DNA of 63,254 nt, the filler included. It is 5 parts of 5 records of this genome, joined end to end, with 100 filler letters (N's around TTAATTAATTAA, not from the genome) between each part and the next. Parts side by side here need not be neighbours in the genome. Positions count along the whole stretch, not along the records: positions 21,358 to 39,684 come from SRR31156797_180; 4 more parts are not named here. One strand, given 5' to 3'. Within the stretch, counting starts at the first letter, position 1. Each line of letters starts with the position of its first letter. The notes under the pieces are model-generated. The model was not told the origin of the DNA. It did no database searches and saw only the letters and a program-made list of their open reading frames with translations. Positions 1 to 63,254 of the stretch are shown in pieces. Position numbers and translations under genes: made by a program.

Positions 1-346
1 TATGAATATTTTTAATAATGCAAAAGATGCTTTAAAAACCTCAGAATACAAAGAAAAATATCTTTTTATAGAATCCCATAAAAAAGAGGATCATATCTGC
101 ATCTGCTTTAAAGATAACGCTGGTGGAATAGCAAAAAAAGTGATGCCAAGAATCTTTGAACCATACTTTACCACCAAACACAAATCCCAAGGAACAGGAT
201 TAGGACTTCATATGACTTACAATCTTATCATTGAGGGGATGAATGGAACTATTGAAGCTTTTAATGTGGAGTTTGAGTATAAGGGTGAGGATTATAAAGG
301 GGCGGAGTTTATTATAAGTTTGCCTTTGGTTTATAAAGAGGTATAA
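1..346 (+). CDS. Sensor histidine kinase, C-terminal HATPase_c fragment (5' end outside window)
   Basis: N-box (NIFNNAKDA), G1 (DNAGGI), F-box (IFEPYFTTK), G2 (GTGLGL). Confidence 0.9.
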   Translation, partial: MNIFNNAKDALKTSEYKEKYLFIESHKKEDHICICFKDNAGGIAKKVMPRIFEPYFTTKHKSQGTGLGLHMTYNLIIEGMNGTIEAFNVEFEYKGEDYKGAEFIISLPLVYKEV

Positions 347-347
347 G

Positions 348-1058
348 TCAAAGACTATTCCTCTCCAAATACTCCCTAAACTCTTTGGCTCCATCTTTAG
401 AAGTAGTTACAATCTCATCAATACCTCGAAAACTGATCTCTAGCTTTGATTGTTCGATACTATCCATTGATTCTATTTTATCTACATTTACAAGATATGA
501 TCTATGGACTCTAAAAAAGTTTTTCTCTTTTAAAAGGGTATCTAGATCACCTATTTTTTTTCGTACATATACATCAGTATCTTTTATCCTTACAATCACT
601 TCATCAAGGTCTGCTTTTATATAGTAGATATCATCTATATCGATAAGGTAAAGGGTTCCTCCACTTTTTCCTAAAAGTTTTTTTGTAGTATTTGTTTTTG
701 TCTCAAGATGTTTTTTAGCTTTTTTTAGGCTCTCTTGTATCGCTTTTTCATCAACTGGCTTTAAAAGGTATCCAAGTCCTCCAGTTTGAAAGGCTTCTAT
801 AGCAAACTCTTCATAGGCTGTTTGAAAGATGATATAAGTAGATGGTTCAAGTTCTAAGATCTTATTGGCTAGTTCAAGTCCACTAATTTCAGGCATAGAT
901 ATATCTAAAAATACTAGATCAAATTTTGTTTTTGTAGCCTCTTTATAAGCTTCTAAAGGATCATTAAAAACAGTGATATCACTCTCACCTTCATTTTCTA
1001 AAAGTCTTTTTATTCTACTTGTTGCTAAAGTTTCATCATCTACTACTAGTATTTTCAT
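348..1058 (-). CDS. LytTR-family two-component response regulator
   Basis: N-terminal REC (VVDDE, FLDISMP, KP) plus LytTR motif FFRVHRSYLVN; overlaps upstream kinase by 4 nt. Confidence 0.93.
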   Translation of the reverse strand: MKILVVDDETLATSRIKRLLENEGESDITVFNDPLEAYKEATKTKFDLVFLDISMPEISGLELANKILELEPSTYIIFQTAYEEFAIEAFQTGGLGYLLKPVDEKAIQESLKKAKKHLETKTNTTKKLLGKSGGTLYLIDIDDIYYIKADLDEVIVRIKDTDVYVRKKIGDLDTLLKEKNFFRVHRSYLVNVDKIESMDSIEQSKLEISFRGIDEIVTTSKDGAKEFREYLERNSL

Positions 1059-2047
1059 ACGTTTTCCTTTATATTAATGGTAAAAACCATTTGATCATCT
1101 ATTATACTATGTTCTAGGCTTCCTATGTCTAAAAGCTCCAATCTTTTAGAAAGGTTTGATAGACCTGTTCCAAACTGGAGATTTGTTTGGAGTTTTCCGT
1201 TATTGGAAACTACTATTTTATCATTGGTAGCTTCTATTTGTATGTTGAGTGGTTTATGGAGATATCCATGTTTGATACTATTTTCTACTAAAAGTTGGAT
1301 AGAAAATTTTGGGATAAAAACTGGATGGGTGTTTTGTATATTTGTATGGAGTTTTATCTTATCTTCAAATCGAATATTTTCTATCTCTAAATAGGTCTCT
1401 ACCATACGAAGTTCCTCTTCTAAAGAGATCACACTTTTTGTATCTATGGCATTTCGTAAAAATTTTGCAAGATTTAAAATAGAGGTTTCTGCTTTTTTAG
1501 GATCTATATAGACAAGCTCACTCATAGAGTTTAGGGCATTAAATAAAAAGTGAGGGTTTAGCTCATTCTCTAAGGTTTTAATTTTAGTTTCTAAAGTTTC
1601 ATTTTTGATATGTTCATGTTTATATTTCATAGAGATAAATTGATGTAAGATCAATCCTATTAAAAAGGTTAAAAAACCTATAGTGATAGAGATATAAAAC
1701 CAAAAAGGTTTGATTAGTTCTATAATAGGGGGATTAAAATTTAAAAAAATAGCGTAGCTAAATAAAAAGCCAAAGAGACCTGAACTAAAAGAGAATAAAA
1801 AGCTAATAAGATACCAAAATTTTTTATTTACCTTTGGTAAGATAAAGTTATTGGAAATAGTTATAAGTAAAGATGCACAAAGAGCTATTAAAATAGAAGT
1901 GGTGATACTAAAAAATATAGTAGAGCTAGTTTGAAGTTCACTATTTAAAAAATAAAAAAATAAAGAGATAAAAAGCCCAAAAAAAGCCCCGATCCCTATA
2001 ATGTACAACCAATCATATGATGAGATCTTTAGTTCTACACTATTCAC
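1055..2047 (-). CDS. LytS/YehU-type membrane sensor histidine kinase
   Basis: About four N-terminal TM segments; ELNPHFLFNALN H-box; QLLVENSIKHG; GTGLSNL. Confidence 0.92.
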   Translation of the reverse strand: MNSVELKISSYDWLYIIGIGAFFGLFISLFFYFLNSELQTSSTIFFSITTSILIALCASLLITISNNFILPKVNKKFWYLISFLFSFSSGLFGFLFSYAIFLNFNPPIIELIKPFWFYISITIGFLTFLIGLILHQFISMKYKHEHIKNETLETKIKTLENELNPHFLFNALNSMSELVYIDPKKAETSILNLAKFLRNAIDTKSVISLEEELRMVETYLEIENIRFEDKIKLHTNIQNTHPVFIPKFSIQLLVENSIKHGYLHKPLNIQIEATNDKIVVSNNGKLQTNLQFGTGLSNLSKRLELLDIGSLEHSIIDDQMVFTINIKENV

Positions 2048-3453
2048 TTTAACTCCTTATACAGTACATAGGCTCCAAGTGCCACACCAGGCCATCCTTG
2101 CCCCGCAAAGATAGTATCACCTATGTTATAAAGCCCTTTAAATGGTGTCTGGCAACTTGGAAGCTCCATCATATTTTTAAATCCTATTGCTTTTCCTCCA
2201 CAGTTATATCTTCCAATATAGTGGTTAAATGTGGATGAGGTAGCACTAAAATTTTCTATGATATTTTCTCTTTTTATAGTATCAAAATACTCCAAAAACT
2301 TTTTAAGGATAAATAGCTCTGTTTGTTTTTTTTCATACTCATACTCCTCTTTTGAGAGGTTTTTCCAAAAGCTAGCTTGTGTATGGGTGGAGATAGTAAT
2401 GCTAAAGGTTCCATTTTTACTTAATCTATCATCTTCTTTATCACTAAAAGAGATGAAAAAAGAGTTTGAAATACTATTTGGAATGGTTTGCTCTAGGATG
2501 ATCTGATAATGGTGTAAAAACTCTTCATCACTTTTTAAAGTAAGATATACCACAAAAGCACTTTGATCACTAAACGAAAAACTCTCATAATACTCTTTTA
2601 TTTTTTTATCTTCAAAAAACTTTCCGCTATCATAGATGGAACTATTTAAGATCACATTTTTTGCTTGATAGTTTTGTGTATTTGAGATCACTTCATAGTG
2701 ATCTTTTTTTGGGATAATCTTTTCTATCTTTTCTTTTGTATGGGTATCAATCTCTTTTGTAATCTCTTTGATAAGTTCACCCATCCCACCATTGACATAA
2801 AATACATCATGAAATGGATAACTAAGTCCTAGCGCTAAAGAAAGGAGTGAGATATTTTGTGAAGTGGTTTGTACAGTGATAAGAAGTCCAGCATCTATAA
2901 AGTTTTGGTATTCTTTACTTATCCCATCTAAATGTTTATGAATAAATCCTAGTGCACTTTGAAAGATATCTAGACCAAAGACTTTGAGTAGTTCTAGTAT
3001 AAACTGGGAGGTTTTTATATATCTTTGAAAACTATATTTTCCAAAGTATATGTGCTGTAGCTGCCAAAACTTTTCATCTAACTCTTTGAGTTTTGACCAA
3101 AATACTCTATTGTTTTTGTGGGGATAGTGAGTATTGATCTGCTCCAAAAAAGCCTCAAAATCTTTGACTCTATCTATTTGTTTATCTTTTTGGATCACTC
3201 TTATAGCAATATCGCTTTTTTTGATATCTGGGATAATATTTGAGTGATCAAAGATCTTTTTTACCACATGGTTCTCTTCATATCCTACAAAAGTGGTAGC
3301 TCCAGTATTAAAATAGTGTCCATATCTTTTAAAAGTAGAAGCACATCCACCTAGGTTTTTATCTTGTTCAAATAAAAGTGTGGAGTCTTTATTTAATAAA
3401 GAAGCTATAAGTGAGCCCCCGATTCCACTTCCTACTACAAGATTTTCAATCAT
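2044..3453 (-). CDS. FAD-dependent oxidoreductase, phytoene desaturase/CrtD-like family
   Basis: GSGIGG dinucleotide motif, GGCASTF..GATT, GGMGEL, C-terminal LYNIGDTIFAGQGWPGV. Confidence 0.75.
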   Translation of the reverse strand: MIENLVVGSGIGGSLIASLLNKDSTLLFEQDKNLGGCASTFKRYGHYFNTGATTFVGYEENHVVKKIFDHSNIIPDIKKSDIAIRVIQKDKQIDRVKDFEAFLEQINTHYPHKNNRVFWSKLKELDEKFWQLQHIYFGKYSFQRYIKTSQFILELLKVFGLDIFQSALGFIHKHLDGISKEYQNFIDAGLLITVQTTSQNISLLSLALGLSYPFHDVFYVNGGMGELIKEITKEIDTHTKEKIEKIIPKKDHYEVISNTQNYQAKNVILNSSIYDSGKFFEDKKIKEYYESFSFSDQSAFVVYLTLKSDEEFLHHYQIILEQTIPNSISNSFFISFSDKEDDRLSKNGTFSITISTHTQASFWKNLSKEEYEYEKKQTELFILKKFLEYFDTIKRENIIENFSATSSTFNHYIGRYNCGGKAIGFKNMMELPSCQTPFKGLYNIGDTIFAGQGWPGVALGAYVLYKELK

Positions 3454-4760
3454 TACGATACCTTTTTAAAAATATCAATAGCATTTTGTCGTGAACTTTT
3501 GACATCTATAATTGCTTGTGTAAGAGCATTCTCTTTATGAAAAATTTTTGGATCAGTTTCTTTTAGTTCTTCTAAAACTGATTTGATAAAGATCCCCTCT
3601 TTATCAAACTTTTCACTTTGAGAGTAGGGATTAAAGACTCTAAAATAGGGGGCACTATCTGCTCCTGTACTGGCTCCCCACTGCCATGAGCCTATATTTG
3701 AGCTTGCTTCATAATCTAGAAGTTTTAAAGCAAAATAGTGCTCACCCCATTGCCAAGGTAAAAAAAGATTTTTAGTAAGAAATGAAGCGACGATCATTCG
3801 TAGACGGTTATGCATCATTCCTGTCTTATTTAAGTGTTTCATTGCAGCATCTATAATTGGTACGCCAGTTTCCCCTTTATACCACTGTTTAAATTTCTCT
3901 TCATCTGTGTCCCAAGGGATATTTTTCCCATTAAAGTTCCTTTTCTCACATGAAGGAAAATGAAAAAGGATATAGTTATAAAACTCCCTCCAAAAAAGCT
4001 CTCGTATAAAAAACTCACTTTGTTCATACGGTTTGATTTTATTAAATATCTGCTTTGGAGAAATAAGTCCAAATCGTAGATGAACTGAGAGGTTTGATGT
4101 GGCATCTTTATAAAAGTAGTCTCGATCATTTTTATAGGTTTCAAGTTTTGGGATAAACTCTTCTAAAAGGCTATCTGCATCTTTATTTAAAAACGGAGGC
4201 AATTCTACGGGTTCAAAGCCCATACTTTGTAAAGTGGGTATGGTAGTAAATTCATATTTTAAAAGTTGTATTTCATTGTTTTGTAAAAACTCTTCTATAT
4301 GATCACTTTGCCAAAGTGTAGAGAGGTTTTTATAAAATGGAGTAAATACTTTATATGGGCTTCCATCTGTTTTTAATCCATCATTTGGATGGATCAAAAA
4401 TGAGTCGTAAAATCTTTGCATAGGGAGTAATTGTTCTATCTCTTTATCTCTAGCTATTGCATAGGAATCAAAGTCACAGCTACATAATACTTCATCAAAA
4501 TTATAAGTATTTAAAAGTGTTTGAAAGATCTCTTTAGGTTCTCCATAAAATACAGCAAGATTGAGTCCGATACTTTGAAGTTTTTTCATAAGTTCTAAGA
4601 CACTTTTATAGATAAAGCTTACTCTTTTGTCATTTTTAGGTAACTTACTTAAAATATTTGGATCAAAAATAAAGATTGGGAGTATTTCACCTTTTGCATA
4701 GTGAAGTAGGGCACTATCACTTATCCGTAAATCTCTTCTAAACCAAAGTATCTGCTTCAT
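3453..4760 (-). CDS. phrB: Deoxyribodipyrimidine photolyase / cryptochrome family
   Basis: WFRRDLR start, ELFWREF, TGVPIIDAAM, MHNRLRMIVASFL, LLDYE..N.GSWQW, RVFNP. Confidence 0.93.
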   Translation of the reverse strand: MKQILWFRRDLRISDSALLHYAKGEILPIFIFDPNILSKLPKNDKRVSFIYKSVLELMKKLQSIGLNLAVFYGEPKEIFQTLLNTYNFDEVLCSCDFDSYAIARDKEIEQLLPMQRFYDSFLIHPNDGLKTDGSPYKVFTPFYKNLSTLWQSDHIEEFLQNNEIQLLKYEFTTIPTLQSMGFEPVELPPFLNKDADSLLEEFIPKLETYKNDRDYFYKDATSNLSVHLRFGLISPKQIFNKIKPYEQSEFFIRELFWREFYNYILFHFPSCEKRNFNGKNIPWDTDEEKFKQWYKGETGVPIIDAAMKHLNKTGMMHNRLRMIVASFLTKNLFLPWQWGEHYFALKLLDYEASSNIGSWQWGASTGADSAPYFRVFNPYSQSEKFDKEGIFIKSVLEELKETDPKIFHKENALTQAIIDVKSSRQNAIDIFKKVS

Positions 4761-5710
4761 TATTTAAATGCCCCAATGTTTGATCGAAGAGCGAGTTCAG
4801 GTGGATATGGATTTAGAAATTTTTGTTTTTTTAGATACTCTTCATCAAATTTTTTTACATAGAGATTGAGCAGTTTTATAACAGCAATAAGTGGGATGAT
4901 CCCTTGTTTATATTCATTGCAAGCATTCAGTGTATGTTCTTTCTCCTCTTTGCTAAGCTCTTTTTTAAAGTAACCAAAAATATGTAAAAGTACATTATAG
5001 GTTTTATTGATACTCCCTTTTTCATTGATCGCTTGTAAAAAACTAGCCTGATAATTTTCTAAAACTATTTCAAATTCAAGTTTGTCATGATTTGCAACAA
5101 TTCTTCCAAGCTCTTTATAGGCTTCGTGAGATTTTGCATAGATAAGATATTTATAGTTTGTATGAAACTCAACTAACTCTTTATATAATGGCTTAGTTTT
5201 TAAAAACTCTTGAAAATCATGATATGCATATACTTGCATCAAAAAGTTTTCTCTTAGCCATGGATCATTTAATCTTCCTTCTTCTTCCATAGGAAGATAA
5301 GGATAGAGTTTTTTTATTTCATTGGCAAAGATCCCAACTCCTTTTTTTTCACTTGGAGCATTTACAGGCTGATATACTTTTACCCTCTCCATTCCACAAG
5401 TTGGAGATTTTGATTTGAGGATAAAACCACAGAGTTGATCATCTGAAATCTTATTGGCGAGAGTTTGTGAGATGTCATGAAGCTCTTTAGTAACATCTTT
5501 TTTTGTTTTATTAGTGATCACTTTTATATTTTCATCTTGTTCTACAAGACGAATAGACTCTCTTGGAGTTCCAAAGATTATTGATTCTGGACAATAAGGA
5601 ATAAAAGTGAAATATGAAGATAAGGTATCTACTATGAACTGATCTTTACAACCACTTCCATCATAACGACATTGTTCACCTAAAAGACAAGTTGAGATCC
5701 CAAGTTTCAT
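4760..5710 (-). CDS. ybgA: DUF523/DUF1722 (YbgA; 2-thiouracil desulfurase-like) protein
   Basis: GISTCLLGEQCRYDG, CPE, LKSKSPTCG, EEEGRL.DP.LRENF, FHT.YKY; usual position upstream of phrB. Confidence 0.9.
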   Translation of the reverse strand: MKLGISTCLLGEQCRYDGSGCKDQFIVDTLSSYFTFIPYCPESIIFGTPRESIRLVEQDENIKVITNKTKKDVTKELHDISQTLANKISDDQLCGFILKSKSPTCGMERVKVYQPVNAPSEKKGVGIFANEIKKLYPYLPMEEEGRLNDPWLRENFLMQVYAYHDFQEFLKTKPLYKELVEFHTNYKYLIYAKSHEAYKELGRIVANHDKLEFEIVLENYQASFLQAINEKGSINKTYNVLLHIFGYFKKELSKEEKEHTLNACNEYKQGIIPLIAVIKLLNLYVKKFDEEYLKKQKFLNPYPPELALRSNIGAFK

Positions 5711-5823
5711 AAAAATATCCTTTTTTTATTTTTATTTATTATATATTATTCTTATGTTGTTTTGTACTACTAATATAGTATTTTAGTATTTCTTTTAGTT
5801 AATTTATAGTATTATTAACACTT

Positions 5824-7800
5824 ATGACAGAGAATACCTTATTTACAAAAAGACTCACACTGCTTTTGTTAAAAGAATCTATTCATACATACGATGATTT
5901 ATTATATGAAAATTTTGGTTCAGTTTTAGTGGCATATGATATAGAAGATGCAAATAAAAAATTTTCAGAGCACTATATCGATATGGTGATGGTAGAACTC
6001 CATGAAGAAAACCAAGAAAAACTTTTATTTATAGATAATTTACGAAAAAAAAGAGCTTTTTTAATCTCTCTTGCACTTGTTCTAAAAACAATAGATCAAA
6101 AGATATATGAAGAGTGTTTAGATCATTGGATCGATGGTATCTTTGATGATTCAATAGACAGTAAAAAATTTTTAAAAAAATTTAAACATTTAGAAAAGAG
6201 ATACTTAAAAGTTGAAGAATATGAATCAAATAAAGAAAACATCAACCTTTTAAAACAATATCAAGAGATCACAGATAAAAGCTCGATCATCTCTAAGACA
6301 GATATTAGTGGAAAGATCACTTATGTGAATGATAATTTTTGTAAGATCTCAGGATATACAAAAGATGAACTATTAGGGAAAAACCATCGTATCATTCGAC
6401 ATCCAGATTCAAAAAAAGAAGTATTTGTAGAGATGTGGCATATGATCAAGGATCTTAAAAAACCTTGGGGTGGGATTTTACGAAATATGGGTAAAAGTGC
6501 AAACTCCTATTATGTAAAATCTACAATTACTCCTATCTTAGATAGACGTGGAAATATTGTAGAGTTTATCGCACTTCGCCAAAATATTAGTGCCATTTTA
6601 AGTGATAAACAGCATTTTTTAGACAAGATAGATTCAAATATGCTCTCTTTACTTGTCTTAGTTCAAATAGATAGTTTTGATATGCTTGAAAAGTTTTATA
6701 ATTTGACCACTGTAGATAAGATAGAAAAAATGTTTGGATTTAGACTTTTAAACTATCTTCCAAAAGAGTTTAAGTTTGATAATGTGTACAATCTTGAAAA
6801 TGGAAGGTACGCACTTTTAACAAATCTTGATGAATTTATGAGTAAAGAGATCATTATCTCTGAGTATCTTCAAGAGTTTGTTGACAATGTAAAAAAAGCA
6901 ACCCTTGATATTGATGGGATCGAATATGATATCAGCATCTCTTTAAGTTATGCGATGGGGAAATATATGCTTTATGAAGATGCAAAAGCAGGACTTAGTG
7001 AAGCGATAGAAAATAATATGATCGTATGTCACTCAAATGATTTTTCTATCAAACATCAACAAGAAGCGAAGAAAAACCTTGATGTGATCAAAATGGTAAA
7101 GGTTGCTTTAGATAACTATAAAATCGTATCATATTTTCAACCAATTATTAATAATACTACAAAAAAGATAGAAAAATATGAATCTTTGGTAAGATTGGTG
7201 GATGAAAATGGAAATGTTTGTACCCCCTATCAGTTTTTAAGTGTTTCTAAAAAAGGAGCTTATTACAATAAGATTACCCAAAGAGTTTTAGATAACTCTT
7301 TTAAGATGCTTCACAATATAAAAACCAAACTCTCTATTAATCTTTCTTTATGGGATATAGAAAAAGATGATACGAGAAAGTATATTTATAAACTTTTAAA
7401 AGAGTATAAAGAGGATTGCCCAAGATTGATCTTTGAACTTTTAGAAGATGAGTCAGTAAAAGATTTCCAAGTGATCAAAGAGTTTGTGAAAAAAGTAAAA
7501 AAGCTTGGAGTTTCTATTGCAATAGATGATTTTGGAGCAGGGTATTCTAATTTTGAGAGACTTTTAGAGTTTGAGCCTGATATTATTAAAATAGATGGAA
7601 GTTTGATTAAAAATATTATTGATAATGAATATAATCAAAGTGTAGTGGAGACAATCGTAAGTTTTGCAAAAAAACAAAATATCAGTGTAGTTGCTGAGTT
7701 TGTTGAAACAAAAGAGATTTTTGAATACTTACACAATTTAGGGGTAGATTATTCGCAAGGGTATTATTTTGGAAAACCTGAAGAGTTAAGTTTAGATTAA
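5824..7800 (+). CDS. PAS + degenerate GGDEF + EAL c-di-GMP phosphodiesterase
   Basis: Aer-like PAS (SKTDISGKITYVNDNFCKISGY..ELLGKNHRIIRHP); no GGDEF motif; EAL domain with YESLVRL, DDFGAGYS, KIDG, AEFVE, QGYY. Confidence 0.88.
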   Translation: MTENTLFTKRLTLLLLKESIHTYDDLLYENFGSVLVAYDIEDANKKFSEHYIDMVMVELHEENQEKLLFIDNLRKKRAFLISLALVLKTIDQKIYEECLDHWIDGIFDDSIDSKKFLKKFKHLEKRYLKVEEYESNKENINLLKQYQEITDKSSIISKTDISGKITYVNDNFCKISGYTKDELLGKNHRIIRHPDSKKEVFVEMWHMIKDLKKPWGGILRNMGKSANSYYVKSTITPILDRRGNIVEFIALRQNISAILSDKQHFLDKIDSNMLSLLVLVQIDSFDMLEKFYNLTTVDKIEKMFGFRLLNYLPKEFKFDNVYNLENGRYALLTNLDEFMSKEIIISEYLQEFVDNVKKATLDIDGIEYDISISLSYAMGKYMLYEDAKAGLSEAIENNMIVCHSNDFSIKHQQEAKKNLDVIKMVKVALDNYKIVSYFQPIINNTTKKIEKYESLVRLVDENGNVCTPYQFLSVSKKGAYYNKITQRVLDNSFKMLHNIKTKLSINLSLWDIEKDDTRKYIYKLLKEYKEDCPRLIFELLEDESVKDFQVIKEFVKKVKKLGVSIAIDDFGAGYSNFERLLEFEPDIIKIDGSLIKNIIDNEYNQSVVETIVSFAKKQNISVVAEFVETKEIFEYLHNLGVDYSQGYYFGKPEELSLD

Positions 7801-8402
7801 AAAATTTCATCCATCAAAAGACCTTGTGTGATTGCTTTACTTACAAGCTCTTGTATCTTTTGATTCTCTTGTTGTATTTGAATAAGTGGGGCATCATTTT
7901 GGATCAGAGTATCAATATTTTGTGATATCTCTTGTATCTTTGTAAAAGTTTCATGATCTCTTTCAAAGCCACAATCATCATCAAGTGGTAGTACATAAGC
8001 CTCTCTTTCTTTTTTTTGAGCTTTTAGGATATCTGTTATTCTTGTGAGAAGTTGATCAATATTGAGTGGTTTTAAAAAGAAGTTTTGAACCCCTTTTAAG
8101 ACAGCAATCTCTTGATCTTCAACTTCAGAAGATAAAAATACAAAAGGGATATCATGAAACTTTCGAAGATCTTGAAGTCTATCATAGAATTTATATGATT
8201 CTAAAGAGTCTATATTCATATCTGCAATAATAAGATCAACACTATTAAACTCTAAAACCTCCATTGCCTCATCTTCTGTACTAGCTTCTAATACACCAAT
8301 TGAGACATCATGTAAAGACTCTTCAATAGAATATGCCAACATATCTAAAACCATTTTTTCTTCTTGAGATAAAAATAAAATGTTGAGATTGAGCATAGCC
8401 AT
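7797..8402 (-). CDS. Response regulator receiver protein without recognisable output domain
   Basis: DLIIADMN, IPFVFLS, FFLKP. Confidence 0.75.
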   Translation of the reverse strand: MAMLNLNILFLSQEEKMVLDMLAYSIEESLHDVSIGVLEASTEDEAMEVLEFNSVDLIIADMNIDSLESYKFYDRLQDLRKFHDIPFVFLSSEVEDQEIAVLKGVQNFFLKPLNIDQLLTRITDILKAQKKEREAYVLPLDDDCGFERDHETFTKIQEISQNIDTLIQNDAPLIQIQQENQKIQELVSKAITQGLLMDEIF

Positions 8403-8465
8403 AATTTTGCCTTATTTTTTTCTTAGTGATAATAGTTTAAATTATAGCACAAAAGAAAATATATA

Positions 8466-9125
8466 TCAAATTAAGAATTTATATCCAATTCCACGGATAT
8501 TGATGATCATTCCATTTTTAAGTTTTTTTTGAAGCTTATGAATGATGGAGCGCATACTTACAGCTTCTACAGCTTTATTTCCCCATACATATTCATGGAT
8601 ATCTTCTATACTCACTGTATTATTTGCATTTTTTAAAAAGAGTTCTAACAAGAGCTGTTCTTTTTTTGTAAGAATGATCTCCTCATTATGTTTATAAAGT
8701 TTTTGAGAAGTAAGATCAAAGCAAAATCCATAATGAAGATCAATAATATCATTGGCACTTGTTTGATATATAGTTTTTATAAGATATTTTATACGGATAT
8801 ATAGCTCTTCAAAATCAAATGGTTTTTTTAAATAGTCATTGCACCCAAGATTATATGACTTCTCAATCGATTCAATATCTGAAGAAGCACTTATCATAAT
8901 AACTGGTAGTTCTTTATGCTCTTGTTTGAGTATCTCTAAGATCTTATGCCCATCAAATCCTGGGACATTGATATCTAAGATATAGATATCATAGGGTTGT
9001 TCTAAAACATATTTTGCTGCTTCATAGCCATCTGTACAACTTTGAACAGTAAAATTTTTTTGTAGTAAGGATTCTTTTATGATCTTATTTAAAGCATAAT
9101 CATCTTCTAGTAAAAATATTTTCAT
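8466..9125 (-). CDS. OmpR/PhoB-family DNA-binding response regulator
   Basis: REC (LLEDD, ILDINVP, KP) plus winged helix (LTKKEQ.LL, VWG, IRGIGY). Confidence 0.93.
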   Translation of the reverse strand: MKIFLLEDDYALNKIIKESLLQKNFTVQSCTDGYEAAKYVLEQPYDIYILDINVPGFDGHKILEILKQEHKELPVIMISASSDIESIEKSYNLGCNDYLKKPFDFEELYIRIKYLIKTIYQTSANDIIDLHYGFCFDLTSQKLYKHNEEIILTKKEQLLLELFLKNANNTVSIEDIHEYVWGNKAVEAVSMRSIIHKLQKKLKNGMIINIRGIGYKFLI

Positions 9126-10177
9126 TTTATATCCTTCATAATAGAACTAAGATCATAACAAAAAGTACTTCCTTCATTTTTTTTACTTGTCACATCAACA
9201 AAAATATGATGTTTATCACATATCTCTTTGACTATAGCAAGTCCTAGGCCAAATCCAAGGTTTTCATTTGATTGTTGAAAGTAAGGGGTAAATATTGAGT
9301 CTACATTTTCAATCCCTATCCCATTATCACTGATTTTTAAAAGATATTTGTCAGCTTCTTTTGTTATTAAAAGTGTAATAGTAGAGTTATCATTGGAGTA
9401 TTTTATTGCATTTGATAAAGTATTGTCAATAATCCTTTCAAATTCATACTCATTGATATAGATATCAAAATGGTGATCAACTTCCAATGCAATCTCTATG
9501 TTTTTAATGGATGCAAGTTCATCAAAAAACATAATTCTTGAAGAGAGAAATTTTAAAAGATCAATATCTTTTTGTATATAGCTTGGAGATTCTTTTTTGA
9601 TCAAATAGGAAAGATCTAAGTAGATCGATTGTAAGGTTTTTGAAGATGCTTTTATCACATTGATCTCCTCCATTGATCCTTTTTTTCTCTCAATAGAATC
9701 ACAATTTAAAGAGATCACACTTAAAGGAGTATTCATCTCATGCATAATTTTTTTCATAAAGATATCTTGCTGGTGTAGGAGTTTTGAGATGGTTTTTTTA
9801 CTTTCAGCGATTTCAAGTTGTGTTTTTACCCGTGCAAGTACCTCTTTAGGCTCAAACGGTTTAGTAATATAATCCACACCACCCTCATCAAAAGCTTTCA
9901 CTTTGTGTTCAACATCATCAAAGGCACTAATAAAAATAATAGGAGTTTCTTTCAAATTGGGATACTTTTTTATTTTATTGCATAAACTATATCCATCGAT
10001 ATTTGGCATTTTAATATCAAGTAAGATAAGATCAGGAGTATTTGATTTGACAAACTCTAAAGCCATTGCACCATCTAAAGTAGCTCTGACAAAATAAGTG
10101 TCTTTTAAAATATTATTCAAGTATTGTAAGTTTTCCGATTTATCGTCAACTATTAAAAGGGTATGTTTTTTATCCAT
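9122..10177 (-). CDS. Cytoplasmic hybrid REC-histidine kinase
   Basis: N-terminal REC (IVDD, LLDIKMP, KP); HEMNTP H-box; NAIKY, DNGIGI, GFGLGL. Confidence 0.92.
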   Translation of the reverse strand: MDKKHTLLIVDDKSENLQYLNNILKDTYFVRATLDGAMALEFVKSNTPDLILLDIKMPNIDGYSLCNKIKKYPNLKETPIIFISAFDDVEHKVKAFDEGGVDYITKPFEPKEVLARVKTQLEIAESKKTISKLLHQQDIFMKKIMHEMNTPLSVISLNCDSIERKKGSMEEINVIKASSKTLQSIYLDLSYLIKKESPSYIQKDIDLLKFLSSRIMFFDELASIKNIEIALEVDHHFDIYINEYEFERIIDNTLSNAIKYSNDNSTITLLITKEADKYLLKISDNGIGIENVDSIFTPYFQQSNENLGFGLGLAIVKEICDKHHIFVDVTSKKNEGSTFCYDLSSIMKDIK

Positions 10178-10256
10178 TTATATGCCTACAGAAAGTTTTT
10201 AAATTTATTATATTATTATAGTCAAATAATATCAAACATTAAATTAGGCTCTTTCT

Positions 10257-12530
10257 ATGAAATTAAAACAACTCTATATAATGCTTTTTTTGATAAATAT
10301 TTTCGCTTTAATCTTTGTAATAATGATGATTAGCGAATATCAAAAATCCAATAAAGCCCTTGAAATTGCGTATCAAATGCAACATAGATCCTTGATCTTA
10401 GCAGATGAACTAAGACAAAGTAGTGATGATCTCACCCGTATGGCTAGAACTTACGTAGTTACAGGGGATGAGCATTTTAAAAAGCAGTTTCAAATAGTTT
10501 TAGATATAAGAAATGGAATACTTCCAAGACCAAAACAATATAATCATATCTATTGGGATTTTTTGACTCTAAAAGAAACAAAGCCAATTTTAGATGGAGA
10601 GAAAATGCCTCTTAAAGAGTTGATGAGACAAGCAGGATTCCCAGAGACAGAATTAGAGCTTTTATATAAATCCCAACAAGAATCGGATGATCTTACCCAG
10701 CTTGAAACAAAAGCGATGAATGCAGTTCAAGGGATATTTCAAGATGAAAAAGGTGAGTATACAATTAAAAAAAAGCCTGATCTTGAATTTGCTGCAAAGA
10801 TTATGCATGGAGAGGAGTATCATAAAGCAAAGGTTGCCATTATGAAGCCTCTGAATCAATTTTATCAAGCTTTTGAAACAAGAACCCAAGAGCAAGTAAA
10901 TATTGCCCATGAAAAAGTACAGCAACTAGAATCATCTGTTGCATTAGCGATCTTTATACTGATCCTCTTAGTACTTTTTTCATTTTTCATTTTACTTTCA
11001 CGTATCTTTTATCCTCTAGAAAATCTAAAAAACTCAATGCTTGGACTCTCGCGTAATGATATGGAGACCCCAATCCCTGAACATGATCATTTAGATGAAG
11101 TAGGGGATATGATCAATAGTGTAGAAGTATTTAAACAAAATGCATTAAAACTTTTTCAAAAAGAGGAAAAACTTAAAAAAGCAATGAATGAAGCAAAAAG
11201 TGCCAATCGCTCTAAGTCTGTATTTTTAGCAAATATGTCCCATGAGTTACGAACACCATTAAATGCTATTTTAGGATTTGCAACACTTTTAAAAAAAGCA
11301 GAAAATCTCTCAGCCAATCAAAAAGAAAATCTACAAACAATCAGTAATAGTGGAGAGCATCTTCTAAAGATAATCAATGAGATCTTGGAGCTTTCAAAAA
11401 TAGAAGCTGGAAAGATAGAGATTGTAGAAGATGATTGTGATTTTTATCAAACTATTGAAGATATCAAAGGGATGTTTGATACAAGATATGAAAATAAACA
11501 GATAAAGCTTTATATAGATATGGATAGTAATGTGCCAAGATATATAGTCATAGATGAGCAAAGAGTACGTCAAATCCTTATCAACCTTTTAGGTAATGCT
11601 CTAAAATTTACGACTAAGGGAAGTGTATCTCTTAAAGTAACAAAACAAAACAATAGCCTTTGTTTTAAGATAATAGATACAGGAATAGGGATAAAACAAG
11701 AAGATTTAGAAATGATCTTTAAACCTTTTGAGCAAGTAAAAAGTGAACAATATATCCAAAAAGGAACAGGACTAGGACTCCCTATCACTAAAGAGCTTGT
11801 AACTCTTATGGGTGGAAAAATAAGTGTAATAAGTGAATATCTAAAAGGAAGCGAGTTTATTTTTGATATACAATATAGCTTATCAGATAAAAGTGATATC
11901 AAAAAAAAGTTTGAAAATACAAAAGTATTAAAAACTATAAAACAAACAAAGCAACATCGAGTATTAGTAGTAGATGATATAGAAGAAAATAGGATATTAT
12001 TAGTTCAAATGTTGCATCAATATAATATAAACACAGTAGAAGCAACAAATGGAAAAGAAGCTTTAGAGAAATTGGAAGTTGAAAGTGTTGATATGATCTT
12101 TATGGATATCTCTATGCCTATTTTAGATGGACTAGATGCTACGAGACAACTAAAACAAAATAAAGAGTATAAAAATATTCCAGTATTAATAGTCTCAGCC
12201 AATGTATTAAAAAGTGATGAACTCAAAGCTTTAAATAGTGGAGCAGATGCTTTTATGGCAAAACCTATTGATGAGGTAAAACTTTGTGAGTACCTAGAAG
12301 AGTTTTTAGAGATAAAGATAGTTTATGAAGAAGGTAGTTTAAAAGAAGAGCGTATGATTGGATTTTCACAAGAGATAAAACAAAAACTTCAAAAAGCTAT
12401 TGAGAGTTTGGATGTGGAAGAGATAAAAAATATTATTGAAAATGAGGATATAAAGAGTTCTACAAAAGAGCAGGTAGTTGAACTTGCTAATAGATTTGAA
12501 TTTGAGAAGCTTAAAACTTTAATTGTATAA
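10257..12530 (+). CDS. Membrane hybrid sensor kinase (periplasmic sensor-HAMP-HisKA-HATPase-REC)
   Basis: Two TMs flanking a periplasmic domain (ADELRQSSDDLTRMARTY); ANMSHELRTPLNAILG; NALKFT; GTGLGL; C-terminal REC (VVDD, FMDISMP). Confidence 0.92.
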   Translation: MKLKQLYIMLFLINIFALIFVIMMISEYQKSNKALEIAYQMQHRSLILADELRQSSDDLTRMARTYVVTGDEHFKKQFQIVLDIRNGILPRPKQYNHIYWDFLTLKETKPILDGEKMPLKELMRQAGFPETELELLYKSQQESDDLTQLETKAMNAVQGIFQDEKGEYTIKKKPDLEFAAKIMHGEEYHKAKVAIMKPLNQFYQAFETRTQEQVNIAHEKVQQLESSVALAIFILILLVLFSFFILLSRIFYPLENLKNSMLGLSRNDMETPIPEHDHLDEVGDMINSVEVFKQNALKLFQKEEKLKKAMNEAKSANRSKSVFLANMSHELRTPLNAILGFATLLKKAENLSANQKENLQTISNSGEHLLKIINEILELSKIEAGKIEIVEDDCDFYQTIEDIKGMFDTRYENKQIKLYIDMDSNVPRYIVIDEQRVRQILINLLGNALKFTTKGSVSLKVTKQNNSLCFKIIDTGIGIKQEDLEMIFKPFEQVKSEQYIQKGTGLGLPITKELVTLMGGKISVISEYLKGSEFIFDIQYSLSDKSDIKKKFENTKVLKTIKQTKQHRVLVVDDIEENRILLVQMLHQYNINTVEATNGKEALEKLEVESVDMIFMDISMPILDGLDATRQLKQNKEYKNIPVLIVSANVLKSDELKALNSGADAFMAKPIDEVKLCEYLEEFLEIKIVYEEGSLKEERMIGFSQEIKQKLQKAIESLDVEEIKNIIENEDIKSSTKEQVVELANRFEFEKLKTLIV

Positions 12531-12554
12531 AAAATATACAGTAATTTTAAAAAG

Positions 12555-12598
12555 ACAACACAAAAAACAACACTAAAACAACACTAACTTTTTATACT
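12555..12598 (+). promoter_or_regulatory. urtA promoter: three ACAACAC direct repeats followed by -10 box TATACT
   Basis: ACAACAC at 12555, 12567 and 12578; TATACT at 12593-12598; AAGGAG RBS before ATG 12628. Confidence 0.6.
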
Positions 12599-12627
12599 TC
12601 CTATGTTAAAAAACTTAAGGAGTAAAG

Positions 12628-13908
12628 ATGTTAAAAAACATTGCAAAAGGTTTGTCAATAGCAGCGATCGTTGGTATGACAATGGCAGCATCTGCCGCTG
12701 ATACGATTAAAGTTGGTGTACTTCACTCATTATCTGGAACTATGGCGATTAGTGAAACTACACTAAAAGATACAGTTTTAATGATGATCGAAGATCAAAA
12801 TAAAAAAGGTGGGGTTCTTGGAAAAAAATTAGAGCCTGTAGTAGTTGATCCAGCATCAAACTGGCCGTTATTTGCTGAAAAGATGAGAGGTCTTATTACT
12901 AAAGATAAAGTTGATGTTACTTTTGGTTGTTGGACTTCAGTTTCAAGAAAATCTGTTCTTCCCGTGGTTGAAGAGTTAAATGGAATCCTTTTTTACCCAG
13001 TACAATATGAGGGTGAAGAGTCTTCTAAAAACGTATTCTATACAGGTGCGTCACCTAACCAACAAGCTATCCCAGCAGTTGATTATCTTATGAATGAAAT
13101 TGGTGTAAAAAGATGGGTTCTAGCTGGAACTGATTATGTATATCCAAGAACTACAAACAAAATCTTAGCAGCTTACTTAAAATCTAAAGGTGTAGCGGAA
13201 AAAGATATCATGGTGAACTATACTCCATTTGGACATAGTGATTGGCAATCAATCGTAAGTGATATTAAAAAATTCGGTTCAGCTGGTAAAAAAACAGCAG
13301 TTGTTTCTACAATCAATGGTGATGCGAATGTTCCATTTTATAAAGAGCTTGGAAATCAAGGTATTTCTGCTGAAGATATCCCTGTAGTAGCATTCTCTGT
13401 TGGTGAAGAGGAGTTATCTGGACTTGATACGAAACCACTTGTTGGTCACTTAGCTGCATGGAACTATTTCCAATCTGCTGAAGCTGATGTAAATGATGAG
13501 TTTATCGCTTCATGGAAAAAGTTTATGAAAAACGATAAAAAAGTGACAAACGATCCAATGGAAGCTACATATATCGGATTTAAAATGTGGGTAAAAGCAG
13601 TTGAAAAAGCTGGTACTACTGACACTGATGCGGTAACTGATGCAATGATCGGTATTTCAGTACCTAACTTAACTGGTGGAATTGCAACTATGATGCCAAA
13701 TCACCACTTAACAAAACCAGTTCTAATCGGTGAGATTCAAGAAAATGGTCAATTTGAAACTGTATGGCAAACTGAGGGAACTGTAGTAGGTGATGCATGG
13801 TCAGACTTTTTACCAGGATCAAAAGATCTTATCTCTGATTGGAGAGCTCCTTTAAATTGTGGTGCTTATAATGTAAAAACTGCAAAATGTTCAGGACAAA
13901 ACTACTAA
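12628..13908 (+). CDS. urtA: Urea ABC transporter substrate-binding protein
   Basis: Signal peptide; IKVGVLHSLSGTMAISE, VDPASNWPLFAEK, FGCWTSVSRKSVLP, FYPVQYEGEE. Confidence 0.95.
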   Translation: MLKNIAKGLSIAAIVGMTMAASAADTIKVGVLHSLSGTMAISETTLKDTVLMMIEDQNKKGGVLGKKLEPVVVDPASNWPLFAEKMRGLITKDKVDVTFGCWTSVSRKSVLPVVEELNGILFYPVQYEGEESSKNVFYTGASPNQQAIPAVDYLMNEIGVKRWVLAGTDYVYPRTTNKILAAYLKSKGVAEKDIMVNYTPFGHSDWQSIVSDIKKFGSAGKKTAVVSTINGDANVPFYKELGNQGISAEDIPVVAFSVGEEELSGLDTKPLVGHLAAWNYFQSAEADVNDEFIASWKKFMKNDKKVTNDPMEATYIGFKMWVKAVEKAGTTDTDAVTDAMIGISVPNLTGGIATMMPNHHLTKPVLIGEIQENGQFETVWQTEGTVVGDAWSDFLPGSKDLISDWRAPLNCGAYNVKTAKCSGQNY

Positions 13909-13927
13909 TCAAAAATCAAAAAACTTC

Positions 13928-13951
13928 AAACGGGGATATCAATCCTCGTTT
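13928..13951 (+). other. Intercistronic stem-loop between urtA and urtB (mRNA stabiliser or partial terminator)
   Basis: AAACGGGGAT-atca-ATCCTCGTTT, 10-bp stem with one G:U pair. Confidence 0.5.
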
Positions 13952-13969
13952 ATCAAATAAAGGCAATCG

Positions 13970-14319
13970 ATGAAAAATATAACAAAAATAATATTTCTTA
14001 ATCTATTATTTTGTATCTCTGTATTTGCATCTAGCTTTGAAACAGATATCAAACCGCTTACAAAAAATAGTTTTAATACAAAACAAAAAGTGGTAGAAAA
14101 TATTGTGGCAAACTATGGTGAAAATGAGACACTTCCAATCCTTTTAAAAGCGATGATGGATGGTGATTTATACTATACAAAGTATCAAAAAGAGTTTGTC
14201 ATAGTGACAAAAAAAGATGGAAAAACTTATTACACTAAAAATCTTCTCACTGGAAAAGAGTTAGAACCTAAGAGTAAAAAAGAGTTTAAAAAAGTAAAAA
14301 CAAACAATAAATTAAGAAG
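13970..14319 (+). CDS. urtB: Urea ABC transporter permease UrtB, N-terminal periplasmic part (truncated at contig end)
   Basis: Signal peptide; directly after urtA; ends in K.VKTNNKLR, resembling the extended N-terminus of UrtB; permease domain not visible. Confidence 0.65.
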
Positions 14320-14419
14320 NNNNNNNNNNNNNNNNNNNNNNNNNNNNNNNNNNNNNNNNNNNNTTAATTAATTAANNNNNNNNNNNNNNNNNNNNNNNNN
14401 NNNNNNNNNNNNNNNNNNN
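14320..14419. other. Artificial contig spacer (44 N + TTAATTAATTAA + 44 N)
   Basis: Identical design at all four junctions; stop codons in all frames. Confidence 0.98.
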
Positions 14420-15457
14420 CATCCAAATACCAAAATCTGTAATCATAGGAACATCAGTTAGATTAGCTTGTGGCAATAAATCTATAACAAAGTTTTTAAA
14501 GCTTGCTAATATAGGCCAAGTATAATCAGTAAGTTTATATCCACCGACAATAGAGATTTCATAAACCATAAACATTAAGAAAATTAAAATTGGTAAAGCC
14601 AAAAATCTATTTAAAACTATTTTATCAACTTTATCAGTTATGGTAGTTTTATTTGGATTAGTCTCTTTTATTGCATTGTGATAAATCACATCAGAAGAGT
14701 CATATCTATAAGAGGCTAAAAATGCAATTGCATCTTTATCCTTTTTTTCATGGAATTGATTAACTTCATTTTTAATAAACTCTTCAATATTTGAATACTC
14801 TTCTTTAAGATATTCTATTATTGTAGAGTCCTCTTCTAATGATTTAATAGCTAACCATCTTCTGTTTTGTGCTAAAGTTGTATTTTCTATCTTTTCTTCT
14901 ATTTTATTTATATGTGGTTCTAACTCTTCATAATTGATTTGAAACTCTTCATAAGCCTCTTCACTCTTAGCTGTATCAACTACAGCTTTCATAATCTCTT
15001 TTGAACCTATACCTTTAGAACCACTTGCTTCAATAACTGGACAAGAAAGCATTTGAGATATTTTTTTTGAATCTATCTGTATTCCTCTTCTTTTTGCAAC
15101 ATCCATCATATTTAATACAACAATAACTGGAATACCAATCTCTAAAAGTTGAAATGTGAAATAAAGATTTCTTTTTATGTTTGAGGCATCTATAACATTT
15201 ACAATTAAATCAGGTTCCTCATCCATAATAAACTTTTTTGCAACTCTTTCTTCTAGTGAAAAAGAACTAAAAGAGTAAGTTCCAGGTAAATCAACCATCT
15301 CTATTCTATTTTTTTCATATGTGAAAAAACCAACTTTTTTATCAACTGTTACACCAGGATAGTTTGCTATATGTTGTTCTATTCCACTTACCATATTAAA
15401 TATGGTCGATTTTCCACAGTTTGGTTGTCCTGCAAGGGCTACTTTTATTTTATTCAT
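14420..15457 (-). CDS. feoB: Ferrous iron transporter FeoB (3' end truncated)
   Basis: G1 GQPNCGKS, G2 NYPGVTV, G3 DLPGTYS, G4 NMMD; DKIVLNRFLALP start of the membrane domain. Confidence 0.95.
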
Positions 15458-15694
15458 CTATTTAACCATCTCTATTAAAAGGGCTTCACTTTTTCTTACT
15501 GTTAAGTGATAATTGTGTAGTTTTAGCTCCATAGGATCAAAAAGTGGTGCTTCTCTTATAACTTCAATCTCTACATTGTTTATAAAACCCATATCTAAAA
15601 GTTTATGTAAGAGTTTTCCTTTTGCATGAAGCTTTAATACTTTTGCTTTTTCACCTTTTTTTAATGTTGCTAAGGTTTTCATTTCCATATTCAT
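15458..15694 (-). CDS. feoA: Ferrous iron transport protein FeoA
   Basis: LLDMGF..., APLFDPM, L.VRKSEA; abuts feoB. Confidence 0.93.
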   Translation of the reverse strand: MNMEMKTLATLKKGEKAKVLKLHAKGKLLHKLLDMGFINNVEIEVIREAPLFDPMELKLHNYHLTVRKSEALLIEMVK

Positions 15695-15703
15695 TTTTTA
15701 CCT

Positions 15704-17314
15704 TTACTGTAAAACAATTTCATCTAATTTTTTTAAATTTTTATCAAAAACAACTGCATGGTATTTTTTACCATCATTGAATCTAACTTGGTAATATTTA
15801 GGATTTGCTATTAATTGAAGTTTCATAGTTTTGTAGTCAAACCCTTTAAGTTCAAGCTTTTTAAACTCAAAAGTTTTGTAATCAATTAGATAAAAATTAC
15901 TGTTTTTATCAATTGCATAACCAGCTAGTTTTTGTTGTTTGTTTTCACTTATTTTTATAAATTTTATATCGATATTTTTGGGATAATCAATCTTTTCTAA
16001 ATGAAGTTTATTATCTTCTCTGTTTAATCTATAAAGATCATCTTTCTTATCAATAATAAAATACCCCAAATCAAAAGGTTTCATATTTGTGGTTTTACCC
16101 CAAATATGTATTGTAGGGAGAATAACACCTTTTGATTGAAGTAATGAGTTTAACTCAAAAGTTAGTTTATCATCAAAAAATGTGTTAAAACTGTATACTT
16201 TAAATTGCTTATTATTAACAGCAAACATCTCTTCTGGAAACTTTATAATCCCTTGATTCGTATTTGGGTTTATTAGTGGATAAAGTTGAACCTCTTTTTG
16301 TTTTAGAAAAGATGAGTTATAAGTAAAACTTAGTCTTGAGTTTTTAATTTCATTTTTTGAATACTCTTCTTTATCTATTTTAATAGGAAGTTTTTTTTGT
16401 ATATCTAAGTTTCTCCAATAAACAAAAGGAAGATAAGATTCGTACTCTTTCCTATCAAAAGTTTTTTGCTCTTTTATTCCATATTCAAATTGGTGTTCTC
16501 CAAAGTTTTTTTGATAAACAAACTTTTTTAATATTGGTGAATAAAATATATAATATTTATTAAATTGAAGTTGGTATAAATCTTTAAAATTTTGGTAAGA
16601 AAAAAAGCTAATGATTGGTATGAAAAGTACAGCAAACAGAAAATATAAACCTTTTGAAACTCTTTGTTCTTTTATACTTTTAAAACTATCTTGTACCATT
16701 ATTAGGTTTGCAAGTATTAAAAAAATAAAAAATAAATCATCAAGATTGTAAATTTTTTTATAAAACACAAAAACAGTAAAAATTGTAATTACAAGTTTTA
16801 AGATACTTAATATTGCTTTTTTTTCAATTATAGCTGCACTTACACCTAGATATAAAAGAGTTGAACCTAAAAGATTAAATCCAAAATCTTTTAAAACAAT
16901 AATTAGAATTTCATTTGGATAGAAACTATTCATTGTAATAAGTGTTGCAAATGTTATTAAAACATTTAAACTAATTAGAAAGAAAAATCCAACAAGAAGA
17001 TGTAAGAAAATAGCCTTTTCTAAACTTATTGGAAGATGTGTGATTATTTTGATTCTATTTCTAACTCTTTCTGGTAGAAATTGAGCCAAAGAGATTGAAA
17101 AAGCAATAATATAAATAAGTACAGATATATTTTCATAAGGTTTATGCTCTAAGTTAACAAATCTATACCACATCATAGATTCAGGTTCAACAGTATGAAA
17201 TAAAAAGTTTAAGTTATAAGCAAAGTATCCAAGACAGAAAATAGAAACCAAAACAATCAAGGCTAAAATAAATCTAGTTTTTAACCACTCTTTTTTTATT
17301 ATCGAATTTACCAT
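15704..17314 (-). CDS. Membrane protein: ABC-2-like permease N-terminus fused to DUF4857-like soluble domain
   Basis: KKEWLKTR start, AQFLPE..RIK..HLP, about 7 TMs, then YSP..LPFVYWRNL..LYPL..GKTTNMKPFDLGYF (recalled resemblance to DUF4857). Confidence 0.7.
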   Translation of the reverse strand: MVNSIIKKEWLKTRFILALIVLVSIFCLGYFAYNLNFLFHTVEPESMMWYRFVNLEHKPYENISVLIYIIAFSISLAQFLPERVRNRIKIITHLPISLEKAIFLHLLVGFFFLISLNVLITFATLITMNSFYPNEILIIVLKDFGFNLLGSTLLYLGVSAAIIEKKAILSILKLVITIFTVFVFYKKIYNLDDLFFIFLILANLIMVQDSFKSIKEQRVSKGLYFLFAVLFIPIISFFSYQNFKDLYQLQFNKYYIFYSPILKKFVYQKNFGEHQFEYGIKEQKTFDRKEYESYLPFVYWRNLDIQKKLPIKIDKEEYSKNEIKNSRLSFTYNSSFLKQKEVQLYPLINPNTNQGIIKFPEEMFAVNNKQFKVYSFNTFFDDKLTFELNSLLQSKGVILPTIHIWGKTTNMKPFDLGYFIIDKKDDLYRLNREDNKLHLEKIDYPKNIDIKFIKISENKQQKLAGYAIDKNSNFYLIDYKTFEFKKLELKGFDYKTMKLQLIANPKYYQVRFNDGKKYHAVVFDKNLKKLDEIVLQ

Positions 17315-18159
17315 TAATATTTTCCTACAAAACCTAAGAACTTGTCTTCAAAATCACAAGTAATCTCTTCTAGATTTTCAAATGTTTCAAATGAATATAT
17401 TTTTTTGGTGTTATTAAACTCTTCAATTCTATGAATTTTTGACTTGTCTATTTCTTCATCTTTTAATCTATAGCATTTGAAATTTTTTATAAAGTTTTCT
17501 AAACTGTCTTGGTAAACTTTTCCACCTTTTTGAACTATTGCAATATCATCAATTAATCCAACTAAGTCACTCATTACATGTGAAGTTATAAGAACAGTTT
17601 TATTTGTATTTTTAATATATTCTTTTAGATAATCAATAAACAGTCTTCTATATCCAACATCTAATCCCATAGAATAATCATCAAGAATAAGAAGTTTTGC
17701 ATTTTGAGCAAAAATTGCTCCTAAAACAACTTGTGATTTTTGTCCAAAGGATAGTGTTGAAAGTTTTTGTTTATAATCTAGGTTCATTAAATCAACTAAG
17801 TCATAAAATACTTTTTTATCCCAGTTTTTATAGAAGGGTGCAAAAAACTTTTCATACTCTTCAATGCTCATATAATCATAAGCAATAAAACCTTCATGAA
17901 GTAGGGCAATATCTTTTTTTGATTCTTTTGATAAATTATGAGAGTTTTCATTAAAAATCATACATTTTCCACTTTTGGGCTTAATATAACCCATTAAAAT
18001 ATTTATTAAAGTGGATTTTCCTACACCATTTTTACCAAGAATTCCATATATACTTCCTTCTTGAATTGAAAGGTTAAGATTATTGTAAATCTCTTTTGAG
18101 CCATAACTATGAGATAGGTTTTCGATTTTTATAATATTATTAGACTTACGCCTTGACAT
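17314..18159 (-). CDS. ABC transporter ATP-binding protein
   Basis: Walker A GKNGVGKST; signature LSFGQ; Walker B LLILDD; H-loop TSH. Confidence 0.92.
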   Translation of the reverse strand: MSRRKSNNIIKIENLSHSYGSKEIYNNLNLSIQEGSIYGILGKNGVGKSTLINILMGYIKPKSGKCMIFNENSHNLSKESKKDIALLHEGFIAYDYMSIEEYEKFFAPFYKNWDKKVFYDLVDLMNLDYKQKLSTLSFGQKSQVVLGAIFAQNAKLLILDDYSMGLDVGYRRLFIDYLKEYIKNTNKTVLITSHVMSDLVGLIDDIAIVQKGGKVYQDSLENFIKNFKCYRLKDEEIDKSKIHRIEEFNNTKKIYSFETFENLEEITCDFEDKFLGFVGKY

Positions 18160-18279
18160 CTATTTTCTTTTACTTGAACAATCTTTACTTCCACAGTTAC
18201 ACCCACTGCTTTTAAAAAGTTTTCTGTAAACATAATATCCTGCTAAAAGCGCAATAATAGCTAATGCTGCATTTTCCAT
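18160..18279 (-). CDS. FeoB-associated Cys-rich small membrane protein (39 aa; absent from ORF track)
   Basis: Hand translation MENAALAIIALLAGYYVYRKLFKSSGCNCGSKDCSSKRK*; AAGGA RBS; TAG abuts ATG of the ABC ATPase. Confidence 0.85.
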   Translation of the reverse strand: MENAALAIIALLAGYYVYRKLFKSSGCNCGSKDCSSKRK

Positions 18280-18308
18280 ACTAGTCCTTCAAGAATTAAA
18301 ATTAATTT

Positions 18309-18323
18309 TAATAATAATTATCA
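18309..18323. promoter_or_regulatory. Fur box
   Basis: TAATAAT-A-ATTATCA, one mismatch to the 7-1-7 consensus TGATAAT-N-ATTATCA; just downstream of minus-strand -10 TAGAAT (18330-18335) of the feo operon. Confidence 0.75.
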
Positions 18324-18480
18324 ATTGTGATTCTAATACAATAACTCTTTTGAACTACTTAAAATTTAATGGAAATAATTTTTTGTTAAAGTGTAATTTT
18401 TTTTGTTTTTTTTATAAGAAAAAATAAATTTAAAAAGAGTATAATCCCAGATTATGCAAACAAAACCCAAAGGTTTTATT

Positions 18481-20811
18481 ATGGATTATAATTTATCAAT
18501 CAAAGGTATGACCTGCGCTGCTTGTTCAAGTAGAGTGGAAAAACTTTTAAATAAAAATGAAAATATTGAAGATGCTACAGTAAATCTTACTACAAATAAA
18601 GCTTTTTTTACTTCAGAAGATAAACTTGATTTAGACCCAATTATTGAGAAAATAGAAAAATATGGATTTGAAGTTGAAAAAGAGAAAATAGAGTTTGATA
18701 TTACAGGTATGAGTTGTTCGGCTTGTTCTAGTAGAATAGAAAAACAAGTGGGAAAAATGGATGGTGTTGTTGAATCAAATGTAAACCTTACTACAAATAA
18801 AGGAACCTTTACTATTTTAAAAGGTTTACAAACAAGTGATTCAATAATAAAAAGAATAGAAAAACTAGGCTTTAGTGCCAAAGAGGCAAAAGGTGTTGAA
18901 CTAAATACTCATGATGATGATGAACTAAAAGCAAAAAAAATAAAACTAATAATCTCTGCACTATTTAGTATTCCTATGCTTTTAGGGATGTTTGATATGA
19001 TGTTTAATTTAACTTTCATCCCCGATATTTTTTCAAATGGTTATTTTCAGTTAGTTCTTGCAAGTGTTGTTCAGTTTTATTGTGGAGCACAGTTTTATAA
19101 AGGAGCTTATTCTAACCTAAGTCACTTTAGTGCAAATATGGATGTACTTGTAGCCATGGGAACAACTGCTGCTTATTTATTCTCAATTTATAATATTACA
19201 ACAGGCGGACACTTATATTTTGAAACTTCAGCTGTGTTGATTACTTTGATATTACTGGGAAAATATTTAGAACATAGAGCAAAAAGTAAAACAAGCGAAG
19301 CAATCTCAAAACTTCTAAATCTAGCTCCTAAAAAAGCAAATGTTTTAAGAGATGGAAAAGAGCTTATCTTAACTACAAGTGAAGTTTTAAAAGATGATGT
19401 TATTTTAGTAAAACCTGGTGAAAAAATTCCTGTTGATGGAGTTGTAATTGAGGGTGAAAGTTATATTGATGAATCAATGGTAACAGGTGAGAGTAAGCCA
19501 GTTAAAAAATCTTTAGAGAGTGAAGTAATTGGTGGAACAATAAATGGGAACTTTACTTTTAAATACAAAGCAACAAAACTAGGTGATGAGAGTTTCCTTT
19601 CACAAATAGTAAAAGTTGTAGAAGAAGCTCAAGGAAGTAAAGCTTCTATCCAAAGATTTGCTGATGTGATTTCAGGATATTTTGTACCTACTGTTATTGT
19701 CTTAGCCTTTTTAGTATTTGCTTACTGGAACTTTTTGGCAAAAGACACAACTCTTGAAACAGCTTTAATAAATATGGTTGCAGTTTTAGTTATAGCTTGC
19801 CCTTGTGCTTTAGGTTTAGCCACTCCAACATCTATTATGGTTGGAAGTGGTAAAGGTGCACAAAATGGTATTTTATTTAAGGGTGGAGAATACTTAGAAA
19901 ATATGCAAAAAGTTGATACAGTTGTTTTTGATAAAACAGGAACAATAACAGTTGGAAAACCAAGTGTTACAAAGGTTTTAGCAAAAGATGAAACAAAAGT
20001 TTTACAACTAGCTGCATCAATAGAAAAACACTCAGAACACCCAGTTGGAAAAGCTATTACTGACTTTTTTAAAGGGGAACTTTTAGAAGTTAAAAATGTG
20101 GAAGCTGTAACAGGACTTGGTATAAAAGGTGAGATTGATTCAAAGCAGATTTTAGTTGGTTCAAAAAAGTTTATAGAACAAAATATTAAAATAGAAAACG
20201 ATGATATAAAAGATGAGGTTGGCTCACTTATTTATGTGGCTTATGATAATACTTATGAGGGTGTTATTGTAGTTGCAGATGAGATTAAGCCAACTACAAA
20301 ACAAGCAATAGAAGAGTTAAAAAAACTAAATATAAATGTATATATGTTAACAGGTGATAATGAAAAAACAGCCTTACATATTGCAAAACAAGTTGGTATT
20401 GATAATGTATTTGCTGAGGTTTTACCAACACAAAAAAGTGAAAAAGTAAAAGAGCTTCAAGAAAGAGGAGCCTTTGTTGCAATGGTTGGTGATGGAATAA
20501 ATGATGCACCAGCACTTGCCGTTGCTAATATAGGCATTGCTATTGGAAGTGGAACTGACATTGCTATAGAAGCTTCAGATGTAACTTTACTTCAAGGTGA
20601 TATAACAGGTGTTAGTAAAGCTATAAATCTTAGTAGAAAAACTATGGCAAATATAAAACAAAATCTTTTTTGGGCATTGATTTATAATATAATTGGTATT
20701 CCAATTGCGGCAGCAGGTTTATTAAACCCAATTGTTGCAGGTACTGCTATGGCATTTAGTTCGGTATCTGTTGTAACAAATGCTTTAAGATTAAAACAAA
20801 CAAAATTATAA
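18481..20811 (+). CDS. copA: Cu(I)-translocating P1B-type ATPase
   Basis: Two HMA domains (GMTCAAC, GMSCSAC), TGES, CPC, DKTGT, SEHP, GDGIND, YN..GIP, MAFSS; start 18481 preferred (AAGG RBS; TATAAT at 18440-18445). Confidence 0.95.
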   Translation: MDYNLSIKGMTCAACSSRVEKLLNKNENIEDATVNLTTNKAFFTSEDKLDLDPIIEKIEKYGFEVEKEKIEFDITGMSCSACSSRIEKQVGKMDGVVESNVNLTTNKGTFTILKGLQTSDSIIKRIEKLGFSAKEAKGVELNTHDDDELKAKKIKLIISALFSIPMLLGMFDMMFNLTFIPDIFSNGYFQLVLASVVQFYCGAQFYKGAYSNLSHFSANMDVLVAMGTTAAYLFSIYNITTGGHLYFETSAVLITLILLGKYLEHRAKSKTSEAISKLLNLAPKKANVLRDGKELILTTSEVLKDDVILVKPGEKIPVDGVVIEGESYIDESMVTGESKPVKKSLESEVIGGTINGNFTFKYKATKLGDESFLSQIVKVVEEAQGSKASIQRFADVISGYFVPTVIVLAFLVFAYWNFLAKDTTLETALINMVAVLVIACPCALGLATPTSIMVGSGKGAQNGILFKGGEYLENMQKVDTVVFDKTGTITVGKPSVTKVLAKDETKVLQLAASIEKHSEHPVGKAITDFFKGELLEVKNVEAVTGLGIKGEIDSKQILVGSKKFIEQNIKIENDDIKDEVGSLIYVAYDNTYEGVIVVADEIKPTTKQAIEELKKLNINVYMLTGDNEKTALHIAKQVGIDNVFAEVLPTQKSEKVKELQERGAFVAMVGDGINDAPALAVANIGIAIGSGTDIAIEASDVTLLQGDITGVSKAINLSRKTMANIKQNLFWALIYNIIGIPIAAAGLLNPIVAGTAMAFSSVSVVTNALRLKQTKL

Positions 20812-20824
20812 GATAGGAGATAAT

Positions 20825-21034
20825 ATGAAAGAATTAGAAATTGGTGTAAATGGTATGAATTGTGGACATTGTAAAATGGCTGTTGAAAATGAATTAAAAG
20901 ATGTGGCTGGTGTAAATAATGCTGAAGTTAGTTTAGAAGAGAAAAAAGTTACTGTTAGTTTAGAAGATGAGTCTTTATCTGTTGATAAACTTTATGAGGC
21001 TATTGAAGAAGCAGGGTTTGAACCTGTAAAATAG
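20825..21034 (+). CDS. copZ: Copper chaperone (HMA domain)
   Basis: GMNCGHC, AIEEAGF; 69 aa; AGGAG RBS. Confidence 0.92.
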   Translation: MKELEIGVNGMNCGHCKMAVENELKDVAGVNNAEVSLEEKKVTVSLEDESLSVDKLYEAIEEAGFEPVK

Positions 21035-21038
21035 TTTC

Positions 21039-21062
21039 AAAAGCAGCTTTTAGGCTGCTTTT
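21039..21062. terminator. Bidirectional intrinsic terminator between convergent copZ and hcp
   Basis: AAAAGCAGC-ttttag-GCTGCTTTT. Confidence 0.7.
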
Positions 21063-21256
21063 TCTATAAGAAGTTTTTTTAAGTCCTCTTTTGCATCACC
21101 TGTTAAGTGAAGGTTGAAGTTTTTAACTAAGAAATTAAATATATCTTCGTTTACAAATTGTGGTGGTTTAGGTCCAAGATAGATATCTTTTATACCTAAA
21201 GAGAATAGGGCTAAAAGAATAATAACTGCTTTTTGCTCCATCCAAGAAAGAACAAT
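21050..21256 (-). CDS. hcp: Hybrid cluster protein (hydroxylamine reductase), C-terminal fragment
   Basis: IVLSWMEQKAVIILLALFSLGIKDIYLGP..P.F matches the Hcp C-terminus; 5' part lost at spacer. Confidence 0.88.
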   Translation of the reverse strand: MVLSWMEQKAVIILLALFSLGIKDIYLGPKPPQFVNEDIFNFLVKNFNLHLTGDAKEDLKKLLIEKAA

Positions 21257-21257
21257 A

Positions 21258-21357
21258 NNNNNNNNNNNNNNNNNNNNNNNNNNNNNNNNNNNNNNNNNNN
21301 NTTAATTAATTAANNNNNNNNNNNNNNNNNNNNNNNNNNNNNNNNNNNNNNNNNNNN
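21258..21357. other. Artificial contig spacer
   Basis: 44 N + TTAATTAATTAA + 44 N. Confidence 0.98.
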
Positions 21358-23539
21358 TCTTAACGTATCCTGTGTCCTGTGTGGCAAGATTTCCACCAAA
21401 GAGTGCATTGTAAACATTCTTGTATCCTGGTTCCTGTGTGCTTCCGATTGGTGATTCATGCACCATACGATATTGTTTGAGTCCGTTACCATCAAATATG
21501 TGAAGCCTTGCTTCCATTGAGTTAAAGTACCTTTGCCCGGGTACTGACATGTATCCTGCATCAGTCTGTACCTGTACATAGTAATCAGCTGTGTCAAGTG
21601 TCCATGCGGTCATGGCATAGAATTTGCCGGTTGCCATCTCAACGTCTGATACTATATAGCGTGCACCTGCCTTTTCAGGATCAGGGTGAATTGCTTCAAG
21701 GACATTGGTTGCTTCTTCTTCGGAAGGGGCTGTGAAGAAGGTGGATGCTCCTGGGCGGTTTTCTTCTTCAATGCTGTTTGTACGACCACCAATTCCTTTC
21801 TGGAATGGATTCGCATTTGGAATACGCCTTCCTATTACCTCGATCCAGTGGCCATAGTCCCACCATGACATGACTCCATATGCGGTATCCGGGTACTCAA
21901 AGCTTTCTCCTGCCGCAGGTCGTTCATAGTTTTCATAGTAATCAAGCCCCGGGTCGGGTGTATTGTATCTAAGCCACTGAGTTGCCTCAATCCAGTAACC
22001 ATTTGGCCCTCCTGTTCCCTGGGTCTGTTGCATTGCAAGGGTATAACTTGGGTATATAAGAAGCAGTATTATTAATACGGATGAGATTATGTGCATTGCC
22101 TTAATGTTTTTAGCACTGAATGTTTTATCTTTTACACCAGCAATCAGATTGTTCCATCCGGAAAGCTCAAGGACCTTAATTCCAATCCACGCACTGAGAA
22201 TTGCAGCATTCACTGAATAATAGTATGCAAAGCGGTTTTGTTGGAGCATAGCCCAGATGATCATCAGTGTCCATACAACAAGAAACATATTTTCAGGCAT
22301 ATTTTTTTGGGTAAATACTTTGTAGGTGAGTATTGCCAGTGCAATAAATGAAATATACCCCATTGCTCCGAAATTGTACCAAATTGGCTGAAGGGAGAAT
22401 TGACCTCCCATGGATAAAAGAGGGGAAGCTTCTGCTATTGTGAGGCCACCACCCGTTCGCATAAAAAAACTGAATACACTTGTTATGAGGGAGTAAGCAG
22501 ATTCTGATATCAACTTAGCAATTCCAACTCCTATTACAAAAATGATGGAAATCGCAAGAGGATAATATGCTTTTTTTATTCCTTTTTTGTCCATGATTGT
22601 TGACATCAAACTCAGAATCGGGAATGCAATTATTCCTGCAACCAGACCTTTAATTGCCAGTGGTTTTGTACTTCCGATATATGGTGTTAGAATGACCATT
22701 ATAAGTGCAACAGCAAAAATAATCATCCCCGAGATGGCCAGGTAATCATTGGACCTTTTGTGCATGTGGTCGACACAAAATTGTATGGTTATGTATACTC
22801 CGATAACAAAGCTAAAGAATATAGCACCAATCCATGCAAGTGAGTATGCTCCAAGTGCCAATCCTGTTAACAACATGTAAGGAAGTACTTTTTTAAAGGT
22901 GGAATAGTCCTTATTTTTGATCATTTCAAATGTAATTTCGTGCTCATTTGCTTTTTTCAGCATTATTATCAGGAACATTGCTATGAGCGTTGTGAGCAAT
23001 GTTTCAGCAATATGGTGGTCGTTGAATCCGATCATAGATCGTGATAGGATCTGTCCTGGTGCTATCGCTATGAGAAAAGCTGCCAATAATGCTGCATTAT
23101 TTCCAAAAAGGTTCTTTGTGACAAAGTATGTAGGAATAATGACAAGTGCACCCAAAATGACTGGGTTATATGCGCAAAATGTATTGATCAATTCCTGACT
23201 TGGATTACCAAGTCCTATTATCCATATCATGGTTGAGAGAAAATAATCAAACAGTGGGGCAAAGACCTGGTTTCCACCATTTGGATATTGGGTGTAAGCA
23301 TCAAACCATAGCATTTTTGGATAATTGTGGACTATCGATTCTACATTTCTTAAATGGTACCAAGGGTCATTCCCGCCAAAACGTACAAACGTGTCAGAAA
23401 TGAACACGCCAGCTTTTGGTATTGTTCTTAGATAAATGGATACAAGCAGTGAGAGGAGAATCCCTCCCAGATATATTAACTTGCCCCGGGATTTTGTAGT
23501 TGTTTTGTCTTCAGTGGTCATTTGCTTACTCTCTCTCAT
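21358..23539 (-). CDS. aglB: Archaeal oligosaccharyltransferase AglB (STT3), 3' end truncated
   Basis: GNDPWYHLR, DHHIAE, TIAEA, QNRFAYY, WWDYG, NPFQ, DVEMATGKFYAM; multi-TM N-terminus. Confidence 0.95.
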
Positions 23540-23591
23540 ATCTATTAATTAATTTAGCACTCCAATACTAATTATTTCAAATGAATTACTT

Positions 23592-24731
23592 TTATTTATC
23601 GTTTGTTGAATTCAGTTCGTATCTTGCATCTTCCACAGCTTCCCACGAGCCTCCGGTTGGGATGATAAATGAAAAATTCATGATAAGTTGGGTTGTAACA
23701 AAAGACGATGCTATTCCCCCTATCTTTGGAATAACAAGTAATGCAAGCAGTGCTAAGTACAGAGGGTTGCTGATGAGTACAAGAGGATATAGAAGAACTA
23801 AGATCAGAACAATAAGCGGGGAAACAATGTGTGTAAGCAGTGCATATGGATATATTATGCTTCCGAACTTTCCTTTTCCAAGAAGCTTAAGGTTATTTAA
23901 GTAGACTCTCCTCAGACCATTGATCCTCTTCATCTTCTGAATGGTACGGCCTTTTAAAGTGAGTGGAACACGTTCGTATACAACAGCTTCTTTATCGTAA
24001 ACAACCCTGTATCCCAGTCTGATTACCTTAAACAGCATATCAGAATCATCTGCATATGCATTCGGATTTATTTTTATCTTATGTAACAGTTCGGTTCTGA
24101 AAGCCATTAACGGACCGTTGCATACAGAAACAGATGAGATATTGCTTTCTCCCTGCCTCCACACATCAAAATAGAATCTATAGGAATCTTCATGTGATTT
24201 GGATAATCTCGTTCTATCAGATACGATCACTATTTTCCCCGTTGCTCCACCGATATCAGGGTCAGAAAAGTTCTTTGTAATTTGAAGGAGGGCATCTTCT
24301 TTTAGCAATGCATCGGCATCGGTTATTACTGTAATATCTCTGTTGATTCTTGAAAAGATCCAGTTCAATCCTCTTGCCTTTCCTTTTCCACCATCATTTT
24401 TGATCACAGTTGCTTTTAGTAAGATTTCATTTATTGTTTTGCTTGCAACCTCTTCTGAACTGTCCGTGGAATAATCGTCCAGTAATATGATATCCAATTT
24501 GTCTTCAGGGTAATTAATATTGGATGTATTTTTTATCTTCTCCCCGATAACCTTCTCTTCATTGTACATTGGTATTACAAATGTGACCGTTGGAAGATCA
24601 TCATTTGCAGGGAGTTTCTCTCCTTTTCTGGAATATACATACATGATCAATGTATAAGAGGCAAAAAGAATGATCTCAAGAACTAATAACAGATTCCAGA
24701 CCAACACCAGACTACTCATATTTAGTAACAT
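23592..24731 (-). CDS. GT2 glycosyltransferase with flanking TM helices
   Basis: IPMYNEE, DDYSTD, GKARGLN, TDAD, ADD; QxxRW degenerate (QKMKRI). Confidence 0.88.
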   Translation of the reverse strand: MLLNMSSLVLVWNLLLVLEIILFASYTLIMYVYSRKGEKLPANDDLPTVTFVIPMYNEEKVIGEKIKNTSNINYPEDKLDIILLDDYSTDSSEEVASKTINEILLKATVIKNDGGKGKARGLNWIFSRINRDITVITDADALLKEDALLQITKNFSDPDIGGATGKIVIVSDRTRLSKSHEDSYRFYFDVWRQGESNISSVSVCNGPLMAFRTELLHKIKINPNAYADDSDMLFKVIRLGYRVVYDKEAVVYERVPLTLKGRTIQKMKRINGLRRVYLNNLKLLGKGKFGSIIYPYALLTHIVSPLIVLILVLLYPLVLISNPLYLALLALLVIPKIGGIASSFVTTQLIMNFSFIIPTGGSWEAVEDARYELNSTNDK

Positions 24732-24810
24732 TGATTATAACCATTTATATTTATTTAATAATTAGTACGTTGTAAATTACATTCCTATAGTGATCGGTGG
24801 AAGCTTTTCT

Positions 24811-26280
24811 TCATAAAATATGAAGTTTCCATTTAATCTTTCTTATTAAGTATGCTGTATTGAATATTATTTTTGATAACCAACTTTTTACAAGAAGTTT
24901 GGATTTCAATCTTTGAATGTGAGGGTTTTTCAGGTATATTCCCATGAATGTTCCATGCCTTACTGACTCTGGTTTGTAATATACATATTTTTGACCATAG
25001 GATTTCTGCCAGTATGCAAATTTAATTGCGCCAGTCATGTTCATTGGCTCAAGTCTCTGATCAATGAGGTCTATCAGTTCATTTTTGTTCTCAGGGATAT
25101 AGCAACTTTCCATTTCCTCATAAAGTGCCCTGCCGATGAGGATAACTGGCTTCCCCCAAAATGTACTTTCAATACCCATTGTTGAACCGAATGTTATTAT
25201 CTTTTCACAAGCTTCCATTAATTCATAGGAATGAATTTTAGAATCTGCTGGAATAATGTGCAGATTCCGGGCTCTCAGTTCATTCAATTCTCTGGTTTGT
25301 GTGTTTTTCAGGCCTTTGAGATTGGGATGAATCCGTAGATAGAACATTATATTTTCATCAAAGTCTGTAGCAATCAGGTCTTTCATTGCAGCTGTCTGAT
25401 TTTGATACAGTTGGTTCTTCCACCCTGTAATGGCTTCAAATTCATCCTGGGATGATATATATACTGCAATATTTCTTTTTGAAGGGTCAAATCCTTCAGG
25501 TAAATTGCCTTTGACCTGTGATTTAGTAAAGGAGTACCAGCTCTGGTCTTTACCGCCTCTGCGTTCTTCAAACCACTTTGTGGCAATTTCATTCTTTTTC
25601 ACCTCATCTGGTTCATTATCCCAGTATTCTATAATCTGCTTTTTCTGGTATTCGATATCATGGGGATATGTATCTTCAGTTAATGAATAACTGTTCAGTA
25701 CTCCGGCCCTTTCATGGACATATGTTTTTATTTTCATGTCCTGTGCAGCTCTTAACGCTGGTCTTAATGGTGCATATCTTCCATTGAACAGATAGAATAC
25801 ATCGGGTTCTATTTTCTGAAGATGATGTTTGGTTGCTCTATAAACGGCTATTGCCATTAAGAGGTTCTTTTTTACAAATGGTTTGTATTGTATTACGTTA
25901 GGACTAGGTTCACGCACCATGCTGATAAGTGAGGAGGCAACTGCCATTCCAACATCGATTCCATCAACTTCAAAGTTCTTTAGTTCTTCCATGGTTAAAA
26001 AATCAGGTGTATCAACATCTTTAGTAAACCTACTCAGAGCAAGATCATGTCGATTTTCTTCCGGGAGTTTTATGATGCCTAATCCTTTATCTCTTCGGGA
26101 TTTACACAGAAAGCATGTGAGCTTGATGTGGTTTGGATTTGGTTCACAAGCAGGTAAATCTCCAGAACACTGTATAATGTGTACCTCATCCCCTGCTTCA
26201 ATGTGCTTGGTGGCTATTTCAAGATCTGTTGCAAGATGGGGTACCCAATCTGCAAAAGGCATGTAGATAAGGATTTTCAT
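24811..26280 (-). CDS. Capsule-biosynthesis-like (KpsS-like) putative glycosyltransferase
   Basis: LFNGRY, HERAG, LRIHPN, SYELM...ITFGSTMGIES.FWGKPVI; N-terminal Cys cluster; directly downstream of pseF. Confidence 0.55.
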   Translation of the reverse strand: MKILIYMPFADWVPHLATDLEIATKHIEAGDEVHIIQCSGDLPACEPNPNHIKLTCFLCKSRRDKGLGIIKLPEENRHDLALSRFTKDVDTPDFLTMEELKNFEVDGIDVGMAVASSLISMVREPSPNVIQYKPFVKKNLLMAIAVYRATKHHLQKIEPDVFYLFNGRYAPLRPALRAAQDMKIKTYVHERAGVLNSYSLTEDTYPHDIEYQKKQIIEYWDNEPDEVKKNEIATKWFEERRGGKDQSWYSFTKSQVKGNLPEGFDPSKRNIAVYISSQDEFEAITGWKNQLYQNQTAAMKDLIATDFDENIMFYLRIHPNLKGLKNTQTRELNELRARNLHIIPADSKIHSYELMEACEKIITFGSTMGIESTFWGKPVILIGRALYEEMESCYIPENKNELIDLIDQRLEPMNMTGAIKFAYWQKSYGQKYVYYKPESVRHGTFMGIYLKNPHIQRLKSKLLVKSWLSKIIFNTAYLIRKIKWKLHIL

Positions 26281-26381
26281 ATTGACCTCTTACAATTAAG
26301 AATATCATAGTATATATATCTCTTATATTATGTATATATCATTATAGAAAACAAAAAGCAGAAGGTTAATCGGAATATACT

Positions 26382-27092
26382 TTAGTAACAATTCTGTTCT
26401 TTAGCTCTCAGTAATTTGTATTTCATTTCAGCGATTTTCCAGTCTTCTTCATTATCGATGTCCTGAACTTCCGACTCCGGCAAAATGATTGGGACTGTAT
26501 GCTCAGCGAAAAGCTTCATTTGATTTAGCAGGCTTTCTGTTTTCATACAATAGAACTGTCCACAATCATGATATGTTGGTGTCAAATCCTGCGATCGCTT
26601 TTCATAGTTTTGAGGCCAGAGCATTACTGCTCTGCTATTTTCTATCTTTAATGATCTTTGTATAGGATAACTATAGCATGTAACAGGTAGTACGCAATCA
26701 GCATCGGTTTTTTTAAGAAGTGCCATTGCTTCTTTAAGCCTTTCAGGCAAAACGAAAGGGGCTGTCGGGTAGACGCAACAAAGGTAATCATAGTGTTTTC
26801 CATCTTTTTTGTATTCCAGTATAACTTCTTTTAGAACATCGGCAGTGGTTGCAAAATCATTAGAGTTACTCTCTGATCTTAAAAATGGAATCTTTGCTCC
26901 ATACGATGCTGCAGTTTTTGCAATTTCCTCGTCATCTGTGGAAACCATTATTTCGTCAAAGCAGCCACATTCCAGTGCAGCATCAATTGAGTATTTTATT
27001 ATTGGCTGTCCGCAAAAAGATTTAATATTCTTTCGTGGTATCCTTTTACTTCCGCCTCTTGCAGGAATAATTGCTAAACAGGTTGGGTTAAT
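26382..27092 (-). CDS. pseF: Pseudaminic-acid-type CMP-nonulosonate cytidylyltransferase (apparent ATT start)
   Basis: Frame extends 48 codons upstream of the ORF-track start and contains AIIPARGGSKRIPRKNIK; also YPTAPF, RSQDL, YHDCGQFY, VQDIDNEEDW. Confidence 0.88.
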   Translation of the reverse strand: MNPTCLAIIPARGGSKRIPRKNIKSFCGQPIIKYSIDAALECGCFDEIMVSTDDEEIAKTAASYGAKIPFLRSESNSNDFATTADVLKEVILEYKKDGKHYDYLCCVYPTAPFVLPERLKEAMALLKKTDADCVLPVTCYSYPIQRSLKIENSRAVMLWPQNYEKRSQDLTPTYHDCGQFYCMKTESLLNQMKLFAEHTVPIILPESEVQDIDNEEDWKIAEMKYKLLRAKEQNCY

Positions 27093-27115
27093 TTCAATCT
27101 ACCTCTTCGATGATA

Positions 27116-27646
27116 TTATTTTTTTAATTCATTATCAAGAATACTATAATATAACGAGTCATGCCAATTGTCTTCAGACCAATGTGTTTGCCTGTGACGT
27201 CCTTCAAGTTTGAATCCAAGTTTTTCAAAAAAGTTAGTTTTTAAATTATCAAAGTCATAGATTTCGGCCCATAGTCTGTGTAATCCCAGTTCTCCAAAGG
27301 CATAGCTAGCCATTGTATTTCCTGCATCAGGTGCATATTTTTCGTCAATATACAGTTCATCAGCTCCGATATATATTGAAAAATCCGCATTTTTGTTGAT
27401 CCAGTCTATATAGCACAGTCCGCATGCTCCCAGCAACCGTTTTGTTTCCAGTTCCACTATGGAGAACATGATGGTTTTTGGATCTTTCATTACAACTTCT
27501 TCAAACCAGAAATTCTGGTTTTCCATGCTCAATTCGCGATATTCTCTGAAAAAACGTCTGAATTCCGGTCTGTTGCGGTATTCCATCAATAATGGTAAGT
27601 CTGAACGTTCAATTGCACGGAGTCCTGTAAATTTACCTCTTAACAT
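27116..27646 (-). CDS. GNAT (RimL/PseH-like) acetyltransferase
   Basis: LRAIERSDL, GACGLCYIDW.NKNA, AFGELGLHRLWAEIY, LGFKLEG. Confidence 0.85.
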   Translation of the reverse strand: MLRGKFTGLRAIERSDLPLLMEYRNRPEFRRFFREYRELSMENQNFWFEEVVMKDPKTIMFSIVELETKRLLGACGLCYIDWINKNADFSIYIGADELYIDEKYAPDAGNTMASYAFGELGLHRLWAEIYDFDNLKTNFFEKLGFKLEGRHRQTHWSEDNWHDSLYYSILDNELKK

Positions 27647-28758
27647 AGTAAGTCCTCTTCAATGTCTTTTTCAAAAAGAGCATCTCCTGCTAACTTTGGA
27701 GATTTCAGTTTTTTTCCGACAACCTTTTCTATATTATAAGGTTCAATGGCACCTTTTGGAGCAGGACGAAGAGATTTAAGATTGTCTCTATTAATCTGTT
27801 CTCCTGTTTTCATATCACGTGCCAACCTTAAGCAACGACGTTGAACTATTGCAGTATCTCTTTCATTTTGTTCAATCCGCTTTGTTCCGTCACCTAACGA
27901 GTTCTCAAGCTCACGACTACGTTCTACCATCTCTTTCCAGGTTTGAGGATTCATAGAAAACGCATGATCCGGTCCGACTCTGCTATTGTCATCGGTGAAA
28001 TGTTTTTCAATAACTCTGGCCCCAAGAGTAATGGCTCCAAGAACCGTGGCATGTAGTGGTGTATGATCTGAAAGGCCAATGACCATATTAGGATACTTGG
28101 TAGCAAATGTTTTGAGTACATTGAGATTAATGTATTGAAAATTCTCAAGACTTCCTGTGTAGTTTGTATTACACTGCAAAAGCACAAGTTGGGAATTGTG
28201 TTTCAGGACAGCTTCAACAGCTCTTTCCACATCGCTTATAGTAGATGCTCCGGTGGCCATTATTACAGGCTTTCCCTTTTTTGCAATCGTTTCAATAAAT
28301 TCAATCCAGGTTATGTCTCCAGATCCTATTTTATACGCCGGAATATACTTGTCAAGTAATTCCACAGCTTCTGCATCATATGGTGTGGTAAGGAAATCGA
28401 TTTTTGCTTCCTTGGCGGTTTTTGCCAGTTCTGTGGTCCAGTCCCTGTTGCATTCATACTGTTCATAGATTTCAAAAATGGTTTTGTCCCATGAGGCCTG
28501 ATGACTCATTTTGCTGCCAAGATGCTTAAAGCCATAGTCACTAACAATTTTTCCGGCTTTAAAATGCTGAAATTTGACTGCATCTGCTCCAGCATCTTTT
28601 GCAAGCCATATCAACTGTTTGGCACGTTCAATGTCACCATCATGGTTTGATGCAACATCTGCTATAAAATATGTAGGTGCAGAAATTGATATTTCCCTTT
28701 TTCCAATATATATCACATCATCATATCTCATTTTTGACATCTCCTTCATATTCTTCAA
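27640..28758 (-). CDS. Nonulosonic acid synthase, NeuB/PseI family with C-terminal SAF domain
   Basis: FIADVASNHDGD, AGADAVKFQ, YKIGSGD, GLSDHT, IEKHFT, GPDHAFS; true start may be a few codons downstream. Confidence 0.93.
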   Translation of the reverse strand: MKNMKEMSKMRYDDVIYIGKREISISAPTYFIADVASNHDGDIERAKQLIWLAKDAGADAVKFQHFKAGKIVSDYGFKHLGSKMSHQASWDKTIFEIYEQYECNRDWTTELAKTAKEAKIDFLTTPYDAEAVELLDKYIPAYKIGSGDITWIEFIETIAKKGKPVIMATGASTISDVERAVEAVLKHNSQLVLLQCNTNYTGSLENFQYINLNVLKTFATKYPNMVIGLSDHTPLHATVLGAITLGARVIEKHFTDDNSRVGPDHAFSMNPQTWKEMVERSRELENSLGDGTKRIEQNERDTAIVQRRCLRLARDMKTGEQINRDNLKSLRPAPKGAIEPYNIEKVVGKKLKSPKLAGDALFEKDIEEDLLC

Positions 28759-29605
28759 GAATACATGTAATTACATCATCCTGTGTAGGTAGTTTGTATC
28801 CCAGTATGCTCTCTGCCATTTCAACATCTAACCCATTACTCTCTGCTCTGATTATTTCTCCTCCTACTTCTATTAATCTGCCTGTGGCCGAGTTTGTCAG
28901 TTCAACACCCATTTTTTTCGCAAGAGCTGTTATGAACACCTTTTTGCTGGATACTTCCCTGCTTGCCAGGTTTAATACGCCTTTATGGTTTTTTTCGATA
29001 ATATCAAGCAGTGAAGATGAAAATTGTTTGACATGGATACTTGACGTAAAATAATCTTCAAAAAGAGTCATAGGAGTATTATTTTTTATATTTTCAATAA
29101 CCCATTCCACAAATGTAGATGTTCCTTCTTTATTGCGGAAGCCGACAATATTTGTACGGACTACCAGTGAATTAGGACAGGTCAATGCAAATTTCTCTGC
29201 AGCATATTTAGTTCTTGCATACTCATTTAGTAACCTGACAGGTTCATCTTCATTGTGCTTCAGGTTTCCATCACTTGTATAATAATGGTCAGTTGATATC
29301 TGGATGAAATAAAGATTATTTCTGGTTGCAATTTCGGAAATGATAGATGCAGGACGCGCGTTTACAATGTATGCATATTCTGGATTTTCTTCACATTCAT
29401 TCAGATTTACCAGTGCTGCGCAGTTAATTATGATATCAGGTTTTATCGATGTAATATTTTTTTCCAATGATTTTTTGTCAGCAACATCACAACTAATGTC
29501 TGTTCCACTGCGTGCTATTCCCACAACGTCCATACCACGCTCTTTTATTTCAAAAATCAGTGCCTGTCCCAGCAGACCAGTAGAACCTATGACTAAAGCT
29601 TTCAT
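28721..29605 (-). CDS. RmlD-like NDP-4-keto-6-deoxysugar reductase (extended SDR)
   Basis: GSTGLLG, INCAALV, ISTD, YARTK (YxxxK), VVRTN. Confidence 0.85.
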   Translation of the reverse strand: MKALVIGSTGLLGQALIFEIKERGMDVVGIARSGTDISCDVADKKSLEKNITSIKPDIIINCAALVNLNECEENPEYAYIVNARPASIISEIATRNNLYFIQISTDHYYTSDGNLKHNEDEPVRLLNEYARTKYAAEKFALTCPNSLVVRTNIVGFRNKEGTSTFVEWVIENIKNNTPMTLFEDYFTSSIHVKQFSSSLLDIIEKNHKGVLNLASREVSSKKVFITALAKKMGVELTNSATGRLIEVGGEIIRAESNGLDVEMAESILGYKLPTQDDVITCILEEYEGDVKNEI

Positions 29606-29751
29606 GCCTCTCTCTCTTTTACTTTATTAGTATTCATCCAATCTGTATGTCACAATAGTTCTGAATATTGATGGCCAGTTATTAACTCAATATATTTCAA
29701 CTCTTCAGGACATTAGTAATTTAATCGGTTTTTTGTCGTGACAAGAAATCA

Positions 29752-30150
29752 TTACACAACCTTATGTTGAATAGTATCTTCTTTATCTTCTGGATTTTTA
29801 CTGAACACTATCAAACTTGCCTCTTTATCAGATACATTAGTAACAGCATGAGCAACAAAAGGTGGTATATGAATCACTTCATACATGTCTGATTCACAAT
29901 CCATCATGATTTCTTCAAATTTACCGGAAATGACATCTTTTAACGATAATTTAATTTTTCCAGCTGCTAATGCAATCCACTCATCTTTCTTTTTATGATA
30001 ATGATTTGCTCTTGTTCTCTTTGGTTCAATTGATACTACATAGCTGTGTATGCAATTAAAAGGCTCATCATCATAGTTCATTGAGATTACTTCAGAAAGC
30101 CATCCATCATCTCTTTTATGCTTGAAGCGCGTTAGTTTTTCACATAACAT
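29752..30150 (-). CDS. Cupin (WxcM/CapF-C-like) sugar epimerase or isomerase
   Basis: DDGWLSE, RANHYHKKKDEW, IPPFVAHAV. Confidence 0.8.
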   Translation of the reverse strand: MLCEKLTRFKHKRDDGWLSEVISMNYDDEPFNCIHSYVVSIEPKRTRANHYHKKKDEWIALAAGKIKLSLKDVISGKFEEIMMDCESDMYEVIHIPPFVAHAVTNVSDKEASLIVFSKNPEDKEDTIQHKVV

Positions 30151-30156
30151 TGCATA

Positions 30157-31140
30157 TCATATCATTTTTTCAAAATCATCTTTAGTAAGCCATTCATCAT
30201 TAATGTCACTGGAGTAGCGATGGTTATCTGGAAGACTTTTTCCAGAATTTATAGTTTGCTTTTTCCAGAATGAGAATTCTGGTTCAATTATGAAGTAGTC
30301 AGAGAATTCTTTTGCATGTCTGGCTTCATCTTCTGTTATCATTATCTCGTGCAACTTTTCTCCAGGTCTGATTCCTGTAAATTCCTTTTTAGCTTCTGGA
30401 GCAATAGCTTCTGCAAGATCAGTTATTTTCATGCTAGGTATTTTTGGAACAAATACTTCCCCGCCATTCATTCTTTGAATAGAAGCAAGCACAAAATGAA
30501 CTCCCTGATCAAGTGTCAACCAAAAACGTGTCATTCTTTCGTCGGTTATTGTAAGGACACCTTCTTTTTTCTGCTCTTTAAAGAGAGGAATTACGCTTCC
30601 ACGGCTCCCAATTACATTTCCATATCTGACACAACTGAATTTTGTTCTTCTTTTACCAGTATAGGTGTTCCCCTGAATGAATAATTTCTCAGCAACCATT
30701 TTAGTTGCACCATAAAGATTTACAGGATGAACTGCTTTATCTGTACTTATTGCCATTACTCTTTCTACAGAATTGTCTATTGCAGCATCAATAACGTTTA
30801 CAGAGCCGTCTATATTTGTCTTGATAGCTTCTATTGGGTTATATTCGCATGCAGGCACCTGCTTTAATGCAGCAGCATGTACTACAATGTCAACTCCGTT
30901 CATTGCGCGATAAAGTCTTTCCTTGTCCCTTACATCACCTATAAGAAATCGTAATCTGTTGTCGTTGAATTCCTGCTGCATTTTGTATTGATTATATTCT
31001 CCTCTTGAATATATTCTTAAACTATTAGGATTGTGTTCCTTCAAAATAATTTCTGTAAATTTCTTTCCAAAAGAACCTGTTCCACCGGTAAGTAGAATAT
31101 TTTTCCCTTCAAATAAAGATCCGTCGATTATATCTTGCAT
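30157..31140 (-). CDS. pseB: UDP-N-acetylglucosamine 4,6-dehydratase (inverting)
   Basis: TGGTGSFG, HAAALKQVPACEYNP, STDKAV.PVNLYGATK, RYGNV.GSRGSV, MTRFW, GIRPGEKLHE. Confidence 0.92.
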   Translation of the reverse strand: MQDIIDGSLFEGKNILLTGGTGSFGKKFTEIILKEHNPNSLRIYSRGEYNQYKMQQEFNDNRLRFLIGDVRDKERLYRAMNGVDIVVHAAALKQVPACEYNPIEAIKTNIDGSVNVIDAAIDNSVERVMAISTDKAVHPVNLYGATKMVAEKLFIQGNTYTGKRRTKFSCVRYGNVIGSRGSVIPLFKEQKKEGVLTITDERMTRFWLTLDQGVHFVLASIQRMNGGEVFVPKIPSMKITDLAEAIAPEAKKEFTGIRPGEKLHEIMITEDEARHAKEFSDYFIIEPEFSFWKKQTINSGKSLPDNHRYSSDINDEWLTKDDFEKMI

Positions 31141-31316
31141 GTATCTACCAACTTAAGGTTATGAATATGTATGCAGATACTATGGTTATTTTATTATATA
31201 AAGTTCATTTGCATATTTATCTCGTATTTATTAAATGAATATTGGAACTACGTATTTTTATATGACTACAGCATTAAATAAAATCAAAATTTCTCTCTTA
31301 TGAGGTCTGATATAAA

Positions 31317-32240
31317 GTGTATGCAAAAATTGCAATTACGATTCGTTCTTTTTCTTCTATTGACTTAGTATCAGAATTACTTCAAGACCAGGGGACAGTT
31401 GTTTATGTAAATAAGTCTGGAAAGCGTCTTGAGGAAGATGAATTATGTCACATATTAAAGGATGTCAATGGAGTAATTGCCGGAACTGAAAAATTTAGTT
31501 CAAGAGTTTTTAATTCCTCACCTAACTTGCGCGTTGTATCTCGTGTAGGAGTAGGGATTGATAGCATTGATCAGAAGGCTGCTCAAAAAAATGACATATC
31601 TATATTGAATACTCCTGAAGCACCTGCGCTGGCAGTTGCAGAACATACCCTTGCGCTAACATTTGCAGTAATTAAAAGAATTGCGATGTATAACGAGAAT
31701 ATGCAAAAAGACGATTATACTATTGAATCTGGTTTATTGCTATCAGGTAGAACTATAGGAGTAATTGGTCTAGGAAGAGTGGGAAGAAGGGTTGCTGAAA
31801 TGTTTGAGGTGTTAGGTTGTAATATTCTCTTTTATGACCCTTTTTTACCTGATATTTTCATTTCAAACTGGAAACGTGCTACTTCACTTGACGATGTTTT
31901 ACAAAATGTAGATATTCTTACTTTGCATGTACCTTCTCAATCTGATGGCAAGCCTTTACTTGGTAACAAAGAATTCGATTTATGCAAACATGGTATGGTT
32001 CTTATTAATACTTCGCGAGGCTCACTTGTAGATGAGGATTCACTTGTAAAAGCAATTAAAAGTGGAATAATTTTGGGAGCAGGCTTAGATGTTTTTCCGG
32101 TTGAGCCATACAAAGGAAAACTCTTGGATTTTCCCCAGATAGTTACGACACCACATGTTGCTTCTAATACTGTGGAATCCAGACAACAAATGGAAAAGGA
32201 AGCGATTAATAATTTACTTATTAAATTGAGGGATCTGTGA
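31317..32240 (+). CDS. D-isomer-specific 2-hydroxyacid (phosphoglycerate-like) dehydrogenase
   Basis: SRVGVGIDSID, AVAEHT, GLGRVG, INTSRG, LDVF..EP, TPHVAS; no ACT domain. Confidence 0.88.
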   Translation: MYAKIAITIRSFSSIDLVSELLQDQGTVVYVNKSGKRLEEDELCHILKDVNGVIAGTEKFSSRVFNSSPNLRVVSRVGVGIDSIDQKAAQKNDISILNTPEAPALAVAEHTLALTFAVIKRIAMYNENMQKDDYTIESGLLLSGRTIGVIGLGRVGRRVAEMFEVLGCNILFYDPFLPDIFISNWKRATSLDDVLQNVDILTLHVPSQSDGKPLLGNKEFDLCKHGMVLINTSRGSLVDEDSLVKAIKSGIILGAGLDVFPVEPYKGKLLDFPQIVTTPHVASNTVESRQQMEKEAINNLLIKLRDL

Positions 32241-33151
32241 TGAAAAAAGCATTAGTTACAGGTGGAAATGGATTTTTGGGTCATCATATTGTAAGGGAAT
32301 TGTCTAATAGGGGAATTGAAACGATTGTTTATGATCTTGAAAGATCTTCTCTTATTGATGAAATGAGTGAAAATGCCCAAATCACATTTGTAAAAGGGAA
32401 CATTCTTGATAAAACAAAACTGGACTCTGCTATGGAAAGTTGCGATATTGTTTTCCATACTGCTGCCATTGCAAATCTGGAGGATGCATTACAACATCCA
32501 GTTGAGACAATGGAGGTAAATGTGGTGGGTACTGTTAATTGTCTCGAAGCTGCAAAAAAACATAAAGTTGATAGGTTTGTTTTTGCAAGTTCTGTCTATG
32601 TAGGTGGCAACTGGGGTACTTTTTATAGAATATCGAAACAAACTGGTGAGTCTCTTTGTAAAACATATTCTCGAGAATTTGATCTTGATTTCAGCATAAT
32701 TCGTTATGGAAGTCTTTATGGTAGGGAAGCTAATAATTGGAATTTCCTTTATGGTGTTCTGAAAAATCTATTGCTTAATAAAGAATACACTTACTATGGT
32801 TCTCCTGATTCTTTGCGTGAATATATACACATAGCTGATGCTGCTCGTGAAACTGTTAATATTGCTGCAAATGATGATTTTAGAAACAAAGCAGCATTAA
32901 TAACGGGGCATCAAAGAATGTCTCACAAAGAATTCTTCAATATGATACAGGAAATTCTTGGGCGTGATATCAAAATTTCATTTGAGAACAAAGAAAAAGA
33001 TAGCCATTATAAAATAACTCCTTATTCCTTTGAACCGGATATACCACTCAGGATCAATCTGGCTACTTATATTGACATCAATGAAGGTATCCTTGATTGC
33101 CTGAAAGAGGTGCAGATGGAGATTGAAAATGATAATTACAACAAAAACTGA
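32237..33151 (+). CDS. NAD-dependent epimerase/dehydratase (extended SDR)
   Basis: TGGNGFLG, FHTAA, FASS, YRISK (YxxxK), RYGSLYG, REYIH. Confidence 0.88.
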   Translation: MMKKALVTGGNGFLGHHIVRELSNRGIETIVYDLERSSLIDEMSENAQITFVKGNILDKTKLDSAMESCDIVFHTAAIANLEDALQHPVETMEVNVVGTVNCLEAAKKHKVDRFVFASSVYVGGNWGTFYRISKQTGESLCKTYSREFDLDFSIIRYGSLYGREANNWNFLYGVLKNLLLNKEYTYYGSPDSLREYIHIADAARETVNIAANDDFRNKAALITGHQRMSHKEFFNMIQEILGRDIKISFENKEKDSHYKITPYSFEPDIPLRINLATYIDINEGILDCLKEVQMEIENDNYNKN

Positions 33152-33914
33152 TGATAAACGGAGTCTAAAAAAGAAACTACAGAATAATGTTCTGACGATA
33201 GGTTCATGGATTACAATTGGCAATCCTGCTATCGCCGAGATTATGGCTCAAAGTGGGTTTGACTGGTTGACAGTTGATATGGAACACAGCGCTATTACTT
33301 TAAGTGAGGCACAGCAGTTAGTTCAGGTGATTGAATTATCTGGATGTGTTCCTCTTGTCCGTGTAGGTAGCAATGATCCAAATCTGATTAAACGTGTTAT
33401 GGATGCCGGTTCACATGGTGTTATTGTGCCAATGGTTAATTCTGCAAAAGATGCGGAGGCAGCAGTAAAAGCAGTAAAGTATCCACCTGTAGGCATGCGT
33501 GGTGTTGGTCTTGCAAGAGCTCAGGGATATGGAGTGGACTTTGAGAACTATAAAGATTGGGTTGAACAGGAAAGTATTGTTATAGTTCAGATAGAACACA
33601 TTGAAGCAGTCAGAAATATTGAGGAAATCCTATCAACAGAAGGTGTTGATGGATTTATCATTGGGCCTTATGATTTATCCGGTTCTCTAGGAATGCCAGG
33701 AGAGTTTAGTGAGCCAGAGGTTCTAGAGGCACTTGAAACTGTAAAAAGAGCAGCTAATAAAGTGAATATCATTTCTGGATTCCATGTTGTTCCTCCCGAA
33801 CCTAACCAACTAAAAGAAAAGATTAATGAAGGTTATCGCTTCTTGGCTTATAGTCTTGATTCATTGTTCTTAGCTGAAACCTGTCTCAAGGATTTGGCAG
33901 AAATCAAGAGTTAA
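33129..33914 (+). CDS. HpcH/HpaI-family pyruvate-dependent class II aldolase
   Basis: GFDWLTVDMEHS, PLVRV, KYPP.G.RG.G, QIEH, IGPYDLSGSLG. Confidence 0.92.
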   Translation: MIITTKTDDKRSLKKKLQNNVLTIGSWITIGNPAIAEIMAQSGFDWLTVDMEHSAITLSEAQQLVQVIELSGCVPLVRVGSNDPNLIKRVMDAGSHGVIVPMVNSAKDAEAAVKAVKYPPVGMRGVGLARAQGYGVDFENYKDWVEQESIVIVQIEHIEAVRNIEEILSTEGVDGFIIGPYDLSGSLGMPGEFSEPEVLEALETVKRAANKVNIISGFHVVPPEPNQLKEKINEGYRFLAYSLDSLFLAETCLKDLAEIKS

Positions 33915-33963
33915 AAAAGATTGTTCAAGAACTTTTATTGTCTTGAACTTCTATTTTTTAATG

Positions 33964-35463
33964 TTACATATATTGTTCTCTATATATCTCTGACAACTCT
34001 TCATATACACGGTTTCCTTCTTCATCAAACCTTTCAGCTCTTTCAATCGATGACCACTTTTCCTCTGGCATTTTTACATATAATGGAAATGTTCTCAATA
34101 ATCCATATAGTTCTTCACCTTTGATCTGAGGCATTTTCAGAGAAGACATCATTGAATGTTCCTGTGTAATATGTTCCTCTTTGATGTAACCTTCCTCAAC
34201 ACAAACTTCATGTAATTTTGTTCCCCTGAAAGGTGTGAAAATAAAGATGTTTAGGTCCTTTGCTTCGCAATCACGATTTAACCTGATAGTATCAAATATG
34301 TCTTCTCTTGTTTCCCCTGGCAGGCCTATCATATTGTTCGTGCCGTATTTGATGTCAAGCTCATTCAAAATATGTGTAGCTTTTTTTATGGTTTCATTTG
34401 AGACTTTCCTGTTAAGTACTTCCTGCCGTATCCTTTCATTTCCACTTTCGATTCCTATACTTAAACGGAAATCAAAACCATCCAGTATTTTTAGTTTGTC
34501 ATGGGTGATTGACTCCGGTCTTGTCTGGAAGAAAAATGGAAGATCAATTTCCTTGTATCTTTCCATGAAATCTCTCAGTCTTTTTTCAGGCATTGAAAGG
34601 AAAGATTCAGATGTAAAGTACACAAATTCCAGTCCATACTTCTCTTTTTGGTGTTTCAATTCTTCAAAGACTAACGATACATCCTTAAATCTTAGATATT
34701 TATTATCATACATTTTTCTGTATGATGATGCACAGCAAAATGTACAATTGTATGGGCAGCCTCTGCTGATTTCAATTGGAAGTGTTTTAAAAAGCTTTCC
34801 ACGGTTAGGTCTGTAGAACCTCTTTTCTTCGTAGATGGTAAAGTCTAGAAATGGTAGCTCATCAAGATCAACCAGTTCTCTCATTTGGTTTTTTTTAATT
34901 CCATTTTCAGATTTCAGCCATATGTTGGGAATATCTGAGATGTCTCTTTCCTCTAGCATTTTTTGGCACAATTCTACAATGGATTTTTCCCCTTCACCCA
35001 TACAAATCATATCTATGCAGTCATTAGCAAGCGTATCTTCTGGTGAAAATGAAGGAAAAGCTCCTCCTGCTAATGTCGGTATGTTCTGATCTTTTATCGT
35101 TTCTAATAGTCTCAGTGCAATTTCATATGTAACTTCGGTCATTGTTACAGCAATAAGGTGAGGTTTGTAGCTGTCGACCATTTTTTTGAAGTCCTCATAA
35201 ACATCAGTATCTTTGACTGTTATTCCCACTTCTGACATGTCCCATTTACGAAATTGTAAGAAGTCTGCCCTGATCTCATCACCGCTTTTCTCCTGAGTCC
35301 TGTAGAGTGTAGTGTCAAATAATTGTATGTTGTTGAACCCCGCCTTCTTCAGGCAAGCTGACAGAAGCGATAGGTTTATTGGCATCATGTTCTGCAACAT
35401 CACATTTGGATATACAAAGAGTATCCGAAAGTCGTCTTTATTGTATTCAGTCATAATTATCAC
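33964..35463 (-). CDS. Cobalamin-binding radical SAM enzyme (class B methyltransferase-like)
   Basis: N-terminal B12-binding region (GG.FPS..PE, GEGE); SRGCPYNCTFC (CxxxCxxC); GIESG, MIGLPGET, PFRGT. Confidence 0.9.
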   Translation of the reverse strand: MIIMTEYNKDDFRILFVYPNVMLQNMMPINLSLLSACLKKAGFNNIQLFDTTLYRTQEKSGDEIRADFLQFRKWDMSEVGITVKDTDVYEDFKKMVDSYKPHLIAVTMTEVTYEIALRLLETIKDQNIPTLAGGAFPSFSPEDTLANDCIDMICMGEGEKSIVELCQKMLEERDISDIPNIWLKSENGIKKNQMRELVDLDELPFLDFTIYEEKRFYRPNRGKLFKTLPIEISRGCPYNCTFCCASSYRKMYDNKYLRFKDVSLVFEELKHQKEKYGLEFVYFTSESFLSMPEKRLRDFMERYKEIDLPFFFQTRPESITHDKLKILDGFDFRLSIGIESGNERIRQEVLNRKVSNETIKKATHILNELDIKYGTNNMIGLPGETREDIFDTIRLNRDCEAKDLNIFIFTPFRGTKLHEVCVEEGYIKEEHITQEHSMMSSLKMPQIKGEELYGLLRTFPLYVKMPEEKWSSIERAERFDEEGNRVYEELSEIYREQYM

Positions 35464-35710
35464 ATGATTTCTTCAAGGACTGTCTGTTTTATCGTATCGT
35501 TCATATTTAATTCTGGTCATTACCTATATCTCTGGCTAACGTCTTAATCTTCTGACATGCATATTTGAAGATAGGTATTTATTTGTTAGATTATATTATT
35601 TAACTGAAACCGCTCGATATTGTTGAGGCCTTATGGCATATTTCTCATATCAACTGTTAGATTACAATCATTGAACTTAATAAATTCATCATTCACAAAA
35701 GTGATTATAA

Positions 35711-36409
35711 ATGCCCGACGATTACTCTGTAACTGCGCTGTTGCCAATGAAAGGACACAGTGAACGTGTACCATCAAAAAATACAAGGCTTTTTGGAAAA
35801 GACCCTTTGTTTTTCCATATATTAAGAAGTCTGGAGTCTGCAGAGTTGGTGAGGCAGATTCTGGTTGATACCGACAGTCCTAAAATTAGATCTTTAATAG
35901 AAGAAAACTTTTGTAACGTAGTGATAATTGAACGTCCTGAACATTTGTTGGGCGACAAAGTGCCTATGACTTCTATTATTGAATATGATCTTAATTATGT
36001 TGAAACAAGTCATTTTTTGCAAACACATGCCACGAACCCACTTCTTAGATCTGATACGATAGAAAATGCAATAAAATGTTATTTCGACGGACTGACAAGA
36101 GGTTTTGATTCTGTTATGAGTGTCTCTAAATTCCAAACAAGATTCTACGATCAAAACAAGAACCCTGTGAATCATGACCCTGACACTATGCTTCCTTCTC
36201 AGGATATGCCTCCTTTGTATGAGGACAACTCTAATTTCTATATCATGTCAGTTGAGAACTTTATGAAAGATAAAATACGCGTTGGAAAAAACCCTCTTTT
36301 TGTTGAAGTGCCTAAAATAGAAAGCATAGACATTGATGAACCGGAGGATTTTCTAATTGCTGAAGCAGTATATAAATTTATTTCAAACAAAGGGAACAAT
36401 GGATGTTAA
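35711..36409 (+). CDS. Second acylneuraminate/ulosonate cytidylyltransferase-family protein
   Basis: LLPMKGHSERVPSKN, VDTDS, QTHATNP, SQD, ENS-like DNSNFY, DIDEPEDF. Confidence 0.88.
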   Translation: MPDDYSVTALLPMKGHSERVPSKNTRLFGKDPLFFHILRSLESAELVRQILVDTDSPKIRSLIEENFCNVVIIERPEHLLGDKVPMTSIIEYDLNYVETSHFLQTHATNPLLRSDTIENAIKCYFDGLTRGFDSVMSVSKFQTRFYDQNKNPVNHDPDTMLPSQDMPPLYEDNSNFYIMSVENFMKDKIRVGKNPLFVEVPKIESIDIDEPEDFLIAEAVYKFISNKGNNGC

Positions 36410-36474
36410 TTTATTGGATAATAATTGATTTTGGCTTGTTGTTATCTACACTGGATTGATACATTTTTAGAGGG

Positions 36475-37452
36475 ATGATTATACTAATGGTGGCTTTTGA
36501 GAATTTCAGAATGGTTACAGAAAACATAGAAGGATACAAAGAGTTTAACATTGATCGTAACTGGTACAAGGATAGGAAAAAAGGCCTGTCTGCGGTTATA
36601 AGGTGTTTTGGTGATGAAAGGTGGATTGGTCCATGTATAGAAAGTTGCCTGCCTCTGTTTGATGAAATAGTTGTAGTCATTGTGAAAATAGAAGGTGATA
36701 GGACTGAGGAAATTGTGAGAAACTTCGATTCTCCAAAAATTAAGATTTACAATTATCCCTTTAGTTTAGATCAGGTTGAAGCACCTATTTATAAGAACAG
36801 AATCCAGCAAAAGATTGATTCCCTGTCCGAACTGTTTGTTTCTCCCAATTTTAAGAGAGGTTCGGTTCATACAATAAGCTATCTGACCAATTTCGGCATG
36901 TCAAAGACAACATTTTCCCATGTTACTCCTCAATGGGACGCGGACCACATACTAAGGCCTGAATTTGCAACAGAAGACTTCAAAGAATTTATTCTTTCCA
37001 AAGGTCATATCCGCGTTGCAGGATACAATGTAGTGACGGAAGATTATCAATATCTATCTGAAAGGTCTCCTATTCACAGTAGTCATCCTCGCTTTTATAA
37101 AGCTGATAAGCATTTGTACTTTGCTGGAAATAAGTATCTTCTGGATATTGTTTCATATCGCTCCTCTATAGTTCAGTTGAAAATGCTGGAGAATTATTTC
37201 CTTTTCCCAATCCAACAGATACTGTGCATGAAGAATTTGTTACTTAGAAGGGATGTTTCATATGATGAACCAATCTATTTCCATACCAAGTTCCTTCGTT
37301 CCGACAAAGAAATCGAGCATGATACTCGTTTTTTAAATGAAGAGTATCACAGGCAGTTCAAGGAAAATACTAAAAAAGGGAGAAAAATAGATGTTGAAGT
37401 ACCTGATTTTGCGCTAAAGGTACCTGAGGATTATTTAAGAAAAAACAGTTAA
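36475..37452 (+). CDS. GT-A-fold glycosyltransferase-like protein
   Basis: GLSAVIRC..DERWI..CIESCLPLFDEIVVV, DRTEEI, WDADH (DxD). Confidence 0.65.
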   Translation: MIILMVAFENFRMVTENIEGYKEFNIDRNWYKDRKKGLSAVIRCFGDERWIGPCIESCLPLFDEIVVVIVKIEGDRTEEIVRNFDSPKIKIYNYPFSLDQVEAPIYKNRIQQKIDSLSELFVSPNFKRGSVHTISYLTNFGMSKTTFSHVTPQWDADHILRPEFATEDFKEFILSKGHIRVAGYNVVTEDYQYLSERSPIHSSHPRFYKADKHLYFAGNKYLLDIVSYRSSIVQLKMLENYFLFPIQQILCMKNLLLRRDVSYDEPIYFHTKFLRSDKEIEHDTRFLNEEYHRQFKENTKKGRKIDVEVPDFALKVPEDYLRKNS

Positions 37453-37504
37453 AATATGATTAAAGATAATAATTGTTAATTTTTATTTATTACAAGGTAT
37501 TCAA

Positions 37505-38173
37505 ATGTCTTTAAATAGAAAATATCCAGTAGTAATATTAGATTTTGATGGAGTTATTTTGGAGTCTGTAGATGTGAAAACTGAAGCTTTCAGGCAGCTT
37601 TTTTCATTTTCTCCTGGCAGCGTTGATAAAGTTGTTAGTTTCCATGTAGAAAATGGTGGTATGTCAAGATTTGACAAGATTCAATACATATATGATAATA
37701 TATTATGTGAGTCCTTACATCAAGATAAATATGAATATTTATGCAATCAATTTTCCGAACTTGTGCTTAATGGTGTTTTAACTTCTAACTATGTTAATGG
37801 AGCTAAGGAATTTTTGGAGTTTTTTTCAAAATATACCTCTTTATTTTTGGTTTCAGCAACACCCATCTCTGAATTAATGCATATTCTTACTCAAAGAGAT
37901 TTACTTGGCTATTATGAAGGGATTTATGGTGCTCCCAGACCAAAAACAGAATGTATTGAAGAGATATTGTGCTTAAGTGATTTTTCAGAAAAAGATGCAA
38001 TTTTTGTAGGTGATGCATTGAATGATTATAAAGCTGCAAAAATGGCTGGTGTGCGTTTCATTGGTAGAGTAAAACCCGGTGGTATCAATATTTTTAAAGA
38101 TAAGGCTGATGTTGAAACTGTCGTTCATGATCTTCAGGAATTAAAAAAGTATTTGGAGGATTTATATTGCTAA
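37505..38173 (+). CDS. HAD-superfamily phosphatase
   Basis: Motif I DFDGVI, motif II VSAT, Lys, motif IV FVGDALND. Confidence 0.9.
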   Translation: MSLNRKYPVVILDFDGVILESVDVKTEAFRQLFSFSPGSVDKVVSFHVENGGMSRFDKIQYIYDNILCESLHQDKYEYLCNQFSELVLNGVLTSNYVNGAKEFLEFFSKYTSLFLVSATPISELMHILTQRDLLGYYEGIYGAPRPKTECIEEILCLSDFSEKDAIFVGDALNDYKAAKMAGVRFIGRVKPGGINIFKDKADVETVVHDLQELKKYLEDLYC

Positions 38174-38835
38174 TTCCAATTTCATATGCCCTAAATAAAA
38201 ATATTCCATTGTATCCTGGATCTCAGGATATTACATTTAAAAAGGTTAGGTCAATTGAAAATAATGAGTCTGCAAATGTTTCTGTATTTGTTTTCAGTAA
38301 TCATTCTGGAACCCATATTGATGCTCCGTTACATTTTTGCAATAAGGGTTATTCAGTAGCTGACGTTCTAACCATTAAAAATGATTATTTTCCTGCTGTT
38401 TGTATAGATATTCCTAAATATCCTAGTTCTCGGATCTGCAAAGAGGATATCGCTCCATTCTTAAAAAAAATTGTTGATGCAGAAGCAATTTTGATTAGGT
38501 CTGGCTTTTTTAGATACCGGAAAGAAGAACCTGATATATATAGCAATTCTCATCCTTGGGTTCATCCTGAAGTTCCCATTTACTTGAGGAAAAATTGTCC
38601 AAAACTAAAAATTATTGGTCTTGATACTATTTCCATTTCGAATCCATCACATCGAAAAGAAGGGCATACGGCACACAGGTCGTTTTTGTGCAATGACTCA
38701 CCAATACTATTACTCGAAGATGCAGATTTGTCAAACTCTGCTTTGTTGGATAGAGAGTTCGTTTTGCATATTTGTCCTTGGGTGATTGATGAGGTCGATG
38801 CAACACCAGTAATTGCTATGGCTGAACTCAAATGA
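38167..38835 (+). CDS. Cyclase (kynurenine formamidase-like) metal-dependent hydrolase
   Basis: HSGTHIDAPLHF (HxGTHxDxPxH), IGLDTIS, AHRSFL, LLED; GGAGG RBS with TTG start. Confidence 0.88.
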   Translation: MLIPISYALNKNIPLYPGSQDITFKKVRSIENNESANVSVFVFSNHSGTHIDAPLHFCNKGYSVADVLTIKNDYFPAVCIDIPKYPSSRICKEDIAPFLKKIVDAEAILIRSGFFRYRKEEPDIYSNSHPWVHPEVPIYLRKNCPKLKIIGLDTISISNPSHRKEGHTAHRSFLCNDSPILLLEDADLSNSALLDREFVLHICPWVIDEVDATPVIAMAELK

Positions 38836-38855
38836 TGAAGCAGAATAGTACTGAT

Positions 38856-39684
38856 TTAAGAGTTGTATACATTTTCGTATACTTCTATCGTTCTTTTAGT
38901 TGTCTTCTCCCATGAAAATAATTTAGCTCTTTCCAACCCTCTGTGTATCAATTTTTCTTTAAGGTCATCATTTGTCAGTATTTTGTACATACTAGTAGTC
39001 CATTCATCGATCTTATTAGGGTTTGCTAAAATTCCTGCATCTGCTACAACCTCAGGTAAAGCACCAACATTGGATGCAATTACAGGACATCCACAGGCCA
39101 TTGCTTCCAATGGGGGAAGACCAAAACCCTCATACCATGAAGGACGGATGTAAATTTCGGCTGTATTATACAGCTTCACCATCTCTTCATCAGAAACTCT
39201 TCCTGCAAAGATGATGTCATTGCTTAATCCCAGATCAGCAATCATTTCTTCAAGTTCCACTCTCTTGAAAGAAGTCACATTTCCCGAACCAAAGATGACT
39301 AATTTGATGTTAACACCTTTTTTTCTTAATCGATGGTACATTTCAATAATATCAGAGCGAATGTTATCTGATAAAATAAAAGGCGCACCAATATATTCCG
39401 GTATATCCATTTTTATTTGCTTGAACCTATCATGAGGTGCAGAATATATTGTTTCTATCTTTTCTTCGGGAACTTTCAGAAACTTAACCATGTCTTGTTT
39501 TGTATTATTGGATACGGCTATAAATTTATCAACATTGTTTCTGATAGCAAACAGGGTTTTTCTCCACAACACATCATGCATCCACAGTTTTGAATTATGG
39601 TATAATTTTGTCTGATATCTAGGAAGGAATTTGTATAGATCGTGAATTGTCATTACTTTTTTAAATCCATTCTGAAGAAAAAAA
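38856..39684 (-). CDS. GT4 glycosyltransferase (5' end truncated)
   Basis: TIHDL, IAVS, YEGFGLPPLEAMACGCPVI, FSWEKT. Confidence 0.92.
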
Positions 39685-39784
39685 NNNNNNNNNNNNNNNN
39701 NNNNNNNNNNNNNNNNNNNNNNNNNNNNTTAATTAATTAANNNNNNNNNNNNNNNNNNNNNNNNNNNNNNNNNNNNNNNNNNNN
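39685..39784. other. Artificial contig spacer
   Basis: 44 N + TTAATTAATTAA + 44 N. Confidence 0.98.
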
Positions 39785-39785
39785 T

Positions 39786-40787
39786 GGATGTTCTAAAAAC
39801 TGTATGCACCATGAAATCCAAGATGTTAGTTTCAATGCTGTAAAACAAGAGAATGGAAGAATCCAATTTGCAGTAAGTGTTGGTGGTGGTTTAGCTTCAA
39901 ATAAAAGAGTTGCTAATCATATTGGATATGTTACACCATCACAAGTTGTTCCAGCAGCAAAAGCTATTACTAAGATCTATAGAGACCATGGATTAAGAGA
40001 AAAAAGAAATAAAGCTAGACTTGGACACTTAATTGAAGAGTGGGGAATTGAAAAGTTTGTTGAAGAGTTACAAGCTTCTTTAACATTTAAAATCAAAGAG
40101 CCAAATGAGATTGAATATACAAGCTCAAGATTTAGAGAGCACTTTGGAATTCACCAAAGTAAACAAAAAGGTAAAAGCTATATTGGGTGTGCATTAAACT
40201 CTGGACACATTGGGGTTGAGGGATTAAATGACCTAATTGAACTATTTGAAAAATATGGAGCAACTGCACTTAAATCTACAGTTACTCAAAATATTATCAT
40301 CTTAGATGCAAATAGTGATACTGCTGAAGAGTTTGCTAAAGAATTAGAGAAAGTTAATATTTATCCATACCCATCTAACTTTAGAGCAAGAGTTCAAGCA
40401 TGTACAGGTATTGACTTCTGTAAATTTGCCATTTCGGAAACAAAAGGTGTTGCAAAAAGATTAGTTGACCACTTAGAAAACAAATTCCCTGACTTTGGAG
40501 AAAGAGTTTCTATTTCTGTAAATGGTTGTCCTAACTCTTGTGCTCACCCACATATTGTTGACCTTGGTTTTATGGGAACAAAAGTTAAAAAAGATGGAAA
40601 AACTGTTACTGGTTTTGAACTTCTTGTTGGTGGTTTCCTTGAAGGTGACAAGTCTCAATTTAACCAAAAGACTGGAATCAAATTTGCAGTTGAAGATGTA
40701 AATGAAAATGTTGAAGAGATTATAAATGAATATATAGCTTCTGAACATTCTTCATTCCATGATTTCATCATTACAAAAGCGAAATAG
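39786..40787 (+). CDS. Siroheme/[4Fe-4S] nitrite/sulfite reductase, C-terminal half (5' truncated)
   Basis: VGGGL, R.KARL, ACTGIDFC and NGCPNSC cluster ligands. Confidence 0.9.
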   Translation, partial: GCSKNCMHHEIQDVSFNAVKQENGRIQFAVSVGGGLASNKRVANHIGYVTPSQVVPAAKAITKIYRDHGLREKRNKARLGHLIEEWGIEKFVEELQASLTFKIKEPNEIEYTSSRFREHFGIHQSKQKGKSYIGCALNSGHIGVEGLNDLIELFEKYGATALKSTVTQNIIILDANSDTAEEFAKELEKVNIYPYPSNFRARVQACTGIDFCKFAISETKGVAKRLVDHLENKFPDFGERVSISVNGCPNSCAHPHIVDLGFMGTKVKKDGKTVTGFELLVGGFLEGDKSQFNQKTGIKFAVEDVNENVEEIINEYIASEHSSFHDFIITKAK

Positions 40788-40816
40788 TAGAAAAGATTAA
40801 ATTCTTTTCTATTATT
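40783..40816 (+). terminator. Stem-loop after the reductase stop codon
   Basis: AATAGTAGAAAAGA-ttaaat-TCTTTTCTATTATT. Confidence 0.55.
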
Positions 40817-40853
40817 AATTAAACATATAATCTAAATAAGTTAAAATTATTTA

Positions 40854-42155
40854 ATGAAAAAAGATATCTACAGACCATTTTTTGATAAAAATACCAATAC
40901 ATTAGATTTTATTAGATACAACACTATAGGTAAGAACAAAAGCGATTACTTTGACTATACAGCTTCTGGACTTGCGTTTAGACAAATAGAGAACCGTATA
41001 AGAGATGTACTTGAAACATATGCTAATACACACTCTAAAGAGTCTTTAAATGCAAATATTACAAACCAATATTATAATGAAGCTATAGAGAGCCTAAGCA
41101 ATAGTTTAGAGCTAAATGAAGAGTTTGCTATTATTCCTTCTGGTTGTGGAGCAACATCTGCAATAAAGAAGTTCCAAGAACTACTTGGTGTTTATATTCC
41201 ACCAGCAACTTTAAAGAGATTTAAAATAGCTGTTGCAAAAAAGAAATTACCTCTTATTATAGTTGGACCTTATGAACATCACTCAAATGAAGTAAGCTAT
41301 AGAGAAGCCCTTTGTGAAGTTCAAAGAATAAGACTTACTGATGAAGGTTTAATTGACCTTAGACAGCTAAAAGAAATTTTACAAGAGAATCGACATAGAG
41401 AGATTATTGGATGTTTTTGTATAGCTTCAAATGTTACAGGAATCATAACACCATATGAAGAGATATCAAGACTGCTAAGACTTTATGGAGCAACTGTATG
41501 TTTTGATGCAGCAGCTAGTTCTTCATATATGAATATCCCTTGTGAACTATACGATGCCCTTGTAATGTCTCCCCATAAACTTCTTGGAGGTCCTTCTAGT
41601 TGTGGAGTTCTTGCTATTAGAAAATCATTAGTTGATGAAACTTTAGCTCCAACTTTTGCAGGTGGGGGAACTGTAGCTTATGTAAATGCTCAAGTTCAAG
41701 AGTATGAAAAAGATATTAGTGCTAGAGAAACAGCAGGAACTCCTGGGATTTTACAACTTATCCGTGCAGCACTTGCATATCAACTTAGAAATGAAATAGG
41801 TTTTGAGTTTATAAAAGAGCAAAAGAAAGAACTTCTTTCTCACTTACTAGAAGGTTTAGAAAAGATTGAAGGAATTACAATCTACGGTAATAAAGAAGAA
41901 GAGAATATAGGAATTGTCTCTTTTAATATTGCCAATTTAAACCCATATAAAATATGTGAAAAATTATCTTCAAATAGTGGTGTTCAAACAAGAGCTGGGT
42001 GTTCTTGTGCAGGGCCATATGGGCATGATTTATTAGGTAAAACTTCTAAAGAAGAGTTAGAAGAAAAACCAGGATGGCTTAGAATTTCTGTTCACTATTC
42101 ACAAACAAAAGAGGATATTGATAGATTAATAGAGGCTATTAAAAGCTCTCTTTAA
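40854..42155 (+). CDS. Class V PLP aminotransferase / cysteine desulfurase-like protein
   Basis: YFDYTASG, YANTH, EHHSN, FDAAA, SPHK (PLP Lys), GTP, RAGCSCAG. Confidence 0.88.
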   Translation: MKKDIYRPFFDKNTNTLDFIRYNTIGKNKSDYFDYTASGLAFRQIENRIRDVLETYANTHSKESLNANITNQYYNEAIESLSNSLELNEEFAIIPSGCGATSAIKKFQELLGVYIPPATLKRFKIAVAKKKLPLIIVGPYEHHSNEVSYREALCEVQRIRLTDEGLIDLRQLKEILQENRHREIIGCFCIASNVTGIITPYEEISRLLRLYGATVCFDAAASSSYMNIPCELYDALVMSPHKLLGGPSSCGVLAIRKSLVDETLAPTFAGGGTVAYVNAQVQEYEKDISARETAGTPGILQLIRAALAYQLRNEIGFEFIKEQKKELLSHLLEGLEKIEGITIYGNKEEENIGIVSFNIANLNPYKICEKLSSNSGVQTRAGCSCAGPYGHDLLGKTSKEELEEKPGWLRISVHYSQTKEDIDRLIEAIKSSL

Positions 42156-42602
42156 TCAAGAGATATATTTTATAATTCGAATATTATCTCTATCAATATT
42201 TCTATATTCATCATATAAACTTTGATATTTTAGTTTTTCTTTGAAAGTAATTGGTGTTCTAATTGATTTATACTCAACTAGTTTATCATCTTTATAAATA
42301 CCACTAATTGTGGCGTGAACCCAATAAAAACCTTTGTCTTTTCTAAGGTTTTTTATTACGCCTTCCCATTTTTGTTCAGTTTTTAGAGTATCCCATAAGT
42401 TTTTAAAAACTCTTTTAGGCATATCTGGATGTCTAAGTATATTATGAGATTGTCCTATTAACTCATTTATTTCATAGCCAGAGATATTTGCAAAAGCTTC
42501 ATTTGCATATGTTATCTTCCCTTTTAAATCAGTTCGAGAAATAATTAATTCATCTTCTGGGATTTCTGTTTCAATTAAAAACTCACTCTCTAAAAACTCC
42601 AT
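42156..42602 (-). CDS. Stand-alone Aer/CetB-like PAS-domain protein
   Basis: ISRTDLKGKITYANEAF..ISGY..ELIGQSHNILRHPDMP..F..LW..W.G..KN.RKD..YWV. Confidence 0.9.
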   Translation of the reverse strand: MEFLESEFLIETEIPEDELIISRTDLKGKITYANEAFANISGYEINELIGQSHNILRHPDMPKRVFKNLWDTLKTEQKWEGVIKNLRKDKGFYWVHATISGIYKDDKLVEYKSIRTPITFKEKLKYQSLYDEYRNIDRDNIRIIKYIS

Positions 42603-42607
42603 GATTT

Positions 42608-42985
42608 CTACCTTTTATCAAACTCTTTTGCAAAGCCTTCAAGATCTTTTTTCTTTAAATCACCTCTATACACAATTTGGTCAGCAGGAATATCTTCATT
42701 TAACATTTTTGGAACAACATCTGCATCATTTAATACATCCATATGCTCATCTAATTCATCCTCACTATAAGCCATTTGCATATCAGCACTTACAATATGA
42801 GGAATAGCTTCTATAACTCTTAGTTTTTCAAGCTCTTCTTGTACACCATTTCCTTCTATTGTAACGATAACTCTTCCTACTTCATCATGAAGATGATATT
42901 CACACACTTCACATTTTTTTAATGCTTCTACAACCTCATCTAAATACTCTGGTCTTGTTTGAACTACGATACTTGAAATATTCAT
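42608..42985 (-). CDS. napD: NapA chaperone NapD
   Basis: MNISSIVV, G.VIVTIEG; ATGA overlap with napL stop. Confidence 0.9.
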   Translation of the reverse strand: MNISSIVVQTRPEYLDEVVEALKKCEVCEYHLHDEVGRVIVTIEGNGVQEELEKLRVIEAIPHIVSADMQMAYSEDELDEHMDVLNDADVVPKMLNEDIPADQIVYRGDLKKKDLEGFAKEFDKR

Positions 42986-43929
42986 TTTAATCTCCAAAAA
43001 TTTATTGTTTGACTATCACTACTTGCAAAAATCTCTTTATCTGATATAAATAGAATCTGCGTCAAAGTAGCATCTTGTCCAATTAGTTTATATAAATACT
43101 TTTTACTGCTTGTATTAAACACTAAAATTTCATTCTCCTCATTATATGCAATTGCACCATACTTAGCATTTTTGCTTAAAGCACAACTATAAAGAAGAAA
43201 ATCAAAATTTAGTGCATATGAGCTAAAACTATCATAGAAAACTGCTTTTCTATCTTGTCCTGCTGTTAATACTTTTCCCTTTTTAAAATCTAGTTGATAA
43301 ACCCTATCTAGGTTTAAAGCCTTTAATCTCTTTTCAACTACTAAATCACTTGTTTTTAATACTCTTATTACTCCACTCTCATCTGTAGTAATTAACTTAC
43401 TTCTATTCTCATTTAATGCAAAATGTGAAAAAGAGGATTGGCTAACTTGTGTTAGAACTGTTACCTCATTTTTTTCTATATCAAAAATTCCAATCTGATT
43501 ACTAAGAAGAGCAAATACTATTCTTGTATCACTTACAAAAGATGCCTTTTGAATAAAAAACTTTTTCTCTATTCCGATTAGCTTCTTTAACTCTTCATTT
43601 TCATATATCCAAAGGTTTCTATACCCTTTCATCCCCTGAGTTACTATTAGTATTTTGTCCTCTATTAAATCAATAGAATAAACCTTTGCAGGAATTGTAT
43701 CTCCCATAAAGTCTTTTATCTTTGGAAGTTCTATTGTTTTAATTATCTTTTTCTCTTTAGTATCAAAGACTTCTACAGTTCCATTAGCTGTCCCTGCATA
43801 TAAAAGTTCATCTTTATATACTATTCCTTGAACTGCACCTGTTGCTTTTAAAGAGTATGTAGGAGTTACTTCCTCTAAAGCAAAACATGACACTACTAAG
43901 ATAAAAAAAGATAAAAAAAGTTTACTCAT
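42982..43929 (-). CDS. napL: Periplasmic beta-propeller nitrate reductase accessory protein NapL
   Basis: Signal peptide, WD40-like repeats (LPKIKDFMGD, AGQDRK); position between napF and napD. Confidence 0.8.
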   Translation of the reverse strand: MSKLFLSFFILVVSCFALEEVTPTYSLKATGAVQGIVYKDELLYAGTANGTVEVFDTKEKKIIKTIELPKIKDFMGDTIPAKVYSIDLIEDKILIVTQGMKGYRNLWIYENEELKKLIGIEKKFFIQKASFVSDTRIVFALLSNQIGIFDIEKNEVTVLTQVSQSSFSHFALNENRSKLITTDESGVIRVLKTSDLVVEKRLKALNLDRVYQLDFKKGKVLTAGQDRKAVFYDSFSSYALNFDFLLYSCALSKNAKYGAIAYNEENEILVFNTSSKKYLYKLIGQDATLTQILFISDKEIFASSDSQTINFWRLK

Positions 43930-44182
43930 CTAAATCCAAGTCCTCTTTTATTTTTGCCATTTGTTGATGTAGTTCATAAAAGTGTTCATCTGTCACATCA
44001 TCATCTTTTGACCATTGAACTTCTATATCTGAACCATAATCTTCACTCATAAGAGCTAACTGTTTTGAGAAGTCTTCCATATCTTGACAGATAACTTGTC
44101 TTGTATCTTCTGTATCAGTTAATCTAATAACCCAAGTATCATTATCTGACTCTTCTACATTTGCTGTAAATATTGTTGGCAT
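43922..44182 (-). CDS. Hypothetical acidic protein (86 aa) inside the nap operon
   Basis: Start abuts napF stop, stop overlaps napL start; AAGGAG RBS; 25 of 86 residues are D/E. Confidence 0.75.
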   Translation of the reverse strand: MPTIFTANVEESDNDTWVIRLTDTEDTRQVICQDMEDFSKQLALMSEDYGSDIEVQWSKDDDVTDEHFYELHQQMAKIKEDLDLDE

Positions 44183-44668
44183 TTACACTCCTTTTAATAT
44201 TATTGCATCACTAGGGCATACATTCAAACAAAAACCACAGCTTGTACACTTATCCTCTACAATAGAAGGTCTAAACATTCCTAAGAACTCTATTGCATCA
44301 TCTAAGCAAGGGTCTTTACATGAAAAACACATTGTATTGTGCCAACTTAAACACTTAATCATATCAATCTCTACTTTTACAGGTATCTTCTCTTTTGAGT
44401 CTTCTAATAAAACTCCATACTCACAGGCTTTTGCACATTCACCACAGTAAGTACAACCACCTTTAGAAAAATCAATATGAGGTGTTTTATCTTCACCCAT
44501 TACAATTATATCTTCTTCGCACAAAGTAACACAAGGTGCATCACAACTTGGGCACTCTTTGAGAAAAAGACTCTTGTCTTCATTGTATGGTAATCTTATA
44601 ACTTGCTCTTGTTCTTCTTTTTTATTAAAAGAAGAAGCAAGAGAGCTAAATAACTCTCTTCTTCTCAT
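44183..44668 (-). CDS. napF: Ferredoxin-type protein NapF
   Basis: RRRELF N-terminus, RLPY, several CxxCxxCxxxC(P) motifs. Confidence 0.88.
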   Translation of the reverse strand: MRRRELFSSLASSFNKKEEQEQVIRLPYNEDKSLFLKECPSCDAPCVTLCEEDIIVMGEDKTPHIDFSKGGCTYCGECAKACEYGVLLEDSKEKIPVKVEIDMIKCLSWHNTMCFSCKDPCLDDAIEFLGMFRPSIVEDKCTSCGFCLNVCPSDAIILKGV

Positions 44669-44669
44669 A

Positions 44670-45299
44670 TTATTCTACTAAAGTATCTAAACCTTCAGTT
44701 AGACTAGTTCCAGTCCATGAAGATTTTTTTGCTCCATCTTTACTTGTATAATCAGGAGTAAATGTATTACCTACTAATTCTCCCTCACTTTGAGGAGCAT
44801 GACATTGAGAACAGTTGAATCTTGAATTTGATAACTGATGCATCTCATTAATAGTCACATAATCCATTTTCTCTGTTGAAGTATTTTCAACAAGTTTACC
44901 ATTTTTAACGATATCACCATTTTTTGTTAATGACGTATCAGGTCTAAAATTAATCATGTGTGATTTTGGATACGGTAAAGCTCCAAAAGACTCTGCCACA
45001 CCTGGAGTATGACAAGAGATACATTGATTATTATTAACTGTAATTGGAAGCATTCCATCTACATCATGGGGAATCATTGGCGGAGCATCTTGGAATGCTC
45101 TATCAATAGTTTTTGACGTACTTGGAGCTGCTTTACTATATTTTGTTTCATCTGGCGTTACTTTGTCTTCACTATAAAGGTCAACTTTTCTAAGCCCTAA
45201 AGACTCTTCACTAATTGTAGGTTGAGCTGTACTACACCCTACAAAGATTAAAAAGGAAGAAGTTGCAAGACCAATACTAATTTTTGTGATTAGTTTCAT
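44670..45299 (-). CDS. napB: Dihaem cytochrome c subunit of periplasmic nitrate reductase
   Basis: RAFQDAPPMIPH, CISCH, RFNCSQCHAPQ. Confidence 0.95.
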   Translation of the reverse strand: MKLITKISIGLATSSFLIFVGCSTAQPTISEESLGLRKVDLYSEDKVTPDETKYSKAAPSTSKTIDRAFQDAPPMIPHDVDGMLPITVNNNQCISCHTPGVAESFGALPYPKSHMINFRPDTSLTKNGDIVKNGKLVENTSTEKMDYVTINEMHQLSNSRFNCSQCHAPQSEGELVGNTFTPDYTSKDGAKKSSWTGTSLTEGLDTLVE

Positions 45300-45595
45300 T
45301 TTATTTCTCCTTGTTTTTTTTGCTCTATTAAATTTCTTATTGAGAAGTTTAGTGCATCATCATCACAAACTTCTACACATCTAGCACAATTTGTACACTC
45401 GCCTGAAAGAACTTGTTCACTTGATTTTCCAACCATAAAAAGTACTTGGCTTTCTGGACAAACCTCTTTACATTTCATACATAAAGTACATTTACTTTCG
45501 TTATGTTCAACACGAACTAGACTATATTTACCCACTATTGAGTAGAAGGCTCCTAATGGACAAACATGTCCACACCATCCATTTTTTAAAACAAA
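45296..45595 (-). CDS. napH: Quinol dehydrogenase ferredoxin subunit NapH, C-terminal fragment
   Basis: GWCGHVCPLGAFYS, CTLCMKCKEVCPE, CTNCARCVEVC. Confidence 0.92.
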   Translation of the reverse strand, partial: FVLKNGWCGHVCPLGAFYSIVGKYSLVRVEHNESKCTLCMKCKEVCPESQVLFMVGKSSEQVLSGECTNCARCVEVCDDDALNFSIRNLIEQKKQGEIK

Positions 45596-45695
45596 NNNNN
45601 NNNNNNNNNNNNNNNNNNNNNNNNNNNNNNNNNNNNNNNTTAATTAATTAANNNNNNNNNNNNNNNNNNNNNNNNNNNNNNNNNNNNNNNNNNNN
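45596..45695. other. Artificial contig spacer
   Basis: 44 N + TTAATTAATTAA + 44 N. Confidence 0.98.
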
Positions 45696-45723
45696 CGCAG
45701 TTATCGGAGTTTTCTTACAAAGA

Positions 45724-47928
45724 CTATTTTATTATTATATATTTAATCCCACCATAGAACATACGGCCGTACAATGGTCCCCATACCATGGAAGCATCGA
45801 AATTATTGCCAAAAGGATTTTCAACATCCACAATGGCATTGTCTTGTGTAAAATTGGTTAAGTTTTCAACTCCCACATAGAAACTCCATTTACGGTAATT
45901 TTTGGTAACCTGTGCAATCAAATTAACAAATGACTGTGGTTTATCAATTCCGTAAGTTTCTGAGTTATTCTCATACACTCCTGGCAATCTTGAAATACCA
46001 TGAAATTGCAACGTAGCATCAAATTGCCATTTATTCATATTAGTGGCATACCCAACACTGATCAGCCCTTTATATTTGTTTACAAATGGCTCTCGTTTTA
46101 AATCTCCGTTGTAACTTGTGCGAACATCATTAATGCGATAGGCAGCCGTTAAATCAAATCTTTCAAAAAGCTCGATCATTAACTCTGCCTGAATACTACT
46201 GGCATATGCGTTACCATTTAAATTATAAAAATAAGCGGCTTGAGCACTTTGCTCCCGATCTACCACCAACTTATTCTCAAATTGCGTATAAAAATACTCC
46301 AATGAGAAAGTTACATCTCGTCCTAAAAGCGGATAATCAGTTACTAAACTTGCACCATAGTTCCAGGCTTCTTCCTGATCAATATCATCTTCAAACACAA
46401 AAGATCTGGAACTGGCAAGTAATCCAGTATTTTCGTTTATGGCATAAGCACTGCGATAACCCTTTCCGGCAGAAGTCCTAATCGTTAGGTACTCCAAAAA
46501 TCGGTATTTGAAATGAATTCTCGGTGTAAAAAAGCCATTATACTGTGAACTATGGTCGTAGCGCATTCCGGCCATAAATGTAAGCTTATCGGTTGGTTTA
46601 TAGTTATATTCAACAAAAACACCGGGCACAAGATTGGTATTATTAAAAGCCGAATCCTGATACAACGAATTATTCTCGTCATACATTACACTTAAACCAG
46701 TGTTATAAGAGTGCTTTGTATTGAAAAGATATGTCTGAAATACAAAATTCCCATACAAATTAACTTGCTCTGTATGAAAAACTCGATTTCCATAAAACGA
46801 ATTGCGATCGAAATAATTAAAAGACAATATGGTACCTAAACTGGTCTGCGGTCTTCCAAATAAGAATCCCAATTTTGAAAAAGCATTAAACCTTTCCACA
46901 TCTACGCCAATACCATAAGCGCTTTGGGTTTGTTGAGATTTATCATGGTCAAAATCTACCTGCCCGCCATTTCGTTCTTCAGCCAAATATCCTATACCAA
47001 ATTTACCTTCTACCTTCTCTCCCTGAAAATTCCAGCGATTCAAGAAAGTACCAATATTGGTCATAGGTTTATCCAGGAAACCATCATCATTCATATCCAT
47101 TTCGCGCAAATGCGTAGCACCGTGCAGTAAAATAGAGGTAGCCCATTTTTCATTTATCTCATAAGCGTAACCTAAGTTTGACTCCACTTTACCATCCTGA
47201 TTTGCATAGGAATAAAAATGAAACTTTTCATCTCCAAATGGTTCTTTAAATTGAATATCGATTTGCCCCGTCATGGACTCATATCCATTCTTAACAGCAG
47301 AAGATCCCTTAGAAACCTGTATGCTCTCCATCCACGTACCTGGGATATAATCCAAACCAAAAGCTGTTTCAGCCCCTCGTAAGATTGGAATATTTTCCAT
47401 CATCAACTGTGAATAACGTCCATCTAATCCGAGTAAACGAATTTGTTTCGCACCTGAAACAGCATCAGAATAAGAAACATCCACAGACGCATTGGTTTCG
47501 AAACTTTCTGAAAGGTTGCAACATGCAAACCTCGTCAATTCTTTTTGTGAAATGGTCTGTGTTAGCCGCGGATTAAGCCTTGAAATGGTTGTGGCTTTTA
47601 CACGCTCAGTAACCGTAACTTCAGCTAATTGTGCTCCAGGATATAAAGTATGTTGAATAGCCTTTTTACCATCAACATGTATAGTATCTGAAGCATATCC
47701 CACAAAACTTACAACGAGCATATGTGCCCCTTCGGGCTTATTTAAACTAAAATAGCCCACTTGATCAGTAATGGTACCTGATGTTTGACCAATCCAATAC
47801 ACATTGGCACCAGTTAATGGAGTTTTTTTATTGGAATCCCCTCCATCAAAAATCCAACCTTCCACATTAGTAGCAAAAAGGTTTGTTTGAACCAACAATG
47901 TCGTAAAAATTAAAAAATATTTCAACAT
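45724..47928 (-). CDS. TonB-dependent receptor (Bacteroidota metal-associated type)
   Basis: Signal peptide, CarboxypepD-like N-domain (PLTGANVYW, VSFVGY), plug ACCNLSESFETNASVDV..IQVSKG, beta-barrel ending GR.FYGGIKY. Confidence 0.92.
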   Translation of the reverse strand: MLKYFLIFTTLLVQTNLFATNVEGWIFDGGDSNKKTPLTGANVYWIGQTSGTITDQVGYFSLNKPEGAHMLVVSFVGYASDTIHVDGKKAIQHTLYPGAQLAEVTVTERVKATTISRLNPRLTQTISQKELTRFACCNLSESFETNASVDVSYSDAVSGAKQIRLLGLDGRYSQLMMENIPILRGAETAFGLDYIPGTWMESIQVSKGSSAVKNGYESMTGQIDIQFKEPFGDEKFHFYSYANQDGKVESNLGYAYEINEKWATSILLHGATHLREMDMNDDGFLDKPMTNIGTFLNRWNFQGEKVEGKFGIGYLAEERNGGQVDFDHDKSQQTQSAYGIGVDVERFNAFSKLGFLFGRPQTSLGTILSFNYFDRNSFYGNRVFHTEQVNLYGNFVFQTYLFNTKHSYNTGLSVMYDENNSLYQDSAFNNTNLVPGVFVEYNYKPTDKLTFMAGMRYDHSSQYNGFFTPRIHFKYRFLEYLTIRTSAGKGYRSAYAINENTGLLASSRSFVFEDDIDQEEAWNYGASLVTDYPLLGRDVTFSLEYFYTQFENKLVVDREQSAQAAYFYNLNGNAYASSIQAELMIELFERFDLTAAYRINDVRTSYNGDLKREPFVNKYKGLISVGYATNMNKWQFDATLQFHGISRLPGVYENNSETYGIDKPQSFVNLIAQVTKNYRKWSFYVGVENLTNFTQDNAIVDVENPFGNNFDASMVWGPLYGRMFYGGIKYIIIK

Positions 47929-48019
47929 AACATATTTTTTATCAATTATACTTTTGATGTTTGCACATCAACTTCACCTGCTAAAAGCAGCATCTCAAAA
48001 AATAAAAATTGGGAAATTG

Positions 48020-48523
48020 TTATGCTGAAGGAATTTTCAGCTGATTGCTGGAAATAATAAATTGCTTACCAAAAAGAATTGGTATTGGTGGTGGATCAAT
48101 TTCATTTGAAGTATAATTCTCAAATTGATCCAAAAAGTTATCGAAAAGTAAATCTGTAGATACAGTGAATAGCTCTATAGTTTTAGGTCCATCAATTTTA
48201 CTAGTGGACTTTAATATGTATTCTACATCAAGATTAAACAACTCATTACCTGACTCACAGCAATCTTCATCAGAAGCATGGCTATGATTATCGATAGTAC
48301 AGTTTTCACAATGAGCTGTCTCATTTTCTAAAGATGCACAATGACAATGAAAATCTTCAGGTGTATGGTTATCTCCTAAGAAAGCTAATGAAAATAAATG
48401 TTCAGTATTTCCGGAAGTATCGCAATGGTGATAATGCATTTGCAAACCACTAATACTTATCAGCAAAGTCACTGATAGTAAAACAGTTGCCGCATTTTTT
48501 ATATTTACACCTAACTTCCTCAT
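48020..48523 (-). CDS. HYC_CC_PP-family His/Cys-rich protein
   Basis: Hydrophobic N-terminus, MHYHHC, HCHC, HCENC, EDCC, DPPP; start moved to 48523 because promoter TATATTTG lies in the longer ORF. Confidence 0.75.
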   Translation of the reverse strand: MRKLGVNIKNAATVLLSVTLLISISGLQMHYHHCDTSGNTEHLFSLAFLGDNHTPEDFHCHCASLENETAHCENCTIDNHSHASDEDCCESGNELFNLDVEYILKSTSKIDGPKTIELFTVSTDLLFDNFLDQFENYTSNEIDPPPIPILFGKQFIISSNQLKIPSA

Positions 48524-48566
48524 ATTTAAATATGTAACAAAAAACATTCCTTTTTTGTTCGAATGG

Positions 48567-48574
48567 CAAATATA
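48567..48574 (-). promoter_or_regulatory. Bacteroidota -7 promoter box TATATTTG
   Basis: Exact match to TAnnTTTG about 45 nt upstream of ATG 48523. Confidence 0.55.
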
Positions 48575-48584
48575 CAATAAAAAA

Positions 48585-49952
48585 CTAATTCAACTTCTGC
48601 CTATATAACTGTGTCCTGTATTTATGCACATAAGGATATTTCCTGTCTGTATGCATATAATAAACATAATTACCTCTTATTTTCACATTTTGCGGAAATG
48701 CATGTCTGGATATTTTCGAAGTTGATAGCAACTGGCCAGTTTCTAAATCAATTTTCTTCAAATACGTAATACCCGCTTTCTCAAAAACAGCATAGTAGTT
48801 TCCTTCAAAGTCACTAATTATTCTATCCTTCCACTTTCTCTCCTTATGATAGACTATAGGTAATGATTCTATTCGGTGTCCCAAAATATCATACCTGAAT
48901 AATGAATCATTCACATGATCAAAAAGCACCAACTCATTTTTACTCTCAAATATGGGTGCACTAATAGGTTTTGTGACTACTTTATCATACCATAAAATCA
49001 ATTCAAAGTTTGCTCTGGTAAACGGAATTTGAAGACTATGCACATCACCGTCCCAAGTCCCATTATAAATGACATTCATTGTCATAGGAACGTTTGAACA
49101 ATACTTGCTAACTATTTGATTAAAAAACTCTTGCGCATACCTGGCAGCTTGCTCATCAAACACATGGTGAAGTTCCTTCGATTTCTTGGAATTTCTATTT
49201 ATTGCAAAATATAGCTGTTCTTTATTGTGATTAATCAGTTGAGAAAAAATCAACAATGAATCTGTAGCAACTGCACAATTCTTTACATAATCCTTAAACT
49301 TCTTTTTCGAAGCAACATCAAGCAACTCAATATCGTTTGGTTTTAAGTATAGTTGATAAACTGTGTCCTCTGCAATTACATGAACACCACCAAAAGCATT
49401 TCGATAAAACTTATCCAACTTCCAGGGGAATTCTAATTGAGCAATTGTATTGTAATCAAAATCGAGCATACGAATCCGGTATTTTTTATCAACTTTAAGG
49501 AGTAATAAAAGACGGTTCATCCAAAACTCATAATCTAAAAGCTTAATTTCAGGTTTATAAAAAACAGATTCAATTCCAGATGCATTAATTGAAATGGCAT
49601 CTAATTGCATGATTCGTCTGGCCATTGATATCTTTACATAAATAGTATCAGATTTGCGATTACGAATATCATCCTCGTTCAATGATTGATTTGTTTCAAA
49701 AAACCCCACATGCGAACATCGAAAATCTATGGGTAATGGCTTCAGTTTGAACTCAAAATAACCATATTTATTGGTAACCTTTCCGACTCTACCTTGAATA
49801 CTGTATACATGAGCATCAGAAATAGGCCGGTGAAACTCATCTGTGACTCTTCCGATAACGGTAATAATTTCCTGTTGAGCAAAAATCGAATTCAACATGA
49901 AACTAATTACAATCAAAATAAAAAATCTAACATTTTTAAGCTGCATAGGCAT
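48585..49952 (-). CDS. Secreted protein with carboxypeptidase-like regulatory N-domain
   Basis: Signal peptide; GRVTDE..PISDAHV..TNKYGYF..SHVGF; rest unassigned. Confidence 0.7.
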   Translation of the reverse strand: MPMQLKNVRFFILIVISFMLNSIFAQQEIITVIGRVTDEFHRPISDAHVYSIQGRVGKVTNKYGYFEFKLKPLPIDFRCSHVGFFETNQSLNEDDIRNRKSDTIYVKISMARRIMQLDAISINASGIESVFYKPEIKLLDYEFWMNRLLLLLKVDKKYRIRMLDFDYNTIAQLEFPWKLDKFYRNAFGGVHVIAEDTVYQLYLKPNDIELLDVASKKKFKDYVKNCAVATDSLLIFSQLINHNKEQLYFAINRNSKKSKELHHVFDEQAARYAQEFFNQIVSKYCSNVPMTMNVIYNGTWDGDVHSLQIPFTRANFELILWYDKVVTKPISAPIFESKNELVLFDHVNDSLFRYDILGHRIESLPIVYHKERKWKDRIISDFEGNYYAVFEKAGITYLKKIDLETGQLLSTSKISRHAFPQNVKIRGNYVYYMHTDRKYPYVHKYRTQLYRQKLN

Positions 49953-50078
49953 TTGGATTTAATTCATAGCTACAAACCACTCTATGAGAAACAATAGAGT
50001 TGATATATTCAAATATCTATCAGCAATTTATGAAAATTTTATTCAAATTCCAATATGATTTTATACAAACAATAATTA

Positions 50079-51371
50079 TTAAGATTTTGGAAATTTAATC
50101 TTAAATACAGTTTCATCCTGTATTGTAGCTAGTGAAAACTTGCAATTGTGCATTTGCAGAACCTCACTTGTAAGCATCAACCCTATACCATTTCCATTGG
50201 TTTTGGTAGTGAAAAATGGGCTAAATAGATATGGCTTAACTTCCTCAGAAATTGGGTTTCCATTGTTACTTAGAGTGAGTTCCTTTTCAACAGAATTGAT
50301 TTGAATAGTTATATGTCTATCTAAGCTAACATATGAATTAAAGGAATCTATAGCATTTTGAAGTATATTATGAATAACCTGCTCCAATTGAGCTTGATCT
50401 CCTTTTATTTTAAAGTCGTCACTTCCAACCAAATGGAAATTTATTTGCTGCGCATCAAAAGAAGGTTTTAAAAGAGATGAAGCTGTATTACATAAATCCC
50501 AAATTGACAACTCATGTTTTTGTGGCTGCTCCAGTTTTACAATGGTAGCATATTGATTGATAAACTTTGTAAGGGATTCATTTCTGTTCTGAGCTACCGT
50601 TAATATCTCTTTTTCATCATCATTTTGGAATACTTCCTTTAAGCTTGCCATTATTGAATTCACTGCTCCTACTGTATTATTTACTTCATGCGCCATCACT
50701 TGTATTAACTTTTCCCAGGCATTTTTTTCTGCGCGCTGAATATCTGCGGTCAATTCCTCAATAATATAGAAAAATCGTTCATGCCCACGATCAATCATAC
50801 TTCCTTTGGTAAGCCTGTACTGTTGTTGCATTTGAAGACGAACCAACTTCATCTCATTTAATTTAAGGCTGGCCAGTTCTTTCCCAACTTCAGATTTCAA
50901 TCCATTTAACTCTTCTCCGATGACATGTTCCTTCTCCATCTGCAACATACCCAAAGCAGCTGCATTAACTGATGTAATTCGCTTATCAAAACCTAAAACA
51001 ACAACGCCTAAAGGGGATGCATCAATAAGTAAATTCATAAACTGTTCCTGCTCTGCCCTTTCAGTCTTCTCCTTCTTAAGTTGTTCCAGCATAGAATTAA
51101 ATAGCTCTATGGCCTGATCCACATGCTTATTACCCGTTTTGACCAATTTGGTTGAAAAATCATGATTACGCAATAACCCAATGCCTAACTGAAAAGGCTG
51201 CATGCGCCTAACGAATCGACTATAAGCTAACACAATCAAAAAGAAAGAAACAACAACCAAAACTTGCCCAGCATATGATATCCACTTTGATTCAAATGAG
51301 TACAAATAAAAAAACACATATGCACCGATGTGCATTAACGAAATCCATATTTGCAAAAAACGGTTACTCAT
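50079..51371 (-). CDS. PAS-containing sensor histidine kinase (NtrY-like)
   Basis: Two TMs, PAS (ASPLGVVVL..VNAAA), AHEVNN H-box, NILQNA, FSPFFTTK.NGNGIGL. Confidence 0.92.
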   Translation of the reverse strand: MSNRFLQIWISLMHIGAYVFFYLYSFESKWISYAGQVLVVVSFFLIVLAYSRFVRRMQPFQLGIGLLRNHDFSTKLVKTGNKHVDQAIELFNSMLEQLKKEKTERAEQEQFMNLLIDASPLGVVVLGFDKRITSVNAAALGMLQMEKEHVIGEELNGLKSEVGKELASLKLNEMKLVRLQMQQQYRLTKGSMIDRGHERFFYIIEELTADIQRAEKNAWEKLIQVMAHEVNNTVGAVNSIMASLKEVFQNDDEKEILTVAQNRNESLTKFINQYATIVKLEQPQKHELSIWDLCNTASSLLKPSFDAQQINFHLVGSDDFKIKGDQAQLEQVIHNILQNAIDSFNSYVSLDRHITIQINSVEKELTLSNNGNPISEEVKPYLFSPFFTTKTNGNGIGLMLTSEVLQMHNCKFSLATIQDETVFKIKFPKS

Positions 51372-52737
51372 TGTATGGAATCTTGTATTTGTCTAAACGG
51401 CGATACAATGCTCCTCTACTTATATTCAACACCTTGGCTACTCGAGAAACATTATGTTTATACTTCTCCATCGCTTTCTCTATAAGTTGTTTCTCTGCTA
51501 AATCCAAAGGAATAACTTTATTACCATCATCACGTGTATGTATCTGAGCATCTGAATTGTTTTCCTCAAAATGATTTGCTTTCAGATTGACTTCTTTTGC
51601 CATTAATGCAGTTCTTTCGACAAGGTTTTTAAGTTCTCGAATATTGCCTCTAAAGGGCTTACTTTTTAGCCATGCTAAAGCATCTGCTAAAAGGCTTTGC
51701 TGTTCAGTTTGATATTGCTGGCTTACACGCAACAAAAAAGCATTTGCTAACATAGGAATATCTGATGTACGTTCGCGCAAAGATGGTAACTCTATTGATA
51801 TCAGATTTATACGATAATACAAATCTTCCCGAAACTCTCCTTGGGCAATCATATATGGTAAATCTCGGTTAGTCGCACATATAATTCTTACATCAGTTTT
51901 TCGGGTTACACTATCACCAAGCCGTTCATAAGTTTGTTCTTGCAAAAAGCGAAGCAATTTCACCTGACTATTCAAATCAAGCTCTCCAATTTCATCTAAG
52001 AATAGTGTTCCACCATCAGCCATTTCTACACGTCCTTTGCGGTCAGAGTGAGCATCAGTAAAGGCACCTTTAGTATGCCCAAACATCTCGCTTTCAAATA
52101 GACTTTGTGATAATCCACCCAGATTTACCTTAATAAATGGTTTATCTTTTCTCCTGCTATTTTTATGAATTGCCTCAGCAAAAAGCTCTTTACCGGTTCC
52201 ACTTTCACCCGTAATCAAGACAGGTGCATTGGTATGTGCAATACGCATAGCTGCTGAGAGCTTTTCAAGAAATAAGGGATGGTCTCCAATTAAGAAATCA
52301 AGATCAAACCGATTATCAAGTTCTTTTCGATTTGCAGAAATATTTAAATTAGTTGATTCCGCTAGGGCCGATTGAATGATTTCTAACAATTGCTGATTAT
52401 CCCAAGGTTTAGATAAAAAGTCAAAGGCACCTTTTTTAATACCTTCTACTGCCAGGGGTAAAGAAGCCCATGCTGTTAAGAGAATTACATGGGTCTCTTT
52501 ATGAAGTATTTTAATCTTTTGCAATAATTCTATACCCTCTTCACCGTTTGTAGTGCGAGAATAATTCATATCTAAAATTACCAATCCGGGTACATTTGTT
52601 TTAACACTATCGATTATTTCTTTTGGTGAAGCTGCCGAATATACTTTATATCCTCTCTTTTCTAATAAAAAACGCATAGATGATCTCACTGCTGAATCAT
52701 CGTCAGCAACTAGTATTTTTATCTCTTTTTGTATCAT
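51364..52737 (-). CDS. Sigma54-dependent Fis/NtrC-family response regulator
   Basis: REC, GESGTGKE, FESEMFGH.KGAFTDA, LFLDEIG, FREDLYYR, GNIREL, C-terminal HTH. Confidence 0.95.
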   Translation of the reverse strand: MIQKEIKILVADDDSAVRSSMRFLLEKRGYKVYSAASPKEIIDSVKTNVPGLVILDMNYSRTTNGEEGIELLQKIKILHKETHVILLTAWASLPLAVEGIKKGAFDFLSKPWDNQQLLEIIQSALAESTNLNISANRKELDNRFDLDFLIGDHPLFLEKLSAAMRIAHTNAPVLITGESGTGKELFAEAIHKNSRRKDKPFIKVNLGGLSQSLFESEMFGHTKGAFTDAHSDRKGRVEMADGGTLFLDEIGELDLNSQVKLLRFLQEQTYERLGDSVTRKTDVRIICATNRDLPYMIAQGEFREDLYYRINLISIELPSLRERTSDIPMLANAFLLRVSQQYQTEQQSLLADALAWLKSKPFRGNIRELKNLVERTALMAKEVNLKANHFEENNSDAQIHTRDDGNKVIPLDLAEKQLIEKAMEKYKHNVSRVAKVLNISRGALYRRLDKYKIPYNE

Positions 52738-52803
52738 CAATTTATTATTTTTTGCAATATACAAAACATAACTCCAAGTGGTTATTTCATATCCTTTAAA
52801 CTA

Positions 52804-53988
52804 TTACTCCCCTTTTAATGCAATAGCCGGTTGCGTTCTTGAAGCTTTGTTGGCCGGCATTAATGCAAATAATATGGTTAACCCGAATAAAATAATAATT
52901 GAAATAAGTACTGAGCGCCAATCAATTAACTCACTTGTCCATTCTAAGTCCCAAACTTCCATTTGCGATAAAATTATAAAGGTTGGAACTAGTGCTAAAG
53001 TTACTAAAATCAACATTTCTGCAACTACTTGCTTTTTAATTCCTTCCCTTGTCGCACCTACGGCCATACGAAGAGCAAACTCATAATTACGCTGTTTGAT
53101 CGTTTGCCACATTAGCCCGGCCATTCCAGCCAACACATTTAATAACAAAAACATAATTACAATCACAATTCCGTAAAAAACTATTTTATATTCCAGCTCT
53201 ATTTCCGATTTTGCATTTGAAAGCGTTTTAACTTCAAACAATCTATTATGTTCGCTTACTTCACTTTGCTGAAACAAATTATAAATTTCGCCAATAGTAT
53301 TTAAATCTGGTTCATTTCGATATCTTATCATATAAGTGAAAATTATACTATTTCTATCATTTCTACCACTAATATAATCGGCTAAAAATGTTCCGGAACT
53401 CAATTCATCAAATCCATGTCTTTTAAAATTAGTAACAACACCTACAACAATACAGGTATCACTTCTATATTTGTATTTGCAATTAACTACATTTGATTTC
53501 CCAAACAACTCATTTGCAGCCCTTAAAGTAATTACTGAAGCTTTATATAAACTATTTGAATCATTTGGTTGGATCCACCTTCCATATACTATTTGCATTT
53601 TCATCAATTCTGCAAAATACTCATCTACACCATATTGATCAAAATTTGCAACCGTATCTTTTGTTCTTGCATCAGAACTACTTCTGCTTCCTGAAAATGG
53701 TTGCGATTGTCTATCTGCTCTACATACGATTTCCACCCCATCTAATTCTTTTAATTCCCGTAAAAATTTATGTTCAGCCACAGCAGATGAATCCCCATTA
53801 TTTCTAATCATTGAAACGGTTACCACATTTTTATAATCATAACCTAATGGTTGATTCAAAATCATCAACTTATTAAACAAAAAATTAAAGGCGATAATAA
53901 AAACTATACTAATTAGTAAAATTTCTAAAAAAAGGATACTATTTTTTGACCTATTAAACCATAGTGTCTTTAATATTATTCGAATCAT
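52804..53988 (-). CDS. MacB/FtsX-family ABC permease
   Basis: TM1, periplasmic domain, RNYEFALRMAVGA, PA..ASR.QPA.AL. Confidence 0.9.
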   Translation of the reverse strand: MIRIILKTLWFNRSKNSILFLEILLISIVFIIAFNFLFNKLMILNQPLGYDYKNVVTVSMIRNNGDSSAVAEHKFLRELKELDGVEIVCRADRQSQPFSGSRSSSDARTKDTVANFDQYGVDEYFAELMKMQIVYGRWIQPNDSNSLYKASVITLRAANELFGKSNVVNCKYKYRSDTCIVVGVVTNFKRHGFDELSSGTFLADYISGRNDRNSIIFTYMIRYRNEPDLNTIGEIYNLFQQSEVSEHNRLFEVKTLSNAKSEIELEYKIVFYGIVIVIMFLLLNVLAGMAGLMWQTIKQRNYEFALRMAVGATREGIKKQVVAEMLILVTLALVPTFIILSQMEVWDLEWTSELIDWRSVLISIIILFGLTILFALMPANKASRTQPAIALKGE

Positions 53989-55241
53989 CTTGAACCTCCT
54001 TTCAAATTGATAGCTGGGCTATTTCTATTTGCCATAACTGCAGGTATTAAACCAGATAATAAACCAAAAACAATAATTGTCAATAAAAAAATCCCGATTA
54101 GATTGAAAGTAAATGGAATATCAGTCAAGTCAATATTTAAATCAACAGTAAAGAAAATATCTGCAAATATTATACTTGACATTTTCAGAATTACAAATAA
54201 TGCTATTAAAATGCCTGCAAGCCCTCCAATAAAAGTAATAGATACAGTTTCCCACAAAATTTGCATAGATATATTAGTTTTCCTTGCTCCAAATGATCTT
54301 CGAATTGCCAGTTCCTCAATCCTGTTTTTATACCTGGATAGATTTAAAGCAGACAAATTGAGCGCAGGTAATAACATAAATAAGAAAAGCACAAGAATTA
54401 CCTGACCAATTTCACTTTCTACATTTATATCTATCGATGGTTGATTATAACCTTTGACAGTTCGCTCTAATTTTGTATCAGGATTGGTATATATTGTACC
54501 CTTAATTGAGTTATTTATGTTTTCTTTTAATTGAATAAATTCATCTTTCATTTCATCAATCATTGAAAGATCATTATGCATTAAATATGCATGATAACCC
54601 CCTGCGAACTCATTTCCTCCCTCCCAGCTTGCAACTGTTGTATATGGAATTAATATTGAAGCATGTGCATAGCGCATACTTTCAGGCACATCTTCAAAAA
54701 TCCCTTGAACAATATAGTTTCGTCCATTCAATTCGATAGAGTTACCAACAATATTCAATTTTTTAAACACATCCAAACTAACACTTTTACTTATTAACGC
54801 TACCATTTCACGATTTTGAATCTGATTCTCCTTTAAAGACTCACCTTGAATTAAATCATATTCAAATATTTCGAAAAAGTCTTCATTTACTCCGAAAACA
54901 ACATGCGTTTTCAGCTTACCTTGTGAAGGAAAATGCCATTGCTCATCAGCTTTTATAGCAATATGTTCGGGAGTTTTCAATTTTTTAACATAATTTTCAA
55001 TAAACCCAAGGCTTAAAGCACTGATATTTGTCATTTCACCAACTCTATGCTCCATTCTAGTCATTAAGAGGGTTCGATCCAGGTTTTTCTCCTCACCTTT
55101 ACTCGCTACTAATATTTCAAATCGCATTACAATAATCATTACACAAGCTACTGTAATAGCAATAATAAAGAGATTAAAAAGCGAGAAAAATGGATAGAGA
55201 CGTAATTGCTTTAATGCAATTTTTAGTGATGATATCCACAT
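53985..55241 (-). CDS. MacB/FtsX-family ABC permease
   Basis: LPALNL, RIEELAIRRSFGA, GLIPA..A. Confidence 0.9.
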   Translation of the reverse strand: MWISSLKIALKQLRLYPFFSLFNLFIIAITVACVMIIVMRFEILVASKGEEKNLDRTLLMTRMEHRVGEMTNISALSLGFIENYVKKLKTPEHIAIKADEQWHFPSQGKLKTHVVFGVNEDFFEIFEYDLIQGESLKENQIQNREMVALISKSVSLDVFKKLNIVGNSIELNGRNYIVQGIFEDVPESMRYAHASILIPYTTVASWEGGNEFAGGYHAYLMHNDLSMIDEMKDEFIQLKENINNSIKGTIYTNPDTKLERTVKGYNQPSIDINVESEIGQVILVLFLFMLLPALNLSALNLSRYKNRIEELAIRRSFGARKTNISMQILWETVSITFIGGLAGILIALFVILKMSSIIFADIFFTVDLNIDLTDIPFTFNLIGIFLLTIIVFGLLSGLIPAVMANRNSPAINLKGGSR

Positions 55242-55252
55242 ATTTGTAATTT

Positions 55253-55921
55253 TTAATTTGCTATTAATCTGCCATCATACAAACGGATCACTCTTTTTGT
55301 AGAATTGGCTAAAACCTCATCATGAGTGACCATTGCAATTGTTGTATGCTTATCCCGATTCAGTTCATGAAGCAGCTCCATAATATCCTTTCCGGTTTGA
55401 CTATCAAGGTTTCCGGTAGGCTCATCTGCAAGAATAATTGAAGGATCACCCGCCAGTGCGCGTGCAATAGCTACTCGCTGACACTGACCACCACTTAGCT
55501 CTGTTGGGTAATGTTTTTCACGGTGCGAAAGACCAACTCTTTCAATTAACTCAAGGGCTTTTTTTCGACGAGCTTTAAATCCAATACTTCTGTAAAATAA
55601 TGGCAATTCCACATTTTCTATCACATTCAATTCTCGAATCAAATGGAAATTTTGAAAAATGAATCCAATACTACGATTACGGATTTTAGCTGCTTTACGG
55701 TCAGATAACCTGGATGTATTAACACCATCAATAATCACCTGCCCATGAGAGGGTTTATCCAGTAACCCCATTGTATTTAAAAGGGTAGTTTTTCCACATC
55801 CCGATGGCCCCATAATGGATACAAACTCACCCTTTTCGATATCCAAAGTTATTTGCTCCAAAGCTTGAGTTTCTACTGCTGTTGTCCGGTAAACCTTACC
55901 GAGGTCTTTTAATTCTATCAT
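55253..55921 (-). CDS. LolD/MacB-type ABC ATP-binding protein
   Basis: GPSGCGKT, LSGGQCQRVAIARAL, LADEPTGNLD, VTH. Confidence 0.95.
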   Translation of the reverse strand: MIELKDLGKVYRTTAVETQALEQITLDIEKGEFVSIMGPSGCGKTTLLNTMGLLDKPSHGQVIIDGVNTSRLSDRKAAKIRNRSIGFIFQNFHLIRELNVIENVELPLFYRSIGFKARRKKALELIERVGLSHREKHYPTELSGGQCQRVAIARALAGDPSIILADEPTGNLDSQTGKDIMELLHELNRDKHTTIAMVTHDEVLANSTKRVIRLYDGRLIAN

Positions 55922-55924
55922 GGT

Positions 55925-57169
55925 TTAATATTTAAGTTTAAATGAATTACTTTTTATTTGATCAGGCACTCCTTCAATAATAATTTCTGACTTATCTAAT
56001 TTATCTGAAATCACTTCAACATATTCAAAATTGCTAAGGCCTAATTTCACATTTTGGATTTTCGCTTCACCGTTACGAACTACAAACAAATTGTAAGATC
56101 CAGGACCTGAATAGTAATTTCGCTTTGGAATACATAAAACACTATCTTTCAACTGAGTAAACAACTGAACCTGAACAGATTGATTCAGCTTCAGGCTAGA
56201 GTTTTTTTCAGGTTCCAATAGAAATCGAATATTATTATTACTCAAAGTCTGATCAATCTGTGTAACCTTTGCCCTGCAAGTGTTCTCACCAAATTTCAAT
56301 TCTGCTATTTGATTAATAAATAGCTCATCACTATACGTTGCACCAGTTTCACAAGCAACCTCAATTTGATCAGATGATACAATAGTGGCCAATGACATAC
56401 CCTGAGACACATTCTCACCTGCAGTAACATTAATCTTTTGTATAACGCCTGAGTACGGAACGGTCAACTTTGCCTGTTGAATTTGTGCTTCAACATCAGC
56501 AATTTTTTGATTATGCAAACGAATCTTCACGTCAAGTTGATTTATTTCGAATGTTTTATCCTGAAGTTGTTTTGATAGCTGAAGCCTACTCTTTTTATTC
56601 TCAATTTGAGCCATTTGCAACTTCATTTCTGCTTGTTTCACACTTTCATAAGGAGTGCCCCCAATCTTGTATAACTGATTTAGCTGTTCAAGTTCAGTTT
56701 TATAATTATGCAGCTGAATGGAATCATGTTGCTGGTTAAGGTGATTATTATTCTGATGATATTCCAAATCTTTCTGTAATTGTGCTTTCTCCTGAACCAT
56801 TAAAAGTTTTTCATCATTGAGCTGCAATAAGTTCTTTTCTAGCTCGAAAGTAGAAAGCTCCATTATTATGGTGCTGTTTTGTACACTTTCACCTCTATTA
56901 ATAAAAACTTTCTCTACAATACAATTAAAAGGAGCAACGAGTGTTTTTGTATTTGTAGAACGCACCAAACCTGTCGCACGAAACCCGGTTTGTATACTTT
57001 TAATCTCAGGCTTTACTATGATCAAACGAGATGCTTCAACCGATGATTCCGTCCAACCAACCACTAAACGCCCGAAAACAAACACAATCATAATTCCGAA
57101 GATCCAAAAGATAGTTTTCTTAAGCAACCGAAATTGTCTATATCTATTTGAAAGGGGACGATCTGCCAT
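55925..57169 (-). CDS. Efflux periplasmic adaptor (HlyD/MacA family)
   Basis: MADR start, single TM, lipoyl halves around a long coiled coil, VKLGLSNFEYVEV; start moved from 57307 to 57169. Confidence 0.88.
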   Translation of the reverse strand: MADRPLSNRYRQFRLLKKTIFWIFGIMIVFVFGRLVVGWTESSVEASRLIIVKPEIKSIQTGFRATGLVRSTNTKTLVAPFNCIVEKVFINRGESVQNSTIIMELSTFELEKNLLQLNDEKLLMVQEKAQLQKDLEYHQNNNHLNQQHDSIQLHNYKTELEQLNQLYKIGGTPYESVKQAEMKLQMAQIENKKSRLQLSKQLQDKTFEINQLDVKIRLHNQKIADVEAQIQQAKLTVPYSGVIQKINVTAGENVSQGMSLATIVSSDQIEVACETGATYSDELFINQIAELKFGENTCRAKVTQIDQTLSNNNIRFLLEPEKNSSLKLNQSVQVQLFTQLKDSVLCIPKRNYYSGPGSYNLFVVRNGEAKIQNVKLGLSNFEYVEVISDKLDKSEIIIEGVPDQIKSNSFKLKY

Positions 57170-57198
57170 TTTTATCAATTTGATACAAAAAAGACAAA

Positions 57199-57289
57199 AC
57201 CAAAGCCTTACCACGTTAGACCCTAAATAACAGAACATTAAACAAACTATCCCTTGTTCAAAATTAAACACATTGTCCATAAATGGACA
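57199..57289 (-). promoter_or_regulatory. Putative sigma54 promoter with two TGT-N10-ACA upstream activator sites
   Basis: Imperfect -24/-12 TGGTAAGGCTTTGGT (57199-57213, minus); TGTTCAAAATTAAACA (57255-57270); TGTCCATAAATGGACA (57274-57289, perfect 7-bp arms). Confidence 0.6.
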
Positions 57290-57499
57290 AAAAGAACTTG
57301 ATTGCAAATAATTAATTTCATTGATTAGAATATTTAGCTTAAAAGCATTTTTCGTTTCTATTCTTTTCGTAATTTTGGAATTACTCTATAAAACAAATAA
57401 GCAAAACAACTGTATTAATCAACAAGAAATAATAAAGTGGAATTGAATTAGGAAAAAGCAATTATGTCTTTCATTTCCAATCTTAAAAAATCAATCAAC

Positions 57500-58423
57500 A
57501 TGAAAGAATATTTTACAACTGAATACCTCGAAAAAGTTTGGGAAATAATACTCAAATGGGCAATTTATGAATTACCAGTGATTTTAGGACTTTTAGTTGG
57601 ATTAATCATTGTATTAAAAATCATAAAAGCTTCAATTAAGCGGCTAAAAAAGACGCTAATCCACCGTGCAGAAAAAAGCGAAGATACGGATGCTGCTGAA
57701 GCAGAAAAGCGCATAAATACACTTACAAGCATTTTATACGGCTTTATTAAAATTGTACTCATCGTTACTGTACTAATGATTGTGATGCAAAAATTCGGCA
57801 TCAACATTGGTCCAATATTAGCCAGTGCCGGTATTTTGGGTTTAGCAGTAGGTTTTGGAGCACAGGAACTTGTACGGGATTTTATTTCGGGTTTCTTCAT
57901 GCTATTGGAAAACCAGGTCAGAACAGGTGATGTTGCCATAATCAACGGAACGGGTGGCGTTGTTGAACATATTGCACTGAGAACAATTACATTACGAGAT
58001 TTTTCGGGTAAAGTACACATTTTTCAAAACGGAAAAATAAGCACACTTTCTAATAGTACTAAAGAATGGTCAGCAGCGGTTTTTGATATTGGCGTAGCAT
58101 ATAAAGAAAATGTTGTTCATGTAATTGATATCATAAAACAAACAGGAGAACAAATCCAGGCAGATGAGGAATTTGGTCCTAAAATTATTAATCCACTAGA
58201 GATATTTGGTTTAGATCAATTTGCAGCAAGTGCCATCGTAATAAAAGCACGTCTTAAAACTAAACCGGGAAGTCAATGGGCTGTGATGAGAGAATTCAAT
58301 AAGCGCATAAAAGAAGCCTTTGACCAAAACGGAATTGAAATTCCATTCCCACATACAAAAATTATTACAGATAGTAAGACCTTGCCCATTGAAGCCAAAT
58401 CTTCAGATGGTAAAAGTGCATAA
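57500..58423 (+). CDS. Small-conductance mechanosensitive channel (MscS family, YbiO-like)
   Basis: GLAVGFGAQELVRDFISG, GDV, G.VE.I.LR, GIEIPFP; alternative start 57464; TAATTTTG -7 box at 57370-57377. Confidence 0.93.
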   Translation: MKEYFTTEYLEKVWEIILKWAIYELPVILGLLVGLIIVLKIIKASIKRLKKTLIHRAEKSEDTDAAEAEKRINTLTSILYGFIKIVLIVTVLMIVMQKFGINIGPILASAGILGLAVGFGAQELVRDFISGFFMLLENQVRTGDVAIINGTGGVVEHIALRTITLRDFSGKVHIFQNGKISTLSNSTKEWSAAVFDIGVAYKENVVHVIDIIKQTGEQIQADEEFGPKIINPLEIFGLDQFAASAIVIKARLKTKPGSQWAVMREFNKRIKEAFDQNGIEIPFPHTKIITDSKTLPIEAKSSDGKSA

Positions 58424-58447
58424 GACAGTTTATCCGCATTGAAAATT

Positions 58448-58751
58448 GTCGCGGTGTGAGTTCGTTAAAAATCGTGTAACATTCATATCTACATATCAAT
58501 TTATAGGAATCCTCACGCTGCGACTTGAGGAAATTTCGAACGAGGCGATGATATTGGGATTTGTTTTATTAAGGGCTTCGAATTGAACAATTTAGGATTC
58601 TTAATCATTCATCAATTCCGCCGATGATTAATGTTTGTCTCCGATTCCTGTTTACATCACGGCGGATTTTACGCTACGCTTTATACCACAGGCGGAGCCT
58701 GTGGCTAATGATATTCAATCCCTCCGGGATTGTGATCCGATAACTATCGGG
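58448..58751. repeat. Cluster of five palindromes (REP-like or structured RNA) between convergent mscS genes
   Basis: Stems 58448-58460/58512-58524, 58617-58628/58656-58666, 58686-58704, 58716-58732 and 58737-58750. Confidence 0.65.
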
Positions 58752-58767
58752 TTTGAGTAAAAATGAA

Positions 58768-59790
58768 TTATCCTGTGCCTAATTTCGTTGGATCAATCTT
58801 GTCTTTCAAAAAAAGCTCTTGGGTTAAAATTTCTGTAATATCGCTTTTGAAAGCAAATTCCATTCTTGTATCATTTACATAAGCTTTTATACGCATGCGG
58901 AGTACTATGCGATTGGCAATTACTTCTTGCTGAAACAATACAACGATTGGTTTTTTGATATAAATATAAGCTGAAACTGCTGCTGCATCATATGCAATTT
59001 TACGAGCATAAAGAGTATCTGTATGAATTGGCAAATATACATCAGTTACTACTTGACAATTATCTTCACCTGCATTGGCATTGGCAACAGATTTGTTCAT
59101 TAATTCAGCGTTAGGAACAGATACCAGATTATCATCAGGAGTTACAAGCCGTGTAGAGCGAAGTCCAATTTCAACAATTTCACCATAGTGTTCGCCAATA
59201 CTTACCTTATCACCTACTTTAAAGGGTCGGTCAAATATAATAGTAATACCTCCAAAAATGTTTTTTAATAAATCTTGAGAAGCAAATCCTACAGCCACAC
59301 CTACAGATGCACCAAAAGCCAATAAAGATGCCATTGGTGGTTTAATAACTGAAACAAGGATAAAACTGATAGCCCCTATCCAAACAAGGATCCTGAGTAA
59401 TGGGATTATTCCTTTTATGGCTACACGGCGTTTTATACTAAGTTCTCCCCAAACATTAAGTATTTTGGAAAGTAGCTTTAGAAATAAATAAGTAAGTAAT
59501 AAAACAAAAATGGTATATATAATTTTACCACCTGAAATATATTCCAAAATAGATTCTGGCGAAATATCTATAGCAGAGTCCACTTTTGCAGTATCTGAAC
59601 TATTTTCCGATGTAATTGAATCTGCAATTGGCAATTCTAAAACCGTTACTGGTGTATCAACCATTTTAACGTTGCTATCATTATCGGATTGTGAGTACCC
59701 ATTTAATTCAAACACTAACAATAGAGCAAGCAATCCAATTTTAGGAGTTAAAGATTTAAATATTGATCTCATTAATTTTTTCATTCGCAT
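58768..59790 (-). CDS. MscS-family mechanosensitive channel with signal-like N-terminal extension
   Basis: GVAVGFASQDLLKNIFGG, DRPFKVGD, YGEIVEIGLRSTRL.TPDD..VSVPN. Confidence 0.93.
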   Translation of the reverse strand: MRMKKLMRSIFKSLTPKIGLLALLLVFELNGYSQSDNDSNVKMVDTPVTVLELPIADSITSENSSDTAKVDSAIDISPESILEYISGGKIIYTIFVLLLTYLFLKLLSKILNVWGELSIKRRVAIKGIIPLLRILVWIGAISFILVSVIKPPMASLLAFGASVGVAVGFASQDLLKNIFGGITIIFDRPFKVGDKVSIGEHYGEIVEIGLRSTRLVTPDDNLVSVPNAELMNKSVANANAGEDNCQVVTDVYLPIHTDTLYARKIAYDAAAVSAYIYIKKPIVVLFQQEVIANRIVLRMRIKAYVNDTRMEFAFKSDITEILTQELFLKDKIDPTKLGTG

Positions 59791-59799
59791 TTTTCTAAT

Positions 59800-62760
59800 T
59801 CAATGTATTAAATTTCTGGCTTCTAACATTCCAACAATGTGCCTGTACAATATAGAATGTAAATAATAATATCCGTTTAAAAATGTTAAAACCCCATCTT
59901 CTTTCAAGATCGTTAATAACCTTTTGGCAGATATCTCACTTATATTCATAGTCATAGCCAAAATTGCCGTGTTAATTTTACCATGCATAACTACTGCAAG
60001 CAATGTTTTTGCCTTTTCTTTAGACAAATTTTGCAAGAATGAAAACTCCGGAGATGTAAAATTTGTAATTAATAAATTATATCCATCTATCTTTTTAATT
60101 GATAATAGCCAATAACTAAGGGCAAGACTTAAATTACTTTGAGCAAACTGATTTAGCCTATTAAAATATCTGACTTCAAGCTCTGATTGCGCAGCTTCTT
60201 CTGAAAGTTTTGAAGTTTTCTTTCCCACTGATTGATCATTGATTTCATATTTCACATTATACCCACTAAGCCTGTTACGCTTAAAGATTACATTCTGTAT
60301 TTCTTCAGGTGTAAAATTTTTAATCTCAATTTTATGGTCAAAATAGTCTTCCACATGATAAACAAGACTCAAATATCTCCATGCATATTTTGCACTTACA
60401 AAAATCCAGAAAATCTGTTGATTTGTTTCCGCAACCAGATCTAAAAATCGCTGTAGACAAGCTATTCCATTAACTTTCCTTAGGAACAACCTTTCCACAC
60501 CATCTATTATGATGATTTTTCTGCTTTTGTGTTCAATAAAATAATTTTGCAGATCATCATCAAATGCAATATCAGCACCTAGCACATCACTTATTAGTTT
60601 GTGAAAATCCTGTTCTGTTGAAAAAAAATCTCCAACATGATATTTTGTTACCTTATATTTAAACTTAACAGTGTTGATAATATAATTGATTAATGAAGAC
60701 TTTCCGCCACCATTTTCGCCCACAACAACACTTGCAGCATAATTACCAACTTGCCAATCTTTATAGGCACTTTCTATCATAGCAATTTCATGCTCCCGGC
60801 CTATAAATAAATTGGTTTCATCAATTGGCTTAAGTTCAAATAATCGCTTATAAACCAAAGGAAGATTTTCAATAATATCACTGGTTTCATTGAGAAAGTT
60901 TGAAAGCTCTGATGTGATAGCCGCACTTGGAGGTACTAAGTGTAGTTTTTTCTTAATAATACCAATTATTGAACTAGCTTTCGTTCTAATAGACAGACCT
61001 AATGCTTTGCTTTTCTTTTTATGGATTTTGATGAAGCTTGTTGTAATATCTTTAACCCAATTGGATCTTTTTAACACTCTACTTTTAGCAACCTTCAGAT
61101 AAATATCCTGAATATTCTTTTCAAAATGTAAGTTTCTTATCTCGGAGCAATAAAGCTCCACCATTTTTATTGTTGGTCTGAGAAAGTCCTCCTTGATCAT
61201 AACAAGAGCCTCAAATAGAGCTGAAACCTTACTGGTTGCATTTTCGAATCCACTGTGCAAAATTTCCAACGCATCCTGATCAGCACCTTTATTATCTTTG
61301 TTTTCAATAATATCCAGTGCATTATCGAAACAAAAATCTAATATATGATGCAAATCATTAGATAATAGTGCAAATTTTTCTAAGCTCGCTGAAAACTTTA
61401 ATTTCAAAGCCGTCATCTCTTGTTGTAAATCCGGGAATCGAGTATTTACAAGATAAGGTTTAATTATATTCTCGAGTGTATTTCTATAAGGCTGATCAGG
61501 TTGCTTTACCTGGTCTTCTCTATTTTCAAGAATGCTTTTCGTTATTTCCTGAATTTTTGCTTCCATGTGACCAGAGCTATTCATAATTTGCTGGACAAAA
61601 TTCAAGCTGGACAACTCATTTATTGGTGGTACAAGGGTTTTGTTCATTTTATAAACCCCTTGCACTACATAACTTTTCAATAAATCAAGATCATTCTCAG
61701 GAATGCTTTTCAATTCATCTTTTAAACTTTTCACCACCTGACTAAGCTCCGCAATGACAGGTCTAATAGAATTATTGACCTTGACTTCAAAGTTATTTTG
61801 AAATTCATTTTGGGGAATACTAATTTTTGCTGCTATGGCAGAAAGCCTCATTTGAAATTGCATATTCGACAACAATTTCTCCCACTCTTTCTTGGTACCA
61901 GCCTGTACAGCAGCTAATTGATTATCAACTTTTGTATATTTACGTAAAGTTTTCCATTTGTAATACCATGTTGGGAGTTCAATAGTCCCTAATTTGAATA
62001 TGCTTGTTAAAAATGCAGACTGATTTTCCTCCTTTGTTTTATGAAAATCTGAGCCAATAACCTGGATTAAATCAGTAACAATTATATTAAAATCTAATTC
62101 ATGAGTTTCAAAATATGCAGGTTTCACATCAAATTGACCAATTTGGTTCTGTAATGAACTGATACATTGCTTAACACTGTTAATATAATTTCTCTCTAAT
62201 TCAGCAAGTAACTTTTTTACAGGAGAAACTACGTTTGAATACAATACCAAATCACGCCTAACCCTATGATTCCAATACTTAACGGGTTTCTTTTTTTTGC
62301 GAAAGATGATTCTGAAAAGATTTAAAAAACGCAAAGGCCATTTGCTAATAAGAAAGAATAGAATTTTCCAGAGCTTTAAAAACTTCAGTCCAATTGAATC
62401 CTCTTTACGCAATTTAAATCGATCTGAAACCTGTTCCTGAATTACCGGATCATTCAAACTGTAGCGTTCCTTTTTGATAATCTCAGCTATTTCTCCATTT
62501 AAAACATCAATTCTATTTCCATACTCCTTGCGAAACTCAGCAATCAACAACTCAATTTCACTTCTAAAAAACAACTCTTGTTTTACTGTTTCGGAATATT
62601 GCTGTGGCTCTTTTAGCCTAATTTTGTATTCATTGATGCGTGTTTCAATACTTTTATATACAGCCAAAAGAGCATCATTGCGTTTTTGAAATTCACTCTG
62701 AACCATGTCCTTCAGCAATTCAAACACATGGGAATAATCATTATTGAAATTGTAATTCAT
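59800..62760 (-). CDS. Large helical/coiled-coil protein with C-terminal P-loop (AAA/STAND-like) ATPase and probable winged helix
   Basis: LP.VY.RLF..FIGRE.EI, Walker A GENGGGKSS, Walker B IIIIDG, C-terminal LA..MNIS..SAKRLL..L.EDG. Confidence 0.75.
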   Translation of the reverse strand: MNYNFNNDYSHVFELLKDMVQSEFQKRNDALLAVYKSIETRINEYKIRLKEPQQYSETVKQELFFRSEIELLIAEFRKEYGNRIDVLNGEIAEIIKKERYSLNDPVIQEQVSDRFKLRKEDSIGLKFLKLWKILFFLISKWPLRFLNLFRIIFRKKKKPVKYWNHRVRRDLVLYSNVVSPVKKLLAELERNYINSVKQCISSLQNQIGQFDVKPAYFETHELDFNIIVTDLIQVIGSDFHKTKEENQSAFLTSIFKLGTIELPTWYYKWKTLRKYTKVDNQLAAVQAGTKKEWEKLLSNMQFQMRLSAIAAKISIPQNEFQNNFEVKVNNSIRPVIAELSQVVKSLKDELKSIPENDLDLLKSYVVQGVYKMNKTLVPPINELSSLNFVQQIMNSSGHMEAKIQEITKSILENREDQVKQPDQPYRNTLENIIKPYLVNTRFPDLQQEMTALKLKFSASLEKFALLSNDLHHILDFCFDNALDIIENKDNKGADQDALEILHSGFENATSKVSALFEALVMIKEDFLRPTIKMVELYCSEIRNLHFEKNIQDIYLKVAKSRVLKRSNWVKDITTSFIKIHKKKSKALGLSIRTKASSIIGIIKKKLHLVPPSAAITSELSNFLNETSDIIENLPLVYKRLFELKPIDETNLFIGREHEIAMIESAYKDWQVGNYAASVVVGENGGGKSSLINYIINTVKFKYKVTKYHVGDFFSTEQDFHKLISDVLGADIAFDDDLQNYFIEHKSRKIIIIDGVERLFLRKVNGIACLQRFLDLVAETNQQIFWIFVSAKYAWRYLSLVYHVEDYFDHKIEIKNFTPEEIQNVIFKRNRLSGYNVKYEINDQSVGKKTSKLSEEAAQSELEVRYFNRLNQFAQSNLSLALSYWLLSIKKIDGYNLLITNFTSPEFSFLQNLSKEKAKTLLAVVMHGKINTAILAMTMNISEISAKRLLTILKEDGVLTFLNGYYYLHSILYRHIVGMLEARNLIH

Positions 62761-62807
62761 TGGTTAAAAATAAGACTAATTTACGAAATATTCTCCTCAA
62801 GAAAACG

Positions 62808-62933
62808 CCATTTTCTTCGTTACGCTTGCTGAAAATCTGGTCGCTTCGGCAGGCTCAGCGCATTTACCTAAGTAAAGTCCCATTTTCTCAGCTTCGCAAG
62901 CCTCAAAAATGAATCTTTAGCTGCGCTGAGCTT
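62808..62933. repeat. Nested palindromic intergenic element (REP/MITE-like)
   Basis: CATTTT/AAAATG, GCTTGC/GCAAGC, TTTAC-CTAA-GTAAA, and AGGCTCAGCGCA (62851-62862) pairing with TGCGCTGAGCTT (62922-62933). Confidence 0.55.
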
Positions 62934-62978
62934 CGTTTCACTACGGTTCTTTATCAGAGAAGGAGTTTTTTGCGACCA

Positions 62979-63254
62979 CTAAATGTGTTTTATTTGGTAA
63001 ATATCTTTTCTGCGGTCTTTCTTATTTCGAACACTTCCGAACTGATTAAGCTCGCGCAATAAATCAATATCCACATCAGCAATTAAAATCATTTCTGTAT
63101 TTGGCGTAGCTTCCGCCTTAATTCCATTGGTTGGGAATGCAAAGTCGCAAGGTGTAAAAACCATTGATTGTGCATATTGAATATCCATATTATGGACCTT
63201 TGGCAAGTTCCCCACGCTACCAGTAATGGCCACATAGCATTCATTTTCAATAGC
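62979..63254 (-). CDS. Carbon-nitrogen hydrolase (nitrilase family) C-terminal fragment, probably of the GNAT-nitrilase fusion type
   Basis: AIENECYVAITGSVGNLP..NMDIQYAQS.VFTPCDFAFP..GSVRN.KDRR. Confidence 0.85.
   Translation of the reverse strand, partial: AIENECYVAITGSVGNLPKVHNMDIQYAQSMVFTPCDFAFPTNGIKAEATPNTEMILIADVDIDLLRELNQFGSVRNKKDRRKDIYQIKHI

Follow-up and report, generated by a model that had tools for sequence, protein, structure and literature searches.

A predicted mosaic operon for a nonulosonic acid in a methanogenic archaeon, with a reductase-synthase cassette in place of the PseC-PseH-PseI block

We asked how an operon that starts with the first enzyme of the CMP-pseudaminic acid pathway could supply a nonulosonic acid, a surface sugar resembling sialic acid, when the aminotransferase and the hydrolase of that pathway are missing from its surroundings. 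The analyzed window has a length of 63,254 nt and is composed of five unrelated contigs with N runs between them. The operon lies on the contig at 21358–39684 (18.3 kb), which comes from a methane-producing archaeon of the Methanosarcinaceae and was called archaeal because AglB/STT3 is encoded on it. On the minus strand we observed, in this order, genes for PseB, a small cupin, an RmlD-like SDR, a NeuB-family synthase (NeuB'), a GNAT (GNAT'), a PseF (PseF'), a GT-B transferase, a GT2 glycosyltransferase and AglB, with all nine frames intact and with gaps, calculated from the coordinates, of 6, 146, −38, −7, 17, 101, 79 and 52 nt. The 17 nt between GNAT' and PseF' apply to a PseF' frame read from 27098 (167 nt with the listed ATG start); on this reading all gaps stay below 150 nt, and on the same proviso the gene coordinates bear out the tight minus-strand run described in an earlier note. 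That note had also reported neither aminotransferase nor nucleotide-sugar hydrolase on the 18-kb contig, which we could confirm: DegT/PseC, PseG, NeuC/Epimerase_2 and a TIM-barrel protein (X) known from related loci were found neither by Pfam and NCBIfam scans of the 18.3-kb contig nor by our own HMM, phmmer and jackhmmer searches of its six frames. RmlA, RmlB and RmlC were not found on this contig either. The absence of PseC, PseG and NeuC refers to the 18.3 kb only, and an unlinked PseC or PseG may be present elsewhere in the parent genome.

PseB (327 aa; 30157–31140, minus strand) was assigned to the CMP-pseudaminic acid pathway as a 5-inverting UDP-GlcNAc 4,6-dehydratase, as it scored 518.9 bits with TIGR03589 (cut-off 407.75), and it shares 94% amino acid identity with its counterpart in L093/G112. 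The small cupin (132 aa; 29752–30150, minus strand; PF14667 46.4 bits, PF05523 34.1 bits) contains four residues, H50, H52, E57 and H101, that are invariant across 30 homologues. In its AlphaFold model (pLDDT 86.2) it comes closest to the cupin domain of CapF, to FdtA/QdtA 3,4-ketoisomerases and to RmlC-type epimerases, and the cupin is predicted to belong to a class that epimerizes or isomerizes NDP-4-keto-6-deoxy sugars. It had been proposed that cupin and reductase together stand in for PseC and PseG. For the reductase this holds in so far as it occupies the position of PseC, with PseC and PseG missing; the cupin replaces neither, as it adjoins true PseC, lying between PseB and PseC in each of 14 Methanosarcinaceae genomes and in 26 of the 32 metagenome loci that could be evaluated. 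In archaeal clusters of the canonical order PseB-cupin-PseC-PseH-PseI it regularly accompanies PseB. Nor is it tied to the reductase, being found in none of the 80 cassette loci described below. A ‘split CapF’ formed by cupin and SDR as a co-evolved pair was rejected, the two having separate evolutionary histories; because the cupin is missing from all 80 cassette loci, yet sits beside true PseC in the family, their pairing is explained as a product of a cassette swap.

The SDR (294 aa; 28721–29605, minus strand) scored 130 bits with the RmlD family PF04321 (cut-off 27) and 135 bits with TIGR01214, below the 224 required there. Its best solved relatives are RmlD enzymes, which are 4-ketoreductases, and 15 orthologues share the GxxGxxG motif, S104/T105 and Y129-x3-K133. 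We predict from these features an NAD(P)H-dependent 4-ketoreductase that acts on the product of PseB, or of PseB and cupin. CapE/CapF (WbjB/WbjC, FnlA/FnlB) is the route to UDP-L-PneNAc/L-FucNAc, and WbvB/WbvR follows a related logic. This route and the window have in common a 5-inverting UDP-GlcNAc 4,6-dehydratase, a cupin similar to the C-terminal part of CapF and an SDR 4-reductase. However, the dehydratase of the window is PseB and not FnlA (256.5 bits with the FnlA model, cut-off 730), a 2-epimerase is absent, and the reductase is RmlD-like, not fused to the cupin and not matched by the WbcJ/CapF model. The WbcJ model matched the window cupin only (34 bits against 500). Membership in the UDP-L-PneNAc pathway was rejected on the FnlA score, the restriction of the WbcJ match to the cupin and the missing 2-epimerase.

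NeuB' (372 aa; 27640–28758, minus strand; PF03102 245.7 bits) consists of a NeuB domain and a SAF domain. It stayed below the cut-off of the NeuB equivalog TIGR03569 (285.6 versus 399.65 bits) as well as that of the PseI model TIGR03586 (251.8 versus 340.25 bits), as did all 31 cassette synthases tested, and it is equidistant from solved PseI, SpsE and NeuB (155–159 bits). In our tree NeuB' is split from PseI by a branch with an SH-aLRT of 99, and the protein of the window falls inside this clade; by sequence, it is placed in a distinct clade of nonulosonic acid synthases. Membership in the N-acetylneuraminate pathway was rejected, with TIGR03569 below cut-off and no Epimerase_2/NeuC on the contig. 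GNAT' (176 aa; 27116–27646, minus strand; PF13302 63 bits) is a PseH-like acyltransferase that matches the PseH model from end to end with 59.4 bits, less than the cut-off of 93.1 and than the 161–170 bits of true PseH in sister loci; among solved structures, SpeG and AAC(6') are nearest to it. The CMP-transferase PseF' (238 aa from an ATT at 27098; 26382–27098, minus strand) is listed as 26382–26948 with an ATG start and 188 aa, and this ATG-started part exceeds the cut-off of the PseF model TIGR03584 (219.7 versus 205.7 bits). Upstream the frame is open to 27098, including the PARGGSKR loop; the ATT follows immediately after a TAG and has GAGG just upstream. In L001, the closest relative, the start is a TTG where the window has the TAG, so that the canonical start is lost and the last step may therefore be impaired.

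By blastn the nucleotides 29724–39682 align with L093 (83.8%) and 26381–29644 with L001 (81.1%), and the break marks the 146-nt spacer at 29606–29751, the largest of the run, as the putative junction where an imported cassette was recombined onto the PseB-cupin head. Compared with L001, amino acid identity is 80% for SDR, 83% for NeuB', 82% for GNAT' and 81% for PseF'. Canonical Methanosarcinaceae clusters (PseB-cupin-PseC-...-PseH-PseI-TIM barrel X; G112, G109 and others) share with the window PseB (80–94% amino acid identity), the cupin (61–88%), the GT-B/GT2 genes and the upstream operon, and the N-glycosylation gene surroundings of the window are those of sister genomes with a canonical Pse set. 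In contrast to the window, they contain true PseC (463–474 bits), true PseI (510–522 bits) and, in 3 of 5 loci scanned, true PseH with the scores given above; at the place of PseC, PseH and PseI the window carries SDR, NeuB', GNAT' and PseF'. The cupin-SDR junction is bridged as well in a relative of about 90% identity from an independent wastewater run (X3, record 14), where 134 other letters replace 144, and a 59.7-kb contig from the probable source run spans it too. Among 37 metagenome loci whose cupin homologue reaches 41% identity or more, none has a close relative of this SDR following the cupin; the SDR-like matches in L128 and L132 are only 24–33% identical. This pattern is that of a mosaic, in which a native PseB-cupin head is joined to an imported 3.3-kb cassette in place of the PseC...PseH-PseI block.

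In our definition of the cassette, the gene immediately after that of an RmlD-like SDR encodes a NeuB' from the distinct clade, GNAT' comes next, and PseB is nearby; all four components are present in the window. This cassette is conserved in many bacterial phyla and several archaea. NeuB' follows directly after SDR in 73 of the 75 evaluable loci (those with at least 1.2 kb downstream), across many phyla and often with overlapping stop and start, and GNAT' after NeuB' in 47 of 67 evaluable loci; among the loci evaluable for GNAT', it never occurs together with TIM-barrel X. A PseB-like gene is present in 71 of 80 cassette loci, and in bacteria the order seen most often is a true PseB with the SDR immediately after it. 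Like the canonical CMP-pseudaminic pathway of Campylobacter and Helicobacter (PseB, PseC, PseH, PseG, PseI, PseF), the window has a true PseB first, a PseF-class cytidylyltransferase last, a PEP-dependent NeuB-family synthase and a small GNAT. It differs in that PseC and PseG are missing and synthase and GNAT score below the PseI and PseH cut-offs, and the cassette differs in that the synthase is invariably accompanied by an RmlD-like reductase. Of the 23 cassette-bearing genomes only 2 have PseC above its cut-off, and the same number holds for PseG and for NeuC. An enzyme that releases UDP could be recognized neither in the window nor in most cassette loci.

That the 4-keto sugar is reduced instead of aminated, as suggested earlier, is the most economical reading of the SDR-NeuB' pairing, of the rarity of PseC, PseG and NeuC and of locus L077, which consists of exactly PseB-SDR-NeuB'-PseF-PseG without aminotransferase or GNAT. 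We see an even chance that the window, as a mosaic N-glycan operon, leads by such a reduction to a CMP-activated 5-acylamino-3,5,9-trideoxy nonulosonic acid with a 7-hydroxyl or 7-O-acyl group. PseB, by family membership, would form UDP-2-acetamido-2,6-dideoxy-beta-L-arabino-hexos-4-ulose, which the cupin, judged by its fold, may epimerize or isomerize next to the keto group. The SDR would reduce C4 to the hydroxyl, as its RmlD homology and the missing aminotransferase suggest, and some further enzyme would remove UDP before NeuB' joins the free 2-acetamido-2,6-dideoxy-L-hexose to PEP, forming a 5-acetamido-3,5,9-trideoxy-non-2-ulosonic acid that carries oxygen at C7. GNAT' might, speculatively, acylate this oxygen, and PseF' would make the CMP-sugar. 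The cassette of SDR, NeuB', GNAT' and PseF' would work without PseC. The GT-B protein (489 aa; 24811–26280, minus strand; PF05159 26 bits) reached 34 bits, below 200, with the family of BFO_1060, which excerpts of PMC5420450 present as a homologue of Tannerella transferases for Pse/Leg derivatives; it is probably a nonulosonic acid transferase and would add the sugar to the lipid-linked glycan. Downstream of it lie the GT2 glycosyltransferase (379 aa; 23592–24731, minus strand; PF13641, PF00535) and AglB (21358–23539, minus strand, cut by the contig end; PF02516 99.5 bits, PF22627 83.5 bits), the oligosaccharyltransferase that would transfer the glycan.

A chemical precedent for the proposed product may be seen, by analogy, in Fusobacterium nucleatum ATCC 25586. 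According to the portions consulted of PMC5595891 and PMC13014188 this strain contains fusaminic acid, 5-acetimidoylamino-3,5,9-trideoxy-L-glycero-L-gluco-non-2-ulosonic acid, and in the latter (PMC13014188) its O-chain combines L-6dAltNAc with a 5-acetimidoylamino-3,5,9-trideoxy-non-2-ulosonic acid. Reduction of the PseB product at C4 would be expected to give L-6dAltNAc. In the literature searched, fusaminic acid was the sole natural 7-hydroxy, 9-deoxy nonulosonic acid, and no biosynthetic genes for it were found there; it is known from its structure only. Counting against the route proposed here are the retention of a PseH-like GNAT in 47 of 67 loci, which is easier to reconcile with an amino than with a hydroxyl acceptor, the DegT-family genes within 10 kb of 28 of the 80 cassette loci, and the lack of a recognizable UDP-releasing enzyme in the window and most cassette loci.

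Unlikely, though the best surviving alternative, is an ordinary diamino acid of the Pse5Ac7Ac type, for which an aminotransferase encoded elsewhere would aminate C4, GNAT' would be the equivalent of PseH, and the SDR would have another role, for example an epimerization or a redox-assisted UDP release replacing PseG. The PseH-like character and frequent retention of GNAT' agree with this, as does the presence of the same GT-B transferase (71–85% amino acid identity) in canonical and cassette loci alike. Some DegT-family gene is found in 22 of the 23 cassette genomes, and in the loci L043 and L060 one immediately precedes the SDR; however, the only DegT gene at E ≤ 1e-20 in G001, the closest cassette genome, is part of a WbpD/E/B/A-like operon that serves another sugar (C3 amination), the adjacent DegTs of L054, L064 and L057 are RfbH dehydrases (696–747 bits), and L077 lacks both DegT and GNAT. 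PseG and NeuC are both missing in 20 of 23 genomes, therefore some cassette protein would have to release the sugar. Against the SDR in this role, its nearest relatives are 4-ketoreductases, and it coexists with true PseG in L077, L072 and L078, so that it is no PseG substitute there; L078 also has true PseI, without any DegT-family (PseC-type) gene.

It is very unlikely that the run serves two products, with PseB, cupin and SDR making UDP-2-acetamido-2,6-dideoxy-L-hexose for the N-glycan by CapE/CapF or WbvB/WbvR logic, and NeuB', GNAT' and PseF' making a nonulosonic acid from another precursor. The match of the cupin to the CapF domain, the L-6dAltNAc residue reported in the cited portions on F. 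nucleatum and the slightly higher score of NeuB' with the NeuB than with the PseI model would suit such a division, but the SDR goes with NeuB' and not with the cupin (73/75 versus 0/80 loci), NeuC, needed for ManNAc-type precursors, is over cut-off in only 2 of 23 genomes, PseF' exceeds the PseF cut-off, and minimal five-gene clusters adjoin flagellin and Maf genes without other sugar genes (L050, L079). That a recent recombination left an operon that has ceased to yield an activated sugar, its PseC and PseH removed by the swap and the PseF' start destroyed, has the TAG, the junction within the largest spacer and the rarity of the arrangement (0/37) in its favor, yet appears very unlikely given nine intact frames, a PseF' open over its full length from an ATT with GAGG just upstream, the junction retained in the independent relative and true PseB followed by SDR as the commonest bacterial order.

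Returning to reduction at C4 as the preferred reading, we tentatively suggest, as a possibility of rather less than even weight, that the SDR-NeuB' cassette is the missing route to fusaminic-type 7-hydroxy (or 7-O-acyl), 9-deoxy acids. This would add a fourth pathway to Neu, Leg and Pse, one that gene transfer would have carried across more than a dozen phyla and into methanogens. The enzyme releasing UDP would be orthologous to neither PseG nor NeuC; in some lineages it would be TIM barrel X, which is AP_endonuc_2-like, and in others it might be GNAT'. The cassette is widespread yet unstudied in bacteria and archaea. If this proposal is true, methanogens would diversify their N-glycan cap simply by replacing PseC-PseH-PseI with the cassette while the PseB-cupin head in front stays fixed.

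We could confirm the minus-strand operon on the contig at 21358–39684 by Pfam and NCBIfam scores as a run of PseB, cupin, RmlD-like SDR, NeuB-family synthase, GNAT, PseF and transferase, and the absence of PseC and PseG described in the earlier note held as well: no DegT/PseC, PseG or NeuC was found on this contig, which covers only 18.3 kb of the parent organism. PseB (30157–31140, minus strand) scores 518.9 bits with TIGR03589 (cut-off 407.75) and is followed by a cupin of 132 aa (29752–30150, minus) that matches PF14667 and PF05523. The SDR (28721–29605, minus) reaches 130 bits with PF04321 and 135 bits with the rmlD model, which is less than 224. The synthase (27640–28758, minus) lies below both relevant cut-offs (NeuB 285.6 versus 399.65 bits; PseI 251.8 versus 340.25 bits), and the GNAT (27116–27646, minus) scores 59.4 bits with the PseH model, below 93.1. 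PseF, with a frame open to 27098 on the minus strand, exceeds its threshold (TIGR03584, 219.7 bits, above 205.7). The same minus-strand run continues with a GT-B protein (489 aa), a GT2 and, at the end of the contig, the AglB/STT3 oligosaccharyltransferase; from PseB to AglB the gaps are 6, 146, −38, −7, 17, 101, 79 and 52 nt. With this AglB/STT3 gene the contig is archaeal. The other four contigs of the 63-kb window, in which N runs join the five, lie at 1–21257 and 39785–63254; they are unrelated and bacterial in look. Among their genes are two-component systems and a photolyase, FeoB plus a copper ATPase, parts of a Nap-type nitrate reductase, and a TonB receptor together with MacB/HlyD and a sigma-54 regulator.

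Homologues of the SDR were observed with 80% identity in Methanosarcinaceae and with more than 50% in Paenibacillus, Desulfosporosinus, cyanobacteria and others; a look-up of the SDR in a protein atlas returned only generic RmlD-family clusters and no informative taxa. When one genome per species was searched with a profile, 114 stretches matched, and the best 80 loci were retained. Within these 80, the synthase directly follows the SDR in 73 of the 75 loci that extend 1.2 kb or more downstream, and the 73 synthases are 52–83% identical to that of the window. In the two exceptions, L072 and L078, a true PseG adjoins the SDR, and L078 also has a true PseI. The cassette of SDR, synthase (NeuB') and GNAT' was seen in gut Lachnospiraceae, Paenibacillus, Geobacter, cyanobacteria, methanogens and others, and in bacteria flagellin and Maf genes are often its neighbours. 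We also recognized a second variant (L001, L003, L004, L010–L013, L016, L017, L024, L025 and L027), with a dehydratase 43–50% identical to the PseB of the window (323–341 bits, under the PseB cut-off) and an extra GalE/LegB-like SDR of 313–326 aa, so that it may yield a different epimer.

The cassette synthases form a group of their own. All 31 tested lie under both the NeuB and the PseI cut-offs, and all 17 PseI proteins of canonical loci lie over the PseI cut-off. The synthase of the window lies equally far from solved PseI, SpsE and NeuB (155–159 bits). In a quick maximum-likelihood tree (SH-aLRT support only; built on rows of 300–420 aa) a long branch with a support of 99 parts 63 cassette synthases from the 17 PseI proteins and one other homologue, and the Methanosarcinales synthases form one small clade amid bacterial ones. 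The tree, which has no bona fide NeuB or LegI references, separates NeuB' from PseI.

Family membership shows a PseB, a PseF-class transferase, a PEP-dependent synthase of NeuB fold and an SDR of RmlD fold with its catalytic residues. The SDR would reduce C4 of the product of PseB, or of PseB together with the cupin, and the freed 2-acetamido-2,6-dideoxy-L-hexose would be joined with PEP to a 5-acetamido-3,5,9-trideoxy acid with oxygen at C7. More speculatively, GNAT' could O-acylate the new hydroxyl and so create a near-isostere of the 7-acetamido group, which would fit the nearly identical GT-B transferase in canonical and cassette loci. The O-chain of Fusobacterium nucleatum 25586 contains L-6dAltNAc together with trideoxy fusaminic acid, according to PMC13014188 and the title of a reference in PMC5595891, and this pair is a chemical precedent for the predicted product. 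By hand calculation the free acids would have monoisotopic masses of 293.111 (7-OH, C11H19NO8) and 335.122 (7-O-acetyl, C13H21NO9), against 334.138 for Pse5Ac7Ac (C13H22N2O8), and the latter two can be told apart by high-resolution MS. The proposal of the earlier note that reduction replaces amination is plausible and now has comparative genomics behind it; the product itself is putative.

The strongest alternative is that an aminotransferase is encoded elsewhere and the SDR has another role. Among 23 cassette genomes PseC was over its cut-off in two and PseG in the same two, both at a separate canonical locus; NeuC was over its cut-off in two of the 23, and neither PseG nor NeuC was found in 20. 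Most of these genomes are drafts or MAGs and the absence of the three genes is therefore not a proof. A DegT-family gene lies within 10 kb of the SDR in 28 of the 80 loci (best 80 of 114). Several of those scanned are RfbH dehydrases, or long DegTs several kb off that are grouped with GFO oxidoreductases; only in L043 and L060 is the gene immediately upstream of the SDR PseC/LegC-like. The DegTs adjoining the cassette in L054, L064 and L057 were rejected as PseC, being of the RfbH type. In G001, the closest cassette-bearing genome, a single DegT was found at E ≤ 1e−20, in an operon for sugars of 2,3-diacetamido-glucuronate type with an LbH acetyltransferase, an archaeal UDP-GlcNAc 3-dehydrogenase and an NDP-sugar dehydrogenase. 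This operon (L189, G001:C51:246000–259000) and its counterpart in G004 (L190, G004:C15:33000–46000) account for the best PseC-like match in both genomes. In L077, a Selenomonas MAG, the locus reads PseB–SDR–NeuB'–PseF–PseG with no other relevant gene, which by gene content is exactly the set expected of a pathway that reduces in place of aminating. The co-occurrence of SDR and PseG in L077, L072 and L078 also weakens the idea that the SDR substitutes for PseG. DegT fragments of about 106–130 aa directly upstream of the SDR in two bacterial loci (L005:6364–6702 and L066:9591–9989) may be leftovers of a displaced aminotransferase. At L078:12633–14684 we observed a 683-aa fusion of a CTP_transf_3 cytidylyltransferase with a class-III aminotransferase next to the true PseI; this cluster includes PseG as well as the RmlD-like SDR and lacks a DegT-family (PseC-type) gene.

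A PseB-like gene is present in 71 and PseF in 28 of the 80 cassette loci (best 80 of 114), and the cupin is present in none of them. The earlier note put the cupin, paired with the SDR, in the place of PseC/PseG; this was wrong, as its partner is PseB, and a co-evolved split CapF made of cupin and SDR was rejected because none of the 80 cassette loci has the cupin. The cupin family is small and comes chiefly from methanogens. Of 177 Methanosarcinaceae genomes, 14 have it directly after a PseB that shares 80–94% amino acid identity with that of the window. Five of these 14 loci were scanned with NCBIfam: a true PseC (463–474 bits) directly follows the cupin, a true PseI (513–520 bits) lies farther on, and three of the five have a true PseH (161–170 bits); in the other nine PseI is also over its cut-off (510–522 bits). 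Among metagenome contigs 32 loci were evaluable (L109–L144; five with less than 500 nt downstream excluded), and in 26 of these the cupin is followed by a PseC homologue. PseB–cupin–PseC is the standing order of archaeal pseudaminic-acid clusters, seen in all 14 genomes (L093–L106) and in those 26 metagenome loci. The best matches of the structural model of the cupin (pLDDT 86.2) are the CapF cupin domain, FdtA/QdtA ketoisomerases and epimerases of the RmlC type. These all act beside the keto group of NDP-4-keto-6-deoxy sugars, and an HxH...E...H set is invariant in the homologues of the cupin. The cupin thus plausibly edits the PseB product, as a partner of PseB.

For the release of UDP we considered a family of AP_endonuc_2-like TIM-barrel proteins of 250–280 aa, here called X (for example L093:15504–16289, L101:5505–6263, L106:15029–15778, L045:11845–12693 and L022:9175–9990, among others), which is absent from the window. 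X adjoins NeuB' in 12 of the 80 cassette loci (best 80 of 114) and directly follows the true PseI in 9 of the 14 canonical clusters of Methanosarcinaceae; in five near-complete genomes of archaea with canonical clusters, no PseG was over its cut-off. Among 67 evaluable cassette loci, 47 have GNAT' and 11 have X, and none has both; PseG is found in L077 and, farther from the cassette, in L070, and eight loci lack all three. Such a distribution would be consistent with different solutions to a single step, and X is a candidate non-orthologous UDP-sugar hydrolase. Since 10 X loci form a single clade in the quick tree, few events lie behind the exclusion of GNAT' and X.

The locus in the window is a mosaic of a G112-like head and an L001-like cassette. 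The region 29724–39682, which spans the cupin, PseB and the entire operon upstream, is colinear with G112, a genome with the canonical locus L093, at 83.8% nucleotide identity, and the region 26381–29644, from PseF' to the SDR, is colinear with the Methanococcoides MAG locus L001 at 81.1%. The junction lies within the 146-nt spacer between cupin and SDR, and the GT-B and GT2 genes resemble both relatives. In place of the cassette, canonical G112 has PseC, a second cytidylyltransferase, an aldo-keto reductase, a FabG-like SDR, PseH, PseI and a TIM-barrel protein. We do not take the mosaic as an assembly artefact, as far as this can be tested, because the same stretch occurs with zero differences in a contig of 59,670 nt from the probable source run, and because a different spacer links cupin and SDR in a 624-nt contig, about 90% alike, of an independent wastewater run. 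In the sequencing runs X2–X4 the stretch is covered only in part, at about 90% likeness, and the uncovered parts carry no information. Two further alternatives, both less likely, are that the operon serves two separate products and that the locus is a recombinant in decay. For the latter, at 27096–27101 (minus) a TAG stands where L001, the closest relative, has the PseF start TTG, and the source-run contig has the same TAG, but the PseF frame begins at an ATT directly after it, with GAGG just upstream, and includes the nucleotide-binding loop. The genes at 31317–38835, kept at 66–91% amino acid identity in G112, G103 and G123, encode a D-2-hydroxyacid dehydrogenase, an SDR epimerase, an HpcH/HpaI aldolase, a B12-radical SAM enzyme (minus strand), a second CTP_transf_3 cytidylyltransferase, an unknown protein of 325 aa, a HAD hydrolase and a hydrolase of the cyclase family. 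Together they may provide a pyruvate-aldolase route, either to a further CMP-activated acid sugar or to an acyl side chain.

Nonulosonic acids cap flagellins, S-layers, capsules and LPS and shape motility, phage attack and immune recognition. Genome surveys bin NeuB homologues as Neu, Leg or Pse, and to our knowledge these three routes are treated as the complete repertoire. Our comparison of loci shows a coherent fourth group, with a distinct synthase clade that is always paired with an RmlD-like reductase, usually without an aminotransferase or a known UDP-sugar hydrolase. The accessible portions of the literature searched gave no description of the cassette or of fusaminic-acid biosynthesis, and those of PMC7371886, PMC8208679, PMC13317340, PMC5109656, PMC12648312, PMC12940168 and the SugarBase preprint contain no such cassette or fusaminic-acid route. 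The cassette swap in the window is a clear case of archaeal N-glycan diversification. If the products are indeed 7-oxygenated trideoxy acids, this would explain the origin of fusaminic-type sugars, the cassette would provide enzymes with which analogues of Pse and sialic acid could be made chemoenzymatically, and the annotation of cassette loci as 'pseudaminic' or 'sialic' acid clusters would be corrected.

Follow-up and report, generated by a model that had tools for sequence, protein, structure and literature searches.

The CMP-Kdo pathway (KdsD, KdsA, KdsC, and KdsB, with the capsule paralogues KpsF and KpsU) joins a three-carbon keto-acid unit to a sugar-phosphate aldehyde, after which a HAD enzyme removes the phosphate and a CTP_transf_3 cytidylyltransferase activates the product. 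The pathways for the nonulosonic acids Pse, Leg, Neu5Ac, and Kdn use a NeuB-family synthase together with NeuA, PseF, or LegF, and are encoded in single loci where an SDR of the nucleotide-sugar type stands alongside a hydrolase, condensing enzyme, and cytidylyltransferase. In sialic acid catabolism, NanA, a pyruvate aldolase for a 2-keto sugar acid, is paired with YhcH/DUF386, which was shown in PMC8141875 to convert Neu5Ac between its ring and open forms for the aldolase that acts on it. The HpcH family of aldolases includes HpaI, GarL, RhmA/YfaU, and the hydroxypyruvate-using “hydroxyketoacid aldolase” of PDB entry 6r62.

Here, we describe a gene set that resembles each of these systems in part. 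It occupies positions 31317-38835 of the window, the whole stretch of DNA analyzed (63,254 nucleotides, filler included), and is, judging from sequence comparison, the Methanolobus-type copy of a widely conserved cassette that is rather likely to make a CMP-activated 2-ulosonic acid for a surface glycan. The window consists of five contigs joined by N linkers and is not one molecule, with artificial joints (N44-TTAATTAATTAA-N44) at 14320-14419, 21258-21357, 39685-39784, and 45596-45695. The contig at 21358-39684 (18.3 kb, Methanolobus-like) is common to the cassette, AglB, and Pse-like genes, while the flanking contigs are bacterial in appearance; the earlier description as archaeal holds for this contig but not for the window as a whole. 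Since the cassette and the STT3/AglB gene share this contig, their placement in the same aglB island stands, and the glycan receiving the sugar here is probably the N-glycan attached by that AglB. The cassette is also divergent from pseB, as had been claimed. The features are as follows.

21258..21357, no strand: artificial joint bordering the archaeal contig on its left, where the 3' end of STT3/AglB is cut off
21358-23539, minus strand: STT3/AglB gene, 3' end lost at the contig joint
26382-26948: PseF-like gene, same contig as the cassette
30157-31140, minus strand: PseB (TIGR03589, 519 bits versus a cut-off of 408)
31317..32240, plus strand: A, D-2-hydroxyacid dehydrogenase, PGDH-like, 307 aa (PF02826/PF00389)
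32237..33151, plus strand: B, extended SDR with nucleotide-sugar epimerase/oxidoreductase fold, 304 aa (PF01370)
33123..33914, plus strand: C, HpcH/HpaI class II metal-dependent pyruvate-type aldolase, 263 aa (PF03328)
33964..35463, minus strand: D, B12-binding radical-SAM enzyme between C and E, 499 aa (PF02310 and PF04055)
35711..36409, plus strand: E, CTP_transf_3 cytidylyltransferase of a distinct subfamily, 232 aa (PF02348)
36475..37452, plus strand: F, GT-A fold glycosyltransferase-like protein with DxD, 325 aa (AlphaFold/Foldseek)
37505..38173, plus strand: G, HAD-IA phosphatase, 222 aa (PF13419, PF00702)
38167..38835, plus strand: H, cyclase-family metal hydrolase, 222 aa, 7-base overlap with G (PF04199)
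38856..39684, minus strand: I, GT4 glycosyltransferase, N-terminus lost at the contig end (PF00534 and PF13439)
39685..39784, no strand: artificial joint N44-TTAATTAATTAA-N44, bordering the archaeal contig on its right

All seven plus-strand open reading frames of the cassette lie where the earlier note had placed them, with families matched far above chance in Pfam and NCBIfam and the glycosyltransferase recognized by fold, but its listing had overlooked the minus-strand gene D. The description of A as a SerA-like dehydrogenase without an ACT domain is borne out: the 2-Hacid_dh_C match has an E value of 2.7e-46 (Pfam), no ACT domain is found with Pfam or NCBIfam, the nearest NCBIfam model is PGDH (TIGR01327, 222 bits, under the cut-off of 454), and among solved chains the short phosphoglycerate dehydrogenase 1wwk comes closest (E value, 7e-55). 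C, which has a TTG start and overlaps B, matches PF03328 with 137 bits (HpcH_HpaI E value, 1e-39, Pfam), scores 114-152 bits against solved HpcH-family members, and can be aligned with YfaU and HpaI along its entire length. Its fold and active-site residues are common to HpaI, GarL, RhmA/YfaU, and 6r62, with the His, Arg, Glu, and Asp of the DxEH, VR, QIE, and GPxDLS stretches (HpaI/YfaU active-site positions) all kept. E carries PMKGHSERVPSKN and matches PF02348 with 67.8 bits (CTP_transf_3 E value, 1.6e-18, Pfam), shows only a distant relationship to CMP-Neu5Ac synthetases of solved structure (E value, 1.5e-9), and has an alignment with the PseF-like gene that is confined to 68 residues in the C-terminal part (35% identity), in agreement with its description as a second and different cytidylyltransferase. 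G matches HAD_2 (E value, 2e-14) and, weakly, phosphoglycolate phosphatase (NCBIfam). D reaches no NCBIfam equivalog cut-off and is kept at the same position in two related genomes (L087, 89%; L088, 85%), whereas in several bacterial copies the slot between E and C holds a SAM methyltransferase; this shared slot may hint at the role of D. For I, the PF00534/PF13439 alignment begins only at profile position 102, with the linker starting at 39685, and a homologous stretch is present in L087 (91% identity).

Gene neighborhoods, which the earlier note had named as a check, show the aldolase, dehydrogenase, SDR, and HAD genes co-occurring with E as a co-directional operon in many phyla. Among 44 genome loci where the cytidylyltransferase shares 42% or more identity with E, C is on the same strand as E in 39 and starts no more than 1.5 kb downstream of it in 38 of those. 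In 33 loci, one strand carries the full set of E, C, A, G, and B (spanning 4.4-6.3 kb in 32 of the 33). The hosts are Flavobacteriales, Campylobacterota, Desulfobacterota, Deferribacterota, Gammaproteobacteria, and Methanosarcinaceae. The families of A, G, and H occur in 38, 37, and 26 of 46 cassette sources, respectively, and in 17 of the 46 a YhcH/DUF386 gene is part of the cassette or its direct neighbor, in many cases placed between E and C; the window's own copy is without one. Around the cassettes we observe glycosyltransferases, Wzx/Wzy, ABC-2/Wzt exporters, and O-methyltransferases, and in two Methanococcoides-type genomes (L089 and L090) the cassette adjoins AglB.

The association of cytidylyltransferase and aldolase extends to gene fusion. 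In P0152, a cytidylyltransferase resembling E (51% identity) and an aldolase resembling C (50%) form one protein, P0155 and P0158 join a GT29 sialyltransferase-family domain to an E-like cytidylyltransferase, and P0153 joins a histidine phosphatase to a cytidylyltransferase. Of 34 Firmicutes-type loci scanned, 32 gave a called cytidylyltransferase open reading frame, and in 28 of these the gene after that for the E-like enzyme (32-37% identity) encodes an HMGL-like protein whose nearest family is 4-hydroxy-2-oxovalerate aldolase; these loci also hold MptE/DUF115-like or polysialyltransferase-like genes. In the bacteroidete L010, E is paired with an HMGL-like protein and a G-type HAD phosphatase. 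Judged by family membership, the HpcH aldolase is here swapped for an unrelated pyruvate-aldolase family, a non-homologous replacement.

HpcH enzymes are known mostly from catabolism, which counts against a biosynthetic reading, and the combination of dehydrogenase, lactonase, and HpcH aldolase is the one seen where sugars are broken down oxidatively. A route for degrading sugar acids, comparable to the Entner-Doudoroff or rhamnonate/glucarate pathways and lying merely beside glycan genes, would accord with HpaI, GarL, and RhmA/YfaU being the nearest characterized relatives of C. However, C differs from these catabolic aldolases in falling under all three equivalog cut-offs (HpaI, GarL, and RhmA, NCBIfam), in its fused or adjacent cytidylyltransferase, and in lacking a dehydratase or hydratase as partner. 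The cassette has no conserved dehydratase, kinase, or transporter, its anchor gene is a cytidylyltransferase, every annotated locus is a polysaccharide or glycosylation locus, the cytidylyltransferase fusions (the GT29-like ones included) would be senseless for catabolism, and methanogens are among the carriers. We consider a catabolic pathway extremely improbable, and the position of C directly after E in polysaccharide loci, with one fusion, argues against a purely catabolic aldolase, an outcome that the earlier note had allowed for.

The flanking sequence covered contains a NeuB-like gene in only 2 of the 44 cassette loci (up to 10 kb per side) and in none of 35 Firmicutes-type loci. Its absence from most cassette loci indicates that E does not depend on a NeuB-made nonulosonate and speaks against E sharing the substrate of PseF, as had also been considered. 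The cassette does adjoin PseB-like genes in the window, L031, L087, L088, and L091, of which L031 and L091 also contain a NeuB-like gene, and it could instead tailor the nonulosonic acid of the neighboring Pse-like operon, or make a hydroxy-acid (glyceroyl-type) substituent for it, in which case E would be a second enzyme that activates the nonulosonate once modified. A and G are similar to the enzymes that open and close the serine pathway, and together could give glycerate or hydroxypyruvate. N-glyceroyl nonulosonates occur in bacteria. Forms with 2,3-di-O-methylglyceroyl groups are mentioned in the SugarBase preprint. Nevertheless, besides the rarity of NeuB, the conserved set is without an acyl-activating enzyme, acyl carrier, or N-acyltransferase, and the aldolase-cytidylyltransferase fusion points to a direct substrate-product link; tailoring is quite unlikely.

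B and H bear on a further alternative. B matches the Epimerase family (E value, 5e-41, Pfam), keeps Y130, K134, R194, H198, and D201 unchanged across 36 orthologues, and has a model (pLDDT 87) whose best Foldseek matches are UDP-Glc/GlcNAc 4-epimerases and UDP-uronate decarboxylases (TM 0.75-0.80). H contains HSGTHIDAPLH, matches PF04199 (E value, 6e-19), and has kynurenine formamidase as its closest solved chain (E value, 1e-15). In nine Bacteroidota-type loci H is replaced, always directly after B, by a gene above the 6-phosphogluconolactonase equivalog cut-off (TIGR01198, 160 bits versus 124), a swap that is easier to reconcile with an oxidative branch from aldose to aldonate than with a route through the aldolase alone. 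The acid might then be a 2-keto-aldonic acid (e.g., 2-keto-gluconate) made without C-C bond formation: B would oxidize a sugar phosphate to a lactone, H (Pgl-type in Bacteroidota) would open it to an aldonate phosphate, A would oxidize C2, G would dephosphorylate, and E would activate, leaving the C homologue only to epimerize, isomerize, or trim the 2-keto acid. Where both occur, H or the Pgl-type gene directly follows B except in the window and L031, and 2-ketogluconate(-6-P) reductases are, we presume, members of A's family. L014 and L092 hold E with H, A, and a classical SDR, a complete set for this route by canonical family functions, with the aldolase absent from the sequence covered; L022 and L024 hold only E and B. 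The E family does not, then, always need an HpcH aldolase, which also counts against the aldolase-based reading. L019 is without B and H, and its genome's Zwf could supply 6-phosphogluconate, yet such complementarity is found in only three of four genomes. Oxidation would leave unexplained the E-C link (adjacent in 38 of the 44 loci, fused in P0152), the full active site kept in C, and the replacement of C by another pyruvate-aldolase family, and the predicted structure of B matches nucleotide-sugar epimerases and decarboxylases rather than known sugar-phosphate 1-dehydrogenases. We regard this route as unlikely.

In the preferred, aldolase-based route, C would join pyruvate or hydroxypyruvate to a phosphorylated sugar aldehyde, G would take off the phosphate, E would form the CMP-sugar, and a CMP-sugar transferase would use it, so that C would stand in for the PEP-dependent synthases KdsA and NeuB of Kdo and nonulosonate pathways. 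A, found with the HpcH-type aldolase, would most likely supply the 2-keto-acid donor, for example hydroxypyruvate from 3-phosphoglycerate or glycerate, and B and H are probably a tailoring pair for oxidation/epimerization and then ester or lactone hydrolysis. From the families, conservation, fusions, and replacements observed, we infer the chemistry of every step as well as the sugar's size and stereochemistry. In contrast to the CMP-Kdo pathway, the cassette has an HpcH class II aldolase and no KdsA/DAHP-synthase-type or other PEP-utilizing synthase, its phosphatase is HAD-IA and not KdsC-type, E matches PF02348 and weakly PseF but no KdsB model, a 2-hydroxyacid dehydrogenase, SDR, and hydrolase are conserved in addition, and the cassette also occurs in archaea, which to our knowledge have no LPS. 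It differs from nonulosonic pathways in missing NeuB at 42 of 44 loci, in the score of E below the PseF cut-off (79.8 versus 205.7 bits, NCBIfam), and in a conserved set without aminotransferase or N-acetyltransferase. The aldolase is class II, whereas NanA is class I, and given the biosynthetic context an aldolase/YhcH pair would run in the synthetic, ring-closing direction, unlike NanA/YhcH.

F is the only glycosyltransferase within the window's operon. It has no match in Pfam or NCBIfam, but its AlphaFold model (pLDDT 90) has a GT-A fold matching GT2-type enzymes in Foldseek (6p61, SunS, SpsA, and TarS; E values, 1e-6 to 1e-4). The family is small (31 matches; closest named, a Methanolobus tindarius hypothetical protein, 90%), with W154, D155, and D157 unchanged in 31 sequences. 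A DxD GT-A signature is typical of NDP-sugar and atypical of CMP-sugar enzymes, which counts against the main reading here, and F follows E only in four Methanolobus/Methanomethylovorans-type copies (the window, L031, L087, and L088). Elsewhere, the cassette is accompanied by MptE/DUF115-like or GT29-like candidates in place of F, and these, like the polysialyltransferase-like ones, are of kinds linked to nonulosonates. The PEP-synthase-independent CMP-ulosonate route proposed earlier thus gains from co-occurrence, fusion, and the rarity of NeuB, but its assignment of F as the transferase is not supported.

Our literature search found no paper on an aldolase-based CMP-ulosonate route. The cassette represents an archaeal copy of a widespread and so far unstudied gene set.

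The cassette at 31317-38835 is made up of seven plus-strand genes and one minus-strand gene:

31317-32240, plus strand: A, D-2-hydroxyacid dehydrogenase nearest to phosphoglycerate dehydrogenase, regulatory domains absent
32237-33151, plus strand: B, extended SDR
33123-33914, plus strand: C, HpcH/HpaI aldolase
33964-35463, minus strand: D, 499-aa B12-binding radical-SAM protein, between C and E
35711-36409, plus strand: E, CTP_transf_3 cytidylyltransferase
36475-37452, plus strand: F, GT-A-like protein with no family match in Pfam or NCBIfam
37505-38173, plus strand: G, HAD-IA phosphatase
38167-38835, plus strand: H, cyclase-family (PF04199) hydrolase

All seven plus-strand ORFs listed in the earlier note are present, with family matches at E values of 2e-14 to 3e-46 (Pfam, NCBIfam), and E contains the motif quoted there for the cytidylyltransferase; the radical-SAM gene D had been omitted. 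The ORFs of A, B, and C overlap with one another, as do those of G and H, and the set is indeed divergent from a PseB gene (30157-31140). Against the SerA model TIGR01327, A scores 222 bits (cut-off, 454), a shortfall explained in part by the missing regulatory domains, and its best solved relative is 1wwk, a short PGDH of 307 aa. D matches PF02310 and PF04055 (52.6 bits versus a cut-off of 32.1, and 95.5 versus 29.5) and reaches none of the NCBIfam equivalog cut-offs.

A pattern scan locates four joints of the form N44-TTAATTAATTAA-N44 (14320-14419, 21258-21357, 39685-39784, and 45596-45695), a pattern first read in 39560-39900. The window is therefore five concatenated contigs, and genes across joints are not neighbors. 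The contig at 21358-39684 carries the cassette together with a Pse-like operon and an STT3/AglB gene (PF02516 and PF22627). Contig ends truncate the 3' end of AglB, a GT4 gene (38856-39684), and a NirA-like gene (39804-40787), the latter without its initial ~196 residues, as its contig begins at 39785. The remaining contigs encode a napB-napF-like-WD40-napD run (42608-45299), from which napA/G/H are missing owing to the contig end at 45595, as well as sigma-54 regulators, DUF4857, and a TonB-dependent receptor. A homologue of this receptor (37% identity) is present in a Flavobacterium genome, and three Methanosarcinaceae genomes have none. The cassette contig is collinear over 10 kb with a Methanosarcinaceae locus (L087; 84% DNA identity, 80 to 94% protein identity, radical-SAM gene included), and proteins of Methanolobus tindarius DSM 2278 and Methanolobus sp. 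ZRKC5 are 90% and 80% identical to F and E, respectively. The bin is mixed, with an archaeal, Methanolobus-like island contig and other contigs carrying bacterial genes. An archaeal origin and a shared aglB island, both proposed earlier, thus hold for the contig at 21358-39684, and the label archaeal does not extend to the whole window.

The aldolase C scores 136.6 bits against PF03328 (Pfam cut-off, 25), and its His (DMEH), Arg (LVRV), Glu (VQIE), and Asp (GPYDLS) residues align with the same residues in YfaU and HpaI, where we take them to be catalytic. It stays below every NCBIfam equivalog cut-off for HpaI, GarL, and RhmA (188/368.8, 168/393, 166/406.8, and 158/441), and some solved HpcH relatives were deposited under the name hydroxyketoacid aldolase. 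E matches PF02348 over residues 9 to 182 (67.8 bits; cut-off, 22.6). Against the PseF model TIGR03584 (cut-off, 205.7) it reaches 79.8 bits, compared with 219.7 for the other cytidylyltransferase of the contig (26382-26948). On these scores E is not PseF, and a separate PseF-type gene is present on the same contig. The protein atlas returned solely generic "acylneuraminate cytidylyltransferase" clusters. From the aligned active-site residues of C, the distinctness of E from PseF, and the presence of that separate PseF-type gene, we read the cassette as producing a 2-ulosonic acid of its own and activating it; this and all further interpretation draws on sequence comparison and predicted folds.

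Scanning one genome per species for E yielded 79 loci, all of which were compared to the window proteins by tblastn, with simple longest-ORF calls being clustered; as sampling was seeded from E, the resulting counts describe the neighborhood of E. The genes do co-occur in other genomes, a point on which the earlier note had made its reading depend. In 44 loci the cytidylyltransferase has 42% or more identity to E; of these, 39 carry C on the same strand, with the start of C no more than 1.5 kb past E in 38 and no more than 100 bases past it in 19. The five genes E, C, A, G, and B share one strand in 33 of the 44, spanning 4.4 to 6.3 kb in 32 of these loci. The five loci without C contain E and HAD (L010, L027), E, H, and A (L014), or E and B (L022, L024). 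When L078 and the window are added (46 sources), the E family is present in 44, C in 39, A in 38, G in 37, and H in 26, while the SDR family including B, which also takes in other SDRs of the loci, is present in 40. Carriers comprise Flavobacteriales and other Bacteroidota, Campylobacterota, Desulfobacterota, Deferribacterota, two gammaproteobacteria, and a Methanomethylovorans MAG, and the loci also hold glycosyltransferases, Wzx-/Wzy-like proteins, ABC-2/Wzt exporters, and acyl- and methyltransferases. Within Methanosarcinaceae, E occurs in 7 of 151 sampled genomes, with the rest of the cassette nearby in six of the seven, and two Methanococcoides-type genomes carry an E-bearing cassette a few kilobases from AglB.

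The proposed independence from a PEP-dependent synthase agrees with the distribution of NeuB-like genes, which tblastn with the window NeuB (E up to 1e-3) recovers in just 2 of the 44 cassette loci and in none of the 35 Firmicutes-type loci. A scan covering the 18 large non-overlapping ORFs of the contig at 21358-39684 detected no KdsA-type Kdo-8-P synthase at the thresholds used, and the only PEP-dependent synthase among the 18 is the NeuB-family gene of the neighboring operon. It is unlikely that the cassette tailors the nonulosonate of this operon, since the cassette usually occurs without NeuB.

The Pse-like operon itself (26382-31140, minus strand) encodes PseB, a small cupin (FdtA/WbcJ-like), an RmlD-like reductase, the NeuB-family synthase, which scores under both the NeuB and the PseI cut-offs, a GNAT protein, and PseF. 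An aminotransferase (PseC) and PseG are absent, and the nonulosonate therefore may not be canonical pseudaminic acid. The PseF-type gene (26382-27010, minus strand) encodes 188 aa from its first ATG; its frame remains open upstream through IIPARGGSKRIPRKN, with a stop only about 10 codons before IIPARGGSKRIPRKN and no ATG, GTG, or TTG between, so that the gene has either an unusual start codon or a lost start.

Natural gene fusions are informative about function. In one protein (P0152), an E-like cytidylyltransferase (51%) is followed by a C-like aldolase (50%), two others (P0155, P0158) place a GT29 (sialyltransferase-family) domain ahead of an E-like cytidylyltransferase, and P0153 is a histidine phosphatase fused to a cytidylyltransferase. 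Indirectly, the GT29-family and HpcH-aldolase fusions point to a predicted function for E in the CTP-dependent coupling of a 2-keto sugar acid to CMP through a ketosidic bond. A catabolic role for the cassette is unlikely, because its anchor gene is a cytidylyltransferase and both the type of locus and the fusions speak against it.

The aldolase is also exchanged in other loci. Of 32 Firmicutes-type loci in which a cytidylyltransferase ORF was called (E-like, 32 to 37% identity), 28 have a 527-aa HMGL-like protein, with 4-hydroxy-2-oxovalerate aldolases as its best models, directly 3' of the E-like gene, and the bacteroidete locus L010 combines E and HAD with an HMGL-like protein. These Firmicutes-type loci also carry MptE/DUF115-like (19 loci), polysialyltransferase-like (7), and KDG-kinase-like (15) genes. 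In gut and rumen Firmicutes (L046-L063), we observe a compact set of MptE/DUF115-like, E-like, DmpG/HMGL-like aldolase, and KDG-kinase-like PfkB genes, the last scoring 547 bits against the kinase portion of a model for KHG/KDPG aldolase-kinase fusions; such a set may serve to make a sugar for flagellin or capsule. Of the 46 sources, 17 contain a YhcH/DUF386 protein, which in Bacteroidota lies between E and C. YhcH is described in PMC8141875 as an anomerase supplying NanA with the open form of Neu5Ac. Several loci contain FkbM-/Methyltransf_24-type genes, placed either in the E-to-C interval or in the interval separating the lactonase-type gene from G; in the window, the E-to-C interval holds D.

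Nine Bacteroidota-type loci carry, after B, a gene that is not of the cyclase family and exceeds the 6-phosphogluconolactonase (Pgl) equivalog cut-off (160 to 162 bits versus 124), while H belongs to PF04199 and not to TIGR01198 (Pgl) (Pfam). By position, the Pgl-type gene and H would be equivalent in function. This swap fits a rival, oxidative route in which B, H, A, G, and E, all keeping their textbook functions, would convert a sugar phosphate via lactone, aldonate, and 2-keto-aldonate to a CMP derivative, as do two variant cassettes (L014:10766-14247, L092:6444-10477) composed of an H-type hydrolase, a cytidylyltransferase, a 2-hydroxyacid dehydrogenase, and a classical (FabG-like) SDR, with neither aldolase nor HAD in their available sequence. 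Both variants sit in Wzt-type ABC-exporter loci with FkbM methyltransferases. The oxidative route leaves the E-C pair, the E-C fusion, and the aldolase swap unexplained, and the predicted fold of B (pLDDT 87) gives it no support, matching UDP-sugar 4-epimerases and UDP-uronate decarboxylases (TM 0.75 to 0.80). An Arg-x3-His-x2-Asp stretch is invariant among B orthologues. We also considered whether B might be a glucose-6-phosphate dehydrogenase of the Azf type, working with a lactonase. This assignment was rejected and survives only as an element of the oxidative route: the Azf model covers only the Rossmann part (51 bits), and the fold search returns nucleotide-sugar enzymes instead. Of four genomes compared, three agree with the idea that B and H may be dispensable where the host has Zwf: G6PD_C is present in G003, whose cassette has no B/H, and in G004, whose cassette has them, and was not found in G001 and G002 (cassettes with B and H/Pgl).

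F had been proposed as the transferase for the activated sugar. Its model (pLDDT 90) is a GT-A fold with a DxD motif (D155 and D157 invariant), and Foldseek assigns a probability of 1.0 to the GT2-type 6p61, SunS, SpsA, and TarS, with TM scores of only 0.34 to 0.43. A role as CMP-sugar transferase is not supported, because DxD GT-A enzymes normally use NDP-sugars; F also follows E only in the four Methanolobus/Methanomethylovorans-type copies, and its family has 31 detectable members. A better cassette-linked candidate for a dedicated transferase is a family of 381 to 434 aa without Pfam or NCBIfam match, located between E and C in Deferribacterota and Methanococcoides-type genomes (L089:8815-10092, minus strand; L033:10663-11808; L004:14095-15399). 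Its members share 46 to 48% identity between Methanococcoides-type archaea and bacteria, with "TGPSF" and "GADGR" stretches, and none is encoded on the contig at 21358-39684. Candidate transferases of the f8 family and of the MptE-like type were not found on this contig (tblastn; best E value, 0.03) or, with the same query, in the genomes G058, G007, G001, and G061. Adjoining PseF, a 489-aa protein (24811-26280, minus strand) shows weak matches to BFO_1060-family glycosyltransferases (E value, 1.5e-8) and Capsule_synth (KpsC/KpsS type; 7.6e-6), making it a putative, candidate ulosonic-acid transferase; it has no similarity to the cassette-linked families without assignment.

The best-linked chain runs from aldolase to phosphatase to cytidylyltransferase to a sialyltransferase-like or DUF115-like transferase. 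Its logic is that of the Kdo, Neu5Ac-9-P, and Kdn-9-P routes, with the class II pyruvate-type aldolase of the cassette replacing their PEP-dependent synthase. A travels with the HpcH-type aldolase and not with the HMGL type, which suits an enzyme making a special keto-acid donor for the former; this might be, e.g., hydroxypyruvate. For B, we favor action on a nucleotide-linked sugar, because two loci have only E and B and its predicted fold is that of nucleotide-sugar enzymes; H or the Pgl-type enzyme would then hydrolyze the resulting ester or lactone. We give roughly even chances to the broader proposal that class II aldolase, phosphatase, and a dedicated cytidylyltransferase subfamily form a third, undescribed general route to CMP-activated acidic keto-sugars besides KdsA and NeuB. 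In such a route, the pyruvate/hydroxypyruvate aldolase would be of the HpcH or, interchangeably, the DmpG/HMGL type, and the chain would end in an ulosonic acid that is new and distinct from both Kdo and the nonulosonates, for use on the surface glycans of bacteria from many phyla and, where the genes adjoin AglB, on the N-glycans of archaea. The Methanolobus product may be further modified by the B12-radical-SAM enzyme.

The E. coli K3 capsule has a hexulosonic acid side branch, according to 10.1101/2025.01.29.635457. It was dropped, though not disproved, as a carrier of the cassette: a 3-kb gammaproteobacterial cassette (L019) gave no blastn match in 20,395 E. coli records, and the capsule-typing study PMC13171606 contains neither "hexulosonic," "aldolase," nor "cytidylyltransferase" in its main text and none of eleven related terms in nine supplements. 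A Leptospira rfb-adjacent locus may hold a related cassette; its annotations in 10.1101/771931 include a 6-phosphogluconolactonase, an HpcH-type aldolase, and a cytidylyltransferase. The SugarBase preprint, in the part available, reports new CMP-linked keto acids in Magnetospirillum and draws no link to the cassette gene set. Full-text literature, whose coverage takes in few subscription journals, yielded no description of a CMP-sugar being made through an HpcH or pyruvate aldolase.

Acidic keto-sugars, among them Kdo and the sialic, pseudaminic, and legionaminic acids, occupy terminal positions on microbial surface glycans and govern recognition by phages, immune systems, and lectins. To our knowledge, every described route to them uses a PEP-dependent synthase, and genome mining for these sugars looks for NeuB or KdsA. 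The proposed aldolase route is directly testable, since some carriers are in culture, including Flavobacterium akiainvivens IK-1 (L042), Polaribacter septentrionalilitoris ANORD1 (L043), and Facilibium subflavum (L019), and its enzymes are of small size and look soluble. If true, it would provide a new set of cytidylyltransferases, aldolases, and transferases for glyco-engineering, and current annotation would be missing an entire class of surface sugars, in hosts including Flavobacteria, Campylobacterota, Deferribacteres, sulfate reducers, gut Firmicutes, and methanogens.
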